From a virus: a stretch of DNA of 64,000 bases. How positions within the stretch are numbered: position 1 is the stretch's first letter; each line of letters begins with the position of its first letter. Shown here one piece after another: positions 1-64,000 of the stretch. Below the pieces are notes generated by a model. That model saw only the letters and a list, made by a program, of their open reading frames with translations. It ran no database searches and was not told the origin of the DNA. The position numbers were made by a program, and so were the translations under genes. The stretch covers positions 6,303 to 70,302 of the IMG/VR virus record IMGVR_UViG_3300023116_000035; one strand, 5' to 3'.

Positions 1-3000
1 ACAACTCCGTTGCTTGTTTTTGCTAATAGAGGTTTGGATGCTTTTAAGGCTTACAATTCCGAGTTGATTAGATTCGCTAAGATTGCGGATAGGAATATTG
101 ATCAACTTAAGTCCTTTGAGGATGCTGTTTATGATCTTAGCCAGACGTTTGGTTTGAGTCGTGAATTGATTGTCGGTGTCGCTGCTGACTTTGCTGAACT
201 CGGTATTTCTTCTGAAGAGAACCTTTTGAAACTGAGTCAGATTACTTCTGAGATGTCCATTTTGGGTTCGATGGATGTCGGGTCTGCTAGAGAGTTGACT
301 CAAACAATGTTCTTGGGTATGCAGAGAACGTTGAACCTTACTAGACAGAACATGTCTGCTCAAGAGAAGCAGGCTGCTGCTATTGCTGCAACGAATGCAC
401 AGTTGATGTTGTTTAACGCTATTGAAAACAACACGGCTATGTCGTTCCGTGATCTTGCTGTTGCTATGCCTGAAGCGCAGGCGGCGGCTACTGCTTTTGG
501 TTTGACGATGACGCAGACTGCTGGTCTGCTTGCTCCGATGAAGGCGGCTGGTATCGATGTTTCTACTGCTGCTAACGGCTTGAAGGTTTCGTTCCAGAGA
601 CTTATTTCGCCTACTAAGAAGGCTGAACAGACGATGGCTGATCTTGTTGATACGTATGGTGATGCTACTGGTGTTCTTGAAGAAGCATTTGATCAGATTC
701 AGGGGCTGGGTGTTGATTCGATTCAGGGTCTTATTGATGCGACTATGGAGTTGCGTGATGTTGCTTCTGACGAAACTGTGTCAAAGTTCTTCACCGACCT
801 ATTCCAGAAGCGTCAGGCTACCAGAATTCTTACTGCTATTGATGACTTGGTTGCATTCCAGAGAGAACTTAACAATGTTGCTATTGTAGGCAATCAATCT
901 CTTGCTGATATTGTTAACTCGGCTTTGGAGGCTGGGAATGCTGCTCACGGTGCAAGTATAACTCTTGTTGATGATTATGCTTCTATTGCTAATATTGCAA
1001 AGATTGCTAATACATCTATTCAAGACATCAAGTCTGGCGCTTTGGAGATTGATGGTCGAATTGTTACGGCGGCAGATAAAGAGGCTGCTATGGCGGTTCG
1101 TCAAGAACTTGGTGACTTGGTTCGTGAACTTAAGGATGCTGAGGGCATTGACCTTATTGATCAGATTTCAAGCCAGGGCGGTAAAGCAATGTTTGTTGAG
1201 TTGCTTGGTGCTTCTAATGCACAGGAACTGGCTCAGAACGAGCTTAACATTGCTTTGAATTCAACCTCTACGGCTATTGATCGTATGAAGAACTCGTTCA
1301 AGAATATTGCTGCTGATTTAATCAGTACGGTTGCTCCGTTGATTGAGAAAGTTTCTAAGGCAGTCAGCGATTTTGCTACAGCGTTTAGAAACTTGTCTCC
1401 TGCCTTTAAGCAAGCAATTCTTGGATTTGGTGCGGTTGTTGCTTCTATTGGTCCGTTGGTGTTTATCTTTGGTCAGTTGAAACTGGCTTCTGGTGTGATG
1501 CTTAATTCGCTGCTTAGAGTTGTGCCGGGTTTGAAGACTCTTTCTGTCGAGTCTGTTGCTTCTGCTAGCAAGCTTATGTTCTTGAAGAACGGTTTGACTA
1601 GAACGGGTGACACGATTGTTAACACGAATAGCCGTTTTGCTACTTTAATTGCGACGATTGCTAGTGGCAATGGCCCTATGGCAAAACTTGCTGGTTCGTT
1701 CGGTCGCATGACTGGGATGCTCAATAAGACAAGAACTGCGGCTGGTGATGTTGTAAGTCTTGTTGATGAGATGAAGGCTTCTGCTGATCGTGTGGCATCT
1801 ACAACTTTTGGTGGAACCCCTATGGGGATGGGTGGTGCAGGAAAGAAGACTCCACCGATAAACATAACTGGTGTTTCCGGAACCGCTCCAGTAGCAACAG
1901 CGGCAACTGCTGCATCTCCTGTATTTAAACCATACAAGGGTATGCCAGCGCCTCCTGTTGTGACTCCCGACGCAAGAGATACTTTTAAAGCTGAAAGAGA
2001 TCGAATTAAAGCGGTTTCTAAGCGTTTAGCGATAACTGAAGCAGAGGCTGCTAAATATAGAGTAGATCAGGCAACAGGTCAAGTTAGAAAGAATGGACGA
2101 TTTGTAAGCGCATTTGAAGCAAATGTTCTAAAGCAGGAAGAGGCAAAAAGATCTGCTAGAGAACGAATGGCTTTTGTGAATAGAAAAAAGCAAGCAGAAG
2201 ATTTTTACAATCAAACCATTAAGCAAAAGGTTGATCAACAGAATGCTGCAATTAGACAGCAAAATGCAGCAACTGCTAAAGCGGCTGCTGCCGCTGATGC
2301 GCGTGCTAAGAAGGCTGCAACGAAACAGGCCGATGTTGCAAGGCGTGCTGCTGGTGCTAAGCAAAGGGAGTTAAAAGCGGAGCAGGCTGCGTTTAGGCAG
2401 GCAAGAAGGCAGGCGCTTGATTTTAATAAGAATCAGGCTCAAATTTTTGAAGCAAGAAAGAATTTGACTGCTAAAGCTGTTGTTGAAAACAATAAACTTG
2501 TTAAGCAGTTTGCCTTTAAGGGCAGAGAGATTACTGAGGCTCAGGCTCAATCTATTGGTGCTGGTGGTCTGGGTGGTATGCGTACTCGAGCCGGTCTTGC
2601 TGCTGGTCGTGCTAAGTCTGCTGTTGTTGGTAAGGCTGGTGCTGCTGCTGGCGCTGTAAAGGGTGCTGCTGCTGCGCCATTTATTGCTGCTAAGAAAGCA
2701 ATTACTGATGCAACTGCTGCTTCTGTTGCTTTTGGCACTACTGCCCCTGGCATGTTTAGTAAGGCTGGTCTTGGTATGAAGGGCTTTGTCGGCTCAATCC
2801 TTAGAGGTGTTAAGGCCATGAAGCTTCTTAAGATTGCATTGATTTCTAGCGGTATCGGAGCAATTTTTGTTGGTATTGGTGTTGTTGTTGCTCTTGTGAT
2901 GAAGAATATGGATAATTTGAGGTCGAAGGGCGCTAGTTTGATGTCTTCTCTTAAGAAGGCTTTTGCAACTATTAAAGATGCTTTGATGGCTTTGATTAGT

Positions 3001-5865
3001 CCTATTCTTGATCTTATTGTGACTATTGCTGGTGTGGGTAATAGTGGTGAGGATGCTGGTTCTAAGATGGGTGCTGCTTTGGCTAATATTGGTACTGCTA
3101 TTGAGGCTATTGCTGATGGATTTAAGTGGTTGATTGAGACTGTTGTTGTTCCTGTTGTAAAGATCTGGGCTGATCTGTTTTATCAGGTGTTTAGTTTTAT
3201 AACTGGTATTGTTAAGGGATTTATTAAAATATTTAAGGGTGATTGGAAGGAAGGTTTGAAGGCTATTGGTAGTGCTTTCCTTAATCTTGGTAAGGCTTTG
3301 TTGAGAATTGCTGCTCCTATTCTTGAAAAAATTAGCAATGGTTTCTTTACTGCTGTTAAGTTTATTGTTGATGTTTTCGCTTGGATGTTAACAAGTGTGA
3401 TTGAAATTTGGTACAAACTTGTGATGTTTAATTTGCTTGTTGGGCGAAAGATCATGAATATTATTGCAAAACTTGTGAGCTTTATTGTTCAGGCATTTGG
3501 TCATGGTATTAAACTTGTTGGCGATGTTTTAGCTACATTGGTTGATGCGTTTGCTCTTGTTGCTGACAATGTTAGCGGCATAATGAGCTTCCTTAGCGGT
3601 GGTCTTATTCCTGAAACTGATTTTGCAGGTGTTGCTGATGGGGTCAGAGGGTTCTTTGATGGTGTTGGTGATTCTGTCATCGGTTTCAGTGACACTATGC
3701 AAGATAGTGTTAATGCTGTTTTCGATTTGATTGAATACGGTATTACTGTTGGTAAGGATGCCGCTGTCGGGTTTATTGATGGCATTTCGGGCAGTATTGA
3801 AAGTGCTAAAGACGTTGTTGGTGATTTCTTTAAAGAGATGGCTAAGGGTGATAGTGGTATTGCTGAGGGTTCTGGTAAGGAGTTTATTAACGAGTTCTTT
3901 GAGGGTGCTGAGGAAGAGAATCCTTATGAGATGATGGATGAGTTGCTTGAGCCTACTTTGGACTTGAGCGAAGATGCTGGTGGTGCTGCTGGTGAGGCAT
4001 TTGCTGATAAGTTCAAGGAGGCTTTGCAGGAGATCCGTCAGACTTTTGTTGATCTTGTTGGTGAGTATTTGACTGATGAGATTAAGAGTGTGACTGATGA
4101 TTTGACTAGTGCCTTGGAAGATCAGAGGGATGCGGCTCTTGCTGTGTTTGAAGATCAACTTGAGGTGATTGATAAGCTGGGGAAAGCTGAAGAGTCTTTG
4201 ACTAAAGAGAAGCAGTATCAGGCTGATTTGCGTGCTGCTCAGGATGAGCGTGAACTGAACCGCCAGAATTATGTACGTAATCGTGCGCTGGCTATTTACG
4301 AGGGTCGTATTGATGATGCTCGCATGTTGGATCGTGAAGAGCAGAAGAGCAAACTGGATTCTGCTGCAAGTATTTCAAATCTTGAGCAGAAGCGTAATGA
4401 TGATTTGCGTAAGGAGAATCTTGCTTTCCTTAAGGACTCTATTAAGGATGCTAAGAAGCAGGCTGACGATTTCTTTAAAGAGCAGATTGCCGCTTTCAAG
4501 GAGGCTTCTAAGGATATAACGAAGTTTGCCCCTCAGACAATTGAGGATTATGAGTCTCAGTTGAATGAGTTGACCGCTCTGGCTACTCAGTTTAGTGAAG
4601 ATAATGCTATTGAATTTGCTAAGACGTTTGATGAGATGCAAACAAAAATTGTTAATGAGATGCCTAATAAAACTGTGGGTGTGTTCAGTAGCAATCTTGA
4701 TGATCTGATTACCACCGCTAAAGCTAAGTTCGGTTTGAATGATGAAGAGGACAGCATTGTTGGTGCGACTGTTGGAATGCTTGCTGCTATGGGCAACGCT
4801 TTTGACCCTGAGAGTGAAGAGGGTCAGAAGATTACGACAAACTTTGATTCCATTCTTGTTGGATTGAAGGATCAGATTAAAGACACCGGTGATACTGGTA
4901 TTGCGAAGACTATTGAAAATCATGGACCTCAGGCGGTTTTGGAGGCCGCAATTGAACATGCTAATGAAAGCATTCTTAATAAGTGGAGAGGAACTATTGA
5001 TCATATTATTTCTGAGGTTGATGATCTTGCTGACTTGATGGACCCGATGATTGCAAACGTTCTTGAGGCTCAGATGGCTTTTGAGGCTATGGAAGAGGCT
5101 GCCAAGAGTGCTGGCTCTGCTGCTGCTGGTGCTGGCTCTGGCGGAGGCGGTGGAGGCGGCGGTGGAGGCGGCGGTGGAGGCGGCTCTGGCTCTGGTGGCT
5201 CTGGTGGTGAAATTATTAGATACAACCAGAGCGGTATGGGTGCTGATGCTCTCGCCAGAAAAACTGCTGGTTTGAATGTGAAAGCATTTGTTGATGATTA
5301 TGCAAAAAATAATTGGTCAGGTCTTAGATATGACACTTTGAAACTGTATAAAGACAAACTTAGTAAAGTCCTTGAAGTGATGTCTACTGAACTTGTTCTC
5401 AATAATACAAGCAAGCATCAGCAGATTTACAATGAAGCTCTTGCGAAGGAAGGTCCAGCCATTGACAGAGGTGTTAAGGCTTATGCTGGTTTGAAGTTCC
5501 CGAATACGATTACGAGACAGTATGGTGGGTATGTTCCTGGATTCAGGTCTGCTGGTGTTCCATCAATGCTGCACGGTGGTGAGTTTGTAATTAATTCTAA
5601 GGCTGTAAGCAATATTGGTATGGCTGCTCTTCAGGCTTTGAATAATATGAGGTTTGCTACGCCGGGTCGATTTGGTGGTGGTCAGAATGTCACCACTATT
5701 AATAAGTCTGAGACTGTGAATATTTATGTTGAGAACTTTATTGGTGAAGATGAGTGGTTTAACAATATGGTTTCTCAGTATGATATGAAGATTCGCCCTA
5801 TTAATGATAAGAAGTTTAATATGGAAGATCGTTTCTATACGACTTATAAGGGAGCGAGTTATTAA
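1..5865 (+). CDS. Tape measure protein (5'-truncated by window edge)
   Basis: ~1950-aa Ala/Gly/Leu-rich helical ORF with a TP901-type N-terminal region, hydrophobic repeats and a C-terminal 'GGYVPG...LHGGEFVINSKAV' motif typical of TMPs; precedes tail genes. Confidence 0.9.
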   Translation, partial: TTPLLVFANRGLDAFKAYNSELIRFAKIADRNIDQLKSFEDAVYDLSQTFGLSRELIVGVAADFAELGISSEENLLKLSQITSEMSILGSMDVGSARELTQTMFLGMQRTLNLTRQNMSAQEKQAAAIAATNAQLMLFNAIENNTAMSFRDLAVAMPEAQAAATAFGLTMTQTAGLLAPMKAAGIDVSTAANGLKVSFQRLISPTKKAEQTMADLVDTYGDATGVLEEAFDQIQGLGVDSIQGLIDATMELRDVASDETVSKFFTDLFQKRQATRILTAIDDLVAFQRELNNVAIVGNQSLADIVNSALEAGNAAHGASITLVDDYASIANIAKIANTSIQDIKSGALEIDGRIVTAADKEAAMAVRQELGDLVRELKDAEGIDLIDQISSQGGKAMFVELLGASNAQELAQNELNIALNSTSTAIDRMKNSFKNIAADLISTVAPLIEKVSKAVSDFATAFRNLSPAFKQAILGFGAVVASIGPLVFIFGQLKLASGVMLNSLLRVVPGLKTLSVESVASASKLMFLKNGLTRTGDTIVNTNSRFATLIATIASGNGPMAKLAGSFGRMTGMLNKTRTAAGDVVSLVDEMKASADRVASTTFGGTPMGMGGAGKKTPPINITGVSGTAPVATAATAASPVFKPYKGMPAPPVVTPDARDTFKAERDRIKAVSKRLAITEAEAAKYRVDQATGQVRKNGRFVSAFEANVLKQEEAKRSARERMAFVNRKKQAEDFYNQTIKQKVDQQNAAIRQQNAATAKAAAAADARAKKAATKQADVARRAAGAKQRELKAEQAAFRQARRQALDFNKNQAQIFEARKNLTAKAVVENNKLVKQFAFKGREITEAQAQSIGAGGLGGMRTRAGLAAGRAKSAVVGKAGAAAGAVKGAAAAPFIAAKKAITDATAASVAFGTTAPGMFSKAGLGMKGFVGSILRGVKAMKLLKIALISSGIGAIFVGIGVVVALVMKNMDNLRSKGASLMSSLKKAFATIKDALMALISPILDLIVTIAGVGNSGEDAGSKMGAALANIGTAIEAIADGFKWLIETVVVPVVKIWADLFYQVFSFITGIVKGFIKIFKGDWKEGLKAIGSAFLNLGKALLRIAAPILEKISNGFFTAVKFIVDVFAWMLTSVIEIWYKLVMFNLLVGRKIMNIIAKLVSFIVQAFGHGIKLVGDVLATLVDAFALVADNVSGIMSFLSGGLIPETDFAGVADGVRGFFDGVGDSVIGFSDTMQDSVNAVFDLIEYGITVGKDAAVGFIDGISGSIESAKDVVGDFFKEMAKGDSGIAEGSGKEFINEFFEGAEEENPYEMMDELLEPTLDLSEDAGGAAGEAFADKFKEALQEIRQTFVDLVGEYLTDEIKSVTDDLTSALEDQRDAALAVFEDQLEVIDKLGKAEESLTKEKQYQADLRAAQDERELNRQNYVRNRALAIYEGRIDDARMLDREEQKSKLDSAASISNLEQKRNDDLRKENLAFLKDSIKDAKKQADDFFKEQIAAFKEASKDITKFAPQTIEDYESQLNELTALATQFSEDNAIEFAKTFDEMQTKIVNEMPNKTVGVFSSNLDDLITTAKAKFGLNDEEDSIVGATVGMLAAMGNAFDPESEEGQKITTNFDSILVGLKDQIKDTGDTGIAKTIENHGPQAVLEAAIEHANESILNKWRGTIDHIISEVDDLADLMDPMIANVLEAQMAFEAMEEAAKSAGSAAAGAGSGGGGGGGGGGGGGGGSGSGGSGGEIIRYNQSGMGADALARKTAGLNVKAFVDDYAKNNWSGLRYDTLKLYKDKLSKVLEVMSTELVLNNTSKHQQIYNEALAKEGPAIDRGVKAYAGLKFPNTITRQYGGYVPGFRSAGVPSMLHGGEFVINSKAVSNIGMAALQALNNMRFATPGRFGGGQNVTTINKSETVNIYVENFIGEDEWFNNMVSQYDMKIRPINDKKFNMEDRFYTTYKGASY
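5139..5208 (+). repeat. Gly-coding GGC/GGT/GGA microsatellite within TMP
   Basis: (GGCGGTGGAGGC)n-like run encoding poly-Gly followed by GSG repeats. Confidence 0.85.
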
Positions 5866-5867
5866 CT

Positions 5868-6287
5868 ATGGCGGTGATTAGTAATCAGCAAACTGATCTG
5901 GTTAAGTATTTGTCTTTGAACGGCAGCGAGTTGACTGTTGGGTCTGCTAAGCACTCCGGTTCAGAGCAGTTGAATGTTTCTGATGTTGAAACTGCTGGGG
6001 GTCGTATTAAGAGGTATCACAAGAAAAATAAAAGATCTTTGAGTGTTTCTTATGAATATATCCCTTCAAATTCAGATAAAACTGTTGATGGCCGTAAGGG
6101 ACGGGACTTTATCTACAATCTTGCTGTCAGTGCTCCTCAAGTAACAATTTCTTATAAAGATGAACCAAACGGTTCCGTGGTTTCCTATACAGGTTTTATT
6201 GATAGTTACTCAGAGAGTATAATTAGAAGAGATCCTGTAGGGCAGTGTGTCTACTATCAGATCAATTTTGAACTTGTGGAGGCATAA
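5868..6287 (+). CDS. Minor tail protein (distal-tail-like)
   Basis: 139 aa immediately after TMP; beta-rich; similar to the C-terminal domain of the next ORF. Confidence 0.6.
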   Translation: MAVISNQQTDLVKYLSLNGSELTVGSAKHSGSEQLNVSDVETAGGRIKRYHKKNKRSLSVSYEYIPSNSDKTVDGRKGRDFIYNLAVSAPQVTISYKDEPNGSVVSYTGFIDSYSESIIRRDPVGQCVYYQINFELVEA

Positions 6288-7642
6288 TGGGTAGCGGTAA
6301 TTATAGCAAATATTCTTTTTCTTCTTCTGCTGGCAATGTAGATTTTTATGGCAATGATCCTTTATATCCAAAGATTTTAACGACTTCCGAGTCGTCTTTA
6401 ACGGTTGAAGGCACAAAGATTTCTTATGCGTCTGCTTCTTTGTCTGCGTCTGCTACGTCGTCTGTGACGGCCTTTGAGATTCAACTGGCTAGCCCTAATT
6501 TTGATGGCGACGTTGCAACAGTAACTATTGCTCTTGAAATATTAAAAGGTCAGATATTTTTAGATGGCGATACAACCCTTGCTGTTTCTGGAACGAAAGA
6601 GGCTTATGCGTCTTCGGCTCTGTCAGTTAGTGGAACTTTAACTTCTACTGCTCTTGAGATTCTTATACCAGGTGTTGATTCTGCTAGCGGCGATGTTGAT
6701 GTTGTGGTTGCTGGTACGAAAATTGCCACCGCCTCAGCGTCTGTGTCTATTACATCAGATTTAACATCTGATGCTATTAGAATTCCGGGTATCAATATCG
6801 CCATGTCTGGTTCAGCAAGTTTGACTGCTGTTTCTTTAAAAGAGGCTTACTCTGCTGTTCAAATATCTGATGGTGATGGTCAACTTAATGCTGAGGCATT
6901 TAAGTTTGCTTATTCTTCTTCTGGTTTGTCAATTAGTAATGATTTAACTGCAACATCATTGAAGCAAGCCTATAGTTCTACATCGACATCAGGTTCTGGT
7001 TCCGCAAGCGCAACTGCTCTTGAAATTCTTTTTACTGGTTCTGTAACTTCTGGTGCGGCTGTTTCTTTTATAACTGCTAAAGAGATAGTTTTTGGGCGAG
7101 CTGCATTGTCAGGAACAGTCAGTTCTCCACTATCTAATGTCATTCCTGGTGTTGTTATTCTTTCTGCTGAGACAAGAATGGTTGCCGGTGCGACTAAATT
7201 TAGCCCAAGTATTGCCGAAGATGTCCAGACGATTAGGACTCTAGTTTCTATTGATGGCAAGCCTTTAAGCGAGCATAATCGCAAGTTCCAATCATCTATT
7301 ATTCAGTCTTTTGTGGAAAACAGAAACTGGGCGGCCAGTAGAAGCAGGTATTATAAAGCCTCTAGTGGAAGAAAGACTTTTTCTATTAGTTGGACTATGC
7401 TTCCTAGTGAGCGACATCAAACAGTAGATAATCGATTCGGTAGAGATAGGATTCATTCTATTGCTTCAGACCCAGATGTGCATACTTTAAAGATGTTGAA
7501 TCTTGATTCAAACGGAACTACTCCTTATACTGAAACAGAGTATAATGTATTAGTGAAGTCTTACAGTGAAAATTTAGTTCGTCGGGATATCAATAATGAT
7601 ATGTATTTGTGGGATTGCTCTATTGAACTGGAGGAAGTGTAA
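6287..7642 (+). CDS. Minor tail protein with Ser/Ala-rich repeats
   Basis: Recurring 'A.ASxSLS.S..LT' units; C-terminal domain resembles ORF 5868; tail-operon position. Confidence 0.6.
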   Translation: MGSGNYSKYSFSSSAGNVDFYGNDPLYPKILTTSESSLTVEGTKISYASASLSASATSSVTAFEIQLASPNFDGDVATVTIALEILKGQIFLDGDTTLAVSGTKEAYASSALSVSGTLTSTALEILIPGVDSASGDVDVVVAGTKIATASASVSITSDLTSDAIRIPGINIAMSGSASLTAVSLKEAYSAVQISDGDGQLNAEAFKFAYSSSGLSISNDLTATSLKQAYSSTSTSGSGSASATALEILFTGSVTSGAAVSFITAKEIVFGRAALSGTVSSPLSNVIPGVVILSAETRMVAGATKFSPSIAEDVQTIRTLVSIDGKPLSEHNRKFQSSIIQSFVENRNWAASRSRYYKASSGRKTFSISWTMLPSERHQTVDNRFGRDRIHSIASDPDVHTLKMLNLDSNGTTPYTETEYNVLVKSYSENLVRRDINNDMYLWDCSIELEEV

Positions 7643-10600
7643 ATGATTACTTCCGACATTTACGGTAATACTTTAACAAGCACGTTTAATTCTAAGACGA
7701 CTTCGGCTTCCCAGAGGTTGAAGCCTAAAGTTCTTGTTGATTGGTTGACTAGCAGAAACTGTACAACTTTGTCGGTTTCTGTTGATTCAAACAATCAACA
7801 TAGTTCAAATGCTCAGGGGGATTTAGGGTATTTCTTTGCTCCCGAGCAGGCTATGAATGGTTACGATAGACAGTCTTTCACTTGGGCTGTCGCTGATGCA
7901 AAAGATGTTGATGGGAATGTTATTAAAGCAGATGGCAACTGGTTTGCTATGCCAGCAGATTTGAGCGACGATTATGAATTTGGATGGTGGTCTGGATCGA
8001 CATCAACAGCAAACACTGAAGCAACCTACGGCGGATATGAGTTTGTTGATAACCCCACTGCTATTTTCACTTTTGATAGCAGGAAGTGTAATCTGATTAA
8101 GGTTGTAACTTCAGAATATTATGGTCAAGTTCACACTTACAGGTTGACGGTGAGAAGTTCTGATGCTGGACTTCCTGATCCAATGTATAGTGAAGTAATT
8201 ACTATTCCTGAAGATTCATATTATTATGAGCACTATTTACCAGTTTCTTTAGGTCATTCTACTATTGATACAGTTGAAGTTGAAATAATCTCAACAAGAA
8301 ATCCTCAGGATTATGGAAGAATTCAAGAAGTTAATCCTGTGTACCAGGTCGATGTCGCTGATGACATCACAAGTCTTAGTATTGAAAACACAAGAGACTT
8401 GCATGTTACTGAGATTCCAATTGCTGGTTCCGGCTCTGGCTCTGTTTCAATCGGTTTAGATAATACTAGCAAAGATTATAATGTTTTTAACAGTTCATCT
8501 GCTTATGGTTCTTATATGAAAAAGAACATAAAACTGCAATCAACTATTGGATGGCAAGTTCAAAAGCATGACTCCCTTTTTGTTGAAAAAGAGATTCGGG
8601 CAAATATTAGTGCTAGCGCAACAACTATAACTCTTGATAATACAAACGATCTTCCTGAAGGCGGCTCGGGCGAAGAGTACGTCATGATCATTGATCCAGA
8701 TAACTATACAAGGGAATATGTTCTTGTATCTGCAAAGACAGATACTTATACATTGTCAATTTCTCAACGGGGCTTTAACAACTCTATTGCTCGCAACCAC
8801 GCTGTAGGGACGAAGGTTGTTTTTGAAACGTATGAGTACCCAGAGTACATGCCGACTTATGTGAATGACTGGTCAGCACAGAGCGATAATATGTCGTCCG
8901 GAGCGTCAAGTTCTGATTGGTCAAGGTTTGCTTCTGAAAAAATTATTACCAATGGCTTCTTCTTAGAAAAGGTCACTGTTGCAGATGCTGTTAAAAATTT
9001 GTTGATGAGAACAAATTATCCTCAAGCAGATTACTCCAGTCTAAATACATTTAGCAGGTCGGCTTTGAGTAAGAATGCTATTTTGCACATGAACTTTTCT
9101 GAGCGTGCAATTGACAGAAGCGGTACGAGCATTCCTGTTAAAAATGGTCTTAGAGCAAGATTCTTTGCTATGCCTGAGGGTCGCTTTAATAAGGTTAAAG
9201 ACATTATTGCTGATGCTCTAGATAAGCAGCTGTCTCAACTCGAAAAAGCTTTGGGTGACAAGGCTTTTACCGTTCCTGACTACACTGTAAATACTGTTGA
9301 TATTAATTACGATATTAATAATGCTTTAGACTTGGTTGATTTTTCATTTACTGATGCTGGTGGTGAGACCATAGATGAGTACTACAATATGGTTTTTGAT
9401 GGGTATTACACTCCTCCTGATTCTGGAGATCAAGTTCTCGCCGTAGGGATTGCTCACGGCGGGGTTCGTATTTATTTGGAAGATACTTTAATTCTAGATG
9501 ACTACCGTATTCACCCAGTAGAAACTGCTACGTATACAGATATTGAGTCTGAGGTTGTCAACCTAGTGGCGGGTAAGCCATACAAAATCAGAATTGAATG
9601 TTTTCATATCATTTCAACAAATGATATTGATGGTAGTTTAAATGTTCAAGACTCAGATCAATTTAGTATCTACTTGCAGTATGCAATTGGGTCTGATCCC
9701 CTTTCAATTGTACCTATTGAAAATGTTTATACTATGGCTGCAATTGACCGTATTGGTTCTGTTGATGCTCCTTACACTTCTGGTTCGACTGATCGAAACA
9801 AGACTAGAAACAACGGTGTCTATTTGGGCGAAGCAAATGTGGGTTCCGATGGCGGTCTAGTTTCTGATCCCGAGAATTATTCTGTAAGATTTACTTCAGA
9901 TACGTACATGAGGCTGCCTTATGATTTGTCTTGGGATTTGAATAGTTCTGGTAGCGAAAACCACACTGGCGCTTGGTCTATTGAGTTGTATGTAAAACCT
10001 ACTAGTTCTGGATTTGGTGGTGACTATGCTTACATTAGTAGTTTTGATGGTGCTTCTCCGACTGGTGGTTTTGAGTTCTTTAATAGTAGTGCTTCTAATG
10101 GATTTAGTATTGAAACATCTTCTGGTATAGAGCAGGTTTCTGCAACAGATCCGTTGACTTCTTGGGAATGGTCTCATGTTGTTGTAACTTATGATGGAAC
10201 TTATATTAAGTATTATTTAAACGGAGATCTACAGGATACGCTAGAGGTTGCAGGAACAATTTCTTCTTGGAACAATTTGGATATTGGTTTTGGTGGTCGC
10301 AATGCTTACTATCTTGTTGGTACAGGCGAAGTTTCTCCTTCTAATCTGAAAGACTTTTTCTGTGACCAGTTCTTGATTTACAACAAGTCGCTCTCCACTT
10401 CAGAAGTCGCTGATCGCTACACAGAGGCTGTGATGCAGCCGCTGACAGTGTATCCGTTCCTGTACGGCAACGAGGCATCGGCAAAAGACATTATTGAAGA
10501 AATTACTCTTGCAGATTTAGGGCGTTTTTACATTGACGAAACAGGTAAAGCAAAGTATGAGCATTTTTACGCATTCTTTGAACCGACTATTGATAAACAT

Positions 10601-11563
10601 GCTAATACGCAAATTAGTATAAATGATGACACAAATATTATTTCTGCTAATTACAATGTAAATTTGCAGGCAAATAAGATTGTTGTAAAAATTGCTGGTC
10701 TGTCTTCTAATCTTGTTGGTGTTCAGCCTTTATGGAGAGCAGATGACCCAACAACTCTTGCGGTAGTTAATCTAGAGTCTGCTTTGACAAACAGCGCAAC
10801 GACTATGACTGTTTCGAGTACTGAAGAGCCGCCTTTTGATAAGGCTGGCTATCTGGCTATTGATGATGAAATTATTAAGTATTCATCCAAGTCTGAGAAT
10901 GAGTTTGCCGGTCTAGAAAGAGGCGTTTTGGGAACAACTGCTGCTGCTCACACTCAAGACTCTGCTGTCAGAGAGGTTCGGTATTGGGATCTTAAGTATG
11001 ACAAAGCTCCTGCTTATGAGGTTAGAGATCCTTTTATTACCGGTATTCGTTTTGAGGAGCCGGATGAGATTGATGTTCTTGTTTGGAATGCAGAAAATTA
11101 TGGTGCAGAACTGGCTATCGCTGCTAATGCAAATATTGACAAGGGGACATTTGTGTTTGCTGAAGGCACCGATCCTCTGACAGAGAAGGTGGCTTTTACT
11201 GCTGTTGCTGGGACACCTGTGTTGCTTACGGAGCAGAAGTCGCAAATTAAAGAGCAAAGTGCTAATTTAAGTGAAAACATCAGGCTTTACGGTCTGAAAG
11301 AGGTTGTGATTGAAAATCCATTTATTACTGATTTTGATCACGGTCAAAAAATCGCAGACTTTATTATTTCAAAAATGAGCGACCCTGTTCCTGTTATCAA
11401 TTTAAATACTTTATTGACACCTAAAGCAACGGTTGGTGATCGGGTAAGGATTACAGAACTGGATGCTTTTGATATAATTAATGGTGACTACTGGATTGTT
11501 TCTAAGAATATTTCTTACGGCGATTCACCTAGTCAGACGTTGATGTTAAGGAAGGTGGTGTAA
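7643..11563 (+). CDS. Large minor tail/baseplate protein with PA14-like and LamG/concanavalin-like domains
   Basis: 1306 aa; 'GGVRIYLEDTLILDD...NLVAGKPYKIRIE' (PA14-like); 'WSIELYVKP...WSHVVVTYDG...YYLNG' (LamG-like); two 'RG...A..H..G/S.V' repeats. Confidence 0.7.
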   Translation: MITSDIYGNTLTSTFNSKTTSASQRLKPKVLVDWLTSRNCTTLSVSVDSNNQHSSNAQGDLGYFFAPEQAMNGYDRQSFTWAVADAKDVDGNVIKADGNWFAMPADLSDDYEFGWWSGSTSTANTEATYGGYEFVDNPTAIFTFDSRKCNLIKVVTSEYYGQVHTYRLTVRSSDAGLPDPMYSEVITIPEDSYYYEHYLPVSLGHSTIDTVEVEIISTRNPQDYGRIQEVNPVYQVDVADDITSLSIENTRDLHVTEIPIAGSGSGSVSIGLDNTSKDYNVFNSSSAYGSYMKKNIKLQSTIGWQVQKHDSLFVEKEIRANISASATTITLDNTNDLPEGGSGEEYVMIIDPDNYTREYVLVSAKTDTYTLSISQRGFNNSIARNHAVGTKVVFETYEYPEYMPTYVNDWSAQSDNMSSGASSSDWSRFASEKIITNGFFLEKVTVADAVKNLLMRTNYPQADYSSLNTFSRSALSKNAILHMNFSERAIDRSGTSIPVKNGLRARFFAMPEGRFNKVKDIIADALDKQLSQLEKALGDKAFTVPDYTVNTVDINYDINNALDLVDFSFTDAGGETIDEYYNMVFDGYYTPPDSGDQVLAVGIAHGGVRIYLEDTLILDDYRIHPVETATYTDIESEVVNLVAGKPYKIRIECFHIISTNDIDGSLNVQDSDQFSIYLQYAIGSDPLSIVPIENVYTMAAIDRIGSVDAPYTSGSTDRNKTRNNGVYLGEANVGSDGGLVSDPENYSVRFTSDTYMRLPYDLSWDLNSSGSENHTGAWSIELYVKPTSSGFGGDYAYISSFDGASPTGGFEFFNSSASNGFSIETSSGIEQVSATDPLTSWEWSHVVVTYDGTYIKYYLNGDLQDTLEVAGTISSWNNLDIGFGGRNAYYLVGTGEVSPSNLKDFFCDQFLIYNKSLSTSEVADRYTEAVMQPLTVYPFLYGNEASAKDIIEEITLADLGRFYIDETGKAKYEHFYAFFEPTIDKHANTQISINDDTNIISANYNVNLQANKIVVKIAGLSSNLVGVQPLWRADDPTTLAVVNLESALTNSATTMTVSSTEEPPFDKAGYLAIDDEIIKYSSKSENEFAGLERGVLGTTAAAHTQDSAVREVRYWDLKYDKAPAYEVRDPFITGIRFEEPDEIDVLVWNAENYGAELAIAANANIDKGTFVFAEGTDPLTEKVAFTAVAGTPVLLTEQKSQIKEQSANLSENIRLYGLKEVVIENPFITDFDHGQKIADFIISKMSDPVPVINLNTLLTPKATVGDRVRITELDAFDIINGDYWIVSKNISYGDSPSQTLMLRKVV

Positions 11564-13617
11564 TGCCAAGGTATAGGCCAGGGTACAGCAGATCTACTGT
11601 TAGTTCTAGAACTGGAGCGGTTTCAGAGACTTCTATTGTTTTTTCTAGTTCTGGTGGCCATAGTCATGACGGGCTGAATTCTAGCCTGATTGATACAACA
11701 AAATATAGCGTGTGGGATTTTCCTGTAAACACGGTGTATTCAACGACTCCTAGAGCGTCTAGGCAGAACGCTCATATTGATCAGTTTAGAAATTTTATTA
11801 CTAGTCATGTTGCTGACAATGTGCTTGGTCCTGCCGGTGTTACTTTGCGTGACAATATTATTAGTGCTAATAATATTATTGCTGGTTCTATAAATTCAAA
11901 TCTTATTGCTGCTAATACGATTGTTGCTGGTAACATTGCTGCTAATACTATTACAACAGATCTGCTTGCTACTGACGCTATAACTTCTTTAAATTATTCG
12001 TATACTAGTGGTGATTATTCTGACGCTGGTACTTTTTTTAATTTAAGCGATGGTTCTATCACTTCCGCTCAGTTTGCTATTGATTCTAGCGGGAACGCTT
12101 CTTTTGCTGGTGATATTTCTGGTGCTTCTGGTACTTTTACTGGCGATCTGAGTGGTTCTAATATTTCTGGTGGAACTATTGATATTGGTGGTTCCGATTC
12201 AACATCTTTTCATGTTGATTCTAGCGGTAATATGTGGTTGGGTGCTTCTACTTATGCGGGAGCGGCTAGCAAGTTTAGAGTTTCAAGTGCTGGTGTGCTT
12301 ACTGCTTCAAGTGCAACTATTACCGGGACTATAAATGCCACAGGTGGTTACATTGGTAACAATACCTATGGTTTCAGATTTCAGAACGTAAGCGGCAGCT
12401 ATTCTAGGCTTTATTCTCTAGATAATACTGGGTCTGCTGCATCGAGGGGAAACATTGATATCAGAAGTTATGGTGATGTTTTTATTTATTCAACACCGAC
12501 TTCGGGCGGCCATGCTAATCAGAGTTGGAAAACTTCATTAGTTGGTGAGTGGGTTCATGTTGAGAGGACAGATGGAACTACCTATAGGCACACCGCACTA
12601 CTTGGTCAATGGTATGGCGGTAATGCCGGTCCATCAATGGAGCTTAGGTATAATAACTCTACAAAAGTTTTGGCTTCAGCACAGTCAACTCATGGAACTT
12701 TAGAGTTGTGGAATTCCTCCGCGACAAGGACAATAAACATCAGCGGAAGTGGGGGTACCATTGAGGCTAGTGGATCTATTTCTGCAACTAGTGTAACGAC
12801 TAGTAGTGGTGTCACTTCGTATGGTAGATCAATTTTTAGATATGTCAACGATGTTAGTCTTTCTGGTGTTAGTGGTTCTATTATTATTGGTGGTGACGGT
12901 AGTGGTAATCATATTGCTATTGATAATAATGAAATTATGGCTAAAGCTAATGGGACAACTGCTGCGACCCTGAATTTAAACGTTGATGGCGGTGATGTTG
13001 TTCTTGGAGGTAGACTTAAGGCTCAAGAGTCTACTGGTTACAGTACGAGTTGGAGTACTCAACAAATACAATCTATTGGTAGTGGCAATGCTGGTATTGC
13101 AATTCGTGCTGGGACTAATACAGGTACTGTTCAGCTTAGAGTGGGCTATAATTACCCAGTTTTATATGTAAGAAATCATGATGATTCGGCTAATGCACCT
13201 ATTCAGGCTGGTAATATTAATGTAGAACAAATTACTAGCACAACTACTTATAATACTCCCAACGGAACAAGTGGTCGAAATGTTTTTGTGCTCTCAAGTG
13301 GGGTTTTTGGATACTATTCATCTTCAATAAAAACAAAAAAGAATATTGAACCAATTCATTATGGATTGTCTGATGTTATGGCAATTAATCCAGTTTCATT
13401 TGAATATATTAAGAATGAAGGGGAGCGTCATATTGGTATGATTGAGGAAGAATTGAGAGAAATTGTCCCTGAGGCTTGCGTCTACGACGAGGATGACCCA
13501 GATTTTATTTCATCAATTAATTATTCTCACTTGACTTCTGTGTTAATTAAAGCAATTCAAGATCTTAAGAATGAAGTTGATGAGTTAAGAAGTGAAATTT
13601 CTAACTTTTCTAATTAA
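11563..13617 (+). CDS. Tail fibre/spike with C-terminal intramolecular chaperone (Peptidase S74-like)
   Basis: 'I.AN.I.AG.I' repeats, Gly/Ser-rich shaft, 'SSIKTKKNIEPI...INPVSFEY...GMIEEEL...INYSHLTSVLIKAIQDL' chaperone signature. Confidence 0.85.
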   Translation: MPRYRPGYSRSTVSSRTGAVSETSIVFSSSGGHSHDGLNSSLIDTTKYSVWDFPVNTVYSTTPRASRQNAHIDQFRNFITSHVADNVLGPAGVTLRDNIISANNIIAGSINSNLIAANTIVAGNIAANTITTDLLATDAITSLNYSYTSGDYSDAGTFFNLSDGSITSAQFAIDSSGNASFAGDISGASGTFTGDLSGSNISGGTIDIGGSDSTSFHVDSSGNMWLGASTYAGAASKFRVSSAGVLTASSATITGTINATGGYIGNNTYGFRFQNVSGSYSRLYSLDNTGSAASRGNIDIRSYGDVFIYSTPTSGGHANQSWKTSLVGEWVHVERTDGTTYRHTALLGQWYGGNAGPSMELRYNNSTKVLASAQSTHGTLELWNSSATRTINISGSGGTIEASGSISATSVTTSSGVTSYGRSIFRYVNDVSLSGVSGSIIIGGDGSGNHIAIDNNEIMAKANGTTAATLNLNVDGGDVVLGGRLKAQESTGYSTSWSTQQIQSIGSGNAGIAIRAGTNTGTVQLRVGYNYPVLYVRNHDDSANAPIQAGNINVEQITSTTTYNTPNGTSGRNVFVLSSGVFGYYSSSIKTKKNIEPIHYGLSDVMAINPVSFEYIKNEGERHIGMIEEELREIVPEACVYDEDDPDFISSINYSHLTSVLIKAIQDLKNEVDELRSEISNFSN

Positions 13618-13640
13618 CTTTTATCATATAAAATAGTTAT

Positions 13641-13886
13641 ATGAATAAGCTTAAGTCTATAATCACCCGCATAATTGCTGTTTTTGCTGCGTCTGCTTTG
13701 AGCGTTATTGGTGCTGGCGCTATTGCTGGGATTGAGTTGTGGAAGGCGGCTATGATGGCTGGTATTGGTGGTATGGCTACTGTGGTTGAGGCACTGGCCA
13801 GAGCCTATATGGATGATGGTGTTTTGGATGAAGATGAAATAAATGCTGCTTTCCATAAGGTTGATAAAAAAGCGGCTTCTGAATAA
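13641..13886 (+). CDS. Holin-like membrane protein
   Basis: 81 aa, two hydrophobic segments, charged C-terminus. Confidence 0.55.
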   Translation: MNKLKSIITRIIAVFAASALSVIGAGAIAGIELWKAAMMAGIGGMATVVEALARAYMDDGVLDEDEINAAFHKVDKKAASE

Positions 13887-13911
13887 TTCCTAGTGTATAA
13901 TAGTAGATAGT

Positions 13912-14580
13912 ATGGCTTACGAAAACTATAGGTTTATTTCTTGGGCAAGCGGAACACCCATCACTGGTGCTCGCCTAGCTCAAATGTCCACTAATATTGA
14001 GCAAGTTAAACTTGCTACGGATGATCGCCCTCAGGGTATTATTAAGTATTCAAAACTGGCTTCTGCTGGGTCTTATTCTGCTGGCGACGTTGCTAGAAAT
14101 ACTCTTGTCAATCTTCGTGATGACACACCTTCTGGTCAGGACAATCGTGTAAGTGCAGATGCTAATCGGTATGTTCGCTTGATGGTCACTTTCCCTGGTA
14201 TCAAGATTAGTGCTAGGGGTGCTGAGGACACAAGGTATGAATTGAGCATTTATGAAGGGCTTGATACTGACCCCTCTCCTACAGAAGTTGCTAAGTATTA
14301 CCTTAACCCTCATTTGTATGCTTTTTATGATGTTGCCACGAATGGTGCATCAACAACCACTATTGATGTTAGAAGCGGTGGTAATGATGTTTATTTTGGT
14401 GCAGGCAGCTATTCTACTGTTATGGATACAAGCACAACTGGTTGGACTAATAAAAACTTTTTTGCAAGCATTAAGCGTATCGCTAATTCTGACATGACTA
14501 ACTCGCCAGGTTATACTGTAATGTCTTCTTCTGGTTCGCCTTTGGAGTTTTATGCTGAGGATATTGGAGGCACCTCTTAA
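13912..14580 (+). CDS. Probable virion protein
   Basis: N-terminal 'W.SGTPITGARLAQM..NI' resembles tail-fibre/baseplate-attachment N-termini. Confidence 0.45.
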   Translation: MAYENYRFISWASGTPITGARLAQMSTNIEQVKLATDDRPQGIIKYSKLASAGSYSAGDVARNTLVNLRDDTPSGQDNRVSADANRYVRLMVTFPGIKISARGAEDTRYELSIYEGLDTDPSPTEVAKYYLNPHLYAFYDVATNGASTTTIDVRSGGNDVYFGAGSYSTVMDTSTTGWTNKNFFASIKRIANSDMTNSPGYTVMSSSGSPLEFYAEDIGGTS

Positions 14581-14582
14581 TA

Positions 14583-15005
14583 GTGAGCCTCGCTTCTCAG
14601 CGTAAAGACATTGATTGGGTTGCTGCAAACAACTCTGGTAAGGATAACCATAATTACTCTGGTGGTAAGTACATAGATAATAAAGGTTATGTTAAAGTGT
14701 TAAACCCTTCTCATCCAAAAAACATTAAGGGTTATGTGTATGAGCATAGGGTTGTTCTTGAAAACTATCTTGGTCGCTTCCTAGAGAATTGGGAGACTGT
14801 TCATCACATTAATGAAATCAAGACGGATAATCGAGTCGAGAATCTTTTCTTGTGTACAGTTAAAGAACACAGCGCTATTCACAGAGAGGGTAAGCGTATT
14901 TCTATTGATCAGAAGAATAAGGCAAGGGAGGTTGTCAGGAAGACAAAGCCCCACTTGCATAAGCGTCAGAAGTCCTTGAGAGCACCTCGGGAAAAATTTT
15001 CCTAA
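14583..15005 (+). CDS. HNH homing endonuclease
   Basis: 'YEHRVV.E..LGR.L...ETVHHINEIKTDNRVENL...EH..IH'. Confidence 0.88.
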   Translation: MSLASQRKDIDWVAANNSGKDNHNYSGGKYIDNKGYVKVLNPSHPKNIKGYVYEHRVVLENYLGRFLENWETVHHINEIKTDNRVENLFLCTVKEHSAIHREGKRISIDQKNKAREVVRKTKPHLHKRQKSLRAPREKFS

Positions 15006-15068
15006 TCAGACACATCGCCTCTGCTGTTCTGGTAGCATTGCTATAATCCCATTAACCAGTGAGGTTTT

Positions 15069-16238
15069 ATGAAAGTATGTGGAGCAGAAGGGTGTAACCT
15101 TGAGTTCACTCCTAACTCGTCTAACCAGAAATATGCAGATTCGACTTGTCGCAAGACTTTAGATAGTCTTGGGGTTTGTAGATATCGTAAAGAGAATGGA
15201 TTGGTAGAAATGCCTGTAGATATTACATCTGGTGAAACTCCAGATTCAGATGCAGAATTACGCATCGCTTACGCTAGACTCCAGAAGGAGTACGATAAAG
15301 TTAAGAACAAAAAAGATGATCTTGTTGATGCTGTGTATCGTGCTACTTTGGAACTTGACACAACTGTCAAGGCACCAAAGGTAAAGGTTCCCCCTAAGGA
15401 TAAGCGTAAAGGTAAGACTGAAGAGGTTGCAGTTGCTGTTATTGCTGACTGGCAACTTGCTAAGGTTACTCCTGATTACAACTCAGAGGTCTGTGAGCAG
15501 CGTATTGAGCAGTATGCTCAGAAGATTATTGATTTGACTGAGATTCAGCGTGCAGATCATCCTGTAAAGAAGCTGCATGTGTGGGCTTTGGGTGATATTG
15601 TTGAAGGTGAGTTAATCTTTCCAGGTCAGTCGTTTTTGATTGATGGAGGTTTGTATCGTCAGGTTACTGTTGATGGCCCTCGTATTCTTAAGAATTTTTT
15701 AACTAAGATGCTTGAGAATTTTGATGAGGTTCATTTTACCGGTGTTATTGGTAATCATGGGGCTATTGGTGGCAGGGGTCGTAGAGATCATGATCCTGAG
15801 ACCAATGCTGACAGAATGCTGTATCGTGTAGTACAATGGATGTTTGAGAAGGAAAAACGTATAACTTTTGATATTCCTGATGGCAGGGGTGAAAAGCACT
15901 GGTTTGCTGTGCCTCAAATCGGTAATTACAAGAGTTTGCTTTGCCACGGTGATCAATTCAATGGTTTATCTTCATTCTATTCGTTCCAGAAAAAGGTGTA
16001 TGGATGGAAGGTTGGTGCTCTTGGAGAAGACTTTGATGATGTCTATCTTGGTCACTGGCACACTCCAACAAAGATGACGTTTAATACAATTCAGGTTAGA
16101 GTGTCAGGCAGTCCTGAATCTACAAACACTTATGCTATGGAAAGTCTTGCTGCTATTGGGCGACCTTCTCAGCCTTTGATGTTTGTTCACCCTGACAAGG
16201 GTATAGTCACAGCGGAATATAACTGCTGGTTAGACTAA
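15069..16238 (+). CDS. Calcineurin-like metallophosphoesterase with N-terminal Cys cluster
   Basis: Motifs ADWQ, GDIVEG, GNHG, HGD, GHWH. Confidence 0.8.
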   Translation: MKVCGAEGCNLEFTPNSSNQKYADSTCRKTLDSLGVCRYRKENGLVEMPVDITSGETPDSDAELRIAYARLQKEYDKVKNKKDDLVDAVYRATLELDTTVKAPKVKVPPKDKRKGKTEEVAVAVIADWQLAKVTPDYNSEVCEQRIEQYAQKIIDLTEIQRADHPVKKLHVWALGDIVEGELIFPGQSFLIDGGLYRQVTVDGPRILKNFLTKMLENFDEVHFTGVIGNHGAIGGRGRRDHDPETNADRMLYRVVQWMFEKEKRITFDIPDGRGEKHWFAVPQIGNYKSLLCHGDQFNGLSSFYSFQKKVYGWKVGALGEDFDDVYLGHWHTPTKMTFNTIQVRVSGSPESTNTYAMESLAAIGRPSQPLMFVHPDKGIVTAEYNCWLD

Positions 16239-16248
16239 GGAGGAAATA

Positions 16249-16446
16249 ATGATTACATTATCAGATGCAAACAAGAAGATGATCGCATCTTATGGGCGTA
16301 GCGTTATCGGCGCTGCTCTCGCTACTTACACGGCTACTAATGACTGGAAGATGGCTCTCAACTCGCTTTGGGCGGCTCTTATTCCTGTTGCTATGCGCTT
16401 TCTTAATCCCGGAGACAATGCCTTCGGTAAGAATGCTGATGCCTGA
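16249..16446 (+). CDS. Small holin-like membrane protein
   Basis: 65 aa, 'SYGRS..AAL...AALIPVAMRFLNP.D.AFG'; strong AGGAGG RBS. Confidence 0.55.
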   Translation: MITLSDANKKMIASYGRSVIGAALATYTATNDWKMALNSLWAALIPVAMRFLNPGDNAFGKNADA

Positions 16447-16502
16447 TAGGTAAAAATTCAATACTACGCCCCTTCACACAGAAAGAATGATAAAATATTC
16501 AT

Positions 16503-16697
16503 ATGGATATTAAAAGCAAAGTCCGTTTGAACTGCGTCAAGTGTGGAGGGGCTAAGTATTCTGATGATCCGTACCTCCTCAACGGTGTTATGCACACAGA
16601 TGTGATATGTCTTATGTGTGGTGACTTGAAAAGCATTGAACTTGATCGCTTTAATAAGATGGTAGTTCAGTTAAATAAAGGTTTGGGTCGCAAGTAG
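16503..16697 (+). CDS. Small zinc-ribbon protein
   Basis: CxxC...CxxC. Confidence 0.5.
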   Translation: MDIKSKVRLNCVKCGGAKYSDDPYLLNGVMHTDVICLMCGDLKSIELDRFNKMVVQLNKGLGRK

Positions 16698-17161
16698 TGC
16701 TTTCAGATAAGATTATTCAAAACAAAATTTATTTGTACAAAAACGAATACTATAAGGTGAAAAAGATTCTTCGTCAGAAGCAGTATGTCGTAATTCAGAG
16801 CATGAAAGATGGCGAGGAGATTGAGATGCCTCTTGTCGGCTCAGAAATTTTGCTGTCTAGAGCATATACGATTGGTGAAGTTGCTAAGATCGTTGAGCGC
16901 AGACCTGATACAATTAGAAAGTACGAGAGGGATGGTTTGATTCCTAAGCCTCATCCGATAGGCGCAGAGTACCCATCTTATTCAAATTGGAGAATCTACA
17001 AAAGTTCTGACATATATGAGATCGTTGAGTTTTTCTCAAACAGGACGCCAGGTCGTCCAGTTAAGCAAGCCGCAGGAAATAAACTTGTGGAAAACAAGGT
17101 AAAGCAATTAAACCAAAAGGTAAAATTAGTAAGTAGAGGTAATGCAAGTGCAAGAAGTTGA
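16697..17161 (+). CDS. MerR-type HTH DNA-binding protein
   Basis: 'YTIGEVAKIVERRPDTIRKYERDGLIP.P....NWRIY...DI'. Confidence 0.8.
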   Translation: MLSDKIIQNKIYLYKNEYYKVKKILRQKQYVVIQSMKDGEEIEMPLVGSEILLSRAYTIGEVAKIVERRPDTIRKYERDGLIPKPHPIGAEYPSYSNWRIYKSSDIYEIVEFFSNRTPGRPVKQAAGNKLVENKVKQLNQKVKLVSRGNASARS

Positions 17162-17345
17162 AATTTGGGCATCAATTGGTATCACAAAGAATCTTGGTAA
17201 TTATGAGTCTTTGAGACTTGATGCTGGTGCAAGAGTAAAGGCTTCGTCTGAAAATGACGAGCAGGCTTGGGCTGAACTGTGGAAGGCTGTTGATGAACAG
17301 ATTGAGTCTAAGCTTCGGGAGCTAGATAGCGAGAATGAAGGCTGA
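17142..17345 (+). CDS. Conserved hypothetical phage protein
   Basis: 'TKNLGNYESLRLD' motif; coupled to neighbours. Confidence 0.55.
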   Translation: MQVQEVEIWASIGITKNLGNYESLRLDAGARVKASSENDEQAWAELWKAVDEQIESKLRELDSENEG

Positions 17346-17631
17346 ATGGCAATCCCTAGCAAAATGCAAAAGGGACGATCATCCATCTAGATGGTTGTCC
17401 TCTAATATAGACCATATTAATTATGCAAAAGATGTTTGTAGGTCGTGTCAGGTCAGAATTGAATGTCTGTACTCAGCGATTTACGACAAGGAAGAATTTG
17501 TAGGTGTAAATGGTGGAATGTCAGAGATTGAGTATCTGCTTAGAACTTGGGAGCCGGTAGGAGATAATGAAGAAACTAACTGGAGAAAGTCTGATAAACT
17601 TATTCAAGACCTATTCAGAGAAATCGCATAA
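17335..17631 (+). CDS. whiB: WhiB-family transcription factor
   Basis: 'WQSLAKC...AKDVCRSCQVRIECL...GVNGG'. Confidence 0.8.
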   Translation: MKAEWQSLAKCKRDDHPSRWLSSNIDHINYAKDVCRSCQVRIECLYSAIYDKEEFVGVNGGMSEIEYLLRTWEPVGDNEETNWRKSDKLIQDLFREIA

Positions 17632-17875
17632 ACTTTTTATTCCAGATTCCCCACGACAAGAGCAAGTTGCTGATAGTCTTGCTAAGCATTACGACGGGGA
17701 ACTCTTAGAAAAGGCGGTTAAGTGGTACATTGAGAATAGGACAGGTCCATTTCTTGTATTCGAGTTTGCAGTTGAATCTAGAGAGATGGTCGAAAAGGTT
17801 AAGTATGAGAACGAGGCTAAGTCTCGCTTTCAGGATATCGTAGAAGAAACACGCAAGAGAATGGAAAATTCTTGA
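17567..17875 (+). CDS. Hypothetical protein upstream of helicase
   Basis: 102-aa ORF overlapping both neighbours. Confidence 0.55.
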   Translation: MKKLTGESLINLFKTYSEKSHKLFIPDSPRQEQVADSLAKHYDGELLEKAVKWYIENRTGPFLVFEFAVESREMVEKVKYENEAKSRFQDIVEETRKRMENS

Positions 17876-19092
17876 ACTACGAAATAAAGTTGCTCAATTC
17901 AATTATTGAGACAAACGATTATGTTGACGCTGTAAATAGCGGTGTTGAGAATGTATTTATTGAGTACAGAGATGTATGGAATTTTGTTGTCGCTCACTAT
18001 GACGATCATGGCAAGGTTCCATCTAAGGATACTGTAAAGTCTCACTTCTCTGACTTTGAGTTCTTCAACACCCCCGAACCTCTTGCTTACTATGTTGATG
18101 AAGCGAAGAAAGAATCTCTTTCTTTTCAGACTCGTCAGATAGTGGCAAAGGCTCACTCTCTTATCGGAGAGGTAGGGCCGAAAGATGCTTTGTCATATTT
18201 GATGGAGCAGACAAGCAAACTCTATAAGTACTCTAGTTCACTCAAAGATACCGATTTGGTATCAGAATGGCGTGATCGTTACGAGGATCTTAAAGAGCGT
18301 TCACTGAACCCTGACAAGCACACTGTTGGTATCCCTAGCGGTGTTGATGTCATTGATAAGACGTTTGGTGGATGGCAGGCCGGAGACTTTATTGTCTTGC
18401 TGGGCTGGACTGGTGTTGGTAAGTCATTCATTGCACGACTGTTTGCAGTCAATGCTTGGAAGGCTGGCTATCGACCTATGATTATCTCTCTTGAGATGAA
18501 TAAGAAGCAGGAGGGGCAAAGGCTTGATACTCTTCTTAATAACGGTGAAGGCCATTTTACCAACACAGACTTGATCAAAGCTAATCCTGACATTGTTGAT
18601 GGATATGAATCTTGGGCTGAGGGTACGTTCGAAGGTAAGCAACCAATCTATTTGATCACATCAGAAGGTTTGGAGACTGCTGACCAGAACATGGTTCAGG
18701 CTAAGATTGATCAGTACCAGCCTGACATGGTTATTCTTGACTATCATGGTTTGTTCGATGACGCTACTGGCGCTCGTAATGAAACCGAGAAGGCTAAGAA
18801 CTTGTCAAAGGCTTTTAAAAGAATTGCTGTGAAGAACAATGTGCCTATTATTGACGTAGCAGCAGTGACTATGGCGGAAGGTCATGGGGATAGACCACCT
18901 GAACTTGAAGAAGTTGCATGGTCGAAGCAGTTAGCATATGACGCTGACTTGGTTCTTGCTATTCATCGTGAGTTCAACTCTGATCTCTTCCAAGTGGTTT
19001 CTAGGAAGGTTCGTAGAGCAACTCATTTTGGGTTCTATTTAAGGTGGAATTTGGAAACAGGAAAGTGGGCAGAGGAATGGGACGTAGGGTAA
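17872..19092 (+). CDS. dnaB: DnaB-like replicative helicase
   Basis: Walker A GWTGVGKS, 'ISLEM', 'VILDY', 'YDADLVLAIHR'. Confidence 0.92.
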   Translation: MNYEIKLLNSIIETNDYVDAVNSGVENVFIEYRDVWNFVVAHYDDHGKVPSKDTVKSHFSDFEFFNTPEPLAYYVDEAKKESLSFQTRQIVAKAHSLIGEVGPKDALSYLMEQTSKLYKYSSSLKDTDLVSEWRDRYEDLKERSLNPDKHTVGIPSGVDVIDKTFGGWQAGDFIVLLGWTGVGKSFIARLFAVNAWKAGYRPMIISLEMNKKQEGQRLDTLLNNGEGHFTNTDLIKANPDIVDGYESWAEGTFEGKQPIYLITSEGLETADQNMVQAKIDQYQPDMVILDYHGLFDDATGARNETEKAKNLSKAFKRIAVKNNVPIIDVAAVTMAEGHGDRPPELEEVAWSKQLAYDADLVLAIHREFNSDLFQVVSRKVRRATHFGFYLRWNLETGKWAEEWDVG

Positions 19093-19274
19093 TGGATAAG
19101 CCCTTCTACACATTGGACGGTGCTGCTGCTGATATTGAAACTATCATCAGACTTCGTTCATGGATGGAAGATGAGGTGAAGAAGAAGCAAGGTGGGTTTA
19201 AGTCCACCTCTTTGATTACTGATTACGACGAAGAGACTGAAACTTTTGAATTCAAACTTCACTTCCACAGGTAA
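19092..19274 (+). CDS. Hypothetical protein
   Basis: ATG overlaps the helicase stop (TAATG). Confidence 0.5.
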   Translation: MDKPFYTLDGAAADIETIIRLRSWMEDEVKKKQGGFKSTSLITDYDEETETFEFKLHFHR

Positions 19275-20172
19275 CATACAAAAAGCGGTTCTTGAACTTT
19301 TAGATAGTCAAGGTGTAGAGGTACATACTCAGTCTGGTACTGAGGTTGCAATCTACTGTCCGTTTCACGACAATGTTCACAGCCCTGCCTGTTACATAAA
19401 TACTAAGACAGGCTTGTGGCAGTGTTTTAATCCTTCATGTGGTAAGAAGGGCAACTTCAGACAGTTGTACAAACACATGACTGGTAAAACATATGGTCGT
19501 GAGTGGATACTTGATCCTGTTAATTTGCAGAGAGAACTTGATCTAGCTCTTGTCATAAAAGATGGTACTGAAGAGTTGTCTACTGATTCGGTCCAGGTTG
19601 ATTACGAATCTGGTGAGGTTGATAACGTTCAGACTCTTGTCGATAGGGGGTACGATTTAGATATCCTTGAGTATTTTGAGATTGGGTATTCAAAAGTTAA
19701 AGACCGTGTTGTAATTCCTGTCCGTGACCCCCAGTATAAACTGGTTGGTTTGATTGGTCGTGCTATACATGACTGGCAAGAACCTAGATATCTATATAAT
19801 AAAGGTTTCAAGCGGGCAGACGTTCTATTCAACATCCAAAACGCTAAGCAATATGATAGCGTAATTATATGTGAAGGCAGTTTGGATGCTATCAAGGTTG
19901 CTCAGGCTGGCTTCAGGAATGTTGTGGCTACTCTGGGTGCTAAGGTGTCTCCGAATCAGGTCAGAATGATCAAAAAATATTTTGATGCGATCACGGTATT
20001 TTCTGACAATGATGACGCTGGTGCGGAGATGAGGCGTGCTATAATTGACGAGTGTCGTGGTAAGGAGATTTATACCGTTGCTATACCTGACGGTCTTAAA
20101 GATCCCGGCGACATGACAGACATACAAATTAAGCAAGCCATTACAAGCAAGCAATTAAACATAGGAGATTAA
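19246..20172 (+). CDS. dnaG: DNA primase (CHC2 zinc finger + TOPRIM)
   Basis: 'CPFHD...WQCF..C', 'ICEGSLDA', 'FSDNDDAG', 'KDPGD'. Confidence 0.92.
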   Translation: MNSNFTSTGNIQKAVLELLDSQGVEVHTQSGTEVAIYCPFHDNVHSPACYINTKTGLWQCFNPSCGKKGNFRQLYKHMTGKTYGREWILDPVNLQRELDLALVIKDGTEELSTDSVQVDYESGEVDNVQTLVDRGYDLDILEYFEIGYSKVKDRVVIPVRDPQYKLVGLIGRAIHDWQEPRYLYNKGFKRADVLFNIQNAKQYDSVIICEGSLDAIKVAQAGFRNVVATLGAKVSPNQVRMIKKYFDAITVFSDNDDAGAEMRRAIIDECRGKEIYTVAIPDGLKDPGDMTDIQIKQAITSKQLNIGD

Positions 20173-20177
20173 ATTAC

Positions 20178-20822
20178 ATGTCATTTTCAAGCATTAAAAC
20201 ACTAAAAGATATTGAGAACAGTATTCCGCAGAAGTCAGGCGGTTCTGGAGGTGCGAAGAAGTTTTTCAACCTTCAGTCAGGCGATACTTACAAGGTTCGT
20301 TTCCGTCAAGAACTTACTGAGGATTCTAAGCATTACGAAGAAGAAGTGGGAACCGGCATTATTGTTCCGGTTGTGACTTCACCCATTAACTGGAAGTGGC
20401 GCTGTGCATCTACAGCGTCAATGGCGGAGCATGGCTACCGCTGTTGGGCGACTGAGCAGATTGCTCAGGATGGGCGTTGGAAGCCGAAGCCTCACCTTCT
20501 CATTAATATTGCGGTTGAGATTGATGGTACATGGGAACCTCGTATCCTTGATACCACTTTCAACCAGCGTCACATCGGTCTTATGCTGATGGAGTACGCT
20601 AAAGAGTTTGGTTCGATTATGGATCAGACATTTAAGTACAGCCGTACTGGTTCAGGTGCTCAGGACACTAATTATAGCCTGATTCCTCTTGGAACTAGTG
20701 AGGCTGATGCTTCCATTGCTGGTCTTACTATGCACCAGTTGGACAACGTGTACATGGTACTCGGATACGATAAGCAGAAGCAGTATCTGACTACTGGTGA
20801 ATTGACTAACGACGGTTGGTGA
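20178..20822 (+). CDS. Single-stranded DNA-binding protein (gp32-like)
   Basis: 'KFFNLQSGD..KVRF', 'YSRTGSG..DTNYSLIP'; follows primase. Confidence 0.6.
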   Translation: MSFSSIKTLKDIENSIPQKSGGSGGAKKFFNLQSGDTYKVRFRQELTEDSKHYEEEVGTGIIVPVVTSPINWKWRCASTASMAEHGYRCWATEQIAQDGRWKPKPHLLINIAVEIDGTWEPRILDTTFNQRHIGLMLMEYAKEFGSIMDQTFKYSRTGSGAQDTNYSLIPLGTSEADASIAGLTMHQLDNVYMVLGYDKQKQYLTTGELTNDGW

Positions 20823-20838
20823 TTTCGACGGTGCGATT

Positions 20839-20877
20839 GTTGGGCTACGTGGGGGGAGCAATCCCCCCACACCCAAC
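20839..20877 (+). terminator. Strong stem-loop after SSB
   Basis: GTTGGG-ctac-GTGGGGGGA-GCAA-TCCCCCCAC-a-CCCAAC; no U-tract. Confidence 0.5.
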
Positions 20878-20891
20878 GGAAAGGTTGTCTT

Positions 20892-21413
20892 GTGGGTAAG
20901 ACTATTTGTTTGGATCTTGATGGGGTCGTTGCAGATCTCGTTGGCTCGATCAATAAAGAACTAGATGTTCGTGGGATGTCTGGGTTTGATTATTCTGATT
21001 GGGTTATTTCTCCGTATGAGGATGATTTGACTCGGGAGATTTTTGGTTCTCGGGTGTTTTGGAGAAATTTGAAGCCTTTTGTTGATTCGTGGTATGCGGT
21101 TAATGATTGGTGGGCGTTGGGTCATGATGTATTTTTTGTGACTGCTAGGTATTCTGATGCGGCTATTCGTTGGGCGAGGCCGTGGTTGGATATGTGGAAT
21201 TTTCAGTATTCTGATTTGTTTTTTGCTGAGATGGGCGATAAGTCTGGCTTGGTGCAGATGTTGAAGGCTGATGTGATGGTTGAGGATAATCCTCATGAGG
21301 TTGGGTTGTTGAGGGAGGCTGGTGTTGATGCGTATTTGATGCGGGCTTGGTATAATTCGGAGTTTTGGGAGGAGTTCCCTTCTGTGGGTTCTTTGTTGGA
21401 GGTGTTAGTGTGA
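20892..21413 (+). CDS. HAD-family 5'(3')-deoxyribonucleotidase-like
   Basis: 'CLDLDGVVAD', 'FVTAR', 'MVEDNP'. Confidence 0.8.
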   Translation: MGKTICLDLDGVVADLVGSINKELDVRGMSGFDYSDWVISPYEDDLTREIFGSRVFWRNLKPFVDSWYAVNDWWALGHDVFFVTARYSDAAIRWARPWLDMWNFQYSDLFFAEMGDKSGLVQMLKADVMVEDNPHEVGLLREAGVDAYLMRAWYNSEFWEEFPSVGSLLEVLV

Positions 21414-22600
21414 AGTTTGGTTCTTTGTTTGCTGGGGTCGGTGGTTTTGATCTTGGTTTTGAGGCTGCTGGTGGTGTGTGTTGCTGGCAGGTTGAGTGGG
21501 ATAAGCATTGTCAGCAGGTGTTGGGTTTTCGCTGGCCGACTGTGCCAAAGTTTGAGGATGTGCGTGATGTGTCTGGCTATGATTTGGAGCCGGTTGATGT
21601 TATTACGTATGGGTTTCCTTGTCAGGATCTGAGTGTTGCTGGCAAGCAGGCTGGTTTAGATGGCGACCGGTCTGGTTTGTTTTTTGAAGCCATTCGTATT
21701 ATTAAGGAGATGAGAGATGCAACAGATGGACAATTTCCAAGAGTCGTTGTGGCCGAAAACGTCGCCGGACTGCTCAGTGCCGACGGAGGCGATGCAATGG
21801 GGAGATGCCTTGACACGCTGGCCGAAGCAGGGGCGTTGGTCAGCGAGTGGTGTATGTTGGACTCACAGTGGTTCGGAGTTCCCCAGAGAAGAAGGCGCGT
21901 GTTCCTTGCCTCTGTCTTCGATTCTTCAGTTGCCGGAAGATGTCCCGACGAAATTTTCCCTCTCTGCGAAGGCGGCTCAGGGGATTTTGAACAGAGCGTC
22001 AAGGAGGGGCAAAGAGTTGCCGGTGGAGTTGAGGATGGCGTTGGAGTCGGTCGTTCGTTCAGAATGCTAGGTTTTGGTCATTATGCTGATGATGATTCTG
22101 CGTCTACGTTGAAGGCTAGGGATTATAAGGATGCTACTGATCTTGTTGTGATGCCTATTTCTGGTAAGGTGATTGGTCGTAAGGATTCTAATACGGGTAA
22201 TGGTCGGGGTTATGGTTTTGATGGTGATCCGATGTTTACTTTGACTACGGTTGATCATCATGCTGTTGCTGTTGTTCCTTTTGTGAAGTCTAGGAGGGCA
22301 CAGAATAAGGATGATTTTGAGACTTGGGTTGAGGGTGGTCCTGCGCCTACGTTGAATCAGTTTGATATGGGTGATATTCGTTCTACTGTGACGGTGTTGT
22401 CTGGTGATGCTGGTTCGTTGGGTGTGAGGAGGCTTACTCCGTTGGAGTGTGAGCGTTTGATGGGGTGGCCTGATGAACATACGTTGTATCGTTCTGATGG
22501 TAAGGTGACTTCTGATTCTCAGCGTTTTAAGATGTGTGGTAATGGTGTTGTGGCTCCTGTTGCTCAGTGGGTTGCTAAACAGATTGGGGCGTTGTTGTGA
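21410..22600 (+). CDS. C5-cytosine DNA methyltransferase (main chain)
   Basis: SLFAGVGG, GFPCQD, ENV, PQRRRRVF, RRLTPLECERLMG, GNGV. Confidence 0.93.
   Translation: MKFGSLFAGVGGFDLGFEAAGGVCCWQVEWDKHCQQVLGFRWPTVPKFEDVRDVSGYDLEPVDVITYGFPCQDLSVAGKQAGLDGDRSGLFFEAIRIIKEMRDATDGQFPRVVVAENVAGLLSADGGDAMGRCLDTLAEAGALVSEWCMLDSQWFGVPQRRRRVFLASVFDSSVAGRCPDEIFPLCEGGSGDFEQSVKEGQRVAGGVEDGVGVGRSFRMLGFGHYADDDSASTLKARDYKDATDLVVMPISGKVIGRKDSNTGNGRGYGFDGDPMFTLTTVDHHAVAVVPFVKSRRAQNKDDFETWVEGGPAPTLNQFDMGDIRSTVTVLSGDAGSLGVRRLTPLECERLMGWPDEHTLYRSDGKVTSDSQRFKMCGNGVVAPVAQWVAKQIGALL
21717..22070 (+). CDS. Nested alternative-frame polypeptide within C5 MTase (M.EcoHK31I beta-like)
   Basis: AAGGAG 7 nt before ATG; 'LSSILQ...VPTKFSLSAKAAQGILNRASRRGKELP..L..AL'; local loss of the G/T third-position bias. 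Confidence 0.7.
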   Translation: MQQMDNFQESLWPKTSPDCSVPTEAMQWGDALTRWPKQGRWSASGVCWTHSGSEFPREEGACSLPLSSILQLPEDVPTKFSLSAKAAQGILNRASRRGKELPVELRMALESVVRSEC

Positions 22601-25600
22601 CGGATTTTGTGCATTTGCATTGTCATAGTGAGTATTCACTTCTTGATGGGATGTCTCGTCCTGAGGATATTGCTCGTATTGCGTCGTCTAATGGTCAGTT
22701 TGCGGCTGCTATTACTGATCATGGGACGATGGGTGGTGTGTTGAAGTTTCAGGATGCTTGCGATAAGTCTGGTGTTCGACCTTTGTTCGGTATTGAGGCT
22801 TATTTTGTTCCTTCTGTTGAGTCTGATTCTGATTCAAAGCATGAGCGTTTTCATTTGATTCTTTTAGCGAAGAATAATGAGGGTTTGCAAAAGCTTTTTG
22901 AGGCTAATCGTGTTGGTTGGAAGGACAATTTTTATTATAAGCCTCGTATGGATTTTGATCTTCTCGAGGATCTTGTTGATGATGATGTGATTGCTTTGTC
23001 TGGTTGTATGGGTGGGGCGATTTCTAAGGCTTTGGAGCGTGGTGATCAGGCTGAAGCTGAGATGTTGTCGGAGAGGTTTGTCAAGATTTTTGGTGATGAT
23101 TTCTATTATGAGGTGCAGGCTTGGAATCCTCAGTCGTTGAATGATGGGTTGATTGATTTAGCGTCGTCGTTTAATAAGAAGGTTGTTGCTACTGCTGATT
23201 GCCACTTTCCTTCTGCTCATGATGCTCATGATGAAGAGGTTCTTCTTATGGTGTCGCAGTATCCGTCGTTGAATGCTGGTCAGGTTCGTCATGCTAAGGA
23301 GAATCTTGCTGGTGGGGGTAATGTGACGGATAAGATGAATCGTATGTATCCTGATCGTTTTCTCAGGTTTGATCATATTAATCCTTATGTTGCTCCTGCT
23401 GAAGAAGTGTTGTCTTGGTTCGCAGATAAAGGTTATGATGAGCCGTTGTATCTTGAAAACACGGTTGAGGTTGCTGAGAAGTGTTCTGCTCGTATTGAGA
23501 AACGTAAGAATCTTTTGCCGAAGTATATGAAGGCTTTGGATTCAGATGATTATTTGCGTGAGTTGTGTTTGACTGCTTTGTCTGACAAATCGATTGATAC
23601 TGATGTGTATCGCAATCGTCTTGATGAGGAACTTGCTGTCATTTCTAAACTTGGTTTCTCAGACTATTTTTTGATGACTTGGGACTTGGTGAAGTGGTGT
23701 GATCGTAATGATGTTGGTCGTGGAACTGGTCGTGGTTCTGTCGGTGGGTCTTTGATTGCGTATTTGCTTGATATTTCTAAGGTTGATCCTATTGAGTATG
23801 GTTTGTTGTTTGCTCGTTTCTTGAATCCTGATCGTAATGATTATCCTGATATTGATTTGGACTTTGAGGATAAGAAGCGTGAAGAGGTTAAGCAGTATCT
23901 TGCTGAGCGTTGGGGTTCTGAGAATGTTGCGGCTATTGCGACGTATGGTGTGTTTAAACCTAAGTCTGTGATTAAAGATGTCGCTAGGGTTTTTCAGGTT
24001 CCGTTTGATGAGACCAATAGTGTGACTCCGTTCTTTGAGACTTTGGAAGAGTTGCAGGCGACGGACAAGGGCAAGACGTTTATTAAGAAGTATCCTGATG
24101 TGTTGCCAGTTGCGAAGAAGTTGGAAGGCAGGATTCGTAATACTGGTATTCATGCGGCTGGTATGGTTGTTTCTTCTGTCCCATTGACCGATATTTGCCC
24201 CGTAGAGACTCGTAAAGGCACTTCTGGCGAGGGCAGAGCGGCTGTCACTTCTTTTGATATGGAGGACGCTGAGGCGGTCGGTTTGATCAAGGTTGATATT
24301 CTTGGTTTGAAGACTGTTTCTGTTATTAAGGATTGTATTTCTAAGATTAAGGAGATTCATGGTGTTGACGTTACTGATACGTCGCTTACTTTGGATGATC
24401 CTGCTGTGTTCCAAAACTTTAATGAGGGTAATACTGTGGGTGTGTTTCAGGCTGATGCAGCTGCTTACAGAAACCTTATTGATCGCATGGGTATTGATGA
24501 TTTTAATGATCTGGTTGTTTCTAATGCGCTAGTTCGTCCAGGTGCGTTGCTTTCTCAGGGTCAGGCTTATATTGACTGCAAGAAGGGTGAGGCTCAACCT
24601 AAGTATCCTCATGAGGTTGTGAAACCTATTTTGGAAGAGACTTACGGTACTGTCATCTTTCAGGAGCAGTTGATGCAGATGGCTGTGTTGCTTGCTGGTT
24701 TTACTTGGTCTGAGGCTGACAAGCTTCGTAAGATTATTGGTAAGAAGCGTGATGCGGCTGGTTTTGATGAGTATAAGGAGAAGTTCTGTAGTAACGAGTA
24801 TTTGACTCGTAAGCAGTCTGAGAAGATTTGGGCTGACTTTGAACTTGCGGCTTTGTACATGTTTAATAAGTCGCACGCTGTTGCTTATTCTATGTTGTCG
24901 TATCAGACGATGTGGTTGAAGATTAATTACCCTAAAGAGTTTGTGTGGTCAATGCTGTACAACGAGTCTGAAAAGGGTAAGATCACCGCTTATCTGATGG
25001 AGGCTACTCGACTTGGTATTAAGACTCTTCCTCCTGATGTAAATACGTCAGATGAGTATTTCACTATTGACTCTGAGGGTATTCGTTTTGGTTTGAGGAA
25101 CGTTGCTGGCTGTGGTAATAGTGCGATTGATGAGATTACTAAGCATCGTCCTTACAATTCATACGACGAGTTTATGAACAAGTGTTCTAAGCGTCATGTG
25201 AAGGCTCCGCTTAGGGAAAGTTTGGAGAAGGTTGGTGCGTTCGTTTCTTTAGGTCATAATTCTGGCTATGATCACGAACGCTACTATCTTCCGATTCTAG
25301 GCTTTGCGGCTGGTCTTGCTGATAGCGATAACGAGATGGATGAACTTGTGGAGCCGATTGATGGCTTCCATGAGATTTACTCAGAGTTGCGGATGATTAA
25401 GGGTGTGGTTCGTTCTACTAAGAAGACACCGAAGTATCTGCGTGTTGAGATTGAGGATCAAACATCGTCTGTCAGCGTGTTCTGTGATCGCAATGCTGAG
25501 ATTGCTAATCGTGATTTTATGTATTTCTTGATTGGTGACCGCACATTACATATGTTCTGTGACGCTTATGAGTACGCAGGTACTGACCTTTATGATCTGA

Positions 25601-25968
25601 CTACGATCAGGAAGAAGGGTAAGGAACACGAATATAATTGGTTGTATGACACCGGCTTGGGTGACGCTTCGGATGAAAGAAGTTTGCTGTACATTTTTAG
25701 CACTAGGACATTTACTACTGCTAAGGGTAAGGATATGTGCAACTTTTATGCGTGGGATGGTCAGAAGATTATCAAGGTTGTTGTTTTCCCATTCTTGTAC
25801 GCAAAAATGCGTCATATGTTGGGCAAGACAGGATGGCACGCTGCTAAACTTAAAGATGTAAAAGACTTAGAGGCAGCTGCTCGTCTGGACTCTTACACTC
25901 TGGACAACGAGAACTCCCTAATTACAATAGAAAACTATATTGAAAGAAAGAGGTTGGTCAAACCGTGA
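22597..25968 (+). CDS. dnaE: DNA polymerase III alpha subunit (DnaE-type)
   Basis: PHP 'HLHCHSEYSLLDG', 'GRGSVGGSL', 'PDIDLDF', 'KVDILGL', 'FNKSHA'. Confidence 0.96.
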   Translation: MTDFVHLHCHSEYSLLDGMSRPEDIARIASSNGQFAAAITDHGTMGGVLKFQDACDKSGVRPLFGIEAYFVPSVESDSDSKHERFHLILLAKNNEGLQKLFEANRVGWKDNFYYKPRMDFDLLEDLVDDDVIALSGCMGGAISKALERGDQAEAEMLSERFVKIFGDDFYYEVQAWNPQSLNDGLIDLASSFNKKVVATADCHFPSAHDAHDEEVLLMVSQYPSLNAGQVRHAKENLAGGGNVTDKMNRMYPDRFLRFDHINPYVAPAEEVLSWFADKGYDEPLYLENTVEVAEKCSARIEKRKNLLPKYMKALDSDDYLRELCLTALSDKSIDTDVYRNRLDEELAVISKLGFSDYFLMTWDLVKWCDRNDVGRGTGRGSVGGSLIAYLLDISKVDPIEYGLLFARFLNPDRNDYPDIDLDFEDKKREEVKQYLAERWGSENVAAIATYGVFKPKSVIKDVARVFQVPFDETNSVTPFFETLEELQATDKGKTFIKKYPDVLPVAKKLEGRIRNTGIHAAGMVVSSVPLTDICPVETRKGTSGEGRAAVTSFDMEDAEAVGLIKVDILGLKTVSVIKDCISKIKEIHGVDVTDTSLTLDDPAVFQNFNEGNTVGVFQADAAAYRNLIDRMGIDDFNDLVVSNALVRPGALLSQGQAYIDCKKGEAQPKYPHEVVKPILEETYGTVIFQEQLMQMAVLLAGFTWSEADKLRKIIGKKRDAAGFDEYKEKFCSNEYLTRKQSEKIWADFELAALYMFNKSHAVAYSMLSYQTMWLKINYPKEFVWSMLYNESEKGKITAYLMEATRLGIKTLPPDVNTSDEYFTIDSEGIRFGLRNVAGCGNSAIDEITKHRPYNSYDEFMNKCSKRHVKAPLRESLEKVGAFVSLGHNSGYDHERYYLPILGFAAGLADSDNEMDELVEPIDGFHEIYSELRMIKGVVRSTKKTPKYLRVEIEDQTSSVSVFCDRNAEIANRDFMYFLIGDRTLHMFCDAYEYAGTDLYDLTTIRKKGKEHEYNWLYDTGLGDASDERSLLYIFSTRTFTTAKGKDMCNFYAWDGQKIIKVVVFPFLYAKMRHMLGKTGWHAAKLKDVKDLEAAARLDSYTLDNENSLITIENYIERKRLVKP

Positions 25969-26903
25969 CATTGGAACAGTATCAAGATATTTGGGTGAAT
26001 GGTCAAGTCAAACAGCCTGGTATCCGTGATTGTGGATTGAGGTGGGAAATGATGAAACCTCAACTGGATAGATGGAAACGTCCGTTTACTGTTTTAGACT
26101 TTGGTGCAAATCTTGGTTATTATTCTTTGCGTCTTGTTGAGGAATACGATTGCACTGTGGTTGCTGTCGAAAGCATTTATACGGAATGGTTGAAGCAGGT
26201 TCTGGATGAGAACAAGCAGGACAGGATTATCTTGCTAGATAAGAAGTTTACTCTTCAGGATATTCAAGAGTTGTCTGAGGTTGAGCATTTTGACTTGGTG
26301 CTTGCTCTGTCAGTGATGCATCATGTTGAGGGTGGCTCATATGAAGAGATTTTGGAGGCTTTTAAATCTTTAGGTGATGTGATGATCTCTGAAATTGCTT
26401 TAGAAGGTCCAGCCTGTGGTCAAAATATTGTTAAGGATACTTATGTCCCGAAGAATGCAAAGGTGCTCGGCAAACCTAAATCTCATTTAGATGGCTCTGA
26501 GCGCATCTTGTTTGTCTCGGAGCATAGCAAGAGAAAAATTGCTAAGTCTTATATTGGTACACCTTTGCGTGACACTGCTTTGAATATTCATTCAGATTAT
26601 TATCATAAAGAGTATGTGAAGTCCGGTAGTGTTAGGCAATGGTATCGTGGTATCAATCTGAAGACATGGATGGAGATGGGTGGGGTTCTTCCTTCTCCTG
26701 AGAAAATTGTTGAAATGTGTGAGAAGCAGAAACCTGACTTCATGAAAGGTGATATGATTCATGGAGACCTCGCCGTACACAATGTAATTTTGCAGGGTGA
26801 TCAGGTTAAGTTTATTGACAGTCTTGATGTGAGAAGGCATGTTGAGATTGACGATGACTGGTTCGAAAAAATGGTTAACGAAATTCTAGATTCTAGGAGG
26901 TAA
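25965..26903 (+). CDS. SAM-dependent methyltransferase fused to kinase-like C-terminus
   Basis: 'VLDFGANLGYYS', 'FDLVLALSVMHH'; C-terminal 'IHGDLAVHNVIL....KFID'. Confidence 0.7.
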   Translation: MTLEQYQDIWVNGQVKQPGIRDCGLRWEMMKPQLDRWKRPFTVLDFGANLGYYSLRLVEEYDCTVVAVESIYTEWLKQVLDENKQDRIILLDKKFTLQDIQELSEVEHFDLVLALSVMHHVEGGSYEEILEAFKSLGDVMISEIALEGPACGQNIVKDTYVPKNAKVLGKPKSHLDGSERILFVSEHSKRKIAKSYIGTPLRDTALNIHSDYYHKEYVKSGSVRQWYRGINLKTWMEMGGVLPSPEKIVEMCEKQKPDFMKGDMIHGDLAVHNVILQGDQVKFIDSLDVRRHVEIDDDWFEKMVNEILDSRR

Positions 26904-26904
26904 T

Positions 26905-27822
26905 ATGTTATTTATTGATAAGAGGAAGGGCGATCTTGTCCCTACTCATGAGATTATTCCTACACCCAGCATCGGTTTGAATCGTGCTTTGGGTGGAGGC
27001 TTGTACACAGGTGCTACACATTTGTTTTGGGGTACACCTTCTGTTGGTAAGACAACCATGTGCTTTAGGATTCTTGCTGAGGCGCAAAAGATGGGTTATC
27101 GACCAATCATTGTTGACTCCGAGTATTCGTACTCAGAAGAGTATGCGGCTAAGTGCGGTATCAATGTTGATGACGTTGTGCTGATTCAGTCTACTGTTGT
27201 TGAGGATATCCTTAGACACCTGATTGGTTATCTGAATCATCCTGATGAGAAGCACATCTTTTTGTTTGACAGTTTGTCCAATATTGTCAAGGAAGAGTTT
27301 TATGACAAGCCTGATGGCGGTAAGGCTATGGGTTTGCAGGCTCGTTCACAAGGCTACTTCTTGCAGAAGCTTGTCAACCATTTGCATAAGGAGCGGAACA
27401 TCATGCTCTTTGTAGCACATCAAACGGTCGATCTTAGTGGTATGTACGCTGTGATGAAAGCAAAGATGGGTAATACGGTTCATCACAACATGCACAATAT
27501 TATTAAGTTGTTCTTGTCAATGTCTCAAAAGGAGATGGAGCGTGAGGATCGTACCAATAAGATTATGAGTCAGCGTGCAACGTGGACTATTGAGAAAACA
27601 AAGCAGTTGCCTACGATTGGTACGCAAGGCTACTACTACGTTCTTCCGCAAGAGGGTCGCATTGATGTCAAGCGTGAGTTGATTGAGATGGCTGTTGAGA
27701 ATGACATCATTCAACGTCGTGGTGCTTGGTATTCTTATGGCGATGAGAAGTGGAACGGTACTTCTAATATCGAGTTGACTGAAGATCAGGTCAATGAGAT
27801 TTACAAGGAGTTGGTGAGTTGA
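26905..27822 (+). CDS. recA: RecA/UvsX-like recombinase
   Basis: 'TPSIGLNRALGGG', GTPSVGKT, 'VDSE', 'FDSL', 'IQRRGAWY'. Confidence 0.9.
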   Translation: MLFIDKRKGDLVPTHEIIPTPSIGLNRALGGGLYTGATHLFWGTPSVGKTTMCFRILAEAQKMGYRPIIVDSEYSYSEEYAAKCGINVDDVVLIQSTVVEDILRHLIGYLNHPDEKHIFLFDSLSNIVKEEFYDKPDGGKAMGLQARSQGYFLQKLVNHLHKERNIMLFVAHQTVDLSGMYAVMKAKMGNTVHHNMHNIIKLFLSMSQKEMEREDRTNKIMSQRATWTIEKTKQLPTIGTQGYYYVLPQEGRIDVKRELIEMAVENDIIQRRGAWYSYGDEKWNGTSNIELTEDQVNEIYKELVS

Positions 27823-28118
27823 AAAGAGATGAAGGTCAAGAAGCGAAAAGAGACAAGGCAAAGCCAGTTAAGAACTCTGGTAGAGGTTTTAGAAAAGGAG
27901 ATGCTACTTTTCATCGTTTCCTTCTTGACTATAAGCACAATGGTAGTTCTTTCACTCTTAGTCGTTCTGCGTGGATAAAGCATCGCAAAGATGCTTGGAG
28001 AAGTCAATACAGATATCCTTGCATTTCTGTTGTATTAGGCGAAGATTCTGATACTAAAGTTGCTATAATTGATTGGGAAGTATTTAAGGAGTTGATCCGT
28101 GACTCAGATTACGAATGA
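27819..28118 (+). CDS. PD-(D/E)xK Holliday-junction-resolvase-like nuclease
   Basis: 'NSGRG..KGDA....LDYK'. Confidence 0.55.
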   Translation: MKRDEGQEAKRDKAKPVKNSGRGFRKGDATFHRFLLDYKHNGSSFTLSRSAWIKHRKDAWRSQYRYPCISVVLGEDSDTKVAIIDWEVFKELIRDSDYE

Positions 28119-28272
28119 GGAACTGTATGAAACGGGTTTTTATTATGTTGTTGGTGTGCTCAGTATGATGCCATACTACGAGGACATCCCTGAAGAAGAA
28201 CTTGTATACGGTTTCCTTCAACGTGCTGAGGATATCATCCTTGAACGTCGAAGTAATTATGAGGAAGATTGA
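28099..28272 (+). CDS. Small acidic hypothetical protein (57 aa, not in ORF track)
   Basis: AAGGAG RBS, GTG start, MTQITNEELYETGFYY... Confidence 0.5.
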   Translation: MTQITNEELYETGFYYVVGVLSMMPYYEDIPEEELVYGFLQRAEDIILERRSNYEED

Positions 28273-28510
28273 GAAGCACGGTATTTTAGGATGGCTTATG
28301 ACGGCTCTTGTGGTTATTATATATGACTACTGGGCGCTATCTAGCAAGCATCAAACGATGTCTACTGCTTTTAAGAATGGTCTTTTTAGGAAGAGCACCT
28401 CTTTTCCCACATTCATCGGGTGGGCTGTGCTAACATGGCATTTGTTCCACCCCCCGTCACTACGGAAGACAGATTTGTTTTCTATTATCCTAGACAGGAA
28501 ACATAATTGA
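28259..28510 (+). CDS. Small membrane protein
   Basis: Two hydrophobic segments, 'W..L..HLF'. Confidence 0.55.
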   Translation: MRKIEKHGILGWLMTALVVIIYDYWALSSKHQTMSTAFKNGLFRKSTSFPTFIGWAVLTWHLFHPPSLRKTDLFSIILDRKHN

Positions 28511-28827
28511 GTAATTTTTATATAGACATAGATACAGTCACCAATATGATGGGTGACCATGCTGAAGAGTTTATTGAATGCATGAAGATTGTCGAAGACA
28601 TTATCCAGAGACCTGATCATTATGTTGGTGGTCAGGCTATCCGATACGCTAATCAACTTGCTGCTTTTAGAACAATGATGATTGTTAAGTCGCAAATGTT
28701 TAAGCGCAAGTCCCAACTTATGGACAATGAAGATAAGTTTGTTAATGATATTTGGAAAACAATGTATGAAGCTTTGGGTGAGAACATCAATGTTCTTAAA
28801 CTGTCGGCTAGGAATGGAGCACAATGA
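28507..28827 (+). CDS. Hypothetical protein
   Basis: Coupled ORF in recombination block. Confidence 0.55.
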   Translation: MSNFYIDIDTVTNMMGDHAEEFIECMKIVEDIIQRPDHYVGGQAIRYANQLAAFRTMMIVKSQMFKRKSQLMDNEDKFVNDIWKTMYEALGENINVLKLSARNGAQ

Positions 28828-29588
28828 AATCGTTAAAGGCATTGAAATCGGAACCTCAGGAGAAAGAGGCTATTGTTGAGAGTGAGCCTTTGACTGGTTC
28901 TCAACTTGAGGATATGTTCTGCGAGGCAGTAGATGTTCATATCGCTAAGCGTAATGAGCCTATCTATAAGAAGGTTGATTACTTTAGACCAAGTTCTACG
29001 AATCAGTGTGCTAGGTATTGGTATTACATGTTTGAAGGTGTGACGTATACACCTTCTTTCTCACCTCAGACATATCGTATCTTTGATAATGGACATGCTG
29101 TGCATGATAGGTTGTATTCTTATCTGCGCGAGATGGGCATTCTTGTTGCAGAAGAGTTGCCGGTGAGCAACGATGATCCACCTATTCAGGGTACTGCTGA
29201 TGGAATTATTGATCTTGATGGTCATAAACTTATTGAACTGAAGTCTATTTCTACGGAGGGGTTTCAGTATAGGCAGTTGTCTCATAAGCCTTCTGATGAT
29301 CATGTTCGTCAGGCTAATTTGTACATGCATTGTTTGAATTTAGATAGCGGTTTTGTTATTTATGAGAATAAAAACAATCAACAAATTTTACCTATCTATA
29401 TCGAGCGTGACGACGTATTTCTTGATAAACTATTTAAGAAGTATCGTAAGATCTATAAGGCTGTTGAAGACAACGAAAAACCAAAGCGGCCATATAAGCG
29501 TACTTCGAAGCACTGTGCTAGATGCGATCTAGCGGAATTGTGCTGGTCGGAGAAAGAAAATATTGAAGAGGAGTACGAGCCGTTTTGA
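28824..29588 (+). CDS. Cas4-like/PD-(D/E)xK exonuclease
   Basis: 'C.R..YY', 'GHAVH', 'GTADGI...IELKS', 'Q..LY', C-terminal CxxC....C. Confidence 0.85.
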   Translation: MKSLKALKSEPQEKEAIVESEPLTGSQLEDMFCEAVDVHIAKRNEPIYKKVDYFRPSSTNQCARYWYYMFEGVTYTPSFSPQTYRIFDNGHAVHDRLYSYLREMGILVAEELPVSNDDPPIQGTADGIIDLDGHKLIELKSISTEGFQYRQLSHKPSDDHVRQANLYMHCLNLDSGFVIYENKNNQQILPIYIERDDVFLDKLFKKYRKIYKAVEDNEKPKRPYKRTSKHCARCDLAELCWSEKENIEEEYEPF

Positions 29589-29886
29589 TCCTATCAGGTG
29601 CAAAAATCCGGAATGTAGAGAGGAATTTCTTCCAAAAACGTACAATGCGGTGTTTTGCTCCCCTGATTGCAGACGAATTGTTACCAACAAGAGGCTGCTT
29701 GAAAACTATTACAAGAAAAAGGAGAATAAAAACAAAAAGCGTGTATGCGCTACTTCTTCTTGTAGCACCATCCTTTCTTCTTACAATAAAGAAGATATAT
29801 GTGAAGCTTGTAAAAGAGAGAGATACATAAAAAGGCTTGTGTCTTGGGGCTGGGATGAAAAGGAGCTTCGAGATGAGTATAAGTAA
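29563..29886 (+). CDS. Cys-rich hypothetical protein
   Basis: Multiple Cys pairs. Confidence 0.5.
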   Translation: MKRSTSRFDPIRCKNPECREEFLPKTYNAVFCSPDCRRIVTNKRLLENYYKKKENKNKKRVCATSSCSTILSSYNKEDICEACKRERYIKRLVSWGWDEKELRDEYK

Positions 29887-30460
29887 ATTAGTGTCTGCTG
29901 CTAAGGCAACTAGGCTAATTGCTATAGATCCCTCTTCTCACTCTCTAGCCTGGTGTGTTGTTGATCTTGATAGGAATAAGTTTAGTGTTGCTGGTACTGG
30001 AAAAATTGATTTTAAAGACAGCAAAGAGATTGATAACAAGTTTCGTGCAATTAGGAAAGGTATTCAAGATGTATGGGAAGATTACCAGTTTAAGGATGGC
30101 GTAATTGAGCAGTCGGTTTATATTCAGAACTTTCAGTCAAGTCGGATTATCTCTTATATTATTGGATATTCATGGGGAACGCTAGATGAATATTGTTATA
30201 GCATGTGCGATTGCAATCCTCTTATCTGGAAGAATCGGATTGGATACAAAAATGTATCAAAGGCTGATAAGAAAGCCATTGAGGATAAGTACGGTTCGAA
30301 GGGTATTCAGAAAAGACTGACTCAGGAGCGCAAAGATCGTGTTAAGAAAATTATTGATAAACAAGTCGGTTTTAGTACGGAAGACGAAGACATAAACGAC
30401 GCAATCGGTATTGCTCTATGGTATTATATTGATCATGGCTTCGGAACCCTACAAAGATAA
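29873..30460 (+). CDS. ruvC: RuvC-like resolvase
   Basis: 'LIAIDPS', 'VIEQ', 'DINDAIGIA'. Confidence 0.8.
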   Translation: MSISKLVSAAKATRLIAIDPSSHSLAWCVVDLDRNKFSVAGTGKIDFKDSKEIDNKFRAIRKGIQDVWEDYQFKDGVIEQSVYIQNFQSSRIISYIIGYSWGTLDEYCYSMCDCNPLIWKNRIGYKNVSKADKKAIEDKYGSKGIQKRLTQERKDRVKKIIDKQVGFSTEDEDINDAIGIALWYYIDHGFGTLQR

Positions 30461-30731
30461 ACAGTGGTTGTACGAGCATTATGTCAAAAAGAGGATGAAT
30501 CTTAGTGACATTTGTAAAAGGCTGAAGGACGGCTACAACATTGAAGTCACTCCTCAGGCTGTGTACAACTGGGTTAAGAAGTACGATCTTTTGAAGTACC
30601 GAGGCAAGGGTAGAAACCTATCAAGTACTAGTATGCGCAGACCTAAGTCGCCTATGCAGCAGGCTGTCGAAAGAAAGCGTAGAGAAATGCGTAAAGCTAA
30701 TAATATGAAAAAGAAAGGAATGGGGCGTTGA
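30435..30731 (+). CDS. HTH DNA-binding protein
   Basis: 'YKDKQWLYEHYV...SDICK......VTPQAVYNWVKK'. Confidence 0.65.
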   Translation: MASEPYKDKQWLYEHYVKKRMNLSDICKRLKDGYNIEVTPQAVYNWVKKYDLLKYRGKGRNLSSTSMRRPKSPMQQAVERKRREMRKANNMKKKGMGR

Positions 30732-31486
30732 GAAGATCTGTAACTGGTAAGGACATTACAACTTTTGCAAAACTGGATATGATTTACAATCAGGTCCGTA
30801 TGCTAGAGGCTCAACAAAACGAGACAGAGTACAAGTGTCTTGGTTCTGGCAAGTGTTGTACTATTGGGTTGACTATTCATATGGGTGAGTGTGCAAATAT
30901 TGCTTTCCGTCTTCGTCAGGAGTATTACCTTTACTTGGAAGATAAGGGTCGTGAGTTTGCTGATGAGTGGATGGATGGGGTTATTGAGTCCCTCAAGGAA
31001 GCAATGTTTGATGAGACATGGCAGATTGGTGGTGAAACCGAAAAGAAGTGCGCTTTCTGGAAAGGCGGTTGCACTATTTACGGTTATAGACCAATGATTT
31101 GTCGAACTGTTGGAACGATTACAACGGTTGATGATTTCTGCCCTAGATTGAGAAATGCTAATGGTAGCATTGATTACTATACTGGTCCAGCGGTTAAGAA
31201 GATTGTTCAGTCCTTTCAGGATCTTCTTAAAGAATATGCGGCTGGCAAAAATGAGGGGTATGACATGGTTGTGTACATGCCTCTCGGTGTTCTTTCTTTC
31301 CTTTTGACTGTTGAGGAATTGCAAGAACTGGAGCGGGTGACGGATAAGAAGTTCTGGGCGGCTGTAGATGGTTGGGTTAATTACAGAGTTCAGTACACGA
31401 AAGAGCATGGATATAATTATGATGAACTTCATACCCAAGCTGTTTCTATTGGTAAAAAATTAGTTTTTGATAGAGAAATAATCTAA
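30728..31486 (+). CDS. YkgJ/CxxCxxCC-type Fe-S cluster protein
   Basis: 'C..SG.CC', 'CAF....CTIYGYRPMICR'. Confidence 0.7.
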   Translation: MRRSVTGKDITTFAKLDMIYNQVRMLEAQQNETEYKCLGSGKCCTIGLTIHMGECANIAFRLRQEYYLYLEDKGREFADEWMDGVIESLKEAMFDETWQIGGETEKKCAFWKGGCTIYGYRPMICRTVGTITTVDDFCPRLRNANGSIDYYTGPAVKKIVQSFQDLLKEYAAGKNEGYDMVVYMPLGVLSFLLTVEELQELERVTDKKFWAAVDGWVNYRVQYTKEHGYNYDELHTQAVSIGKKLVFDREII

Positions 31487-31653
31487 AGAAAAATTTACAA
31501 ACTCCTGAAAACGGAGAAAATATCAGATAGGATTTCCATGCTGAACTTTTACACCTTCAAGGACAGAAGGGAGGGGGATGAAAATCAAACGTGTTGAGGA
31601 GTCTTTGGAAAAGATTTCTGAACTAGGTGAATACACCTTGTATAAGGTTAACA

Positions 31654-32748
31654 ATGATGACGAACCGATTGTTTTGGAGAGCACTGTCAAAGAGTAAGGC
31701 TGACGGATACGGTTACGCATCATATAGGATTTCCTCTGGTCTTAGACACGCCGGTCTACCTGTGTCTGAGCCAGAGGATTTTCTTATTTCAGACAGAAGC
31801 AAAGAGTTTGACATTTTTGTTTCTATGCAGGATGGTTTAGTGCTTGAACCAAGAATGCCAGTCCAACAGGGTGATGTCCTTGTTAATAACTGCTTGCCCG
31901 TAGATTTTAAGCTTGCTGATTGTTACAATGTTGGTTTTTCTTATTGGGAAACCACAAAGATGCCGGGGTCTTGGATTCCTAGGTTGAATGAGTGTGATGA
32001 GATTTGGACTACTTCGAAGTGGGCTGGTGATGTCTTTAAAGAAAATACCGGACATGAGAATGTTCATTCTTTTAAGTTAGGAATTGAATCTGATTTGTTT
32101 TGGTCAAACTCTTGGATTCCTGATGAGCCTTTTACGTTTCTTCATGTTGGTAGTCCGTCAACTAGGAAGAACACCCAGATGGCTGTAGATGCTTTTATGA
32201 GGACGTATGGGCATCGGAAGGACTTTCGGTTGATTGTTAAGTCTATGGGGCCTCCTGATGCCCGCATACGGGATTCTGGAATGAATCACGGTGCGATCAC
32301 TAATCATGACAGGATTCAGGTTATTGATTGGGAATTGTCTGAGCCTGATCTTGCTGACTTGTATAGGTCTGCTCATTGTCTTTTGTACCCTACTATGGGG
32401 GAGGGTTGGGGGATGATTCCTTTTGATGCTATTGCTTGTGGAACCCCTACTATTTGCACTAATGCTACTGCTTGTACCGAGTATGCAGAGTTGTCTGTGC
32501 CTTTGGATTTTGAGTGGTCTAATGAAGGAATGAGCGGTATCTACGAGACTGGTGGTAAATGGGCTAAACCTAGTATGGATGATCTTGTTGACAAGATGCA
32601 TTACGTTGTTGATAATTATGAAGAAGTTAAGCAACATACATTGGAAGGTGCTATAATTATTCATAAGGATTATTCTTGGCATAATGTTGTCCAAGAATAT
32701 AAGGATCGTATATGGAAAATATTGAGAGATCAGTCTCAGGCGGTATAG
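31654..32748 (+). CDS. Glycosyltransferase (GT-B, GT4-like)
   Basis: 'YWETT', 'FLHVG....RKN', 'LYPTMGEGWGMIPFDAIACGTPTI'. Confidence 0.88.
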   Translation: MMTNRLFWRALSKSKADGYGYASYRISSGLRHAGLPVSEPEDFLISDRSKEFDIFVSMQDGLVLEPRMPVQQGDVLVNNCLPVDFKLADCYNVGFSYWETTKMPGSWIPRLNECDEIWTTSKWAGDVFKENTGHENVHSFKLGIESDLFWSNSWIPDEPFTFLHVGSPSTRKNTQMAVDAFMRTYGHRKDFRLIVKSMGPPDARIRDSGMNHGAITNHDRIQVIDWELSEPDLADLYRSAHCLLYPTMGEGWGMIPFDAIACGTPTICTNATACTEYAELSVPLDFEWSNEGMSGIYETGGKWAKPSMDDLVDKMHYVVDNYEEVKQHTLEGAIIIHKDYSWHNVVQEYKDRIWKILRDQSQAV

Positions 32749-33320
32749 TCGAAAAAATAAAAGATATTGAAAAAGTTGGAATCCTTCATATCAAAGGTTA
32801 TTCCAATCATGAGATTGCTTCCCTAATGTCTTTGGGTGTTGGTGAAGTCAAGTCTTACATTGACGAATACAAGAACGTCATTGCTAAGCAGGCGGACAAT
32901 GATCCGTACTTCTTGGAAAGAATTCAGTTCAATACCATCAAGGCTTTGAATGAGTTCGATGAGTTGACAAAAGAGGCTTGGGAAACTGTGTCTATTGCAA
33001 CTGATCATGGTATGGTTCAGCACAGAATTGCTGCTTTGAAACTTGCTTCTGATTTAGCGACAAAGAAGGCGCAGCTTCATAAGTTGATGACTACGGGATC
33101 TTCTGCTGACGGTGAATATATTCAGAGAATGCAGAAAGCTGAAAATGTTAATCAGATTCTTTCAAGAATCTTGAGAGATGTTATCTCTAAGCATCCTGAA
33201 ATTGCCGATGAGGTTAGAAACGAGTTGTCTCTGGCTTTTGAACTTATGGGTCAAGAAGATGAGTTCCCTGACAGGACAGTCATGGATGCTCAGCCGATTG
33301 ATGAGGAAACGCGCCCATAA
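32712..33320 (+). CDS. Probable terminase small subunit / HTH protein
   Basis: N-terminal HTH 'GYSNHEIASLM'; directly upstream of TerL. Confidence 0.55.
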   Translation: MENIERSVSGGIVEKIKDIEKVGILHIKGYSNHEIASLMSLGVGEVKSYIDEYKNVIAKQADNDPYFLERIQFNTIKALNEFDELTKEAWETVSIATDHGMVQHRIAALKLASDLATKKAQLHKLMTTGSSADGEYIQRMQKAENVNQILSRILRDVISKHPEIADEVRNELSLAFELMGQEDEFPDRTVMDAQPIDEETRP

Positions 33321-33348
33321 AGGTGAATAAAGGCAAAACGGAGAAAGT

Positions 33349-35079
33349 ATGAGTGATTTCTTTGGTGTAAACCTAAACTTTGAAGATTTTGATAAACTGC
33401 TGTCTCAAGAAGAACTTGAGATGGAACCGGTATCTATACAGACGTTCGTGCAAGACAAGAAGTATTTGGGTTTGCCTCCTCTGTCAGATATTCAGTTGGA
33501 AATTGTCCGTCACAGTACACAAATTTTTAAGAAACATACTCTTCAGAAAATGATAGGAATGGAAGAGGGTGAAGCGTATTACAATAAGTATACAGACAAT
33601 GAAGTGATCTGTATGCTTGGAAAGGGTTCAGGAAAGGATCACTGCGCTAGGATTTCAATTGCTTATACTGCATACTTAATGCATTGCCTCAGAGATCCTT
33701 TAACTTATTTTGGTAAGGCTAATGGTGTTTACATCGACTTGCTGAATCTAGCTGTGAATGCTCAACAGGCTCAGCGTGTGTTTTTTGAGCCTTTAAAGAA
33801 TTTGCTTTTGTCTTCGCCGTTCTTTAATGAAGTTGGTTTTGAACCTAGAGTTTCGGAAATCTTTTTCTTTTCTCGTCCAGTTCGATGCTTCTCTGGTCAC
33901 TCTGAAAGTGAAGGTTGGGAGGGGTACGAAGTGATGACAGTTATTCTTGACGAAATTGCTGCGTTTAAAACCGATGCCGAACTTAAGGGAGAAACTAGGT
34001 CAAAAGGCTCTGCTTCTGCTATTTACAATATGAGCAAGTTGTCTGTGATGTCTCGTTTCCCAGAAGTAGGTAAGGTGATTCTGCTTTCATTCCCTAGATA
34101 TAAGGGTGACTTTATTGAAACAAGATTTACTGATGCTAATGAAAAAACCGAGCCTAAGACTTGGACTATCAAAGCTGCTACTTGGGAAGTCAATCCAACA
34201 ATTGAAAGAGAGCAGTTGGAATCTGAATATATTAGAAATCCTATTGAGGCAAAGATGCGTTTTGAGTGTGAACCACCAAACATGATTGATGCTTACTTTA
34301 GAGATCCTGATTTAGTAAGGAAAGCTTTTCATTATTCAGATGATCCTGTCAATGAGGATGACGGTACGTTTAAACCTTGGTTTAACAATAAGGATGGGAA
34401 AACCAGGTTCATTCATGTTGACCTTGCATTGAAACGAGACAGAGCGGCTCTGTGTATGGTCTCTAGTGGTGGGTTCAAAGAAATCCAAACCTCAATGGGT
34501 GTTGAGAATCTTCCTGTAGTGAATATGGATTTGATTTATTCTTGGGAGGCAAGTGTTGGTAATGAAATCAACTTTGCCGCTGTGCGTCAGATGATCGTTG
34601 ATTTGTGTAGGAAGTTTCAGGTTGGTCTTGTCACATTTGACCGCTGGCAGTCTGTAGAAATGATTCAGTCTTTGAGAGCACAGGGTATTAATGCTGACTT
34701 TCACAGCGTGAAGAAGTCTGATTATGATACACTATTGACTGCGATATACGATACAAGAATTCGTGGATACTGGAACGAGCTTTTGGTTGAAGAAGAACTT
34801 TTGAAATTGAAGTTGTTTGGAAACAACAAGATCGATCACCCATCTACGGGTTCAAAAGACTTAGCGGATGCGCTTGCTGGCGCAGTTGCTGGTTGTATAA
34901 AAAATATTGGGATGGATCAAGAAATTGATATTGAATTGATGTATCCTAAAGCAGACTTCGATATCGAAGATGAAGATATGCCAGATTTTGGCAATACACA
35001 AGTTCTGTCCAGGGAAACTGGTCAGTTTGAAAATATGAATACAAAGAAAGAGGAATCATTATGGCTAGAGAATCTGTAA
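33349..35079 (+). CDS. terL: Terminase large subunit
   Basis: GKGSGKD Walker A, 'ILDE' Walker B, 'HVDLA...D' and 'KDLADA' RNase-H-like nuclease motifs. Confidence 0.88.
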   Translation: MSDFFGVNLNFEDFDKLLSQEELEMEPVSIQTFVQDKKYLGLPPLSDIQLEIVRHSTQIFKKHTLQKMIGMEEGEAYYNKYTDNEVICMLGKGSGKDHCARISIAYTAYLMHCLRDPLTYFGKANGVYIDLLNLAVNAQQAQRVFFEPLKNLLLSSPFFNEVGFEPRVSEIFFFSRPVRCFSGHSESEGWEGYEVMTVILDEIAAFKTDAELKGETRSKGSASAIYNMSKLSVMSRFPEVGKVILLSFPRYKGDFIETRFTDANEKTEPKTWTIKAATWEVNPTIEREQLESEYIRNPIEAKMRFECEPPNMIDAYFRDPDLVRKAFHYSDDPVNEDDGTFKPWFNNKDGKTRFIHVDLALKRDRAALCMVSSGGFKEIQTSMGVENLPVVNMDLIYSWEASVGNEINFAAVRQMIVDLCRKFQVGLVTFDRWQSVEMIQSLRAQGINADFHSVKKSDYDTLLTAIYDTRIRGYWNELLVEEELLKLKLFGNNKIDHPSTGSKDLADALAGAVAGCIKNIGMDQEIDIELMYPKADFDIEDEDMPDFGNTQVLSRETGQFENMNTKKEESLWLENL

Positions 35080-35234
35080 ACATTGAGGAATTGACTAGGG
35101 TTGATGCGAATCAATTGATTCAGGAATTGACTCAGGAAAATTCTCAGTTGCGTCTTGAGATGATGGCACAGAAAGGTGTTATTAATAAACTCATCGCTGC
35201 TCTTGAAGAATCAGATCAAGAAATCGAAGAGTGA
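35061..35234 (+). CDS. Small coiled-coil protein (57 aa, not in ORF track)
   Basis: GAGG RBS; MARESVNIEELTRVDANQLIQEL... Confidence 0.5.
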   Translation: MARESVNIEELTRVDANQLIQELTQENSQLRLEMMAQKGVINKLIAALEESDQEIEE

Positions 35235-35235
35235 T

Positions 35236-35305
35236 CTAACAAAGCGGGAGTCGGCTTCCTAACAGAGCGATCTAACAAACTTGTGTTAGTTTGCTCCGTT
35301 AGGTG
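35236..35305. repeat. Small CTAAC/GTTAG cluster
   Basis: 3x CTAAC then 2x GTTAG in ~70 bp of intergenic DNA. Confidence 0.7.
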
Positions 35306-35464
35306 GCCTAAACCTCCCGATGAGCCTGATTTTACATTTTGTAAAAAAGTCTCGTTCGTGACACATCGTGGTCAAAACGGAGATAGTGTTTATTTCGTGG
35401 TCGGGACACCGGCCAGATACATAAAGAGTTCACCAATAAGGTGACACAAAACTAGGAGCATTAA

Positions 35465-35821
35465 ATGTTCAGCATTTCAAAGGTAGACCATTTCCCAGAG
35501 ATTACTCGTCAGGGTAGAACTTCTGAAGAACTTCAAGCAATTATTAATGCGCTTGAAGATTCCGCTAGCAAGGGCGAGCGTTTCTGTATTGGTGGTATTG
35601 ATTCAGGCAATGCCTACAATTCGATGCAACAGCGCATTAGAGCACAGGCTAAGAAATTGAATCTCAAAGTCACTATCCGCTACGACAAAGATCAGGCTAA
35701 TCTTTACTTCAAGGCTTCTCGTATGGGAGCAGAGAAGGTTTCTACAGAATCAGTTGAGGAACTTGGTGTGACTGCAAATGAGGCTGGTGCAAAGCCTGCT
35801 TCAAAGCGTGCTACTAAGTGA
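35465..35821 (+). CDS. Small basic protein, RGR-family paralogue
   Basis: 'TRQGRTSEELQAI...KGERF...RIRAQAKKLNLKVTIRY' aligns with ORFs 56089 and 56958; AGGAG RBS. Confidence 0.7.
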   Translation: MFSISKVDHFPEITRQGRTSEELQAIINALEDSASKGERFCIGGIDSGNAYNSMQQRIRAQAKKLNLKVTIRYDKDQANLYFKASRMGAEKVSTESVEELGVTANEAGAKPASKRATK

Positions 35822-35861
35822 TATTCATTTAGTAATCAATAAAAACTAAATAAAGTTTTTC

Positions 35862-35892
35862 CCCCGACCTGCAAGGGTCGGGGTTTTTTTTT
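35862..35892 (+). terminator. Rho-independent terminator
   Basis: CCCCGACC-tgcaag-GGTCGGGG followed by T9. Confidence 0.9.
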
Positions 35893-35905
35893 GCTATAAT
35901 TTCTT

Positions 35906-36712
35906 GTGATGGAACGTACTGAACAAAAAGTTGAAATTACTCATGAGCAAATTGCTAATTGGTATCCGATGATTGCAACACCTTGCTATGACAAGCAAGT
36001 AAGCGAGCCTTACTTTTCTTCAATGATTAAACTGGTTAACGGATTTAATATGTTGAATATGAACTTTGCAATCAGCACGGTTTCTGATTCTTTGGTTACA
36101 AGAGCTAGAGACAACCTGGTCGCTAAGTTTATGTCGAACCCAGACTTTACTCACATAATGTTTATTGACGCAGACATCGGATTTGATTACGAAGATATTA
36201 TTAGAATGCTATGGCATGATAAAGATGTTATTACTGGATCTTATCCGATTAAGAAGATCAACTGGAATAAAGTTGAAAAGATGGTAAAAGACGGTGTGCC
36301 TGTAGAACAACTTATGACTAAGAGTTTAAGATACGTTGTGAATCCAATTCAAGGTACTAAGGGTGAAGTAGAAGTAGATAATGGTGCTCTAAAAATTCAT
36401 GATGCGGGTACTGGCTTTATGTTGATTAAGCGTGAAGTCATTGAAAAGATGATTGAGGCTTACCCCCAGATGAAGTTTAGAGATGATACCGGTTCTTTGA
36501 ATGAAGAGGAAAAGAAGTGGACCTATCACTTCTTTGCAGATTATATTGACGATGATGGTAGACTTTTGTCTGAGGACTACGGTTTTTGTAGATACTGGCA
36601 GAAACTCGGTGGAGATATTTGGGTTGATGCTTCTGTTGATATGCTTCACTTAGGTAGAATGGAATTTGAAGGCAAGATGATTGACTTTTTAGAGACAATT
36701 ATTGTTCCTTAA
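35906..36712 (+). CDS. Glycosyltransferase-like protein (GT-A, DxD)
   Basis: 'IATPCY', 'RARD.LV..F', 'HIMFIDADI', 'GTGFMLIKR', 'LSEDYGFC'. Confidence 0.75.
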   Translation: MMERTEQKVEITHEQIANWYPMIATPCYDKQVSEPYFSSMIKLVNGFNMLNMNFAISTVSDSLVTRARDNLVAKFMSNPDFTHIMFIDADIGFDYEDIIRMLWHDKDVITGSYPIKKINWNKVEKMVKDGVPVEQLMTKSLRYVVNPIQGTKGEVEVDNGALKIHDAGTGFMLIKREVIEKMIEAYPQMKFRDDTGSLNEEEKKWTYHFFADYIDDDGRLLSEDYGFCRYWQKLGGDIWVDASVDMLHLGRMEFEGKMIDFLETIIVP

Positions 36713-36791
36713 AATTGATTACGAATTTCGTATTTTTCTGAGAACGCTTTACCGTTCAAAAATATATATTAAAATTTTTATGAAATTTAGA

Positions 36792-37096
36792 GTTAGTTTC
36801 GTACCTGTTCTAACCTAACGCACCCGCTGGGCCGCTCGCCGCATCTAACCTAACATCGGTGCCGCGACTAACCTAACTTGCCGCCCTGCGCTTTTAGCCG
36901 AACTAACGCTAGCTCATTTCCGCAACTAACAAACCTGGCAATGGCCGAACTAACAGACCAGGCTTTCGACCACCCTTTCTTACGTCGCTAACATTAAACT
37001 TATCCAAAGGTGCACGAAGCTAAATCCAAACTGATAGTGTAAACACCATGACCCGGCTATTCTCAAAAATAGTTCACCTAACGCAACTAGAGTTAG
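36792..37096. repeat. CTAAC array with GTTAG-N13-CTAACCTAAC site
   Basis: 11 CTAAC (3 as doublets) and 2 GTTAG in a GC-rich 300-bp intergenic island upstream of the accessory-gene block. Confidence 0.85.
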
Positions 37097-37515
37097 GTGC
37101 AACTATTCTTCGTGCTTTAGCTGTGTCTATTCTTGTAAGTTTATTATTATCTTTACCAGGGAGTTCGTAGTATGCGTACACTATTAGAACGTGCTCAGGA
37201 TTACTTAGGTTCTGAGCTTATTGTTGGTAACAACAACTATGGCATTGTTGTAGATATCCATACAGTTTGCGATGGTAGCTCAGTTCAGAATGTTGTTTTG
37301 ATTTGCGACTCAGGTCGTAATGTAGACTTTGCTTCTGTATTGCGTTTTCTTTCGACTCAAGGTAAGACTAGGCATTACCCTGACGGTACAGATTACGTTG
37401 AGCGTAATCGTCAGAAAAAGCCTTATCGTTACAATGTTGTTTGTGCTGCTTCTATTCCTAGCAATGCTCGTATTGGTCAACATACTATTTCGATTACAAG
37501 TCGGGAGGACTGATT

Positions 37516-37830
37516 ATGTCAGAGAGTAAGATATCTTTTACGTTTGAACTTGTTCCTGAAGATGAGGTTATTACTACATCTCGTAAGAAAGCTTTGCCGA
37601 AATGGACTCCGTTATTGAGTTGGGATAGTACATACGATATTTCTGGGATATTAGAATGCCGTGGTTACACAGATTTGACTAAAGATGATGTTGAGTTTGT
37701 GAGAAAGCATAAGGCTGATGATATTGCTAATCAGCATCGTGCAGTTGACAAAGAAATTGAATTGTTAGGTATTCGTTCTAAGAATGTATTAGCAGTTCGT
37801 AATCAGAAAGAAGTGAGGATTAAGTTGTGA
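37516..37830 (+). CDS. Hypothetical protein with N-terminus like RGR family
   Basis: 'FTFELVPEDEVITTSR' vs 'FNFELISEDDVETTQR' (ORF 56958). Confidence 0.6.
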   Translation: MSESKISFTFELVPEDEVITTSRKKALPKWTPLLSWDSTYDISGILECRGYTDLTKDDVEFVRKHKADDIANQHRAVDKEIELLGIRSKNVLAVRNQKEVRIKL

Positions 37831-40134
37831 AAATGTACGTTGAAAATCAAAGCAAACTTACTGAAAAAGATATGCTTGATGAAGCTTGGAAAATTGTTGA
37901 TGCAACAGGAAATCATATTACTGTTTGTTACACTGGTATTTGCTTTCATTGTGAAAGTCATGGATGCGTTATTGTAGACAAAAATGGTTACAATAATTGG
38001 GTGAATGGGAAACTTGTTCATGAAGCATTTCCTGAAATGCCTAGTGAAAGGCGTGAGCAGTTAATGAATGGTATTCATCCAGAATGTTGGAATGAATTGT
38101 TTGGAGGATATGATTGTGAGTATGATTAATCGCAAAAAGAATCTTGACATGTTGGTAAAGCGTTTTGGTTGGTCTGAACGATTTGCTTCTCAGTTTCTTG
38201 TAGAGTTCCGCAGTCTTGGAAGTTTTTACAATGCTTATGAGCAAGCTTTGCAATCTGTTTGGGTTGATCAAAATCAAAAGCCGGATAACAATCCTTTCAA
38301 GAAAGAGGCATGATGGCAATATGTGTTTATTGTGAACAAACATATTCTGATGAACGTGCAGAAGTCGGATATGATTACTGTATGTCAGAGGGATGTCAAA
38401 ACAAAGGTTTAGATAAGTCGGAGCGTGAATTCAGAAAAGAATACACTCCGGCTTTGTTGCATAAGTGCAATTACTTTTGGGTGAAGAAGTCGGAGTTGAA
38501 ATCGTTGAATGTCAGGAGTGATTTACTGTGAAAGAGTACAAAGCAAATTGTTTTATTTGCAATCGTGAAATAGAATTAGCCTGGGGTTGGGGAAGGCAAA
38601 CTGATTCTGATATTGAGAATCAGAAAATTGCTGAAGACAATCCACTTGATGCTTTGTCAGTAACTATTGCTGGTGGTTATGGTTCTTGCCATGATGGTTT
38701 GTATGGCAAAATGTGGATTTGTGACCCTTGCTTTGGTGATCGAATTGATCGACTAATGCATGTTGGTGATTACTTTGATAATTATGTAGCAATCGCAAAT
38801 GCTGAAGAAATTATTGAATCAGCTTATGAAAGGATTCGTAATGAAGATTTGGGTTGATATTGCTAGTGGAACTTATGGTCTTGCTGACAATATTGTTTTT
38901 GTTGATATTGACGGTTGGAGTGAACAAGAAATTATGAATTTCGATACAATGTCGGATAATGATCGTTCGGCTTTTGCTTTTGAGTTCTCGAAACTACAAG
39001 GAGAAAAGAAATGACTATTGAGAAAATTGGTGACTCTAGTTACATGGTTACCGGTGAAGATGATATTAGTGCTTACCGTATGCTTACGCAAATTAAAGCG
39101 TTAGAGTTGGAAGTTCGTACTGGTTTGCGTATGAGCAATCGCTTTAACTTGCTGAAAGCTTTACGAGAAGAGCATGGTTTGAAGTCCCGGAAAAAGGTTG
39201 ATGCTATTGCTGAGTTGAAGAATTTGTTTCATCAAAAGTATGAAACATATCCTTTTAAGGATTGATTATGGAAAAACGTCTGTGCAAATATTGCAACCAG
39301 GAAAAGCCTGATGAAGAATTTAATCCTTCTAATAAAAAGAAGTGCAAGTCTTGTATTAAGGTTTATACGCAAGCAAGACAAGAGCGTTTGAATAAACGGA
39401 AAGGTGTCTTTTATCTTGATTGTATGGGTTGCGGTATTCGTATGCGTAATCCTAAGTCAAAGATTTGTCAGAAGTGTTCTCGTAATCATGAGAAGTTTGA
39501 CATAAAGACTGCTGCTGATTTTCGTTTGCCTAAAGGTGATGTAAATGCTTGCCGTCTTGCTTTTATTATTGCTTGTGGCTTAGATGTCAGGGATTACCTT
39601 GATGATTGCTTTACTGCAATAGACGCTTATAACGAAGAGATTCAGCGTGAACCTAGAGTTCATGTAAATGATGTTGATCCAGATATCATTGAAATGTATG
39701 AAGAACGTGAGTCAAGGTATTTTGAGATTTCAATCTTGAAAGAACCTGAAACAGTTGTTGGAAGAAAAATGAAGGAAGCCCTCGAAAGGAAACTTGACGA
39801 ATATGATTGATTATATGGAAATTGGACCTGCTCCTTTTTCTGAAAGTTGCGCTCAACTTGGTGATATTGATTTTGTAAGGCAAGCGAAACGTGAAATGAA
39901 AGCCTTTATCAATCAGTTGAAGCGTGAGTTCAGTGATTGGGAAGAGAAGAATGTTGAGTTCGTGATTAGATGGTTTAATCATGACTTTGGTCGTTATGGT
40001 GAAGTTTGTGTTTTCTATGATACAAATGATGAGAATGCAACTGATTTTGCTTTTCATGTTGAAGCAAATATTCCTGAGTATTGGGATAACGATGCTTCTA
40101 TTGAGTTGGATGATTCTTTCTAAGGAGAAATTGA

Positions 40135-40611
40135 ATGATGCTTTCTGAATTGAAAACTGACCGTCAGGTCTTTGAGTATGTAAAAAATCATTTGCTGAAA
40201 CAGAATCAGCAAAGTTCACATGGTAGTGGTTGTGCTTATCGTGGTCCTTATGGAATGTCTTGTGCTGTTGGTTGTCTTATTGATGATGATCATTATCATG
40301 AAGATATGGAAGACTGTGATGTTTTTGATGGTGGTGTGATTGATACTTTGTTGATGTCGGTTGGTAACTGGCTTTTTGAAGTTCATGATCGCCTGTCTGA
40401 TAAGCGTATTCTTATGCTTCGTTTGTTGCAGCAGATTCATGATTGTACGCAGCCTTATACATGGGAATATGATTTGAATGATCTTGAAAGTAAGATCTTT
40501 GATAATAATTCTGATTCTGTTTCTGATGATATTCATCTTTATGATTGGTACACTCTTGGTAAAAGGATTGCTCTTAAAACTGAAATTCAGGCAGCAAAGG
40601 AGATGATGTAA
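40135..40611 (+). CDS. Conserved hypothetical phage protein
   Basis: 'HLLKQ...CAYRG....CAVGCLI...LQQIHD' motif. Confidence 0.6.
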   Translation: MMLSELKTDRQVFEYVKNHLLKQNQQSSHGSGCAYRGPYGMSCAVGCLIDDDHYHEDMEDCDVFDGGVIDTLLMSVGNWLFEVHDRLSDKRILMLRLLQQIHDCTQPYTWEYDLNDLESKIFDNNSDSVSDDIHLYDWYTLGKRIALKTEIQAAKEMM

Positions 40612-42486
40612 ATGGGTCTTGATAATATTCCACAGATTTATCCTTGTCAGAAACAAGGCTTCGTTGAAGATGGTGAACAAATTAATTGTTCAGTTCTTCA
40701 GGAAAATGGGCAATGTCCTTGGAAGAATGAGTTTGAATCTTCTTTGACTAAAGAAGGTGGTGGTTCTCCTACTTACGGAATGTTTGGTACTGATTGTTGG
40801 TATCGTGGTAAGTGGGGTAATTATTTGATTGAAGAACTTTTGTCTTGTGATAGTAGTGTCGAAGAACCTCCTGTTACTCTTTATGGCACTGGTATTCATG
40901 GTGAAGAAATTCTTTCTTCTGAAGATTCGACTCGTCTTGCTAATTGGGTTCTTGATCATTCTGATGATTTTGAAAGAATGATTAGCGCCAGAACTGAGAT
41001 GCAATCTGATATGCCTGATTGGTTTTATCTTGCTTGGTGGTTGAAGTTTACTGCTGAGTTTTCTGATGGCTCTATTCCCTGGTACTGATTGGAGATAATT
41101 ATGAGTGAAGAGTATTTGGTTGAACAAGCAGTTAAGTGTTTGAAGCGACCTGATGATTTTGGTTGGTTTGGTGATGACGATATGTTTGTCACTTGGTCTT
41201 TTGCTGGAATCAATGTTGCTATTAATACTGGTGATGTTTTGCAGGAGTCAAACTTTTATGTTATCAGTAAGGATCTGATGGAACGTTTTCCTGATGATTT
41301 TGATATTGTTGGTGTGAAGCATTGGGCTGTTGGTTCTATGGATCAATTGCGTGTTCGTGTTTTGAAGAATGAAGGCAAGGTCGAATATGATAATTTGACT
41401 GAGGCTTTTCATGCTTTGATGGAATGGCATGATGCTTTGGAAAGTTATCCTGTTGCTGATGAGTTTGATTTATCTGAGCGTGAGCTTGAAGCAGAAATTA
41501 AAGATCTTGCTTGGAGATTGCAATATACTGAGCCTTTGAAGTATGTCATTCATGTTGATGGTGATTATGAAGAACTTGCTGGCGATTTGATTTATCAAAT
41601 TAATCAGCATGATTATTGTTCTTATCATGAACCTGCTTCTGACGAGCAACTGTTGGAGGCAGCTTTTGAACTTGATCTTTGCAAATTCGATGAAGTCGAA
41701 TTCTGGAATGATTGGGCTGAGTTGAATAATAAACAGATTGTTTGGAATCATTACACAAATCTTGGTGGTTCCCGTAAGGAAGTGCCAGGTCAATTGAAAT
41801 TGGAGTTGTCATGAGTATTAGTGCTGGTCAGAGAATTAAGTATTTTTGTGATACTTTGCGTAAGATGGGTTACAAAGATGACCTTGATGATGTTCGTGAA
41901 GTGAAGCGTTTTATGGCTATGAATAGTAGCCATAGGCTTTATCCTAAAGCAGTGCTTCATTGGAATGAGATTATCAATGGTCGCTACATTTATAAGGAAA
42001 AGCCTGGAGATAGATTGCGTTCTGCTTCTGCTTTGTATTCAAGTGTTCATGAAGGGAAAAGGTGATAGATATGAATTACTGGCCTGAGAGATTAGTTGAA
42101 AATGATTATGAAGAAGGTGACCAGTGGGATTGGGATAAGAATGATGATTCTCAATACTGTAAACATGGTAAGTTTATTGGGTCTTGGTGGGGACCAGACA
42201 TTTTGTGTTATCTATGCGAAAGCGAGTAGGAAATGAATAATTTTAGATTGACCGACAAAGAGTTAGAAGCTCTTTGTAACAATTTGAACAGGATGTTTGC
42301 TGCATATAGTCGTGGTAAATATCCTTTTGACAAACTGACCGAAACTGAAATTCCAGTTGTGCATCAGGAGATGCATTTGTTGTTTCGGATTCGTGATGAC
42401 ATCGAAGAGTACTTCGATGATTTAGAAAGAAAAGCTGAAGATGAAATGTTAACCGACAATATTGAACTAGGAATGGAGTAATTAAA

Positions 42487-43140
42487 ATGCCTAATTGGTG
42501 TGTGAATACAACAAATGTTTTCGGCAAGATCGAAAACGTGAAAGCTTTTGAGGATGCGATTGCTGATCGTGGTGAAAATGATGGGTTTATTGCTCATCTC
42601 TATCCTTGTCCTGAAGAGTTGAAAAACAACCCTGCTACTTTTATGGATTTGGAAAATCCTGTTCATCCAAATTGGGTAAATCTTGTTGCTGATGGTACTT
42701 GGACTCAAGAAGAATATGATAAGCGTGCTGCTGAAGCAATTGCTAGTGCTGAGGTTTCTAAGAAGAATCTTGAAAAGTATGGTTTCAAGGATTGGTATGA
42801 TTGGTGCATTAACAATTGGGGTACTAAGTGGGGTGATTGTGATTTGTATATTGATGATGGATACAAATACAGTGATGATACAGCCACTTTGGAATTGAGG
42901 TATGATACTGCTTGGGGTCCTGCTTTGGATGCGTTGAATCATATTTCAACTATGTTCCCTAAACTTATTTTCTATACTTTCTATCGTGAAGATGGTATGG
43001 GTTTTATGGGTTATCACAAAGTTCGTAATGGTGAAGTTTTGATGGATGATGCGGGTGAAATTATTTTCACTGCTGATGACTATGGTTTTCTCATTGATGG
43101 TGAGGATGAGCAAGAGATTGCAGGTTTGATTAACGAATGA
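42487..43140 (+). CDS. Api92/YubB ferredoxin-like domain protein
   Basis: 'MPNWC.N', 'WYDWCINNWGTKW', 'YDTAWGP'. Confidence 0.7.
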   Translation: MPNWCVNTTNVFGKIENVKAFEDAIADRGENDGFIAHLYPCPEELKNNPATFMDLENPVHPNWVNLVADGTWTQEEYDKRAAEAIASAEVSKKNLEKYGFKDWYDWCINNWGTKWGDCDLYIDDGYKYSDDTATLELRYDTAWGPALDALNHISTMFPKLIFYTFYREDGMGFMGYHKVRNGEVLMDDAGEIIFTADDYGFLIDGEDEQEIAGLINE

Positions 43141-43467
43141 GTGACGAAGACTTTTATGAATATATTGAAAGAACTAAAGAATCAGCACCAGACGGTGTTT
43201 TTGATGCTAGTGACTATGTGAATAGTATTGAGAAAGTTATTCACATGCTTGATAGTATTGATTATATTGATTCTGATGAGGGCAGAATGCTTGGCATGAT
43301 GGGTTTGGTTTCTATGATGACAGAAAGCGAACTTGATGCTGTTGCTGTTGGTTATGTTTTTATAACTCTGCTATCTAGTCTTGACGATTTGGTTGATGGT
43401 TCGTATCAATCTTTTGTCATGTCTATGAAGAATGATGTTGTACCTGTTTTGAAGGAGAGTCAATCAA

Positions 43468-43764
43468 GTGTCCCCTACTGGCGATGATTTGAAATGGTTG
43501 AAAGATGGTCTTTGCAGAAGTCATGAGACTAGTGCTTTCTTTCCAGAAACTGGTGACAACAACGCATCTAAGAGAGCAAGAACTATTTGCAAAGGTTGTC
43601 CAGTTCAAATTGAATGTTTAACTTACGCCTTGAAAGAACGTGAAGTCTTTGGTGTTTGGGGTGGTTGTACACCTCGTCAAAGAACAAAGATTAGGCGTTC
43701 GATTGGTGTGAAGAATATTTCTATTACTACTGTAAAGGAGTTTTTAATTGCTAAGCAAATATAA
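43468..43764 (+). CDS. whiB: WhiB-family transcription factor (second copy)
   Basis: 'W...GLC.....FFP......A..ICKGCPVQIECL.YAL...VFGVWGG.T..QR'. Confidence 0.9.
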   Translation: MSPTGDDLKWLKDGLCRSHETSAFFPETGDNNASKRARTICKGCPVQIECLTYALKEREVFGVWGGCTPRQRTKIRRSIGVKNISITTVKEFLIAKQI

Positions 43765-44596
43765 AATTGTGCTTACGAAGGAGATGACTTTAGAACTTTC
43801 ATCCGAAATTGAAGCAAAGCAAATTACTGACATTATTGCTGATAGAGAAACTATAAATAGTTTCATCGGCAACAATGCTGTAATTACTTGTGATTACAAG
43901 TTGGTCGAAAATGTCTGAGTGGTCATCAGAAGGACTCAACTTTGATGCAAAGGTTCACATAAAGGATCTTTCAAAGTTTGGTGTTCAGAAAATCATTGAT
44001 GATAGTTCATCTTTAGATGAAGAAACTGAGGAGGAAGATAGCGATGAGTAAGTCTGCATCATTTATGCAGAAGTATTGGTTCGCTAGAGGATTCTACGAT
44101 AGGCTCGCTTTTTCTGCTAAGGATGTGCCATCGATTGAGGTGGTCGAATATGCGGAAGAAGTGACTGGAGTTAATATCTTAAAAGAATATGAGGCTGGCT
44201 ATGACCAGGCAGAAAAGGATAGGGTAAATAGTGTCATCTGAAGAATTATCATGTGCTCAGCGTATTGATGATCAATTAGCAGGCAGAGAAGAATCGCTAC
44301 AGAATATCTTTAAAGATACGGATAGTGATGATTATGAAGAGAATGAAAATGGCTGGGAAGCATTGCATGAGTATGCTCTTGGTTATGAAAAGAAAGATAT
44401 GTTGAAGATTGAACTATCAACTGGTGGACCAGGTGATTGGTTGGAGTGCTATCTTTCTGATAACAAAGTGTACAGAGTTGAGTATCATTTTAATGATTGG
44501 TTTGATCATGCTCAAACAGTCGTTGATGAGGATTCGTATGTGTTTAGATATGCAGAATATATTGTTGAAGGAATATACTTTAACTGAAAGTAGGTA

Positions 44597-45487
44597 ATGA
44601 AAATGGAAGAAATGCAAACTACTGAACAGTATGTTCAGGCAAATACAGATACAGATACAAGTGAGGTAATTATTGTGGACAACACAACAAACTATCCTGT
44701 CGAGAAGCCTAATCCTTTGGATGTGTTGATAAAAACATTCGGTGATTTGCTTCTTGAAAATGACGATTTCAATTACAATATTGTTCGCTCTAGTGCTGAG
44801 CGTGTGACTGATACATTCGATATTGATGATCATCTTGATATGGATGATTTAGCGGAAAAGGTTACTTACTCAATGAGTATTAGTGACCTTGCTGAATCAG
44901 TCGTTGAGGAAATGGATATGGGTAATTTGGCAGATAATGTTCTAGAGAGCATTGACTATTCAGATCTTGCTAGCGACCTTACTGATCATATCGATTTTGC
45001 ATATGAGGTTGATAGGCATGTTGATGTTGCAGATAAGGCTTATGATCTTTTGTCTGATTACAATCCTAGCAATACTTGCAGTCTTGGTGATCAGTTTACT
45101 CAAGCAATTGCTAGAGCTTTGGGATACATGATGGAGAACGAAGATAACGAGAATTATGAAGTAATCAAGTTCCTCATGAATCGCAATGCTATCGTTATGG
45201 AACGAGTAGTCGATAGTGACAAGAATGTTGTTGAAGAAAATATTGTTGCGGCTGAAGGTGAAGTTTTCCGTAATGATGATGCTAATTTGACTGACGCTGA
45301 AAACTTTGTGCCTTCAGAAATTCCTGCAACTAATGTTCAGGAACATGCTATTGAAGCAATGAAGCGTGTTGTTCATGAAGTTCTTGCTTCTTATGTTCCT
45401 ACTTATGCTGATGATCCTTACATGAAGATTCGTTTGGAAGCGAAAGCTTTTGATACCTTTACCGATTACATGAATGGAAAGTGGTGA
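44597..45487 (+). CDS. Highly acidic protein with ~12-aa tandem repeats
   Basis: 'DMDDLAEKV/SISDLAESV/DMGNLADNV/DYSDLASDL'. Confidence 0.7.
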   Translation: MKMEEMQTTEQYVQANTDTDTSEVIIVDNTTNYPVEKPNPLDVLIKTFGDLLLENDDFNYNIVRSSAERVTDTFDIDDHLDMDDLAEKVTYSMSISDLAESVVEEMDMGNLADNVLESIDYSDLASDLTDHIDFAYEVDRHVDVADKAYDLLSDYNPSNTCSLGDQFTQAIARALGYMMENEDNENYEVIKFLMNRNAIVMERVVDSDKNVVEENIVAAEGEVFRNDDANLTDAENFVPSEIPATNVQEHAIEAMKRVVHEVLASYVPTYADDPYMKIRLEAKAFDTFTDYMNGKW

Positions 45488-45488
45488 T

Positions 45489-47141
45489 ATGGGAAAGTAT
45501 ATTCGTATTAGCAATACAGCGGAGAATGGTGTCATTGTTCCCCGGATTGCTTTAGAAAAACTTGGTCTTTCAACTAAGCGTGATAGTTCTGAAACCATTG
45601 GTCGCTTTGGTTCTGGAATTAAGTTTGCTCCTATTGCAGCTTTGCGTAATGGTTGGGAGTGGTGGTTTGTTGGTAATGACAACAATGGACCTTACTACAT
45701 GCAATACATTGTTCGGAAAGAAGACGGTGTTGATTGCATTTGGTATGACTATGGTGATGATGTAAAACCTTCATCTTTCACTCTTGGTGCTGGTGAACTT
45801 TCTTGGACTGATGCTTTTCAGATTATTCGTGAGCCTATTGCGAATGCTATGGATGGCGTTAAAGAGTTTGGTGGTGAATGGTCAATTGATATTGTTGATG
45901 AGATAGGCTCTGCTGTTTCAGATTGCTTTGAAGTTTATATTACGGCTTCTCCTGAACTGATTAGCATTCTTGACAATATCGATCTTTACTTTTCTCACAA
46001 CAGAAAGGTTCTTGCTTACTCAGGATATCGAGATATTCTCGAGAAAAAAGATCAAACAATGCGAGTCTTTTCGCAGAATGTTTTGGTTTATCAAGATTCA
46101 GAAATTCAATCAATGTTTGATTATGAATTTGGTGTGATTGAACTGAATGAAGAAAGGACTATCAAGTCTGAGTGGGATTTGTGTTGGGCTATTTCTTCTA
46201 CAATCAGAAGTGTCACTGATCAGGAATTGATGTCTAGAATTTTGAGTCAGGCTTTGAATCAGACACCGTATTTTGAGTTTGAAAAGATTTCTTCTTCTAA
46301 TTATACTGGTATGGGTTTTGATGGTGATTGGGTTGAAACTTTTACCAACATTTATGGCTCTAATGCTGTTATTTATCCTAACAATGCAATGTCTGATTCT
46401 ATCAAACAATCTTTGAGATTGCGTGGTAGTGTACCTGTCTTTGTTGAAAATGAAGGTGCTTACGGTTTCCTTTGTGCTACTGGTATTCCCAATTATATGA
46501 CTAGTTTGGGTGAAGAATTTGAGTATGATATCGAAGATGATATCAGTTACTATGGTGAACTTGTTCGTGCAATTTCATTTGTAAAAGCTGCTATTCCTGA
46601 TGCATCAGAATTGCTAGACCATTGTGGTGTGTTGAAAGGTGAAGCTTCGCTTCAATGCAAAGGTTTGACTATTAACAAAGACAATCCGGACAAGGTTAAA
46701 ATCCTAGTTTCGGAAGATCATTTGAACAGCGGTTCTGTTTCAGATATTGTTGCTACTTTGGTTCATGAATACGATCATGCCTCTACTGGCATTGGTGATG
46801 GTTATTCTAGTGAAGGAAAGCAATTCCGTGATTTGGCAGATAAGCGTATCGGTCAAATGATTGTGAAACATTACAAGCCGAATCCATTTTTCATTGAAGA
46901 TGGCGTGGTATGCTTTAAGGTGTCAGATATGGCAATCGTTGGTGGTGAACTTGTTGCTATCACCGAACATGTTCGTATGCTTGACTGTTTCCTAATGAAA
47001 ATCGGCAACTTTGTATTCAAAGCTTTTGGTGATGAGATCGAGGAGAACTTTGGTCATGAGCATCAACCTCATTTCTGTCAGGGTGCTACTGTTGTTTCTT
47101 ATCCAACATTCATCAATGTTGAAAGGATTGAGATTGTATAG
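45489..47141 (+). CDS. GHKL-ATPase-like protein with C-terminal HExxH motif
   Basis: 'GLSTKR...IGRFGSGIK', 'REPIANAMD', 'TLVHEYDH'. Confidence 0.65.
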   Translation: MGKYIRISNTAENGVIVPRIALEKLGLSTKRDSSETIGRFGSGIKFAPIAALRNGWEWWFVGNDNNGPYYMQYIVRKEDGVDCIWYDYGDDVKPSSFTLGAGELSWTDAFQIIREPIANAMDGVKEFGGEWSIDIVDEIGSAVSDCFEVYITASPELISILDNIDLYFSHNRKVLAYSGYRDILEKKDQTMRVFSQNVLVYQDSEIQSMFDYEFGVIELNEERTIKSEWDLCWAISSTIRSVTDQELMSRILSQALNQTPYFEFEKISSSNYTGMGFDGDWVETFTNIYGSNAVIYPNNAMSDSIKQSLRLRGSVPVFVENEGAYGFLCATGIPNYMTSLGEEFEYDIEDDISYYGELVRAISFVKAAIPDASELLDHCGVLKGEASLQCKGLTINKDNPDKVKILVSEDHLNSGSVSDIVATLVHEYDHASTGIGDGYSSEGKQFRDLADKRIGQMIVKHYKPNPFFIEDGVVCFKVSDMAIVGGELVAITEHVRMLDCFLMKIGNFVFKAFGDEIEENFGHEHQPHFCQGATVVSYPTFINVERIEIV

Positions 47142-47556
47142 ACTTATCTATCTAGCAGGTTTTGCTGCTGTGGCTACTGTTGCTATTGCGGCTATACCTT
47201 TGTTGATATTTCTTCTTGCAATGTATGGCTTGGTCATGTTGATTTCGGTGCTTGTCTAATGCCTAAACATAAGAAGTATTTTGTTGTTGAGTTTCGTCTA
47301 CCTTTTGAGGTTCAGGATGTAGATGCAATTCAGATTGCTGTTAATCGGGCTAAGGTTATGTGTGAGAACATGTTTGACTTTATTCCTGAGAATTGGTATG
47401 CCAGGATTTTTGAGTATGAGACAGACAATGAGGTTTCTGGTCCTGTCAAAGAATACTTTTACAATCCGAACTCTGCTTCTTTTCGTGAAATAGAAAAGAA
47501 CATTGGATACCATAATGATTTAGTTAAGAAAGGATTAGATCCAACTAAGGATTTAG

Positions 47557-47832
47557 ATGATGAGAGTTGAGACAAGAATTGTTGATATTGATTCGTCACA
47601 TATTTCAAGACTGGAATATGTCTGGCATAGTGACGATGATTGGGCGTTGAATAATTGTGGACATGTTCGTGCAACATTTCAGAACGGTATCAGGTACATT
47701 TATGAAGAAGTTCCTTTTATTGTTTTGATGAATGTTGTGGCTAGCGAATCTGTAGGTCAAGCTTTTAACACTTTGATTAAGGGTGCTAATTATTCTTATT
47801 ACAAAGAGGGTGAATCTGTAGATGGGAAATAA
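47557..47832 (+). CDS. KTSC-domain protein
   Basis: 'SSHISRLEY...FQNG.RY.Y..VP......SESVGQAFN..IK'. Confidence 0.75.
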   Translation: MMRVETRIVDIDSSHISRLEYVWHSDDDWALNNCGHVRATFQNGIRYIYEEVPFIVLMNVVASESVGQAFNTLIKGANYSYYKEGESVDGK

Positions 47833-48253
47833 GTCAGCAACTTGCGCTGGCTGTCTGCAAAAGTTTGATTATAATTTGCTCGTCAATTATCGAAAAAAGA
47901 AATGGTGTAGTAGTAGTCAGTGCAAGGATGTAATTGACAATAAGGTTAAGCATTTCAATTACAAGAAGAAGATTAAAAAGATTGAGAGAGGAACTTATCG
48001 CAACGGTGTTTCTTTGGAAACTAGGCGTGAGATATTAGAAAGGGATAGATATACTTGTGCGCTCTGTGTCGAAGTTGATGATGGAGAGTTTAGTAAGATG
48101 CAGATTCATCATATCACGCCAGTTTCAGAAGGCGGTAATGATGACAAATCCAATCTGATTACTCTGTGTTTTAATTGTCACAAAGATTTGCATAGTTCAG
48201 GATGGGAGCAATATGTCGAAGTATTACAAAAAAGCCTTAAGAATATGGCGTAA
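47822..48253 (+). CDS. HNH endonuclease
   Basis: 'ILERDRYTCALC...IHHITPVSEGG.....NLITLCFNCH'. Confidence 0.88.
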   Translation: MGNKSATCAGCLQKFDYNLLVNYRKKKWCSSSQCKDVIDNKVKHFNYKKKIKKIERGTYRNGVSLETRREILERDRYTCALCVEVDDGEFSKMQIHHITPVSEGGNDDKSNLITLCFNCHKDLHSSGWEQYVEVLQKSLKNMA

Positions 48254-49078
48254 AAAAGAAAAGCCGGAAGATGTTCTGCCTTTCATTAAGAATTGGGTGG
48301 ACAGTCTAGAAAGAGAAATGAGAAGAAGTGGGAAAGACTCTGAGTTCATTAGCGAGTTGCTTGAAGCAGCCTATGTTTATTATGGTGAAACCTTCACAGA
48401 AGAAGAAAAGTCGGATGCGTTCATCTACCTCTTAGGTTTGCTGCATAGGAATGTGAAATGAAAGAGGTCTTGTGAAAGCAAAATCACCACCTAGATGGGT
48501 TAAATTAGAGATGCTTGACTTACAACATCAAGGGGTCAACCTTTATGATTGGGAATCAGTGAAGGAGTTCTTGGAGGGACAAAATCGCTTTACTATGCTA
48601 GAATGGGTTAAGGATCACAGGCAGCTATTTAACTATTCTGTTTTGTCCAAAAACTACAAGGCTTTGTGATGAACGAAGATACGCAAAAGGTTTTATATAC
48701 AGATGTGATGCTGGAACTTCTTTCTGCGTATCTTTTTTCTGATGAAGAGGGTGGGAAAGATCTCACTATTGAACTTATGGAATCTGTAAGGAAAGATGAA
48801 GTCCTTGCTGGTAAGGGTTTGATGGAAGGGTTGGTTTTCTCTTCTGTAATACATCTTGCTCTTATGATTACCCTTTTTGGTTTAGTAACTGGTCGTAGTA
48901 GAAAGGACGTTTTGCAGTTGTACGCTATGTCATATCAGATGACTAGAGATTCGGTTTCAGAAATGCCGCAAGTACACCCTGAGATAGTTAATAAATTAGT
49001 CGAAGAACTAGACGGCTTGCTTTAGATTGCAGACTAAGAGTCTGTAAGTTTTTATTCTCACAAAGGAGGTAACTTGCT

Positions 49079-49681
49079 ATGAGAATTATTGTATTATTTA
49101 TTATGGCGGTAGCGTCATTATCTTTTTCTATTGGAAAGGACGTAGGTGAATCACAAAGTAAAAGCGAACAAGAAATGGTGGTCAGCACTGCTGCTGTTTC
49201 TTCTGGTTATGTAGGAAATCCTTTTATAATTGAAGACTTGTCTGCTGATATGCATGATAGTGAAACTATTATTCCTGCATATCCTGATTTGCCTATCGGT
49301 GTCACTTATGAGACAACAACGACAAGTACAACGACAACTACTACCACTATTCCTTTACCTGATGGTAGTTGTTCTGAATGGTATCCTATTGCACTTGAGG
49401 CTGGTTGGTCAATTGATCAGTTACAGAAACTTGGTCGTATCATGTGGAGAGAAAGTAATTGTCTTCATGACATTGCAAACAAGACTTATTCTTATGGCTT
49501 AACTCAAATTGAGTGGTCTGCTCATAAAGGATGGCTTGAGTCTGAGTTTAATATTACTGTAAGAGAGGATTTGTATGATCCGTATACAAATTTGTTGGTA
49601 GCGAAATGGTTGTTTGACTATGCAAAAGATTCTTATGGTTGCGGCTGGCAACCTTGGTATATGAGTGGAGATTGGTGTTAA
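49079..49681 (+). CDS. Secreted lytic transglycosylase (SLT/lysozyme-like)
   Basis: Signal peptide, Thr-rich linker, 'IMWRESNC', 'SYGLTQI', 'LYDPYTNL', 'GWQPW'. Confidence 0.75.
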   Translation: MRIIVLFIMAVASLSFSIGKDVGESQSKSEQEMVVSTAAVSSGYVGNPFIIEDLSADMHDSETIIPAYPDLPIGVTYETTTTSTTTTTTTIPLPDGSCSEWYPIALEAGWSIDQLQKLGRIMWRESNCLHDIANKTYSYGLTQIEWSAHKGWLESEFNITVREDLYDPYTNLLVAKWLFDYAKDSYGCGWQPWYMSGDWC

Positions 49682-50956
49682 TGAAACTGTCAGAGTATTA
49701 TTTGAATGAAGACTATCCTGGAGTTGTGTTTGAATGTCTGGGGCATCCTCTTGAAGTAACTATCAATCATCATGGTGATGTAATTAGAGAGGAAGAAGAT
49801 ACTGAACAGGCTATTATTCGTATGGTCGGTGATAGTCAAGAATTTGTTTATTACATTGATGATTTGATTCCGTATGAAGGGAAGGTGTGTAGTTGTGGTC
49901 AGGAAGGATGTGGTCATGCTTTCTGAGATTGTGCATTGGAGTCTTGCTCTGACCGGTGTTGCTGGTATTTTTTATATTCGTTTTAGAAAGTGAGAGATAT
50001 GAATTGGGTTAAGTTGATTGCTGTTGTTGCAACAATTCTGTTGCTTGGTATTCCTGCTTATAAGATTACGAGAGGTGATTGGGAAAGATGGTAAAGAAAG
50101 ATCCGGTATGTCCTCGTTGTTTGGGTTTTATTCCAAACAATCAAACTCCAGGTGCCTATATGGGTGCTCTTAGTAGAACAGATAATAAGACAGAGATTTG
50201 TTCTGATTGTGGTACAGAAGAAGCGATGCAAGATTTTATTGATGGATTTTGCACTAAACAGAAAGATTGGATGATTAATCGTGAATATTCAAACTAAAGC
50301 AAGATGTGTCGAATGTGGTCGTGTCTTTGATCTTTTAGATGAAGATGACGCTCAGGAATGGTATTGCGGTCATGACTGTGAATCCTGAAATTAATTCTGA
50401 TGATTCCAATATTGGGATTGTTGCTGAATTTGATGACGGCGGTTTCTTGAATTACATCTTCAGTGATGAAGGTATGATTATTGATCATTATGATGAGAGT
50501 GGTGAGTTGATTATGACTGCTGCTATGACTTACTATGAGTGGTGCGATTGGATGCACGCTACGTATGGAGATTGAGATGACTGATTTGCAATATCCTATA
50601 TGGGCTATCAAGCGTAGAGATGATGAAAAGGAATCTCCTGTAAACAAGCATGGTCATCCTGGTTTTAATCATGCTTTGTGGTATTGGTGGAGAGTCAAAG
50701 TTGGTGGTAATGTTTATCAACAATTGACTTGGGAAGCGGCTATGAATCGTATTGAGTTTCACAATCAGGATGTGTACAACAAAAATTCTTATCGTCATGA
50801 TCCTTTTTGGGATATCCATTGGGAGAGGCTTTCTGAAGATACATGGCGTATTTTGAAGTCAAAGGGTGGTAATCGTATTGCTATTGCTACTCTTGTGAAG
50901 ACTCAAAAGATTAAAGATCCTGAATCAACTTATCGTTGGTATAGGAGTTAAGTTCG

Positions 50957-51184
50957 CCAGTATCTAATAGCATGGTGATTAGGGAGATCCTAATACGACC
51001 TTTGGTGTTGTTGGTTCATGAAACACTATTAGATATTGGTTAAAATCGGGGTCTATCCTTGTAACGGATAGGCTTAAAAGAAGCGAAGTAGTTATATTTT
51101 GAGAAGTGTGGAGATGCTTAGGAATTGTAGCCGAAGGTCTATGAAGCACGGAATGAATATGATGAAAGATAGCCGAACCCGATT
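50957..51184 (+). ncRNA. Two candidate structured RNAs upstream of tRNA
   Basis: Closing stems CCAGTATCTAATAG/CTATTAGATATTGG (50957-51039) and AATCGGG/CCCGATT (51044-51184); no ORF. Confidence 0.45.
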
Positions 51185-51186
51185 AT

Positions 51187-51259
51187 GCCCTTATAGCTCA
51201 ATGGATAGAGCAAATGACTTCTAATCATTAGGTTGTAGGTTCGAGTCCTACTAAGGGCG
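51187..51259 (+). tRNA. tRNA-Arg(TCT)
   Basis: Acceptor GCCCTTA/TAAGGGC, D-arm GCTC/GAGC, anticodon arm AATGA-CTTCTAA-TCATT, GGTTCGAGTCC T-loop; CCA not encoded. Confidence 0.95.
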
Positions 51260-51261
51260 CT

Positions 51262-51450
51262 GGGAAATATAAACATTATTGCTGCTGTGACGGACATTAC
51301 ATCGGCGTTTATGTTTCCCTTATTTTTGAGTAGGCTAAGCGCATTTTCCTTTCTGATGCGTTAAGGGAAACCTGTACAAGTTGATTGTTTGTTGGGCAAT
51401 CACCTGTGTATCAAAGGCTTTGTCTAAGCTAAAGGTTTTCTGCCTACTCA
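51262..51450 (+). ncRNA. Two candidate structured RNAs downstream of tRNA
   Basis: GGGAAATATAAAC/GTTTATGTTTCCC (51262-51319); TGAGTAGGC/GCCTACTCA enclosing a multibranch fold (51327-51450). Confidence 0.5.
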
Positions 51451-51493
51451 TTTTCTTTATCAATTATAAACTATATCAACTTAGGAGGTTGGT

Positions 51494-51910
51494 GTGAATA
51501 CACAAAGAATGATGATACTTGCAGATTTGCTTGACTCATTACCTGAAGAAAAATTTGAACTTGCCTATTGGGTAAATGATAGACGACAGGAGGGAGAAAC
51601 ACCTGATTATGTTGATCTTTCAGTTTATGATTGCAATACGACTGCATGTATTGCTGGATGGGCTGTTGCTTTGAAAAATGATTTAGCCGTAGATAATTTG
51701 TATTGTGGTGATGTAGAAGTCCAAGCGGGTGATTATCTTGGTTTAAATCGTCAGGAAATGCAACGTCTTTTTTTTTATGGTTTAGACACCATCTGGAGCG
51801 ACCATGCTCATGAATTAGGATGTGAATCTCCTTACGATTATACAGTAACAAATAAAATGGCAGCTAAGGCTGTCCGTAACATTGCACAAGGAAAGTGGGA
51901 ATTGGTATGA
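51494..51910 (+). CDS. Hypothetical protein, paralogue of next gene
   Basis: 'CNTTACIAGWAVALKND', 'KMAAKAVRNIA.GKW'. Confidence 0.7.
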   Translation: MNTQRMMILADLLDSLPEEKFELAYWVNDRRQEGETPDYVDLSVYDCNTTACIAGWAVALKNDLAVDNLYCGDVEVQAGDYLGLNRQEMQRLFFYGLDTIWSDHAHELGCESPYDYTVTNKMAAKAVRNIAQGKWELV

Positions 51911-52449
51911 ACAAAGAAAGAATGCTTATGCTGGCTGACGTTTTAGATAAGGTCAAGCCTATGCAGTTCAACATGGGTGATTGGTTTTCGGTCTATGTTG
52001 GTGATGAAGATTACGCAGAAGAAGATATTTATTATGAAGATTCTGATGTGTTTCGAACAAACACTGTTATGCAAATGAATGGCTATAATTGCGATGCTGC
52101 TGCTTGCATTGCGGGTTGGGCTGTTGTTTTAAAGAATGACTTTGCTGTTAACAATCCTAACACTTTGTGTGTCAATAGTTCTAGTCGCAATAGTTGGGAT
52201 GAACGTCTTGCTGCTGGTGAACTTCCAGTTATGCAAGAGGCTAAGGAATATCTTGAACTTACAGTTGATCAGTCAATTGGTTTGTTTTTGAATGAAGATG
52301 GGTATTCTGTGTGGCAATATTATGCCGGAGACTTGGGTATTAAAGATACTCATTACATTAGTCTTAATGATATTACTCCTAAGATGGCTGCAATGGCTTT
52401 GCGTAATCTTGCTAATGAGAAGTGGAAGTTTCCTGCTGATGAGCACTAA
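51907..52449 (+). CDS. Hypothetical protein, paralogue of previous gene
   Basis: 'CDAAACIAGWAVVLKND', 'KMAAMALRNLANEKW'. Confidence 0.7.
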   Translation: MNKERMLMLADVLDKVKPMQFNMGDWFSVYVGDEDYAEEDIYYEDSDVFRTNTVMQMNGYNCDAAACIAGWAVVLKNDFAVNNPNTLCVNSSSRNSWDERLAAGELPVMQEAKEYLELTVDQSIGLFLNEDGYSVWQYYAGDLGIKDTHYISLNDITPKMAAMALRNLANEKWKFPADEH

Positions 52450-53632
52450 AAAGATTGATGCAAGTCAATGGGAAAATGATATCCCTACATATCGTGAGAT
52501 TATGGATGAAAGAAAGTTACATGAAATTGATCCTAATCAATACAACCCTTGGAATTTTTTCTTAACATATAAAGGAGAGAATAAAAATGGAAAGAAGTGA
52601 TACTTATAATAAGCATTTGCTTATTGAGGACTTTTGGTTGAGAGGATATTATCTTGCTCTTATGAATTGTCGTGTTGTTGATGTAAAAGTCAATGCTCAA
52701 ATTAACGATTACGGTGAAGAATTGTGGCCTGTGATTGTCTTTGAAGATGCAAATGGTGAGCAATTTGAGTGTGAAATTAGCCGTGACCCTGAAGGTAATG
52801 GGCCTGGTTTCATGTTTGGTCTGCCTCAGTATTCTGTTCCAGAACACATTCGCAAAGGCTTTGAGTCTTTAGATAGTGAAGATCTTAAAATTATAATGAA
52901 AGGTAAGTTTGGTATCTGATGGGTCCAAGAAATAAAACATCTCATGGTATCACAAATAAAAATGAAACTGTTGGTAAGCATGTTCGGTTTATTGGTATGG
53001 GCGGTAATTGGTACAATTGCCCTCAATGTAATCGTAAGTTTGCGAGAGGGTTCTTCTGGGAAGAGGGAGATAAGAACGGATGTTCGCAAACGTGCCTTAA
53101 GAAACAAATCTAATTACATGTACGAATAAATAATCATAATGATGAATAAATATCAACGAACGGGGAATTTTGGAGTCAACATTTTACACAGTATTCGACG
53201 AAAACAATTTGGACTTTCCGGAAGTGGAGGATATCGCTCAATGTTTTGCAAACGTCTATGACGATTTTGGTAGACCTGATCCTGACAGTAATCTTGATCT
53301 TTATCGAGAGAAGTTACCAGAGATGTTGCAGAAGGTTTGTGACAGTTTGATGATCAAATATATTTACTGTAGCGTAAATATATTGTTGTTCACAGACGGT
53401 GTGGTTGAGGGTAATGACATTGATCAATTGTTGAAGAATTTGAAGGAGAAACATCGGAACGATCCAGCTGTTCCACTAGTTGAATAAGTAAACAATACCC
53501 CCAACCCTTTTATGCAGTAATCCTTAGGATTGTTTAAACATAAATTGTGTTGGGGGTACTTTAACTTACATTAAGTTTTGCTCGCCTTAGAGAGCAAATT
53601 AGACGGGTCTGAGAGGACTCTGGAGGTATAAA

Positions 53633-53848
53633 ATGACAGGTTGGAATATCGATTACTCTTTGCGTGGTACTCGTATTGAGTTGGTTCATACTAGTGATCC
53701 TTATACTAAGTTGAAGCCAGGAGATAAAGGTACTATTAAGTTTGAACATCAGGATAGTATTGCTGTGATGTGGGACTGTGGTTCTGCTCTTAGCATGAGA
53801 GAATGTGATGGAGATAGGTTCAAGGTTTTGGAGGAAGAAAATGTCTGA
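53633..53848 (+). CDS. DUF4314-like protein
   Basis: 'GTRIELV...DPY..L.PG.KGT......I.V.WD.GS.L'. Confidence 0.7.
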   Translation: MTGWNIDYSLRGTRIELVHTSDPYTKLKPGDKGTIKFEHQDSIAVMWDCGSALSMRECDGDRFKVLEEENV

Positions 53849-55530
53849 TCAGTATACGGTTTGGAAGTTGTTTATAGGTCATGAAGATGCAAAGGGTACA
53901 CCTGAGGAAACTGCTGAGATCTATAATGATCTGATCCTAGAGGCTTTAAATGAGAAACTGGCACCGGCTTTTATTGATTTGGAGTGTGAGGATTACGGCA
54001 GTCCTAATGCTGTCTTTGATGTGGAGGATTTAGATGATTGATGAAATGTATATAGTTATGCATGGAAATCCTTTTGAGGGCTATCAGTTTTTCGGTCCTT
54101 TTGGAACTATAGATGATGCACAGGATTGGGGTGAATCTAATTCTGAATTAGAGTGGTACTTGGTTCGATTAGAAGAGCCTGAGGGTGCTGATTACATTAA
54201 GGGTGGCTATTACTGGTCAGATGCGGCTAAAGAGATTGTTCAGGAAATGAGGAAGGCTAATGGGTCTTGATTTCAGCGAGTATAAGGCTGACCCTAATTT
54301 TTGTGTCTATTGTAGGCGTAGAGATATAGGTATTCATGACAATTATGTCATGGAGAAAGATGTGATTGTTGTGACTGTTTCTTGCAACATTTGTGATGGG
54401 AAATGGACTGAATGTTATACGTTGAGTTCTGTATCTTATGACGACAACTTTGTTGCAAAGACTGCTGAACAATTGGATCATGAGTATCGTATTGCGAATA
54501 TGACTGAGGAGGAAATTTATGGAAGATAATTATATTCCGGATTGGTTTGATGCGATTCTTCGTATCAGATACAACTCTGACGTTCTCATTGAGGAATTGC
54601 AAAAGGATGGAATTGAGAATGTTACTATTGATGACATTATGATCGCCATTGATCGCAAGTTGACTGATCTTTATGGTCATCGTAGTAGTCGTGAATTTGT
54701 TGTGTTTGATTCTGATGGAGAGGAGTGGTAATGGATAATCGGTTGTTGAATGCTCAGAGTACTAAGATTGCTTCTTGGTTGAAAGATAATGGTTACACTT
54801 CACTGGTTGAGTGGGGTTTGGATTCTGATTATTGTATGGATGATGATGGGATTTGGTACGATGACAATGGTAATGCAGTGGATATCTTCTCCCAAGCTTA
54901 CTATGCAATGGAGGCAGCAAATGAAAGTGTGTAAAGATTGCGGTTCTGATGCGGTTACTGAGATCGCTTATATCATCTTGAATGATAACGATTATGTTAG
55001 TAGGTCTGGCATATTTGTTTGTGATATTTGTACTATGAATCATCCTAGAAGCGAGGGGATTGGGGTGGTTGATCAAAATAAGGCACCGATAAGGGGAATA
55101 TAATGACTGAAACGGGTGAGTATCTTAATGATTTGGAGTGGTTGCATTTTTTGGTTTTAGAGATGCAGGATGATGGATATGAGTTACCTGCCGGTGATTA
55201 TGATATGGTAATCAAAATCGTAGAGGATGTTAGGGAATACTTCCTGCTTAAATGGGTGAAGGAAAATGTCTGAGAATTCTGGCGGGGTGAAAGTATTTAT
55301 ATCTATAGATAGATACATAGATATAGATACGTATCTCAGACTAGGATACGCCCCAATTCAGATTCTGAATTAAGAAAATACGTACAGAATAACGTATAAC
55401 GTTCTTGTGTTGTGTGTTCAAATAAAGGTAAATATATTAAAGAAAGAGACTAGTTTTTAGCATTTATCACATAAAATCGTAAAAAACCTTAGGATTATTT
55501 ACTTTTCCTATGTATGGCTGCGTCAATTAG

Positions 55531-55588
55531 GCGGGTATGGGTTGTGTTCCCTCTATCTATAGAGAGAAACACCTATACCCGCTTTTTT
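55531..55588 (+). terminator. Long hairpin with U-tract ending the + strand block
   Basis: GCGGGTAT...ATACCCGC then T6. Confidence 0.65.
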
Positions 55589-56088
55589 GCGTTATGCCCT
55601 AATTTTCCTAAGGGTTTAAATATAAGTGTGTCTATCCCCTATCTATAGGTGGGCACATAAAGCCGCCATAAAGTTTATTATGATTTGTATCATAAAGTTC
55701 AGGCGGGGATATGGGTGTATCTGTACTACTAGAATAGATAGTAGATATGACCCCGGCATAAAGTTTGCCATAAAGTCTTGGATGAATTTCAGATTTTACA
55801 TTGGTGTAATCTGTTAACTAGATTTTTCTCTATCTTTCATTAGTTAGTTACTAAATTGTTTTGCTTGTGTTAGGTTAGTTTTGTTACAGTGCTAACCTAA
55901 CGCATTCAACTTGGAGCAGTATGTTAGGTTAGTTTCGAACCAGTGCTAACCTAACGAACCAGGCCATCTAACGCAAAAGACCCTCACCTAACTTGGACCG
56001 GTATCTGTCCTTGTTAGATGAGGGTCTAGTGCCATCGGCTGTGTTAGCCGGAGCCTCCCACCTGGTTTGTTAGGTGGGGTTTGTTAGG

Positions 56089-56373
56089 TCACGCCTTGCG
56101 TGTTACCTGAGGCACACCGGCGGGCGACCAACGGACACCGACCCGGATGTTAGCGACCTTAGCCGCTGACCGGATTTGGTTTCCGTTAGTTACCTGCTCC
56201 GCTTTGGTTGTGGCCGTTAGTTCGGCAATGCGAGCGATGTCCCCAACCTTTAGGTTAGAAAGGACCTGCTCTGCCAGTGCCTGAACTAACTCAGAGGGCT
56301 TGCGACCCCGCTGTGTTACCTCAACCTCAGCTTCGGTGATGACCTCGAATGAGAAGTTCGTCATGTTAGACAA
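56089..56373 (-). CDS. RGR-family small protein (start may be ATG 56364)
   Basis: Clearly paralogous to ORF 56958 (shared 'TQRGR.PSE', 'GNQIRS.AK.A', 'RWSPAGVPQ'). Confidence 0.85.
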   Translation of the reverse strand: MSNMTNFSFEVITEAEVEVTQRGRKPSELVQALAEQVLSNLKVGDIARIAELTATTKAEQVTNGNQIRSAAKVANIRVGVRWSPAGVPQVTRKA

Positions 56374-56888
56374 ACATCCTTTCCCCGGCTTGTTAGCCGG
56401 ACTGGAGGTGTACCGACGTTAGGTGGATACCCATTCCCAACGTGCTTCCCTAACTATTTGCGTCTGTTAGGTCCAGACGTACCATGCTGTCTCTCCCCGG
56501 TCTGTTAGATGAGGGTCAACTAACAGGCATGGCAAGGGCCGGAGAGGAAAAATCGAACTCTTTAGTTAGAAAGGAGCGTCGCCCCGGAGGGCTACGCCTA
56601 CCTTATCAAGTTAGTTCGGGTAAAGGTAGTGTGTTAGCCATTACTCAGATATTTCTTGTTAGGTAGGCCCTGGCTCTAATGTTAGATGCGTTAAAGTCCG
56701 GACAAATATGTTAGGTTAGATTCGGTCTAGTACTCCCTAACATAAAGCCCTGGCCAGCGTTAGAATATACACTAAAGTTAGATGAGTATGTTAGGTTAGA
56801 ATTGCGGGTGTACAAATTCGACGAAGAGCAGTCGGAACACCCGCCGACCTAACCTAACAGACTTACCTAACCTAACGTATCGACCTAA

Positions 56889-56919
56889 CAAAGAAAGACC
56901 CACCCCGAAGGGTGGGTCT
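56889..56919 (-). terminator. Rho-independent terminator
   Basis: AGACCCACCC-cgaa-GGGTGGGTCT with adjacent A-rich run (UUCG loop and U-rich tail on minus strand). Confidence 0.8.
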
Positions 56920-56957
56920 AACTTAGAGGGAAGGAATGTTAGAAGGGGGGAACTAAC

Positions 56958-57224
56958 TCAGTCCTTCATCTCGATTTGGGGGACACCGGCTGGCGACCAG
57001 CGGATACCAACCTTGCGACCGGCAATCTTTGCACCGGAGCGGATTTGGTTGCCCTTTGTCACTTTGTCAGCATCGTTAGTTGCACGCAACTCTTCGATGC
57101 GGATGATGGCACCCTTTGACTGTGGTTCCAGAATCATTGCGATGGCCTGTGCCTCTTCTGATGGCTGACGACCACGCTGTGTGGTTTCCACATCGTCTTC
57201 GCTGATAAGTTCGAAGTTGAACAT
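56958..57224 (-). CDS. RGR-family small protein
   Basis: AGAGGA RBS; paralogue of ORF 56089. Confidence 0.85.
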   Translation of the reverse strand: MFNFELISEDDVETTQRGRQPSEEAQAIAMILEPQSKGAIIRIEELRATNDADKVTKGNQIRSGAKIAGRKVGIRWSPAGVPQIEMKD

Positions 57225-57266
57225 TGTTTCCTCTCTGCCGAATCAGTTGTTCATCGACTAATAGAT

Positions 57267-57295
57267 ACACTAATGTGTGTTAGCAGCTGACACAA
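57267..57295 (-). promoter_or_regulatory. Sigma70-like promoter TTGTGT-17-TAGTGT with CTAAC in spacer
   Basis: Same position and spacing as in the other cassettes. Confidence 0.55.
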
Positions 57296-57566
57296 GGCTG
57301 GCGGAAAGTTTTTTGTTAGGGGCCTTTTGTTAGAACTGAATACATTTCAGTGTTAGTCCGAATAAAGTCGAACGTTGTGTTAGATATGAGCTAAAGTTAG
57401 GTCTATTTGTTAGGTTAGAACCGCTGGTGTTCAACGCCGAAGCATATCTGATCGGCACACCAGCCCAACTAACCTAACAGGGCAGAACTAACCTAACATG
57501 TCTTGACTAACAAAAAACCCGCCCTCTGTGTTAGAAGGCGGGCTTTATGTTAGGTGTTGGGCTTTG

Positions 57567-58052
57567 TTAGTATTCCCGACAGAACACGACTGCGTAGTTG
57601 TCGTCGTGAGGGTGTCTAACAACTGACCACTTTGCGTAGGAATGAATGTTACGAAGCGCACCATGCATTTTGATTAGTGGTTTTGCACTTCCACCTAACA
57701 CATCGATTGGGAAAATAACATGAGGGTATCGGGTGATTGCCTCAGCCACCGCAATCCGGCTGTTATTTCCAAGAAACTGAACTTTGTTAGGAAGCTTTTC
57801 AAATCCCCTCAATGTCCACAAACAGACGGCTGCTAACGTGCCGGTTTGGTTCCAGGGAGTAATCCAACCAGCATCTACCGCTTTGTTAGCAATGGTTCGG
57901 ATTTCTTCTGCTTGAATGAAATCCTCAAACGGACTATGAGCGACAAAAATCTTGCCGTCTAACTCAGTCACAATGTTATCTTTTATGCTAACAGTGAGTG
58001 AGCTAACTTTGATGTTCGGGTGGGCTTTTGGTTTGTTTGGGTTTGTGTTCAT
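57567..58052 (-). CDS. Hypothetical protein, probably leaderless
   Basis: ATG 7 nt after a -10 box; own terminator at 57512-57543. Confidence 0.75.
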   Translation of the reverse strand: MNTNPNKPKAHPNIKVSSLTVSIKDNIVTELDGKIFVAHSPFEDFIQAEEIRTIANKAVDAGWITPWNQTGTLAAVCLWTLRGFEKLPNKVQFLGNNSRIAVAEAITRYPHVIFPIDVLGGSAKPLIKMHGALRNIHSYAKWSVVRHPHDDNYAVVFCREY

Positions 58053-58059
58053 AGACACA

Positions 58060-58089
58060 AACTTATCAAGTTAGATCAGCCTAATGCAA
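58060..58089 (-). promoter_or_regulatory. Promoter TTGCAT-18-TAAGTT with CTAAC in spacer
   Basis: Direct reading of the minus strand. Confidence 0.6.
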
Positions 58090-58309
58090 TAGTGTTAGAC
58101 ATAAAGTTGGAATTTTTTGTTAGGTCCGAATAAGTCGATGTTATGTTAGAATATGCACTAAAATAACGGTGCTGCGTTAGGTTAGATCTGCGGGTGTGCA
58201 ACTTGGGTTTGTTGTTGCGGAACACCCGCCGTTCTAACCTAACACGCTGGTTCGACCTAACGCAAAAGACCGCCCCCTTGTGTTAGGAGGCGGCCTATGC
58301 GGGGGTATG

Positions 58310-58594
58310 TTAGAGGTCGGGGATTTCTACGTCGTAGAGGTGGCGGGCGCAGTCAGGACAGCATGACCGTGAGCAGTCCACCGAGGTAATCCAGTAGGTT
58401 AGGCCGTTCGGCATTGCCTCTGAGTTAGAGATGTCGGGACGCTCGCAGGTGCGGTTGATTGTCTCCCACACCATGTCGTAGTAGTTGAATGTTAGAACGC
58501 CGGGACGGTTGGGGACTTCGTGTCCGCATTCGAGGGTCACCGTGTCGGGTGACTGATAGGCTGGGTCAGTTAGTTTTTTGAGGTCGTAGGTCAT
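58310..58594 (-). CDS. Cys-containing hypothetical protein (MTYDLKK...)
   Basis: GAAAGGA-CCTAAC-ATG; terminator at 58264-58296. Confidence 0.7.
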   Translation of the reverse strand: MTYDLKKLTDPAYQSPDTVTLECGHEVPNRPGVLTFNYYDMVWETINRTCERPDISNSEAMPNGLTYWITSVDCSRSCCPDCARHLYDVEIPDL

Positions 58595-58605
58595 GTTAGG
58601 TCCTT

Positions 58606-58800
58606 TCAGACGGTTGGTGGGATGTAGGGGACATAGTTGCCGTTGCGCTGTTCGCAGATTGTTAGGTCGGTGACCCCGAACAGGTCGCGTGCGTTGCGAA
58701 TGTAGGTTTCGCAGGACTCTAACGAACCTACATGCTGGACATACTGTCCGTTGTGAACGTAGAGGGTTCGGGGGATGCGCTTTTTGTTTGGTGTGTTCAT
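58606..58800 (-). CDS. Hypothetical protein
   Basis: 64 aa; candidate leaderless start after TAGGGT. Confidence 0.6.
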   Translation of the reverse strand: MNTPNKKRIPRTLYVHNGQYVQHVGSLESCETYIRNARDLFGVTDLTICEQRNGNYVPYIPPTV

Positions 58801-58997
58801 ACACCAAACCCTAATCTGTTAGTTCAGCGTATTCCTACAATGTTAGCCATAAAGTTGATATTTTTTGTTAGACATAAAGGTGTATTGTGTGTTAGATTTG
58901 CACACTAAATCCGGCCTAGTTTGTTAGGTTAGTTCTGAACCAGTTCGGGCTAACGAAAAAGACCCCCCATTTCTGGGGGGTCGAATTCGACGGTAGA

Positions 58998-59459
58998 CTA
59001 GTTCGCAATGAATGCGAACGAATCTTCATCCAATCGTGTCCACGACACCTTGCACGATGCTCCGATACGGTCACCGAATCGGGGAGCGTCACCGTTGAGA
59101 GTGTGCAACCGGAATAGGTTAGAAAGCGTGGTGGTGGCATTCTTAGTGTGCTTCTCTGTCCACACTTCCACGTTGGCAATGTCCCGAACCCGAATGACAA
59201 CATGCGGGGTCTTCGGGTTAGTTGCAAGAATGTCGGCAACGTGCGAAGTGTGAATCTGAGTTGTGTCTCCCCATTCTGCCATTCTGTTAGCAACGTGGTC
59301 AGCGACACCGACACGAACCAATGCGGCAATGGCTGACCATGATGCAATGGCTTCGTTAGAAGTGGGAGCACCCTTGCGACTTAACACTAGGTCTCTATCT
59401 TCACGCTTTACCGTTACACCTTGTCGGGTGATGCTTGCGTTAATTGAGTTGATATTCAT
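58998..59459 (-). CDS. Hypothetical protein (MNINSINASIT...)
   Basis: AGAGGA RBS; terminator at 58956-58982; N-terminus similar to ORF 60596. Confidence 0.75.
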   Translation of the reverse strand: MNINSINASITRQGVTVKREDRDLVLSRKGAPTSNEAIASWSAIAALVRVGVADHVANRMAEWGDTTQIHTSHVADILATNPKTPHVVIRVRDIANVEVWTEKHTKNATTTLSNLFRLHTLNGDAPRFGDRIGASCKVSWTRLDEDSFAFIAN

Positions 59460-59496
59460 TTGGTTCCTCTCTGTTCGGTACTTCCGAACTACGTTC

Positions 59497-59526
59497 ACGT
59501 TATCAAATGGGGTTAGGTCTTCGCAA
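59497..59526 (-). promoter_or_regulatory. Promoter TTGCGA-18-TAACGT with CTAAC in spacer
   Basis: Direct reading of the minus strand. Confidence 0.5.
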
Positions 59527-59772
59527 CTTAACATAAAGCTGATTCTTTCCGTTAGTCGAATAAAGTTGGTTACCATGTTAGTTCCATAAAGGCAACCTAT
59601 TAGTTAGGTTGCATACTCAACTTCTTGTTAGGTTGCATGTTAGAATTGCGGGTGTGTAACCGCTGCGCGATCAATTATACACACCCGCCTAACCTAACAT
59701 ACGTATCTAACCTAGCTGCGGTAACTAACAAAGCCGCCCCGTTAGGAGCGGCTCTGTCAGGGAAGGATCTTG

Positions 59773-60006
59773 TTAGTCGTCAGAGATCATCTCTGTTAGT
59801 TCTGCTTCTGTTAGTTGGTATGGATCAACTGCGTTAGCAATCCGGGCAACAGCCTCTTCCATACCTAACTGAAAGGCTCGATCAAGTTTCTCGTTAGCCT
59901 CACGCTCCACTATGTTAAGTGTGTTCGTTAGGTAGATGAGCGATGCCCATGCTCCTAACGCTGCTGAGAATGCTACGGTGACGGTGATTGTTAGTACGAT
60001 GAACAT
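59773..60006 (-). CDS. Small membrane-anchored protein
   Basis: GAAGGAAA-CTAAC-ATG; N-terminal hydrophobic helix. Confidence 0.7.
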   Translation of the reverse strand: MFIVLTITVTVAFSAALGAWASLIYLTNTLNIVEREANEKLDRAFQLGMEEAVARIANAVDPYQLTEAELTEMISDD

Positions 60007-60047
60007 GTTAGTTTCCTTCCTGTCAGGGGGTTGACCTGACACCTACG

Positions 60048-60076
60048 AATGTAGTCTGTGTTAGGTGTCAAGTCAA
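60048..60076 (-). promoter_or_regulatory. Promoter TTGACT-17-TACATT with CTAAC in spacer
   Basis: Near-consensus sigma70 boxes. Confidence 0.7.
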
Positions 60077-60096
60077 CCTTTCCGACGAATGTTATG

Positions 60097-60303
60097 TTAG
60101 AGACCCCATGCGTCACGGTGACGCTTTGCGATGGCCTCGGCCTGTGCGTTAGATACGCAGTAGAGGTGGTGGATCACGCTGTCGGAGGAGTCTCCGTTAG
60201 GTGACTGGTACCAGAGTTCGATGATCGTGTCGATGACAACGACGGCTGTTAGGTCACCTTTGACGCTGACCTTTGGGACTGTTATGTTAGGGCGGGTAGT
60301 CAT
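60097..60303 (-). CDS. Hypothetical protein (MTTRPNIT...)
   Basis: GAAGGAA-CTAAC-A-ATG. Confidence 0.7.
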   Translation of the reverse strand: MTTRPNITVPKVSVKGDLTAVVVIDTIIELWYQSPNGDSSDSVIHHLYCVSNAQAEAIAKRHRDAWGL

Positions 60304-60350
60304 TGTTAGTTCCTTCCTGTTGTGGTGGGTACTTCCCACCGACAAAGAAC

Positions 60351-60379
60351 AACCTACTCTGTTAGATACGGAATGTCAA
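60351..60379 (-). promoter_or_regulatory. Promoter TTGACA-17-TAGGTT with CTAAC in spacer
   Basis: Consensus -35; CTTTATG immediately upstream. Confidence 0.75.
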
Positions 60380-60561
60380 CATAAAGTCTGAATGTTATGT
60401 TAGCCATGTCTACTCAAATTGTTATATCTGTTAGGTTAGTTGCGTGGGTGGCATAAAGGTTAGAGTTTGTGTTAGTTCTCCATAAAGTTCGCACGTTGTG
60501 TTAGATGTGCTCAAATATGAGCTAAATGTTAGGTTAGTTTCGCCCTAGTAGGGGCGCACCT

Positions 60562-60585
60562 CGACCGGCCCCGAAGGGCCGGTCG
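60562..60585 (-). terminator. GC-rich hairpin after ORF 60596
   Basis: CGACCGGCCC-cgaa-GGGCCGGTCG (UUCG loop on minus strand). Confidence 0.65.
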
Positions 60586-60595
60586 GTGGTGGCTC

Positions 60596-61066
60596 TCAGT
60601 CTTTCGTGAGAGCGACCCGCCGGAACAAGCGCACCGTTCCGTCTGCGGATGCTCGCACCCCCGCATCCTTGCTTGATGCTGGTGTGACCCACCCGATCTG
60701 CCCGACCGTTCCCATGTGGGTGGCTGGCGTGACCCGACCGTTCCGCACCGGCAGGTTGTAGGTGTTGTTCAGGTTCTCCATAGAACCGCCGACCGCCGTG
60801 AGAGCGTCCAACGGGATGTCGATGTATTCGGCGCAGTTGGTGGCGACGTAATCCCATGTGAACCGACCGCCGTTGCTAGGCGTGACCGGCTCGCAGTTCA
60901 GCAGGCTGGTGATGACAGCGTGCAAGGCGAGAGTCATATCGGGCTGGCGTGACCCCTTCTTGCGGGCGTAGGTCACGAGTGCGTCAATGTCCGCACGTTT
61001 CGGAATGGTCACACCCTTGACCGTGATGCTGGCTCGCAGTTCCTTGATGGTGTAGTTCGTGTTCAT
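60596..61066 (-). CDS. Hypothetical protein (MNTNYTIKELRASIT...)
   Basis: GAAGGAAA RBS; promoter TTGCAT-17-TACTGT at 61109-61137. Confidence 0.75.
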   Translation of the reverse strand: MNTNYTIKELRASITVKGVTIPKRADIDALVTYARKKGSRQPDMTLALHAVITSLLNCEPVTPSNGGRFTWDYVATNCAEYIDIPLDALTAVGGSMENLNNTYNLPVRNGRVTPATHMGTVGQIGWVTPASSKDAGVRASADGTVRLFRRVALTKD

Positions 61067-61297
61067 AGTTTCCTTCCGTCCGGTTCGGTTGTTCACCGGA
61101 CATCCATCACAGTACTTTGCCCAAACGCCGAATGCAACTCTTTCTAACATCTTTCGGCCTGGGTCGAAGCTGGACCATGCTTTGACCCTTGTAAACACAG
61201 GATTTCCGCAGGTCCTTAGGTAATGCATTACCTTCCTCGGATATGTATTAAAATTTTGGGCAATGTTGGGGTTGGTGTTCCTTAGGACAATTATTTG

Positions 61298-61906
61298 TTA
61301 AAGGATGGGGTGTTTGTCTTCGGGTGGGTTTTTGCGAATTTTGGGGATTTGGAAGTGTCGGGGGATAGGCGATACTGCTTTTTCTGTTGGATAGACAATA
61401 GGGGTGTGTTTTGGGGTGTGTCTCATTTTGCGGGGTTTCTTGTCTTTCAGCAGGATCGTGTCGATTCTGTTGCTTCTTAGGTAGTCTACGACTCTTTTTT
61501 GGTCTTCATAGGTGTCGTCGTGTTTGCCGATGACTCTGGTTATTCCTGAGTTGGCGATGAGTTTGGCGCAACTGTAACATGGTGAGCCGTTGATGATTAT
61601 GGTTGCTTCTTGTCGTGCTATGGGGTCTGCCCACATGATGGCGTTTGCTTCTGCGTGTGTTGCAATGCAGTTGTCGTATATTGAGCCTGATGGCGAGTTT
61701 TGTTGTGCTCTGGGACATGCTCCTTGTGTGCAATGGCGTGCTCCCGGCGGTGACCCGTTGTATCCTTGACTGATTAGTCTTTTGTTGCTGCCAATTATGA
61801 CGGCGAAATATTGCCGTTTTGAGCATGTGGAGAATATTGGTGCGAGTGCGTCACATGCTTGAAGCCATTTTTGTTCGTGTGGTTTTATGATCGTGTTTTC
61901 GTACAT
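61298..61906 (-). CDS. dCMP deaminase
   Basis: 'STC.KR', 'GYNGSP', 'HAEANA', 'SPCYSC'. Confidence 0.92.
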   Translation of the reverse strand: MYENTIIKPHEQKWLQACDALAPIFSTCSKRQYFAVIIGSNKRLISQGYNGSPPGARHCTQGACPRAQQNSPSGSIYDNCIATHAEANAIMWADPIARQEATIIINGSPCYSCAKLIANSGITRVIGKHDDTYEDQKRVVDYLRSNRIDTILLKDKKPRKMRHTPKHTPIVYPTEKAVSPIPRHFQIPKIRKNPPEDKHPIL

Positions 61907-62017
61907 CGTTCCTCTTTATGTCGTTTATCGCATTGTACGACATTTTAGACGGCTCTGAGGCCATTTCTGAACGGAAGTTAGTTTTTTCGGACACTGCCAA
62001 GTCGGGGTGCTGAATAG

Positions 62018-62051
62018 AAAAAAGACCCCGTTTTGGATAAGGGGTCTCTTT
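62018..62051 (-). terminator. Rho-independent terminator
   Basis: A6 then GACCCC...GGGGTC. Confidence 0.7.
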
Positions 62052-62071
62052 CTTACATTATGTGGTTTGAT

Positions 62072-62197
62072 TTAGTTCATTTTGAAGTATGCGAGCGCTT
62101 TCAACATTTCTCGCTCCAAGTCATCTGTTAAGCGTGTGTCTGCTACATAATTTTGACGTTGACGACGGTTACGTAAACGATTCATTACTTTTGTCAT
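62072..62197 (-). CDS. Small basic protein (41 aa, not in ORF track)
   Basis: AAGGAGGT RBS; MTKVMNRLRNRRQRQNYVADTRL... Confidence 0.55.
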   Translation of the reverse strand: MTKVMNRLRNRRQRQNYVADTRLTDDLEREMLKALAYFKMN

Positions 62198-62250
62198 TTG
62201 TGTGGTTTACCTCCTTGATACTTCCAGTATAAGTACTGGCTGTTTGGGTA

Positions 62251-63297
62251 TCAAGATTGTAGTCCGGTGAAAGCCGTCACATCTTTAGCCCACTCTATCC
62301 TTGAATTGATAATGTCCCAGTATTCGTCAGTAAGTTCAAAGCCTGTAACGTTACAGTTCTCTAGTATAGCAGCAACCGCTGTAGTACCGGAGCCTAAAAA
62401 GGGATCAAACACATGGCCTTGTGGTGGGGTAACAAGACGAATCAGATACCTCATCAGGTCGATAGGTTTCACAGTAGGGTGATTATTTGATACACCTGAA
62501 GCGTTTTTCTCCGACTTTGATGCTTTTGCACTATAAATAAACGGAGGGATGTCGTTAACCCCGTCCCAAATAGCGTCGTAGAAAAAATCTGATGCACCAG
62601 GGTACTGCTTTTCTACAGTTTTTACTCCACAATCGTCTTCGCATTGTGTTTCTGTGCAGTTAACGGAGTGGCTGAACAGCACATTTGATGGAAATCGCCC
62701 AGTTACATACTTATCTTCTGGTTTTATGCCTTCAACACGATCTCTATCGGCAAAACCACCAAAGTTATTGTACACTTGGATCTTAATTTGCTCATCACCG
62801 ACCCTTGTAGCCTCAATATTGAAAGCTCCAACGCCCCATTTTTCTACATTCTTGTAAATTGGGCCTTTAAATGGCTTTCTTGCAAGCACAATAGGCTCAT
62901 GTGCTGGCTTTAGACAGGTTCCCCACCCATTCCATTGCTGTTGTAAGTCACTGCCGTCCTCAAAGCGTGTTCCTAGATTGACAGATTTGGGGAAACCGCT
63001 ACCATATATCCAATGAAGGCTGTCTTTTACTTCGAAGCCTGCTTCTTCAATCGCAACTGCGATGCGATGGTACGTTCTTGATGCACTAAAAGATAGTAAG
63101 TGTCCGCCCGGCTTAAGCGTGCGGAGGCATTCTGACCAGAACTCTGTGTTGTAAGCAATCCCACTTCTATCCCATCCTTTGTTGATAAAGTTGATTTCAT
63201 ACGGAGGGTCCGTAACAATTGAATCAAACGTATTATCAGGGATATTTTTTACTAGGTCAAGAGAATCGCCATATTGAATGTTAAAATTTTTAGACAT
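62251..63297 (-). CDS. N6-adenine/N4-cytosine DNA methyltransferase (beta class)
   Basis: 'TDPPY' before 'HPTVKP' and 'DPFLGSGTT'. Confidence 0.92.
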   Translation of the reverse strand: MSKNFNIQYGDSLDLVKNIPDNTFDSIVTDPPYEINFINKGWDRSGIAYNTEFWSECLRTLKPGGHLLSFSASRTYHRIAVAIEEAGFEVKDSLHWIYGSGFPKSVNLGTRFEDGSDLQQQWNGWGTCLKPAHEPIVLARKPFKGPIYKNVEKWGVGAFNIEATRVGDEQIKIQVYNNFGGFADRDRVEGIKPEDKYVTGRFPSNVLFSHSVNCTETQCEDDCGVKTVEKQYPGASDFFYDAIWDGVNDIPPFIYSAKASKSEKNASGVSNNHPTVKPIDLMRYLIRLVTPPQGHVFDPFLGSGTTAVAAILENCNVTGFELTDEYWDIINSRIEWAKDVTAFTGLQS

Positions 63298-64000
63298 TTC
63301 TACCTGTTTCTTTTGCTGTCTCTATAATCAACTCTTCGATCCCCAAACCTTCAATGTTTTGGATATATGAAGGTATGTTCCATGTGCCAACATCTCTGTG
63401 GAAGAACACATCTCTTTCTTTATACGACTTTAATGCAACATTGTATATGATTTCCGCAAAATCTGTTGCATTTAAAAAGTTACTTCGAAGATTTTCCATT
63501 GCTAGAGCTTGCGCATTTGTCCAGAATGGCGTGTTGTACTTGCTTCCTGCAAGATAATGAAGACAAATCATTGATTCTATTTCTTCAATATCTACATGGT
63601 AGTTAAGGTTGCAGTCTTCTGCGTACAGTATATCTTCGTGATCCCACAAAGTTAAAGCGTGTCTGTTGATTTCGTGTATTAATGTTGTTGATGTTGCTTC
63701 CAATGGCTCTAGAAAGAATGAAGCGTTACCGTTATAGACGGTGTTACCAATAAAGTTTTCTTTCCTAAGATAGTTGTTAAAGTTTATTTTGTTTTCATTA
63801 ACTATTTCTTCAAGTTTGCTACTGAATTCCAGCTCCGACAAGGCTTCGTTGAAGTCTTTTTCAACTTCTTCTGCTGCTGAAATGTTTCTGTTGTATAGAT
63901 AACCAAAAGAGATTCGGTTAGTTAATGGGATACCAAAGATCCATCCGTGTGGTCTGGCGATGCATAACGTATAATCTATTAGAGCATGTGTCGCTGAGAA
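63290..64000 (-). CDS. Tryptophan-halogenase-like flavoprotein (5' end beyond window)
   Basis: Frame open to the window edge; 'ARPHGWIFGIPL', 'GNASFFLEPLEATS', 'HY.AGSKY.TPFW'. Confidence 0.75.
   Translation of the reverse strand, partial: FSATHALIDYTLCIARPHGWIFGIPLTNRISFGYLYNRNISAAEEVEKDFNEALSELEFSSKLEEIVNENKINFNNYLRKENFIGNTVYNGNASFFLEPLEATSTTLIHEINRHALTLWDHEDILYAEDCNLNYHVDIEEIESMICLHYLAGSKYNTPFWTNAQALAMENLRSNFLNATDFAEIIYNVALKSYKERDVFFHRDVGTWNIPSYIQNIEGLGIEELIIETAKETGRNV

Follow-up and report, generated by a model that had tools for sequence, protein, structure and literature searches.

The window, the 64,000-nt stretch of viral DNA that we analyzed (positions 6,303 to 70,302 of IMG/VR record IMGVR_UViG_3300023116_000035), contains a domain saturated with the word CTAAC or its complement, GTTAG. 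The domain has a repeated anatomy and bears signatures of selection, and related phages keep it in synteny while the word changes between lineages. We tentatively propose, at a little under an even chance, that the CTAAC arrays are dense, low-information operators for a cooperative DNA-binding regulator, set on a cassette array of the PeSL type (see below). The DNA is a partial genome of an uncultured siphophage of the ~105-kb class that carries a WhiB gene (match in the contig at an E value of 9.6e-22). Since the phage carries this gene, the host is probably an actinobacterium. The phage polymerase is of the DnaE type.

The window holds 189 copies of CTAAC/GTTAG, against 109.7 ± 9.8 in dinucleotide shuffles (largest, 137). 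The domain, which we call the island, contains 138 of them, with 48 before it and 3 after. The island and two smaller arrays are as follows.

55843..60540, minus strand: word-saturated domain; 138 copies, of which 99 read CTAAC on the gene strand; GC 0.47-0.50 (flank, 0.37-0.39)
36792..37096, plus strand: satellite array of 13 copies (11 CTAAC on the plus strand), ahead of an 18-kb operon starting at 37172
35236..35302, plus strand: mini array, 5 copies, preceding the third RGR-family gene

Island density is one copy per 34 nt, and ~9.2 copies would be expected from uniform composition or ~9.6 from the island's own base composition. A sequence-only reading of this DNA had counted about 135 to 140 copies by hand against about 9 expected, and our count agrees with it. 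The sharp edges it described are also borne out by the copy positions: the final copy sits at 60533-60537, the next one only at 61144, and the gene at 60596-61066 has none. On the gene strand (minus), the island has 99 CTAAC and 39 GTTAG, and about 102 of the 138 copies are noncoding. Outside the island and the two satellite arrays, the word is depleted: the contig has 42 copies in 64.8 kb, with 140 expected at zero order and 64 at Markov order 3, and the word ranks fifth lowest of 512 pentamers.

A misassembled or chimeric insert could in principle produce such a domain, a concern raised in the sequence-only reading. At least 12 DNA runs hold at least 83% of the sampled words. In run X3, one contig equals 55649-58713 with zero differences, and a second spans 58786-61061. 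Independent contigs from other runs thus carry the domain, showing that it is real DNA.

The island contains eight small genes. They are listed here with the gene adjoining the domain and a remote member of the RGR family; L033 is a close relative with an island of its own.

60097..60303, minus strand: cassette gene, 68 aa, without family; homologues in L033 and TGTAAT-type relatives; CTAAC between ribosome site and ATG, stop within CTAAC
59773..60006, minus strand: cassette gene, 77 aa, hydrophobic N terminus; 8 copies in 234 nt, against 2.4 ± 1.0 permuted
58998..59459, minus strand: cassette gene, 153 aa, without family; a search for a homologue in L033 found none
58606..58800, minus strand: cassette gene, 64 aa; highest conservation among island proteins (84% identity in L033); just 2 database clusters, and no match in a fold search
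58310..58594, minus strand: cassette gene, 94 aa, Cys-rich; missing from L033 along with module 58053-58309
57567..58052, minus strand: cassette gene, 161 aa, without upstream ribosome site; 8 copies against 9 in the L033 orthologue, 2 co-located
56958..57224, minus strand: RGR-family gene 1, 88 aa
56089..56364, minus strand: RGR-family gene 2, 91 aa; long leader 56365-56600, word positions kept in L033
60596..61066, minus strand: GC-rich gene adjoining the domain (GC3 0.78), 0 copies; its L033 orthologue lies within the L033 island and has 3
35465..35821, plus strand: third RGR-family gene, divergent, 118 aa

The word enters these genes through codon choice. In the eight island coding sequences, 2415 nt in all, we count 36 copies; 1000 permutations of synonymous codons within each gene gave 11.9 ± 2.6 (largest, 22), so the coding enrichment noted from the sequence persists under a codon-preserving shuffle. 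The recoding reported for the gene at 59773-60006 is as described: Leu-Thr is CTA-ACx in 4 of 4 pairs, Ala-Asn is GCT-AAC in 2 of 2, and Leu-Gly is TTA-GGx preceded by G in 2 of 2, giving 8 copies within the coding sequence plus 1 spanning the stop. Stop codons lie inside C-TAA-C in four of the eight island genes (copies at 57566, 58309, 59772, and 60096), as had been claimed (ORFs 57567, 58310, 59773, and 60097). CTAAC stands immediately ahead of ATG in 4/8. Coding DNA of L033 behaves in the same way (47 copies against 17.5 ± 2.9 by codon-preserving permutation). Across seven orthologous coding sequences, the window and L033 have 28 and 30 copies but share just 10 columns; coding copies turn over while density stays constant. 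In TGTAAT-type relatives, coding enrichment is weak and is equalled by a flank control.

A copy of one paralogous module, ~250-340 nt long, lies on either side of each small gene. The module combines an intrinsic terminator with a long inverted repeat and a promoter-like block, together with a leader and a ribosome site. The promoter-like block is arranged in a constant pattern: CTAACCTAAC, 14 nt, TTAGTG, CTAAC, and finally CTTTATG. The structured elements are the following.

59639..59698, minus strand: long inverted repeat of a module, core GGCGGGTGTGT...ACACACCCGC
58176..58243, minus strand: long inverted repeat, outer arms GTTAGGTTAG / CTAACCTAAC, -35.7 kcal/mol as RNA; inner stem unlike other copies yet still complementary
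57409..57478, minus strand: long inverted repeat of the same design as 58176..58243, -35.5 kcal/mol
56790..56858, minus strand: long inverted repeat, again of that design, -33.1 kcal/mol
55869-55901 and 55923-55955, minus strand: two short inverted repeats (GTTAGGTTAG, 13 nt, CTAACCTAAC), kept in L033
58267..58296, minus strand: intrinsic-terminator-like hairpin, CTAAC in the loop
57514-57546, 56896-56919, 58961-58982, and 59730-59756, minus strand: similar terminator-like hairpins
55656..55775, minus strand: five CATAAAG boxes (gene strand CTTTATG) past the last gene

Three terminators had been said to carry the word in their loops, and they do (58267-58296, 57514-57546, and 59730-59756); GTTAG comes after the T run of every terminator-like hairpin. 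Mean column identity among six paralogous modules is 45%, and their 28 invariant columns include two whole CTAAC words and TT.AG. The double word begins 24 nt ahead of TTAGTG at 3/4 sites in the window island, 4/5 in L033, and 2/4 in L017. The CTTTATG box recurs in the modules and in every related lineage. Sigma-70-type promoter matches show no enrichment (5 against 7.7 ± 2.5).

Related uncultured phages have a syntenic domain of the same architecture built with other words, TGTAATATTACA in 17 contigs, CTAACGTTAG in 3, CTAACCTAAC in 1, and none in 2. The suggestion to look in relatives for a domain with the same or a different word thus gave a positive answer, with three words in four states. 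Head-to-head CTAACGTTAG pairs number 32 in L017, 15 in L031, and 8 in L032; TGTAAnnTTACA pairs number 21, 15, 16, and 6 in four TGTAAT-type loci; and double words number 17 in the window and 21 in L033. In L033, 38 of 64 intergenic copies hold their column, with identity of 0.53-0.59 outside word columns. Selection for a very dense short site, as first suggested from the sequence, is supported by the permutation test, the invariant module columns, this intergenic conservation, and the coding turnover at constant density. The suggested cassette character is supported as well: the same module lies between genes, and cassette order and content differ between the window and L033.

The word also marks the head of an operon 19-20 kb from the island in three lineages. 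In lineages with long records, it is limited to the island and one operon-head spot ~20 kb off: the exact palindrome falls in the island in 32 of 33 cases in G001 (87% complete; the other at 29039), 8 of 9 in G002 (the other at 79413), and 8 of 10 in G003 (two at 97.4 kb). The window arrays at 35.2 and 36.8 kb match this remote palindrome spot.

RGR is the sole protein family present in all 13 islands compared, and it is the first candidate, and only a candidate, for the word-binding regulator. Searches of Pfam, PHROGs, and NCBIfam gave it no recognizable DNA-binding domain, and its best structural matches are weak (Foldseek E of 0.014; VIA Z of 6.3, values which that tool calls common). By eye, both window RGR proteins look acidic. 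RGR also occurs in L027/L028, which have hairpins and CTTTATG/T boxes without a saturating word, so RGR may read a conserved element rather than the word. Also against the operator proposal, a MerR-type protein has a helix-turn-helix that is near-invariant across lineages with differing words.

Stoperators, some tens per genome, serve as binding sites for the immunity repressor of temperate phages. Here, neither a repressor nor an integrase came up in the window ORFs scanned. In the available accounts of Cluster A mycobacteriophages (PMC9283540, PMC6550527), stoperators resemble the island in being many asymmetric sites, mainly in one orientation relative to transcription, within actinophage transcription units and with a specificity that varies among related phages. 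They are 13 bp long (PMC3203893) and genome-wide, whereas the unit here is 5 bp, has 138 copies in 4.7 kb, and is restricted to the island and the operon head. PeSL (promoter-early stem-loop) cassettes of T4-type myoviruses (Arbiol et al. 2010, PMC2839356), as summarized there, likewise bracket small genes of unknown function, each with a repeated promoter and stem-loop terminator, and recombination between cassettes reshuffles genes among related phages. The present array differs in host and in virus type, being carried by a siphophage-like actinophage that has a DnaE-type polymerase. It also differs in its larger module with an extra long inverted repeat and, most of all, in the 5-bp word, which fills spacers, enters genes, and changes between lineages; the PeSL abstract describes nothing similar. 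SAS/ESAS elements of Cluster K mycobacteriophages (Pope et al. 2011, PMC3203893) share, in the text available, a conserved asymmetric word directly 5′ of start codons of nonstructural genes, often paired with an upstream imperfect inverted repeat. The SAS word, though, is 13 bp, includes the ribosome site, and occurs once per gene, while the island word is 5 bp, occurs ~15 times per spacer, and is also found in genes. The term "undescribed" used in the sequence-only reading therefore needs qualifying, since the cassettes resemble published PeSL and oriented multicopy operators are known.

It is unlikely that the word acts in RNA, with CUAAC in transcripts recognized by a protein that binds RNA or through RNA-RNA pairing, RegA-like or SAS-like, to control translation, processing, or stability of cassette mRNA; the long hairpins would then be processing or stabilizing structures. 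The sense-strand bias of 99:39 and the position of CTAAC directly before ATG and across the stop, each in 4/8 genes, fit this idea, and the long inverted repeats stay complementary despite differing inner sequence, like structured RNAs. Weak RGR fold matches include the nucleic-acid-binding SpoVS, a small RNase E subdomain, and R3H. RNA-library contigs cover pieces of the island, but such contigs are unable to show strand or transcription. Against RNA, CTAAC shows no enrichment in hairpin loops, where it lies in 9 of 99 cases while random positions average 12.5 (in L033, 9 of 110 and 10.7). GTTAG lies beyond each terminator T run, where the RNA would be expected to have ended already; the words of the relatives form perfect palindromes, typical of DNA operators; and the fixed spacing to TTAGTG resembles promoter geometry. 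It is distinctly improbable that there is no dedicated binder and that the excess is a by-product of a word-rich module duplicated six or seven times, with recombination or gene conversion. The spacers are indeed paralogues of a single module, noncoding DNA has ~102 of the 138 copies, and the L033 cassettes are shuffled. But coding copies are threefold above codon-preserving permutations in both the window and L033, orthologues carry them at different sites (10 shared of 28 and 30), word columns are invariant in modules just 45% identical, 38 of 64 are kept in orthologous spacers otherwise 53-59% identical, and the contig avoids the word elsewhere.

That the array captures or titrates the host iron repressor IdeR/DtxR is highly doubtful. 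IdeR reads four palindromic CCTAA repeats and requires that position 3 be T and that C occupy position 1, 2, or both, according to the abstract of a preprint (10.64898/2026.10.05.756664). The same pentamer in an actinobacterial setting is a real likeness: every CTAAC holds a unit (nCTAA) that fits this rule, the double word CTAACCTAAC, present 17 times in the window and 21 in L033, equals one half of an iron box, and the WhiB gene makes an actinobacterial host probable. The island lacks the defining palindromic four-repeat arrangement, however: the window and L033 have 0 sites within 3 mismatches of the 19-nt box pattern used, and no inverted GTTAG/CTAAC pair at box spacing. In sister lineages, this architecture goes with TGTAATATTACA or with no word at all, which makes a phage-side determinant simpler. 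We give very little credence to inverted repeats with GTTAGGT/ACCTAAC cores being sites at which a site-specific recombination system, of the integron attC or shufflon kind, moves cassettes. GTTAGGT conforms to GTTRRRY, the core pattern of attC, cassette order and content differ between the window and L033, and one X3-run contig departs from the window sequence at 58815. Yet no integrase or recombinase family appeared in the 59 scanned window ORFs (each scan covering a subset of the libraries or ORFs), repeat orientation relative to genes is opposite to that of attC, a recombination site needs neither 138 copies nor in-gene copies, and homologous recombination between 250-340-nt repeats would be enough. 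A packaging, DNA-entry, segregation, or replication-origin locus, in part suggested by the sequence-only reading, is likewise very improbable. The island does lie within ~20 kb of a contig end in seven long contigs (window, L006-L009, L014, and L017), and CTTTATG boxes cluster in the AT-rich gap 55656-55775. However, one of the seven long records carries repeats at its ends, which makes those ends arbitrary, and repeats also break assemblies; the contigs gave no readable terminal signal. The block is a gene series of transcription units with terminators, the large-terminase gene is 20 kb off, and in three lineages the word recurs 19-20 kb away at the head of an operon, all of which argues against such a locus.

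In the operator proposal, CTAAC would be the lineage-specific recognition word of a putative sequence-specific DNA-binding regulator acting on the cassette array and on the head of the neighboring 18-kb operon. Protein binding, DNA rather than RNA as the target, and the direction of the switch are what we infer from these patterns, and the cassettes may be early or accessory genes. A 5-bp word alone is almost unspecific, so recognition would have to rest on cooperative, multivalent occupancy of dense arrays. Such occupancy would explain selection on density, the entry of the word into genes by way of codon and residue choice, and its avoidance in the rest of the genome. Of the first interpretation, dense-site selection and cassettes stand, while "protein coating," silencing, and protection found no support. 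The likely effect would be that the whole array is switched coordinately through promoter occlusion and oriented, stoperator-like roadblocks, while the repeated modules would enable recombination through which cassettes are gained, lost, and reordered.

The window has 189 copies of the word CTAAC/GTTAG; dinucleotide shuffles give 109.7 +/- 9.8 (largest 137). The island, 55843-60540 on the minus strand, holds 138 of these copies; 5 and 13 more lie in two small satellite arrays at 35236-35302 and 36792-37096, and 33 are elsewhere. In 1-kb bins over the whole 70,302-base virus record, of which the window is bases 6303-70302, the island has 20-34 copies and nearly all other bins have 0-3. Masking of the island and both satellite arrays leaves 42 copies in 64.8 kb of record. 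Base composition predicts 140 for this length and a third-order Markov model 64, and CTAAC ranks fifth of 512 pentamers in avoidance. The G+C content of the island is 0.47-0.50, versus 0.37-0.39 in the left flank, and its genes have a GC3 of 0.45-0.78, versus 0.27-0.30 for the adjacent operon. Conservation extends over 5 bp, and the flanks are weak (A-n-CTAAC-A-n-A). On the strand of the genes, 99 island copies are CTAAC and 39 are GTTAG; at least 16 of the 39 antisense copies are 5' arms of inverted repeats.

The sequence-only reading had claimed that the word invades coding DNA through codon choice in ORF 59773-60006, that stop codons and terminator loops carry it, and that gene 60596-61066 is free of it. 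On re-examination the codon-pair pattern in that ORF proved correct, and we confirmed four stop codons within C-TAA-C, three terminator loops with the word and zero copies in 60596-61066. We also ran the codon-preserving null that had been proposed. The island genes contain 36 coding copies, whereas 1000 within-gene synonymous-codon permutations gave 11.9 +/- 2.6 and never more than 22; the enrichment persists. Three control genes to the right of the island have zero copies.

The possibility that the region is a chimeric or misassembled insert was excluded by independent contigs from X3, a DNA sequencing run, and by the occurrence of the island sequence in other runs. At least 12 DNA runs, labelled salt-marsh metagenome, contain 83-99% of the words sampled from 55600-60600; two of these runs are possible sources of the record, and X3 is not so marked. 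One X3 contig covers 55649-58713 with zero differences, and a second one spans 58786-61061 and differs by 4 substitutions and a few small indels. One X3 contig departs from the window sequence at 58815, leaving 255 letters unmatched; it probably stems from a population variant in which the cassette junction differs. Cover of the island by contigs from RNA libraries is patchy and is no proof of transcription. We discounted a depth difference between island and flank in X3, since contig depth cannot rank regions. The position of the island near contig ends was likewise discounted as a sign of a genome terminus: the ends of one record carry repeats, and assemblies tend to break at repeats.

All 8 island genes lie on the minus strand and encode proteins of 64-161 aa, with no match in PHROGs or NCBIfam and none above cut-off in Pfam. 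The spacers are paralogous copies of one module, six of which were aligned. On the gene strand, a module has a hairpin like that of an intrinsic terminator, with GTTAG after the T run; four such hairpins have 9-14 pairs, and a fifth was found by reading. One or two copies of GTTAGGTTAG come next, and then a long inverted repeat with the core GGCGGGYGT...ACRCCCGC; in the direction of the genes GTTAGGTTAG stands first and CTAACCTAAC last. The inner stems of this repeat vary in sequence among copies and keep their complementarity. After the repeat come CTAACCTAAC, 14 nt and TTAGTG, which together form a conserved promoter-like block; further CTAAC copies follow, often spaced by 23-27 nt, as do a CTTTATG box or two, the leader and the ribosome site. 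Past the last gene of the island are a pair of short repeats (GTTAGGTTAG, 13 nt, CTAACCTAAC) and another five boxes. A sigma-70 consensus scan showed no enrichment (5 matches versus 7.7 +/- 2.5 expected); besides the conserved block, the promoter candidates are one good match at 60076-60048 and one seen by eye near 60350-60378.

Features of the window outside the island genes
16697-17161, plus strand: MerR-type HTH protein, 154 aa, with 47-53% identity in five related records
43468-43764, plus strand: WhiB-family transcription factor gene (PF02467, E 9.6e-22), within an 18-kb operon of small genes
44597-45487, plus strand: weak match to ArdA (antirestriction), below cut-off (E 0.0024, 18.9 bits versus a cut-off of 27)
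51187-51260, plus strand: tRNA-Arg (TCT), the sole tRNA in the window
55656-55775, minus strand: CTTTATG boxes (CATAAAG on the plus strand), five copies in 120 nt; also in every module
61298-61906, minus strand: dCMP-deaminase-like gene
62251-63297, minus strand: DNA methyltransferase, in the same row as the deaminase-like gene and the next entry
Within 61298-64000, minus strand: tryptophan-halogenase-like ORF (PF04820, E 7.7e-23), running off the contig

Gene calls were derived from ORFs. The contig has tail genes (tail fibres and a tape-measure protein exceeding 1950 aa), replication genes (a DnaE-like polymerase, DnaB and primase), a UvsX-like recombinase, a large terminase, and several DNA methyltransferases and glycosyltransferases. 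The closest cultured relatives of the polymerase and terminase are 37-41% identical and come from Streptomyces siphophages; no DNA relative, near or distant, was found in 50,697 cultured-phage records. WhiB-like proteins belong to actinobacteria and their phages, and the WhiB-family gene therefore makes an actinobacterium the probable host. Three related records, G002-G004, are rated complete at 105.7-108.7 kb, and another two, of about 91 kb, are rated 87% complete; judged by the complete relatives, the contig holds about two thirds of the genome. The 61298-64000 row of halogenase-like, methyltransferase and deaminase-like genes may be a nucleotide or DNA modification module. Outside the island, the most avoided pentamer of the whole contig is GCCAA/TTGGC (18 copies versus 87.9, Markov order 3), and CCAGG/CCTGG is also scarce (39 versus 76); both may reflect avoidance of restriction sites. 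In 34000-64000, an Rfam search at E <= 1 returned the tRNA and chance-level rows, with nothing above gathering score in the island.

L033, a related contig from a close relative of the window phage, allows a direct comparison. Its flanking genes are 75-89% identical to those of the window, and its island carries 168 word copies over about 6.3 kb and resembles the window island in its sharp edge and its GC drop. In four orthologous spacers, 38 of the 64 window copies keep their alignment column in L033, and identity outside the word columns is 0.53-0.59. Seven orthologous genes carry 28 copies in the window and 30 in L033, with 10 in shared columns; L033 coding DNA has 47 copies versus 17.5 +/- 2.9 under codon permutation. 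Conservation thus holds for individual word sites in spacers and for word density in genes. The six modules of the window have a mean column identity of 45%, with two complete CTAAC among 28 invariant columns, and we considered whether the excess is a by-product of module duplication. Such duplication does not explain conserved sites in spacers together with conserved density in genes. Gene order differs between the two phages: L033 lacks counterparts of gene 58998 and of gene 58310 with its module, and the orthologue of 60596-61066 sits within the L033 island. L033 also has a second word, a tandem CTTAAC/GTTAAG variant, with AACTTAAC occurring 18 times (5014-5109 and elsewhere). Three contigs that matched the double-word pattern, L001 (3280-3490), L003 (10160-10400) and L004 (2780-3030), have 17-21 CTAAC/GTTAG within 500 nt of non-coding DNA. 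These clusters are (CCTAA)n-like inverted repeats, and we set them aside as small local clusters in unrelated viral contigs.

The sequence-only reading had suggested a search of related phages for a syntenic domain enriched in the same or another word. Such a domain exists, and its word differs by lineage. Searches with the island members of RGR, a family of small proteins with three genes in the window (56089-56364 and 56958-57224 in the island, and 35465-35821), found 8 viral contigs and 15 further metagenome contigs. In all 23, a GC-rich island of small genes is retained, along with terminators, the long inverted repeat (base GGGCGGGYGTAA...TTACRCCCGC), the TTTAGTG block and CTTTATG/T boxes. 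The saturating word is TGTAATATTACA with its half-site in 17 contigs, CTAACGTTAG in three (L017, L031 and L032) and CTAACCTAAC in L033, as in the window; two contigs (L027 and L028) have none, and the CTTTATG box is kept in that lineage as in all others. CTAAC is paired head to tail in the window (17 pairs) and L033 (21 pairs), with zero palindromes, and head to head in L017, L031 and L032 (32, 15 and 8 palindromes), with zero direct pairs. In the long records, the exact palindrome is limited to the island and one place about 20 kb off: 32 of 33 are in the island of G001, the other being at 29039; 8 of 9 in that of G002, with one outside; and 8 of 10 in that of G003, with two outside. This remote place corresponds to the satellite arrays of the window. 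The array at 35236-35302 precedes the third RGR gene, and that at 36792-37096 precedes a 48-ORF operon, 37172-55273, which runs toward the island. Coding invasion is moderate in L017 (13 copies versus 5.3 +/- 2.0), and in TGTAAT-type islands coding enrichment is indistinguishable from the flank control; invasion is strong only in the CTAACC lineage.

RGR is the sole protein family common to all 13 islands compared. Copy number is two to four per genome, and all three window copies have a word array upstream. The proteins are 88-131 aa long, with an invariant G-R near the N-terminus and a C-terminal W-S-P-x-G-V-P-Q block; the RGR motif itself is found in 13 of 14 aligned sequences, which include the three window genes and relatives. 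The profile finds 146 clusters at E <= 0.001, 73 of them at E <= 1e-10, among 1.84 billion representatives. There was no match in the 50,697 cultured-phage records (tblastn), in prokaryotes (185,579 species, one genome each, one peptide pattern), in Pfam, PHROGs or NCBIfam, or below E 0.1 in a PDB sequence-profile search, and the ESM Atlas returned unnamed clusters only (scores 0.86-0.88). The structural model (pLDDT 86.5) has a floppy N-terminal arm with the invariant Arg-Gly-Arg and a small alpha/beta body. Fold matches are weak: the best Foldseek hit was the RNase E small subdomain (E 0.014), and the best in VIA wide was SpoVS, with a Z of 6.3 that is within the range counted as common.

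RGR is also present in the L027/L028 lineage, which has no saturating word, and this counts against it as a word-specific reader. RGR would be more simply paired with a conserved element (CTTTATG, TTTAGTG or the repeat base) than with the word. When the RGR alignment is sorted by word type, there are lineage differences, which we could not distinguish from phylogeny. We also considered the MerR-type HTH protein. Its HTH is almost invariant across lineages with different words, so it cannot account for the switch of word; it is a candidate for reading one of the conserved boxes. The protein at 58606-58800 is lineage-restricted and highly conserved (model pLDDT 79.5), and no fold matched it at E <= 0.001. 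The ORFs scanned, on a contig of about two thirds of the genome, yielded no repressor or integrase family.

The word could act in RNA or in DNA. Action in RNA would fit the strand bias of 99 to 39, the position of the word beside 4 of the 8 start codons and within 4 of the 8 stops, and hairpins that conserve structure. Display in RNA hairpin loops was rejected, since 9 of 99 copies lie in loops versus 12.5 for random positions, and because of this negative result we favor DNA as the probable level of action and rate RNA as distinctly less probable. Several other features also argue for DNA: the words of relatives are perfect palindromes, the distance to TTAGTG is fixed in 3 of 4 sites in the window, 4 of 5 in L033 and 2 of 4 in L017, the word stands at an operon head, a copy lies just past each terminator, and the rest of the genome avoids the word.

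At the DNA level, it is conceivable, if rather unlikely, that the array is a "density-coded address", by which these uncultured actinophages would mark the island and the adjacent operon promoter with a very short word read only through cooperative coating by RGR. The flexible N-terminal Arg-Gly-Arg arm would belong to the protein that coats the arrays. The word would switch between lineages (TGTAAT, CTAACG, CTAACC) like immunity specificities, with pairing free to change between head to head and head to tail. In this lineage the word would have shrunk to 5 bp, so that genes were recoded to carry it. As an addition, the array might also engage the host iron repressor, since the word is the same as the IdeR repeat unit. 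This iron-box explanation, in which IdeR/DtxR is bound, has a low probability. The double word is half of an IdeR/DtxR box, and each CTAAC contains nCTAA, which fits the IdeR repeat rule (T at position 3, C at position 1 or 2) as stated in a 2026 preprint abstract (10.64898/2026.10.05.756664). However, canonical boxes are absent from the window and L033: the 19-bp four-repeat palindrome has 0 sites within 3 mismatches in either, no inverted word pair occurs at box spacing, and the sister lineages have unrelated words.

Several known systems resemble the array in part. In an integron each gene is followed by one imperfect inverted repeat, attC, in which the RYYYAAC core precedes GTTRRRY. The window repeat differs, with GTTAGGTTAG first and CTAACCTAAC last in the gene direction, and no integron integrase family was found among the ORFs scanned, on a contig of about two thirds of the genome. 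Stoperators of Cluster A mycobacteriophages, which are bound by a phage immunity repressor, resemble the array as an oriented multi-copy word. They are asymmetric sites of 13 bp (PMC3203893) oriented with transcription. The window unit is 5 bp, with 99 sense and 39 antisense copies, of which at least 16 antisense ones are 5' arms of inverted repeats. The oriented multi-copy word also resembles SAS/ESAS (PMC3203893). Another likeness is to the PeSL cassettes (PMC2839356): a repeated intergenic cassette with a stem-loop terminator, here in six aligned spacers, flanks small family-less genes, whose order and content are shuffled relative to L033. Each PeSL has a strong sigma-70-like early promoter; the counterparts here are the conserved promoter-like block and the two candidate matches, with 5 scan matches versus 7.7 +/- 2.5. 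PeSL belong to hyperplastic regions of T4-type myoviruses, whereas the window phage is siphophage-like, judging from its tape-measure length, DnaE-like polymerase and nearest cultured relatives. The array is not a member of the PeSL, stoperator or SAS/ESAS systems, because their defining features fail here.

What is new is the shortness and density of the word, the way it has spread into coding DNA, the exchange of one word for another between lineages while the scaffold stays constant, and the associated protein family. Literature searches with the strings CTAACGTTAG and TGTAATATTACA returned unrelated papers only, and no description of this cassette and word architecture in actinophages was found in the literature searched; the COBRA paper (PMC10914622) treats whiB-encoding actinophages, in the part available without these repeats.

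If a protein reads the word, regulator specificity would come from site density instead of site length, under selection strong enough for genes to be recoded, and the "address" could be swapped between related viruses. If the array is only a PeSL-like recombination scaffold, it would be the first found in print outside T4-type phages. The analysis defines a conserved regulatory architecture of terminator, inverted repeat, fixed promoter-like block and CTTTATG boxes, and a new protein family (the 146 clusters) in widespread phages of about 105 kb that probably infect aquatic actinobacteria and of which none has been cultured. The cassettes probably carry genes for host takeover or anti-defence, and the modules would therefore be natural portable expression units worth testing.

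Follow-up and report, generated by a model that had tools for sequence, protein, structure and literature searches.

The window, the whole 64,000-nucleotide stretch of DNA analysed here, is formed by the last 64,000 bases of a linear IMG/VR virus contig of 70,302 bp that is rated 67% complete. Its proteins include a tape-measure-like protein of 2110 aa, tail fibres, an exonuclease, a DnaB-like helicase, a large DNA polymerase, glycosyltransferase-like proteins and a large terminase (33349-35079). A dCMP deaminase and a DNA methylase are also encoded; the deaminase was sought in G001 and G002 and was found in neither. No lysogeny genes were seen among the genes searched in the phage. Small plus-strand genes form an accessory block (ORFs 37172 to 55273), beyond which lies an island of small minus-strand genes with a higher GC content (Table 1). 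In a protein search with the terminase, the top cultured matches were Streptomyces phages at only about 40% identity, and the phage is thus without a close cultured relative. A BLASTN search of 55-62 kb against INPHARED, in near and distant modes, gave zero matches, and ORF 60596-61228 as a protein query against IMG/VR recovered zero relatives. The only Rfam hits were a tRNA and sub-threshold chance matches (gathering threshold over the whole window and E-value mode over 55.2-61.3 kb), and a search of the literature on GC-rich early islands found nothing relevant.

The island is crowded with the pentamer CTAAC, which is present 99 times on its sense strand and 39-40 times on the other (about 4.8 kb, 55.8-60.6 kb). 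A second cluster of 11 copies is located at 36.8-37.1 kb, and elsewhere in the window the word occurs about once per 2 kb. CTAAC lies, in each of the two clusters, on the strand that is sense for the downstream genes. Global periodicity of GTTAG in the island is not significant (best power 2.39 versus a 95% null of 2.59).

Table 1. Features of the CTAAC-rich island, its boundary and the accessory-operon leader (window coordinates)
Feature	Position	Strand	Description
Leader N13 site	36792..36819	+	GTTAG-TTTCGTACCTGTT-CTAACCTAAC; 5+10 arms
Leader array	36810..37096	+	3 CTAACCTAAC followed by single CTAAC boxes; precedes the first gene of the plus-strand block (37172)
Terminator of the plus-strand accessory block	55529..55589	+	Hairpin, then UUUUUU; RNA fold -34.8 kcal/mol, z -6.8
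High-GC island of small minus-strand genes	55843..60540	-	4.7 kb; GC 0.49 vs 0.38
N13 site B, distal member of the boundary pair	55869..55901		GTTAGGTTAG-TTTTGTTACAGTG-CTAACCTAAC; 10+10 arms
N13 site A, proximal member of the boundary pair	55923..55955		GTTAGGTTAG-TTTCGAACCAGTG-CTAACCTAAC; 10+10 arms
Terminator hairpin of the last island gene (56089-56373, minus)	55978..56027	-	Then UUUUG; RNA fold -37.4 kcal/mol, z -5.5
Degenerate short-form site	56710..56741		GTTAGGTTAG-ATTCGGTCTAGTA-CTCC-CTAAC
Long-form element	56790..56858		GTTAGGTTAG, GC hairpin (gcgggtgt..acacccgc), CTAACCTAAC; spacer 49; DNA fold -20.7 kcal/mol, z -7.3
Long-form element	57409..57478		Spacer 50
Long-form element	58176..58243		Spacer 48
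Degenerate short-form site	58923..58954		GTTAGGTTAG-TTCTGAACCAGTT-CGGG-CTAAC
Long-form element, single left arm	59639..59698		Spacer 45
Degenerate short-form site, without distal arm	60528..60550		GTTAGGTTAG-TTTCGCCCTAGTA

Three matches to GTTAG-N13-CTAAC occur in the window (36792, 55874 and 55928), all of them readable on the plus strand. Shuffled sequences contain 0.05 on average, and none of 100 shuffles reaches three; a pattern search of the whole 70,302-bp contig finds the same three and adds none, and the backwards-read control has zero. The initial annotation had reported inverted arms with an exact 13-nt spacer at these three places, and the spacers are there as it quoted them; the degenerate versions it had placed near 56710, 58923 and 60528 are all present as well. 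A pattern derived from the sites, GTTAGNTTYGNNNYNGT, has five matches, all on the plus strand, against 0.04 expected, a statistic that is inflated because the pattern was written post hoc, after the sites had been seen. The cores of the three exact copies (TTTTGTTACAGTG, TTTCGAACCAGTG and TTTCGTACCTGTT) differ pairwise at 3-6 of 13 positions. Inside the dense island, by our arithmetic, roughly 0.8 bare GTTAG-N13-CTAAC pairs are expected, and such a pair is hence not improbable there. The spacing from GTTAG to the nearest CTAACCTAAC in the window is bimodal, being either 13 bp (n = 3) or 45-50 bp (n = 4). On sequence grounds, the sites are set apart from chance pairs by their double arms, by this bimodal spacing and by being conserved in relatives. 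These observations support the existence of a separate class of sites, in which inverted arms of the CTAAC type flank an asymmetric core of 13 bp. The proposal that copies of this class bracket the plus-strand block stands only in part: the plus-strand copies do flank ORFs 37172-55273, but the bracketing is not unique, as the class recurs inside the island (three internal copies in the relative L146 described below, and three degenerate ones in the window). Compared by eye with consensus sequences, the core fitted neither an IHF box, nor a LexA box, nor a sigma-70 element.

A long form of the site has the same arms, which enclose a GC hairpin (gcgggtgt...acacccgc) instead of the 13-bp core, and as DNA these elements fold at -20.7 to -23.7 kcal/mol. 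Both forms occupy the same position in a module that lies between the island genes. Read on the minus (sense) strand, the module begins with a terminator hairpin with a T-run, followed by at least one GTTAG, the long hairpin or the 13-bp core, and CTAACCTAAC; it continues with a TTTAG...CTAAC box, one or two ACTTTAT(G) boxes and a gene-proximal TTGnnn...CTAAC...TAnnnT, in which, by eye, CTAAC sits 4-8 bp ahead of a -10-like hexamer. Because a generic sigma-70 scan of the island shows no excess of promoters (five versus 7.0 expected), the promoter context of the island is to be taken as this by-eye reading of TTGnnn..CTAAC..TAnnnT. Minus-strand terminators precede elements at 58296, 57546, 56919 and 58982, and one lies at 55978-56027. 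The N13 boundary pair is located just beyond this last terminator and about 280 bp beyond the convergent terminator of the plus-strand block. Because it lies between two convergent terminators, the 55.9-kb pair is probably little transcribed.

To place these sites in a wider group of phages, relatives were collected from IMG/VR with the protein encoded at 35465-35821, which matched 225 stretches; at least 135 relatives were confirmed, and 80 loci were kept. Among them, contigs of 90-107 kb show synteny with the window. The exact double-armed site, GTTAGGTTAG-N13-CTAACCTAAC, had 0 matches in IMG/VR. A metagenome scan with the spacer relaxed to N{10,16} returned at least 117 stretches, most of which look unrelated by their spacers (telomere-like (TTAGG)n arrays and other repeat families), and proteins were compared for the six richest in pentamers. 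The locus L168 is a degenerate TTAGG satellite. The only true relative among the six compared is L146 (10,038 bp), to which all 27 tblastn rows of window proteins belong, with amino-acid identities of 60-89% at the end of the accessory block and 31-84% in island genes.

L146 carries five GTTAG-N13-CTAACCTAAC sites in one orientation, and all five of its short sites have exactly N13; among its 12 spacings, five are 13, and the long ones include 45 and 48. A boundary pair orthologous to that at 55869/55923 is found at the same island boundary. The orthologue of site B (6057-6089) is identical at 29 of 33 positions, and that of site A (6007-6034) at 10 of 13 core positions. The cores of the two pairs are 10/13 and 9/13 identical (19/26 together), compared with 12/21 between the sites and 22/40 beyond them (flanks 39-58%); in this single orthologous comparison, the excess of core over flank conservation is modest and not significant alone. 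The leader copy is also found at the same place in other relatives, as GTTAG-TTTCGTTACCGTT-CTAAC (N13) in L015 and as GTTAG-TTTCGAACCAGT-CTAAC (N12) in L025/L026; the GC-rich spacers that follow these copies are not alignable by eye. Spacer length and core are thus both conserved in relatives. The spacer is 13 bp in nine of the ten copies (from the phage of the window, L146, L015 and L026) and 12 bp in the tenth. Among the nine N13 cores, which come from three phages and were read in one orientation, positions 3, 5, 9, 11 and 12 (T, G, C, G and T) are invariant and positions 6-8 and 10 are variable in our own tabulation. L146 shows the arrangement GTTAGAA-N9-TTCTAAC, and an operator in another relative, G005, reads TTCTAAC|GTTAGAA; by this comparison of sequences, the half-site reaches into the apparent core and accounts for part of it. 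The N13 short form was not seen in lineages with other words, nor was any preferred short spacing there. In the contigs compared, the short form is conserved within the CTAAC lineage. No contig from a relative spans both the leader and the island boundary.

Leaders in the wider group are not built on CTAAC alone. After the phrog_1574-like gene, the leader repeats a lineage-dependent word at least three times: it is CTAACCTAAC in L015, L025 and L026, 15 of the 80 loci have leaders with palindromes of the TAACGTTA type (TTAACGTTAA or CTAACGTTAG), and other words occur elsewhere. The word of the island follows that of the leader. G005 bears 32 copies of CTAACGTTAG in a high-GC island at 0.4-8.5 kb and three copies of TAACGTTA in its leader, 20 kb away at 29 kb, so that the word co-varies at separate loci across lineages. 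CTAAC itself is the half-site of the CTAACGTTAG palindrome. In L105-L108 and L112 the word is GTAATATTAC. G002 is without a saturating pentamer and has 12 promoter modules, TTGAGT-N17-TAGTAA, each overlapped by ACTTACT-N9-AGTAAGT and each preceded by a terminator and a GC hairpin. In L105-L110 and L112, the operator-to-operator spacing around a GGGTGT-type hairpin is 44-51 bp, with the exception of L108 (40 and 55). Given this recurrence of the module spacing, the module architecture is old and the word is the changing part. The presence of different words (CTAACGTTAG, TTAACGTTAA and GTAATATTAC) at the same places suggests a fast-evolving DNA-binding regulator, and the palindromes point to a dimeric DNA binder.

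The 36.8-kb N13 copy is the first element after an AT-rich promoter-like box, ATATAyTAAAAT, which is kept across the whole phage group. Standing at the head of the CTAAC array of the accessory operon (19 kb), this copy covers roughly the first 10-40 bp downstream of that box. Relative to local transcription, the core is flipped between leader and island, and the double arm is on the gene side in both. A 12-nt phasing of the boxes is confined to the leader arrays of L015 and L025/L026; in the island it does not reach significance. Moreover, in the CTAAC lineage three CTAAC boxes lie upstream of 35465, with a 12-nt step in L026, and no CTAAC-type cluster was seen upstream of the 35465 homologue in other lineages. 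The sequence GAACCAGT, which occurs four times in L025/L026, is located in coding DNA and was dismissed as a coincidence.

Candidate binding proteins are encoded next to the sites. Paralogues at 56089 and 56958, and more distantly the protein at 35465, share an N-terminal RGR segment, and homologues are found at the same island end in G005, L105-L112 and L146. Searches of the three paralogues against Pfam and PHROG gave no family at a meaningful score. The predicted structure (pLDDT 86) shows a small alpha/beta domain preceded by a flexible N-terminal arm; it has no match in the PDB at E <= 0.001, the best being a weak one to the DNase-I subdomain of RNase E (E 0.027, TMq 0.54). The RGR segment resembles the motifs of AT-hook, H-NS and Lsr2 proteins, and from these features the paralogues may bind DNA. 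They were rejected as the determinants of specificity: because the RGR region is near-constant across lineages with different words, these proteins are unlikely to set the specificity. Among the candidate window proteins, no family match was obtained for a cognate regulator of the sites.

What, then, are these sites? Inverted arms around an asymmetric core are shared with recombination sites of the loxP, dif and attC kind, and the copies here have one orientation. The initial annotation had likened them to the sites of tyrosine recombinases; recombination between copies in the same orientation would excise the 36.8-55.9-kb block or turn it into a circle, or would move cassettes. Cassettes do follow a different order in L146 (A,E2,F,C,B,G',H', with gene D absent) from that in the window (A,B,C,D,E,F,G,H), and each cassette in this comparison is bounded by a short or a long element. 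The core words of integrons are GTTRRRY and RYYYAAC, which the arm words GTTAGGT and ACCTAAC fit. In loxP and dif, however, two inverted binding arms flank a crossover spacer of 6-8 bp, whereas the spacer here is 13 bp (12 in L026) and the arms are 5-10 bp. Strand exchange requires identical crossover regions in the partner sites and would be blocked by cores as divergent as those of the three exact copies. Integron attC sites have the order 5'-RYYYAAC ... GTTRRRY-3', a bottom strand that folds and an IntI integrase nearby; the arm order 5'-GTTAG...CTAAC-3' is the reverse of this, and no integrase was found in the records searched. The tyrosine-recombinase family PF00589 matched in none of six records (the contig of the window, 67% complete, and G002-G006; two relatives are rated 100% complete) and the serine-recombinase family PF00239 in none of five (the same contig and four relatives), while the control genomes matched in 14 of 14 and 12 of 14 cases, respectively; these searches covered phage records, and a host Xer falls outside them. 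In Logan contigs from four salt-marsh runs (36400-56300), the joint between 36.8 and 55.9 kb was absent among 15 of 16 joints, and the contigs are collinear straight through both sites, although such contigs drop rare variants. Homologous exchange between repeated modules of at least 100 bp is enough for cassettes to be shuffled, as in the promoter-early stem-loops (PeSLs) of T4-type phages in the part of that account available (PMC2839356). The reordering can be taken as the product of such exchange, and a dedicated recombinase is then unnecessary. The likeness to loxP and dif therefore breaks down on the 13-bp spacer, the differing cores and the lack of PF00589 matches in the six records; a new recombination system is not supported, and we regard a recombination function as very unlikely.

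The folding of the sites raises another explanation, namely that they act at the convergent junction as nucleic-acid hairpins, either RNA stem-loops for the stabilisation or processing of transcript ends or extruded DNA cruciforms. The 55.9-kb copies are indeed more stably folded than shuffled sequences (as DNA, -9.7 and -7.7 kcal/mol with z -5.6 and -4.4; as RNA, -13.4 and -12.1 kcal/mol), and the long form is, as noted, a strong hairpin. The leader copy, however, with its 5-bp arms, shows no gain in stability over shuffles (-1.5 kcal/mol with z 0.2 as DNA; z -0.5 as RNA), and its left arm, like that of four of the five L146 copies, is only 5 bp. Furthermore, the sites are not followed by a U-tract, strong terminators precede the pair on both strands, zero Rfam families match the sites, and the arms are a dispersed word, which is more than a plain stem would need. 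An intrinsic terminator was also rejected, as the stems have a GC content of 40%, the loop measures 13 nt, there is no T-run and the sites are absent from the terminator scan. It is the identity, number and distance of the boxes that are conserved, and not pairing, and these are therefore properties of a protein site on duplex DNA; a hairpin function is unlikely. It is also rather unlikely, if a shade less so, that the sites are functionless relics, collapsed or duplicated long hairpin elements that were spread by recombination among repeated modules. Such an origin could explain why short and long forms are at the same module position with common bases beside the right arm (e.g. gatt in L146), why the short form is limited to one lineage and why degenerate copies in the window are without an arm or have a 17-bp spacing. 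It is hard to reconcile with a spacer of exactly 13 in nine of ten copies, with invariant core positions amid variable ones, and with a boundary pair and leader copies that are kept at orthologous places though the neighbouring proteins are only 47-61% identical.

On balance, we consider it somewhat probable, from the sequence comparisons above, that the sites are composite, operator-like docking sites of a putative lineage-specific regulator that would jointly control the early-type island and the accessory operon. Under this docking-site reading, GTTAG-N13-CTAACCTAAC would be a composite site on double-stranded DNA, made of three (T)TCTAAC half-sites, one facing two at a fixed distance, and it would be the short form of the element that separates the terminator of an early-type cassette from the promoter region of the following one. 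The binder would be encoded by the phage, and its recognition word would be specific to the lineage. Specific recognition of a word of only 5 bp would require cooperative binding. The regulator would dock first at the multi-box sites and from there occupy neighbouring single CTAAC boxes, including the one 4-8 bp upstream of each gene-proximal -10-like hexamer; docking and spreading in this manner would switch the island and the accessory operon together. The binding of a protein, the direction of its regulation (repression or activation) and the order of occupancy are what we infer from the anatomy of the sites, and a putative loop between the leader and boundary sites is possible.

A more elaborate proposal, which we consider quite improbable, is that the N13 sites are the nucleation or boundary sites of a putative protein coat that would be directed by the pentamer over the 4.7-kb island and would bridge to the leader site 19 kb away, looping out the plus-strand block and timing the early-to-middle switch. 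If true, it would mean a chromatin domain built by a phage, addressed by sequence and with defined ends.

Several features of this system may be of wider use. A large uncultured group of phages of roughly 90-107 kb, with at least 135 related IMG/VR loci, keeps a high-GC island of early-type cassettes whose control word changes between lineages within a constant module architecture. Because the N13 site is the simplest form of this architecture, with three half-sites at a fixed distance, it offers a defined short DNA probe for the putative regulator. The palindromic, tandem and everted arrangements of one half-site also provide a natural series for the co-change of a regulator and dozens of its sites.

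The proposed mode of switching resembles that of the p6/p4 switch of phage phi29 and of AraC-type half-sites, where many weak phased contacts and a few defined inverted sites switch early promoters, and half-sites are usable in direct, inverted or everted order; no homology to these systems was found. In T4-type phages, according to the available part of Arbiol et al. (2010; PMC2839356), PeSLs are modules of a stem-loop terminator and promoter-like sequences between small non-essential genes, and related phages differ in the content and order of cassettes at these modules. As with PeSLs, the modules of the window lie between small genes and have a terminator stem-loop, and relatives reorder or lose cassettes. 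Unlike PeSLs, as far as that portion of the source describes them, the modules here have a short lineage-specific word in multiple boxes with a spacing of 13 or 45-50 bp, the same word heads a distant operon, and no mini-circles were seen (PMC2839356). The repressor operators, or stoperators, of Cluster A mycobacteriophages provide a second parallel: in the sections of that work available, they are many copies of a short asymmetric word of 13 bp, orientation-biased with respect to transcription, which lies both between and within coding sequences and varies among related phages (PMC9283540). The sites described here resemble stoperators, within what those sections cover, in that the same word is present at several separate control regions and changes between related phages; they differ in that the word is 5-7 bp, far denser (about 140 copies in 4.8 kb) and confined to one island and two leaders (PMC9283540).

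A non-coding stretch of about 600 bp (window 55280-55830) separates the two convergent blocks, the + strand accessory block and the minus-strand high-GC island; it may serve as an origin of replication or give rise to a non-coding transcript. It contains three copies of TATCTATAGAnAGAnACA, is rich in inverted repeats of the ATAGATA type, and bears five minus-strand ACTTTATG boxes that are not followed by a gene. At the matching position in L146, a 10,038-bp metagenome contig of the same CTAAC lineage, direct repeats of 12 nt resembling TCTATTTCTGCA are found. The 12-nt units of the leader arrays upstream of the accessory operon in two other CTAAC-lineage relatives include CTAACAGCCGAC and CTAACAGCGCAA, with about nine copies in L025. 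The contig depth maximum in two runs is the bin holding the tRNA, and the tape-measure-like protein has 2110 aa in the window versus 4647 aa for its homolog in the relative G002 (75112-89055).

Coordinates of features in the window and its relatives
Feature	Sequence	Position	Detail
CTTTATG box and GGGTGT...ACACCC hairpin	window	56-60.5 kb	
CTTTATG box and GGGTGT...ACACCC hairpin	L094	1-8500	
CTTTATG box and GGGTGT...ACACCC hairpin	L105	8300-8700	
GTTGAGTACACTTACTT	G002 (L009)	18500-23200	12 copies, spaced ~500 bp
tRNA	window	51187-51259	within accessory block; Rfam, 76.8 bits
Leader array	L025	3737-3960	true tandem repeat, 12-nt period
Leader array	L015	4169-4330	true tandem repeat, 12-nt period

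In the island (55843-60540), coding DNA is also saturated with CTAAC, and the stop codon often lies within the pentamer (C-TAA-C) or the pentamer stands immediately 5' of ATG. The same pattern is evident in L146 (1-6100; CTAAC 110 and GTTAG 58 times in 10 kb), whereas G005 and L105, from sister lineages with palindromic words, lack comparable saturation.

One or two CTTTATG boxes occur in nearly all inter-gene control modules independently of the lineage word, and the GGGTGT...ACACCC hairpin is likewise conserved across lineages; these two may represent what the lineages genuinely have in common, as promoter or architectural elements. Every GTTGAGTACACTTACTT copy in G002 is accompanied by TTGAGT-N17-TAGTAA and the inverted repeat ACTTACT-N9-AGTAAGT, and these modules are the cleanest promoter-operator form of the island in the phage group.

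What the first reader, a model, noticed from the sequence alone, without database searches (positions are those of the whole stretch)
56790..59698. Four ~60-70-bp inverted-repeat elements with compensatory base changes between cassettes
Seen: GTTAGGTTAG-N4-GCGGGTGT...ACACCCGC-N4-CTAACCTAAC at 56790-56858 and 58176-58243. The copy at 57409-57478 has the covarying pair GCTGGTGT/ACACCAGC, and a variant lies at 59639-59698. Inner sequences differ but still pair (TTCGAC/GTCGGA, GCCGA/TCGGC, GCAAC/GTTGC). Each lies between one cassette's terminator and the next cassette's promoter array. Motif polarity flips at its centre (GTTAG to the left, 3-5 CTAAC to the right). Inference: conserved structure with variable sequence suggests a cruciform/ssDNA-hairpin recombination site (conceptually like integron attC sites or T4-type promoter-stem-loop cassettes), a dyad operator, or a small RNA.
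Basis: partly seen in the sequence, partly recalled or inferred. Interest (0 to 1): 0.85.

Follow-up and report, generated by a model that had tools for sequence, protein, structure and literature searches.

The report
Conserved hairpin heading phage gene cassettes
Four hairpin-forming palindromes between small genes of an uncultured phage belong to a conserved family that always sits exactly 27 bases in front of a short sequence box, so they most likely form part of a new gene-control module, whose mechanism is still unknown.

Summary
All four elements are at the stated coordinates and fold far better than shuffled sequence (z -4 to -9).

They belong to a family with 58 distinct copies in uncultured viral contigs. 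None was found in 185,579 prokaryote genomes.

The conserved unit is not the GTTAGGTTAG/CTAACCTAAC arms. Those arms are copies of a motif specific to this lineage. The conserved unit is a 38-44-nt core, GCNGGYGT...ACRCCNGC.
- Covariation in the core is strong: 93.9% of cells pair versus 78.8% in shuffles, and 120 two-sided changes versus 39.
- The core is directional. A TTKAGT box follows it after exactly 27 nt in 58 of 58 copies.

The stems are almost purely Watson-Crick. Intrinsic terminators lie at variable distance upstream.

Neither the window's record nor two complete relatives encode an integrase, a resolvase or a sigma-70 region 2 domain.

Cassette order does differ between lineages, but breakpoints could not be placed at the hairpins.

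Best reading (about 0.4): a DNA-level upstream control element, either a dyad or a cruciform, of a composite terminator/promoter module. It resembles T4 PeSLs and mycobacteriophage ESAS. An RNA role and an attC-like role are less likely.

The scan found nothing like it on other DNA.

The parts
56804..56844 (-). Hairpin core hp1 (GCGGGTGT...ACACCCGC). With its flanking motif decamers it spans 56790-56858. It lies upstream of RGR gene I.
   Evidence: Sequence; fold z -8.0 and -6.0; CM match 56768-56849, 65.3 bits
57423..57464 (-). Hairpin core hp2 (GCTGGTGT...ACACCAGC, a compensated variant). With its decamers it spans 57409-57478. It lies upstream of RGR gene H.
   Evidence: CM match 57387-57469, 57.2 bits
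58190..58229 (-). Hairpin core hp3. With its decamers it spans 58176-58243. It lies upstream of gene G.
   Evidence: CM match 58154-58234, 61.4 bits
59648..59688 (-). Hairpin core hp4. Its left decamer is interrupted, and the whole element spans 59639-59698. It lies upstream of gene D and is orthologous to the L003 copy at 11436-11477.
   Evidence: CM match 59612-59693, 59.8 bits. A strain variant keeps 16 pairs.
56770..56776 (-). Partner box TTTAGTG, starting 27 nt after hp1
57390..57395 (-). Partner box TTTAGC, starting 27 nt after hp2
58157..58162 (-). Partner box TTTAGT, starting 27 nt after hp3
59615..59620 (-). Partner box TTGAGT, starting 27 nt after hp4
56896..56919 (-). Intrinsic terminator of gene H, upstream of hp1
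57514..57546 (-). Intrinsic terminator of gene G, upstream of hp2. CTAAC sits in its loop.
58267..58296 (-). Intrinsic terminator of gene F, upstream of hp3. CTAAC sits in its loop.
59733..59753 (-). Intrinsic terminator of gene C, upstream of hp4. CTAAC sits in its loop.
58923..58954 (-). Class-2 site. Inverted motif copies flank a short asymmetric core and take the place of a hairpin in front of CTAACCTAAC-N13-TTTAGTG. Further copies lie at 55869-55901, 55923-55955 and 56710-56741.
55843..60540 (-). Motif-saturated island, richer in G+C, that holds all the hairpins. It has 99 GTTAG and 39 CTAAC where about 7.5 and 4.1 are expected, and G+C is 0.49 against about 0.38 in the rest of the window.
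56958..57224 (-). Gene H, an RGR-family protein of 88 aa. Its paralogue, gene I, lies at 56089-56364. Both are preceded by a hairpin module in every lineage compared.
57567..58052 (-). Gene G, an orphan of 161 aa. It stands in its own cassette here, but follows gene E directly in relative L109.
58998..59459 (-). Gene D, an orphan of 153 aa, downstream of hp4

Best explanation
The four elements are copies of a conserved, directional, hairpin-forming palindrome. It forms the upstream end of a composite intergenic control module in an island of small orphan genes, probably early or host-takeover genes, of an uncultured siphovirus-like phage.

On the coding strand the module reads in this order:
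1. The previous gene's intrinsic terminator.
2. Zero to six inverted copies of the lineage motif.
3. A GC-clamped hairpin of 38-44 nt (GCNGGYGT...ACRCCNGC).
4. Exactly 27 nt, which in this lineage read AATT-CTAACCTAAC-N13.
5. A TTKAGT box.
6. Further motif/CTTTATG units.
7. A sigma-A-like promoter or leader.
8. The gene.

Shown:
- The structure is under selection.
- The hairpin is rigidly coupled to the downstream box, not to the upstream terminator.
- It is confined to the island.
- It is retained at orthologous positions.

Inferred:
- It works at the DNA level, as a dyad or a supercoil-extruded cruciform upstream of a promoter.
- It is recognised, together with the box, by a factor conserved across this phage group. 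That factor may be a phage protein such as the RGR family, or a form of the host RNA polymerase.
- It sets or insulates transcription of each cassette.
- As a by-product, the repeated modules give homology for PeSL-like cassette shuffling.
For: - **Structure.** On 58 distinct copies, 93.9% of cells pair versus 78.8% in shuffles, and 120 cells carry two-sided changes versus 39.1 (0 of 500 shuffles reach this). Sliding the register drops pairing to 31-47%. The hand-made 28-sequence alignment gives the same picture.
- **Recent compensation.** L128 and L129 share 7 hairpins. Five are identical and two differ by one fully compensated G:C to A:T pair each. A strain variant of hp4 has 5 changes and keeps 16 pairs.
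- **Coupling.** The spacer from hairpin to box is 27 nt in 58 of 58 copies. The box reads TTTAGT in 35 copies, TTGAGT in 10 and TTTAAT in 6. By contrast:
  - a terminator was detected upstream in 17 of 26 copies, at 7-83 nt;
  - the next ATG lies 71-594 nt downstream.
- **Directionality.** The full model scores 42-73 bits on the coding strand. On the other strand only the hairpin part matches, at 20-35 bits.
- **DNA-level hint.** 679 of 742 stem cells are Watson-Crick. G.T makes up 18 cells, 11 of them at the terminal pair. Terminator-like hairpins of the same islands have 46 G.U in 497 pairs.
- **Distribution.** Matches lie only in the island of this record and of two complete relatives.
- **Stable positions.** All 12 RGR genes in six lineages have a hairpin module upstream.
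- **Core outlives the motif.** The hairpin core is kept in lineages where the flanking motif has changed from TGTTAG to TGTAAT, TGTAAG or TGTAAC.
Against: - No transcription start, protein binding or cruciform has been observed.
- The box could not be read convincingly as a sigma-70/sigma-A element.
  - As a -35 element it has no consistent TAnnnT 16-19 nt downstream.
  - As a -10 element its last position is T in only 17 of 28 copies.
- No phage sigma factor or single-subunit RNA polymerase was found.
- In fixed register, G.T wobbles favour the coding strand, 18 against 3 A.C, which leans towards RNA. Free folding gave the opposite bias, 3 against 11.
- One contig from an RNA library (56547-56838) runs into hp1.
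- Loops of 9-14 nt make spontaneous cruciform extrusion harder.
- Some cassettes have a class-2 site or nothing in place of a hairpin, so the hairpin is not obligatory for expression.
Confidence: 0.4

Rival explanations
1. RNA-level element. The hairpin is transcribed by read-through of the upstream terminator, or from a -10-like TAGGTT inside the upstream GTTAGGTTAG. It then acts as a second, fail-safe terminator, as a stabilising end hairpin, or as an RNase III-type processing site.
For: - It always lies in a same-sense intergenic gap just after a terminator.
- In some relatives it follows the upstream stop codon by 4-16 nt with no canonical terminator detected.
- Its 3' flank is mildly T-rich. 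Alignment columns 52, 53 and 55 are T in 14, 17 and 23 of 28 copies.
- G.T exceeds A.C on the coding strand, 18 against 3.
- An RNA-library contig covers most of hp1.
- The window's hp4 copy looks like a G.T intermediate between two perfectly paired variants.
Against: - No U-tract follows it. The terminator scan lists none of the four hairpins.
- The exact 27-nt link is to a downstream box, and the distance to the upstream terminator is variable.
- Stems carry 2.4% G.T, against 9.3% G.U in terminator-like hairpins of the same islands. Eleven of the 18 G.T are at the terminal pair.
- Free folding shows no coding-strand advantage. The coding strand is better in 8 copies, the other strand in 14, and 4 are equal.
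- Hairpins of the L128 lineage have no -10-like sequence upstream (flanks listed).
- There is no Rfam match.
Confidence: 0.2
2. Passive recombination module, as in T4 PeSLs. The hairpin's main evolutionary significance would be as part of a repeated terminator/promoter block, within which ordinary homologous recombination shuffles, inserts and deletes cassettes.
For: - Cassette order and content differ between lineages.
  - Window: A B C | D | E F | G | H | I.
  - L109: a | b | A | E G | C | B | H | I.
  - L003+L009: D-like . . | D | E | X F | H | I.
- All modules are 65-78% alike.
- PeSLs are documented to do this (PMC2839356, abstract and section 13; PMC4122927, abstract).
Against: - It does not explain covariation, the conserved stem base, or the exact 27-nt spacing.
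- Some junctions that differ have no hairpin. E-F against E-G share only an RBS-CTAAC-ATG joint.
- Breakpoints could not be placed.
- No joints were seen in 4 laid runs (contigs only).
- This reading is compatible with the best explanation rather than exclusive of it.
Confidence: 0.15
3. Dedicated site-specific or single-strand recombination site, attC-like or HUH-type. The folded strand would be cut and joined by a recombinase to move cassettes.
For: - The layout is superficially attC-like: an outer stem of GTTRRRY/RYYYAAC-type words, a 4-nt unpaired spacer, an inner stem and a variable terminal structure.
- It sits between cassettes, and cassette order varies.
- In L003+L009, a block of terminator, hairpin module and gene X sits between E and F, which are adjacent in the window.
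Against: - No Phage_integrase, Resolvase or Y1_Tnp in this record. No Phage_integrase or Resolvase in two relatives rated 100% complete.
- The polarity is 5'-GTTAG...CTAAC-3', the reverse of attC.
- The outer 'stem' is the island-wide motif and is replaced by other words in relatives that keep the core hairpin.
- Cassettes carry their own promoters and terminators.
- The hairpins in front of both RGR genes are retained in 12 of 12 cases.
Confidence: 0.07
4. Replication, priming or packaging signal, for example a single-strand initiation hairpin for the phage DnaG-type primase and DnaB helicase.
For: - The phage encodes a DnaG-like primase (19246-20172), a DnaB-like helicase and a DnaE-like polymerase.
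- The hairpins are strong and nearly perfect.
Against: - There are multiple copies per genome, each tied to a gene cassette and confined to one island.
- The orientation follows transcription.
- Nothing links them to genome ends.
Confidence: 0.05

Closest known systems
PeSLs (promoter-early stem-loops) of T4-like phages (Arbiol et al. 2010, PMC2839356, abstract and section 13 read; Comeau et al. 2014, PMC4122927, abstract read)
   Same: - A repeated composite of stem-loop plus promoter lies in intergenic gaps.
- It flanks small ORFans in a plastic genome region.
- Cassettes are shuffled between relatives.
- One of the five PeSL subclasses has the stem-loop just upstream of the -35 box.
   Different: - PeSL stem-loops sit at variable positions relative to a textbook sigma-70 promoter. 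They contain G-T pairs and were shown to terminate transcription.
- Here the stem base is sequence-conserved and almost purely Watson-Crick. Its spacing to a non-canonical box is invariant (27 nt in 58 of 58 copies), and separate canonical terminators lie upstream.
- The host phage is a siphovirus-like relative of actinophages, and the whole island is saturated with a lineage-specific hexamer.
ESAS/SAS repeats of Cluster K mycobacteriophages (Pope et al. 2011, PMC3203893, passages read through 'find')
   Same: - Imperfect inverted repeats with a variable spacer are tightly linked to a second short conserved asymmetric box.
- All copies have one orientation and lie in front of a subset of genes.
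- They are conserved at orthologous genes across subclusters.
- The function is unknown, and the phages are actinophage-type.
   Different: - ESAS sits immediately upstream of a 13-bp box at the translation start.
- Here the box lies 71-594 nt upstream of the ATG.
- The sequences are unrelated.
- Here the spacer between the arms is itself selected to pair.
Integron attC sites (recalled from established knowledge, no call)
   Same: - A folded imperfect palindrome lies between cassettes.
- It has conserved outer words of the GTTRRRY/RYYYAAC type, an unpaired spacer, an inner stem and a variable tip.
   Different: - The polarity of the words is opposite.
- No integrase is present.
- The cassettes have promoters and terminators.
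- The outer words are a lineage motif, not part of the conserved core.
Hairpin promoters of the phage N4 virion RNA polymerase (recalled)
   Same: A DNA hairpin serves as a promoter determinant in a region of small early genes, and negative supercoiling is needed to extrude it.
   Different: - N4 hairpins have stems of 5-7 bp and loops of 3 nt at about -12.
- This phage has no virion RNA polymerase. Its giant ORF is a tape-measure protein and there is no PF00940 match.
Stoperators of Cluster A mycobacteriophages (recalled; mentioned in PMC3203893)
   Same: Many copies of a short asymmetric site, oriented with transcription, are spread through a phage genome region. This compares with the CTAAC motif, not with the hairpin.
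   Different: - Stoperators are 13-bp sites, roughly two to three dozen per genome (recalled), bound by the immunity repressor.
- Here a 5-6-bp word occurs about once per 34 bp in one island of a phage with no integrase found (no repressor was sought).

Membership tests
Integron attC site | An integron integrase (tyrosine recombinase) is encoded nearby | tested here: not met
   PF00589 gave no match in the 70.3-kb record or in 4 relatives, two of them rated 100% complete. The control rang in 14 of 14 genomes.
Integron attC site | Polarity 5'-RYYYAAC (R'') ... GTTRRRY (R')-3' (definition recalled) | tested here: not met
   All four copies read 5'-GTTAGGTTAG ... CTAACCTAAC-3' on either strand.
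Integron attC site | The outer R boxes belong to the conserved site | tested here: not met
   Relatives keep the core hairpin but replace GTTAG/CTAAC with TGTAAT-, TGTAAG- or TGTAAC-type words, or with unrelated flanks.
Integron attC site | Cassettes are mostly promoterless and expressed from a common Pc promoter | tested here: not met
   A terminator lies upstream of all four hairpins. Promoter-like and leader sequences were read by eye upstream of several cassettes.
PeSL-type composite terminator/promoter cassette | A repeated stem-loop plus promoter motif in intergenic gaps, upstream of ORFans in a plastic region | tested here: inconclusive
   Layout, ORFan content and plasticity are met. 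Promoter and terminator activity are untested, and the box is not a clear sigma-70 element.
PeSL-type composite terminator/promoter cassette | Found in T4-like myoviruses with a consensus sigma-70 promoter | tested here: not met
   The phage has a tape-measure protein and a DnaE-like polymerase. Its nearest TerL and polymerase are in Streptomyces siphoviruses, at 37-40% identity. The sigma-70 scan was not above shuffles: 5 sites found against 6.8 expected.
N4-type hairpin promoter | A virion-packaged giant RNA polymerase, and a hairpin with a 5-7-bp stem and a 3-nt loop | tested here: not met
   The giant ORF matches tape-measure PHROGs. PF00940 gave no match (its control rang in no genome, so absence is weak). 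The stems here are 13-17 bp.
Intrinsic (rho-independent) terminator | A GC-rich hairpin followed directly by a U-tract | tested here: not met
   None of the four appears in the terminator scan. The 3' flanks read AATTCT, AGATCT or GGTTCT. Canonical terminators lie 38-49 nt upstream.
REP/REPIN elements mobilised by RAYT | A Y1 (HUH) transposase, and many near-identical copies in the host genome | tested here: not met
   PF01797 gave no match. Copies within one genome differ throughout the inner stem. The composite pattern has 0 hits in 185,579 prokaryote species genomes (only the G-variant pattern was scanned).
ESAS of Cluster K mycobacteriophages | 17-bp inverted repeats immediately upstream of the 13-bp SAS at the start codon | tested here: not met
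   The sequences are unrelated. The module lies 71-594 nt from the next ATG. Only the logic is similar (PMC3203893).
Any Rfam family | A match at or above the gathering score | tested here: not met
   Four sub-threshold matches, none on a hairpin.

The most novel reading that the evidence does not exclude
The hairpin would be a supercoil-extruded cruciform or dyad that acts as the nucleation and recognition centre of a previously undescribed phage transcription-control system.
- A conserved factor would read the GC-clamped stem base plus the TTKAGT box 27 nt away.
- A co-evolving, lineage-specific hexamer (TGTTAG, TGTAAT, TGTAAG or TGTAAC) would recruit a coat of protein outward from each hairpin over the whole cassette.

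Each orphan gene would then be an insulated unit that can be switched on or off and exchanged. A hairpin-dependent promoter for an unrecognised polymerase form is a variant of this reading.
Probability: 0.15. Interest if true: 0.85.

Novelty: new variant of a known kind. Interest (0 to 1): 0.62.

Why it matters
Phage 'ORFan islands' are where host-takeover and anti-defence genes accumulate. How they are expressed, insulated and shuffled is understood mainly for T4 PeSLs.

This is a second composite module with a different build, in an uncultured marine or salt-marsh phage clade related to actinophages.
- Its structured element is under clear purifying and compensatory selection.
- It has base-exact geometry relative to a partner box.
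- It is embedded in a region saturated with a hexamer that changes between lineages.

The module gives a defined, testable DNA object (hairpin, 27 nt, box) for finding a new regulator or a new mode of polymerase recognition. The covariance model provides a search handle for locating such islands in viromes.

Tried and rejected
- **N4-like phage with vRNAP hairpin promoters.** This was my first idea, prompted by the giant ORF and the genome size. I rejected it because the ORF is a tape-measure protein.
- **Nucleotide and protein searches in the phage collection.** Nucleotide searches of the island and of 20 kb found nothing. Protein H by tblastn found nothing. Protein G found no relative in viral contigs.
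- **Metagenome scan for the decamer palindrome.**
  - Almost all were arthropod- or eukaryote-type (TTAGG)n-like repeats.
  - Only L009, L064 and L109 were relatives, so more relatives may exist than I saw.
- **Sigma-70 promoter scan.** It found 5 sites where 6.8 were expected.
- **Reading the TTKAGT box as a -35 or -10 element.** No consistent partner element was found.
- **Rfam.** Only sub-threshold noise.
- **RNA-library contigs.**
  - They mostly cover coding parts and rarely cover the hairpins.
  - Missing cover in contigs is not evidence, and DNA carry-over cannot be excluded.
  - The contig end at 60471, just after a CTTTATGG unit, is only a hint.
  - No joints or circles were seen in 4 runs, but these were contigs, not reads.
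- **Strand-bias tests disagree.** Free folding gave 3 G.U on the coding strand against 11 on the other strand. Fixed register gave 18 against 3. I draw no strand conclusion.
- **The terminator control.** It is a crude scan that includes some coding-region hairpins.
- **Breakpoint mapping between the window and L109.**
  - It was inconclusive.
  - Homology is clear through gene G and its terminator.
  - Beyond that, every module resembles every other at 65-78%.
  - A shared rare TTTAGC box is only suggestive.
- **RGR protein.** There was no PDB sequence match. The AlphaFold model is confident (pLDDT 90.7), but Foldseek gave only weak hits to an RNase E subdomain (E 0.014). No DNA-binding fold was shown.
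- **Literature.**
  - A search for phiC31 conserved inverted repeats returned nothing relevant.
  - Sequence-string searches returned only insect-telomere papers in the 12 papers listed of 165 found, with no hit for the core strings there.
  - 'Not in print' therefore rests only.
  - Supplements were not consulted.
- **Cluster BE-type Streptomyces phages.** They do not carry the element: 0 of 3 records.

Full report
**Observation.**
- As single strands, all four fold into the proposed shape on both strands: an outer GTTAGGTTAG/CTAACCTAAC stem, an internal loop of about 4 x 4 nt, the GCGGGTGT/ACACCCGC stem, and a variable paired interior.
- Energies are -17.6 to -26.6 kcal/mol and z-scores are -4.1 to -9.4. 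None of 200 shuffles reached the observed value in any of the eight folds.
- The copy at 57423-57464 carries GCTGGTGT/ACACCAGC, a change on both arms.
- Each element lies 38-49 nt after the T-run of an intrinsic terminator of the preceding minus-strand gene.
- The pentamer polarity flips at each hairpin (position list).

**Context.**
- The window is bases 6303-70302 of a single 70,302-bp viral record. The record is rated 67% complete.
- It is not N4-like. The giant ORF is a tape-measure protein.
- It has a DnaE-like polymerase, a DnaB-like helicase, a DnaG-like primase and a TerL. The nearest polymerase and TerL are in roughly 130-kb Streptomyces siphoviruses, at 37-40% identity.
- All hairpins lie in an island at 55843-60540.
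  - It holds 99 GTTAG and 39 CTAAC where about 7.5 and 4.1 are expected.
  - Its G+C is 0.49, against about 0.38 in the neighbouring phage DNA.
- The island carries nine small minus-strand genes with no Pfam or PHROG match.
- The motif fills every free position, including terminator loops and the spacer between the Shine-Dalgarno sequence and the ATG.

**Relatives.**
- Pattern scans and a protein search found two further GTTAG-type lineages, L003+L009 and L109+L064.
- They also found more distant lineages, L127-L130. Their RGR protein (a family named after its conserved Arg-Gly-Arg motif) is about 35% identical to the window's.
- The distant lineages have the same G+C-richer island but no GTTAG. 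Their enriched words are TGTAAT, TGTAAG or TGTAAC, often as the palindrome TGTAAYATTACA.
- The hairpin core is present in all of them. It reads GC[G/A/T]GG[T/C]GT ... AC[A/G]CC[C/T/A]GC, is 38-44 nt long, has a stem of 13-17 bp, and usually has a small paired tip.
The conserved element is the core.

**Covariation.**
- On a 28-sequence alignment (A1), a 13-pair helix shows 91.1% paired cells against 76.8% in shuffles. It has 64 two-sided changes against 20.3, with 0 of 500 shuffles reaching this. Slid registers give 29-49% pairing.
- A covariance model (R1) matched only the window and its relatives among 100 sources. No match at E <= 1 fell in the 91 unrelated loci.
- A specific composite pattern had 0 hits in the 185,579-species genome collection. 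It had 19 loci from 18 viral contigs, 13 of them new.
- The model then collected 70 matches, 58 of them distinct (A3).
  - 93.9% of cells pair against 78.8% in shuffles.
  - 120 cells have two-sided changes against 39.1.
  - The two variable positions of the 'conserved' stem show only fully compensated states: GC 39, AU 16, UA 3 at one, and UA 43, CG 14 at the other. This alignment is fitted to the model, so it leans towards the structure.
- Recent events agree.
  - L128 and L129 share seven hairpins. Five are identical and two differ by one compensated G:C to A:T pair each.
  - A strain variant of hp4 in DNA run X2 has five differences and keeps 16 pairs at -24.8 kcal/mol on both strands.

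**Geometry and polarity.**
- The hairpin is followed after exactly 27 nt by a box, TTKAGT, in 58 of 58 distinct copies. The box reads TTTAGT in 35, TTGAGT in 10 and TTTAAT in 6.
- This holds whatever fills the spacer: AATT-CTAACCTAAC-N13 in this lineage, GTAATATTACAC-type words or unrelated sequence elsewhere.
- By contrast, the upstream terminator was detected in 17 of 26 copies at 7-83 nt, and the next ATG lies 71-594 nt downstream.
- The base before the hairpin is G in 56 of 58 copies.
- The full model scores 42-73 bits on the coding strand only.
- Around the hairpin, motif copies sit at +5 and +10 on both sides. Further out, the upstream arm is an array of 1-6 decamers with a period of about 17-18 bp. 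The downstream arm has fixed positions at +22, +41 and +67.
- In other cassettes a short 'class-2' site takes the place of the hairpin in front of the same CTAACCTAAC-N13-TTTAGTG arrangement.
- The element is therefore the upstream end of a directional composite module that belongs to the downstream unit.

**DNA or RNA?**
- Points for a DNA-level constraint on both strands:
  - The stems are 679 of 742 Watson-Crick. Terminator-like hairpins in the same islands have 46 G.U in 497 pairs by a crude scan.
  - No U-tract follows the hairpin.
  - In the L128 lineage there is no promoter-like sequence in front of the hairpin.
- Points for RNA:
  - In fixed register, G.T outnumbers A.C on the coding strand by 18 to 3, 11 of them at the terminal pair. 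Free folding gave 3 against 11 the other way.
  - One RNA-library contig (56547-56838) covers most of hp1.
- The RNA-library data are contigs of low depth and cannot show RNA ends. The question remains open, and I lean towards DNA.

**Recombination.**
- No Phage_integrase, Resolvase, Y1_Tnp, T7-type RNA polymerase or sigma-70 region 2 was found in this record. The T7-polymerase control rang in no genome, so that absence is weak.
- No Phage_integrase, Resolvase or sigma-70 region 2 was found in four relatives, two of them rated 100% complete.
- Model matches in those two complete genomes lie only in the island.
- Cassette order does vary between lineages.
  - Window: A B C | D | E F | G | H | I.
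  - L109: a | b | A | E G | C | B | H | I.
  - L003+L009: D-like . . | D | E | X F | H | I.
- Some changed junctions have no hairpin. E-F and E-G share only an RBS-CTAAC-ATG joint.
- Both RGR genes keep a hairpin module in 12 of 12 cases.
- Breakpoints could not be placed, because all modules are 65-78% alike.
- The motif polarity is the reverse of attC.
- A dedicated recombination site is therefore unlikely. Passive, PeSL-like exchange within the repeated modules is plausible.

**Comparison and verdict.**
- The closest known things are T4-type PeSLs (PMC2839356, PMC4122927) and the ESAS/SAS repeats of Cluster K mycobacteriophages (PMC3203893), whose function is unknown.
- This element differs from both.
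  - Its stem base is sequence-conserved and almost purely Watson-Crick.
  - Its spacing to a non-canonical box is exact.
  - Separate canonical terminators lie upstream.
  - It is embedded in an island saturated with a hexamer that drifts between lineages.
- I found no Rfam family and no paper holding these sequences.
- I file it as a new variant of a known kind of phage intergenic regulatory cassette. It is real and under selection, and its mechanism is not established.
- My best reading, at about 0.4, is a DNA-level upstream control element. The scan's earlier notes concern this same window only.

Noticed in passing
window 55843-60540; L127 2000-8700; L135, L136, L139, L144: The island-saturating word differs between lineages: TGTTAG here, TGTAAT/TGTAATATTACA, TGTAAG or TGTAAC in relatives. 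On the coding strand all of them fit YTWACA. The hairpin core, the TTKAGT box and CTTTATG stay constant. This suggests a binding specificity that co-evolves with its sites.
   Followed up: partly
window 57514-57546, 58267-58296, 59733-59753; L003, L109 and L127 terminators: Intrinsic terminator loops carry the lineage motif: CTAAC here, TTACA-type words in L127. CTAAC also fills the spacer between the Shine-Dalgarno sequence and the ATG of several genes (CTAACATG at 56364, 58594, 60006 and 60303).
   Followed up: partly
window 55656-55775 and the island: CTTTATG on the minus strand occurs 20 times in the whole record. Fourteen of these lie at 55656-60487. Five form a cluster just beyond the island's 3' end, where no minus-strand gene follows. 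The word is also enriched in all the relatives' islands.
   Followed up: partly
window 59474-59489 and 60325-60339; L003, L109: A conserved small leader hairpin, with GGAAGTACC at its centre, lies just upstream of the ribosome-binding site of several cassettes.
   Followed up: no
window 58800 and 58052 (starts of genes E and G): Genes E and G have no Shine-Dalgarno sequence. They begin MNT(N)PNK, about 7-10 nt after a TAnnnT hexamer (TAGGGT, TAAGTT), so they look like leaderless mRNAs. That would fit an actinobacterial host.
   Followed up: no
window 55869-55955; L109 5995-6111: The class-2 core reads nACTGGTTCGAWW on the coding strand. It resembles a tRNA T-arm (GGTTCGA). It is conserved in the same tandem pair at the 3' end of the island in two lineages.
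   Followed up: no
window 55285-55650: The gap between the island and the convergent plus-strand genes holds repeats of TATCTATAG-type words and a 29-nt inverted repeat (55285-55313 / 55552-55580).
   Followed up: no
window 56089-57224, 35465-35821; L127 about 8700-9066 (minus strand): Two RGR-family genes sit at the 3' end of the island in every lineage compared, and a more distant third copy is usually found outside it. The AlphaFold model is confident (pLDDT 90.7) but has no clear structural relative.
   Followed up: partly
window 21365-22600, 61298-61906, 62251-63297, 31627-32748: The phage encodes a C5 cytosine methylase, a dCMP deaminase, an N4/N6 DNA methylase and a glycosyltransferase (PHROG match). 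Its DNA may therefore be modified, which could affect how the motif or the hairpin is read.
   Followed up: no
window 56790-56799 and similar sites: The decamer GTTAGGTTAG contains TAGGTT. The same TAnnnT hexamer seems to serve as the -10 element of gene B's promoter (TTGACA-N17-TAGGTT at about 60350-60380, minus strand). The inverted decamers upstream of each hairpin therefore point -10-like hexamers at it.
   Followed up: partly
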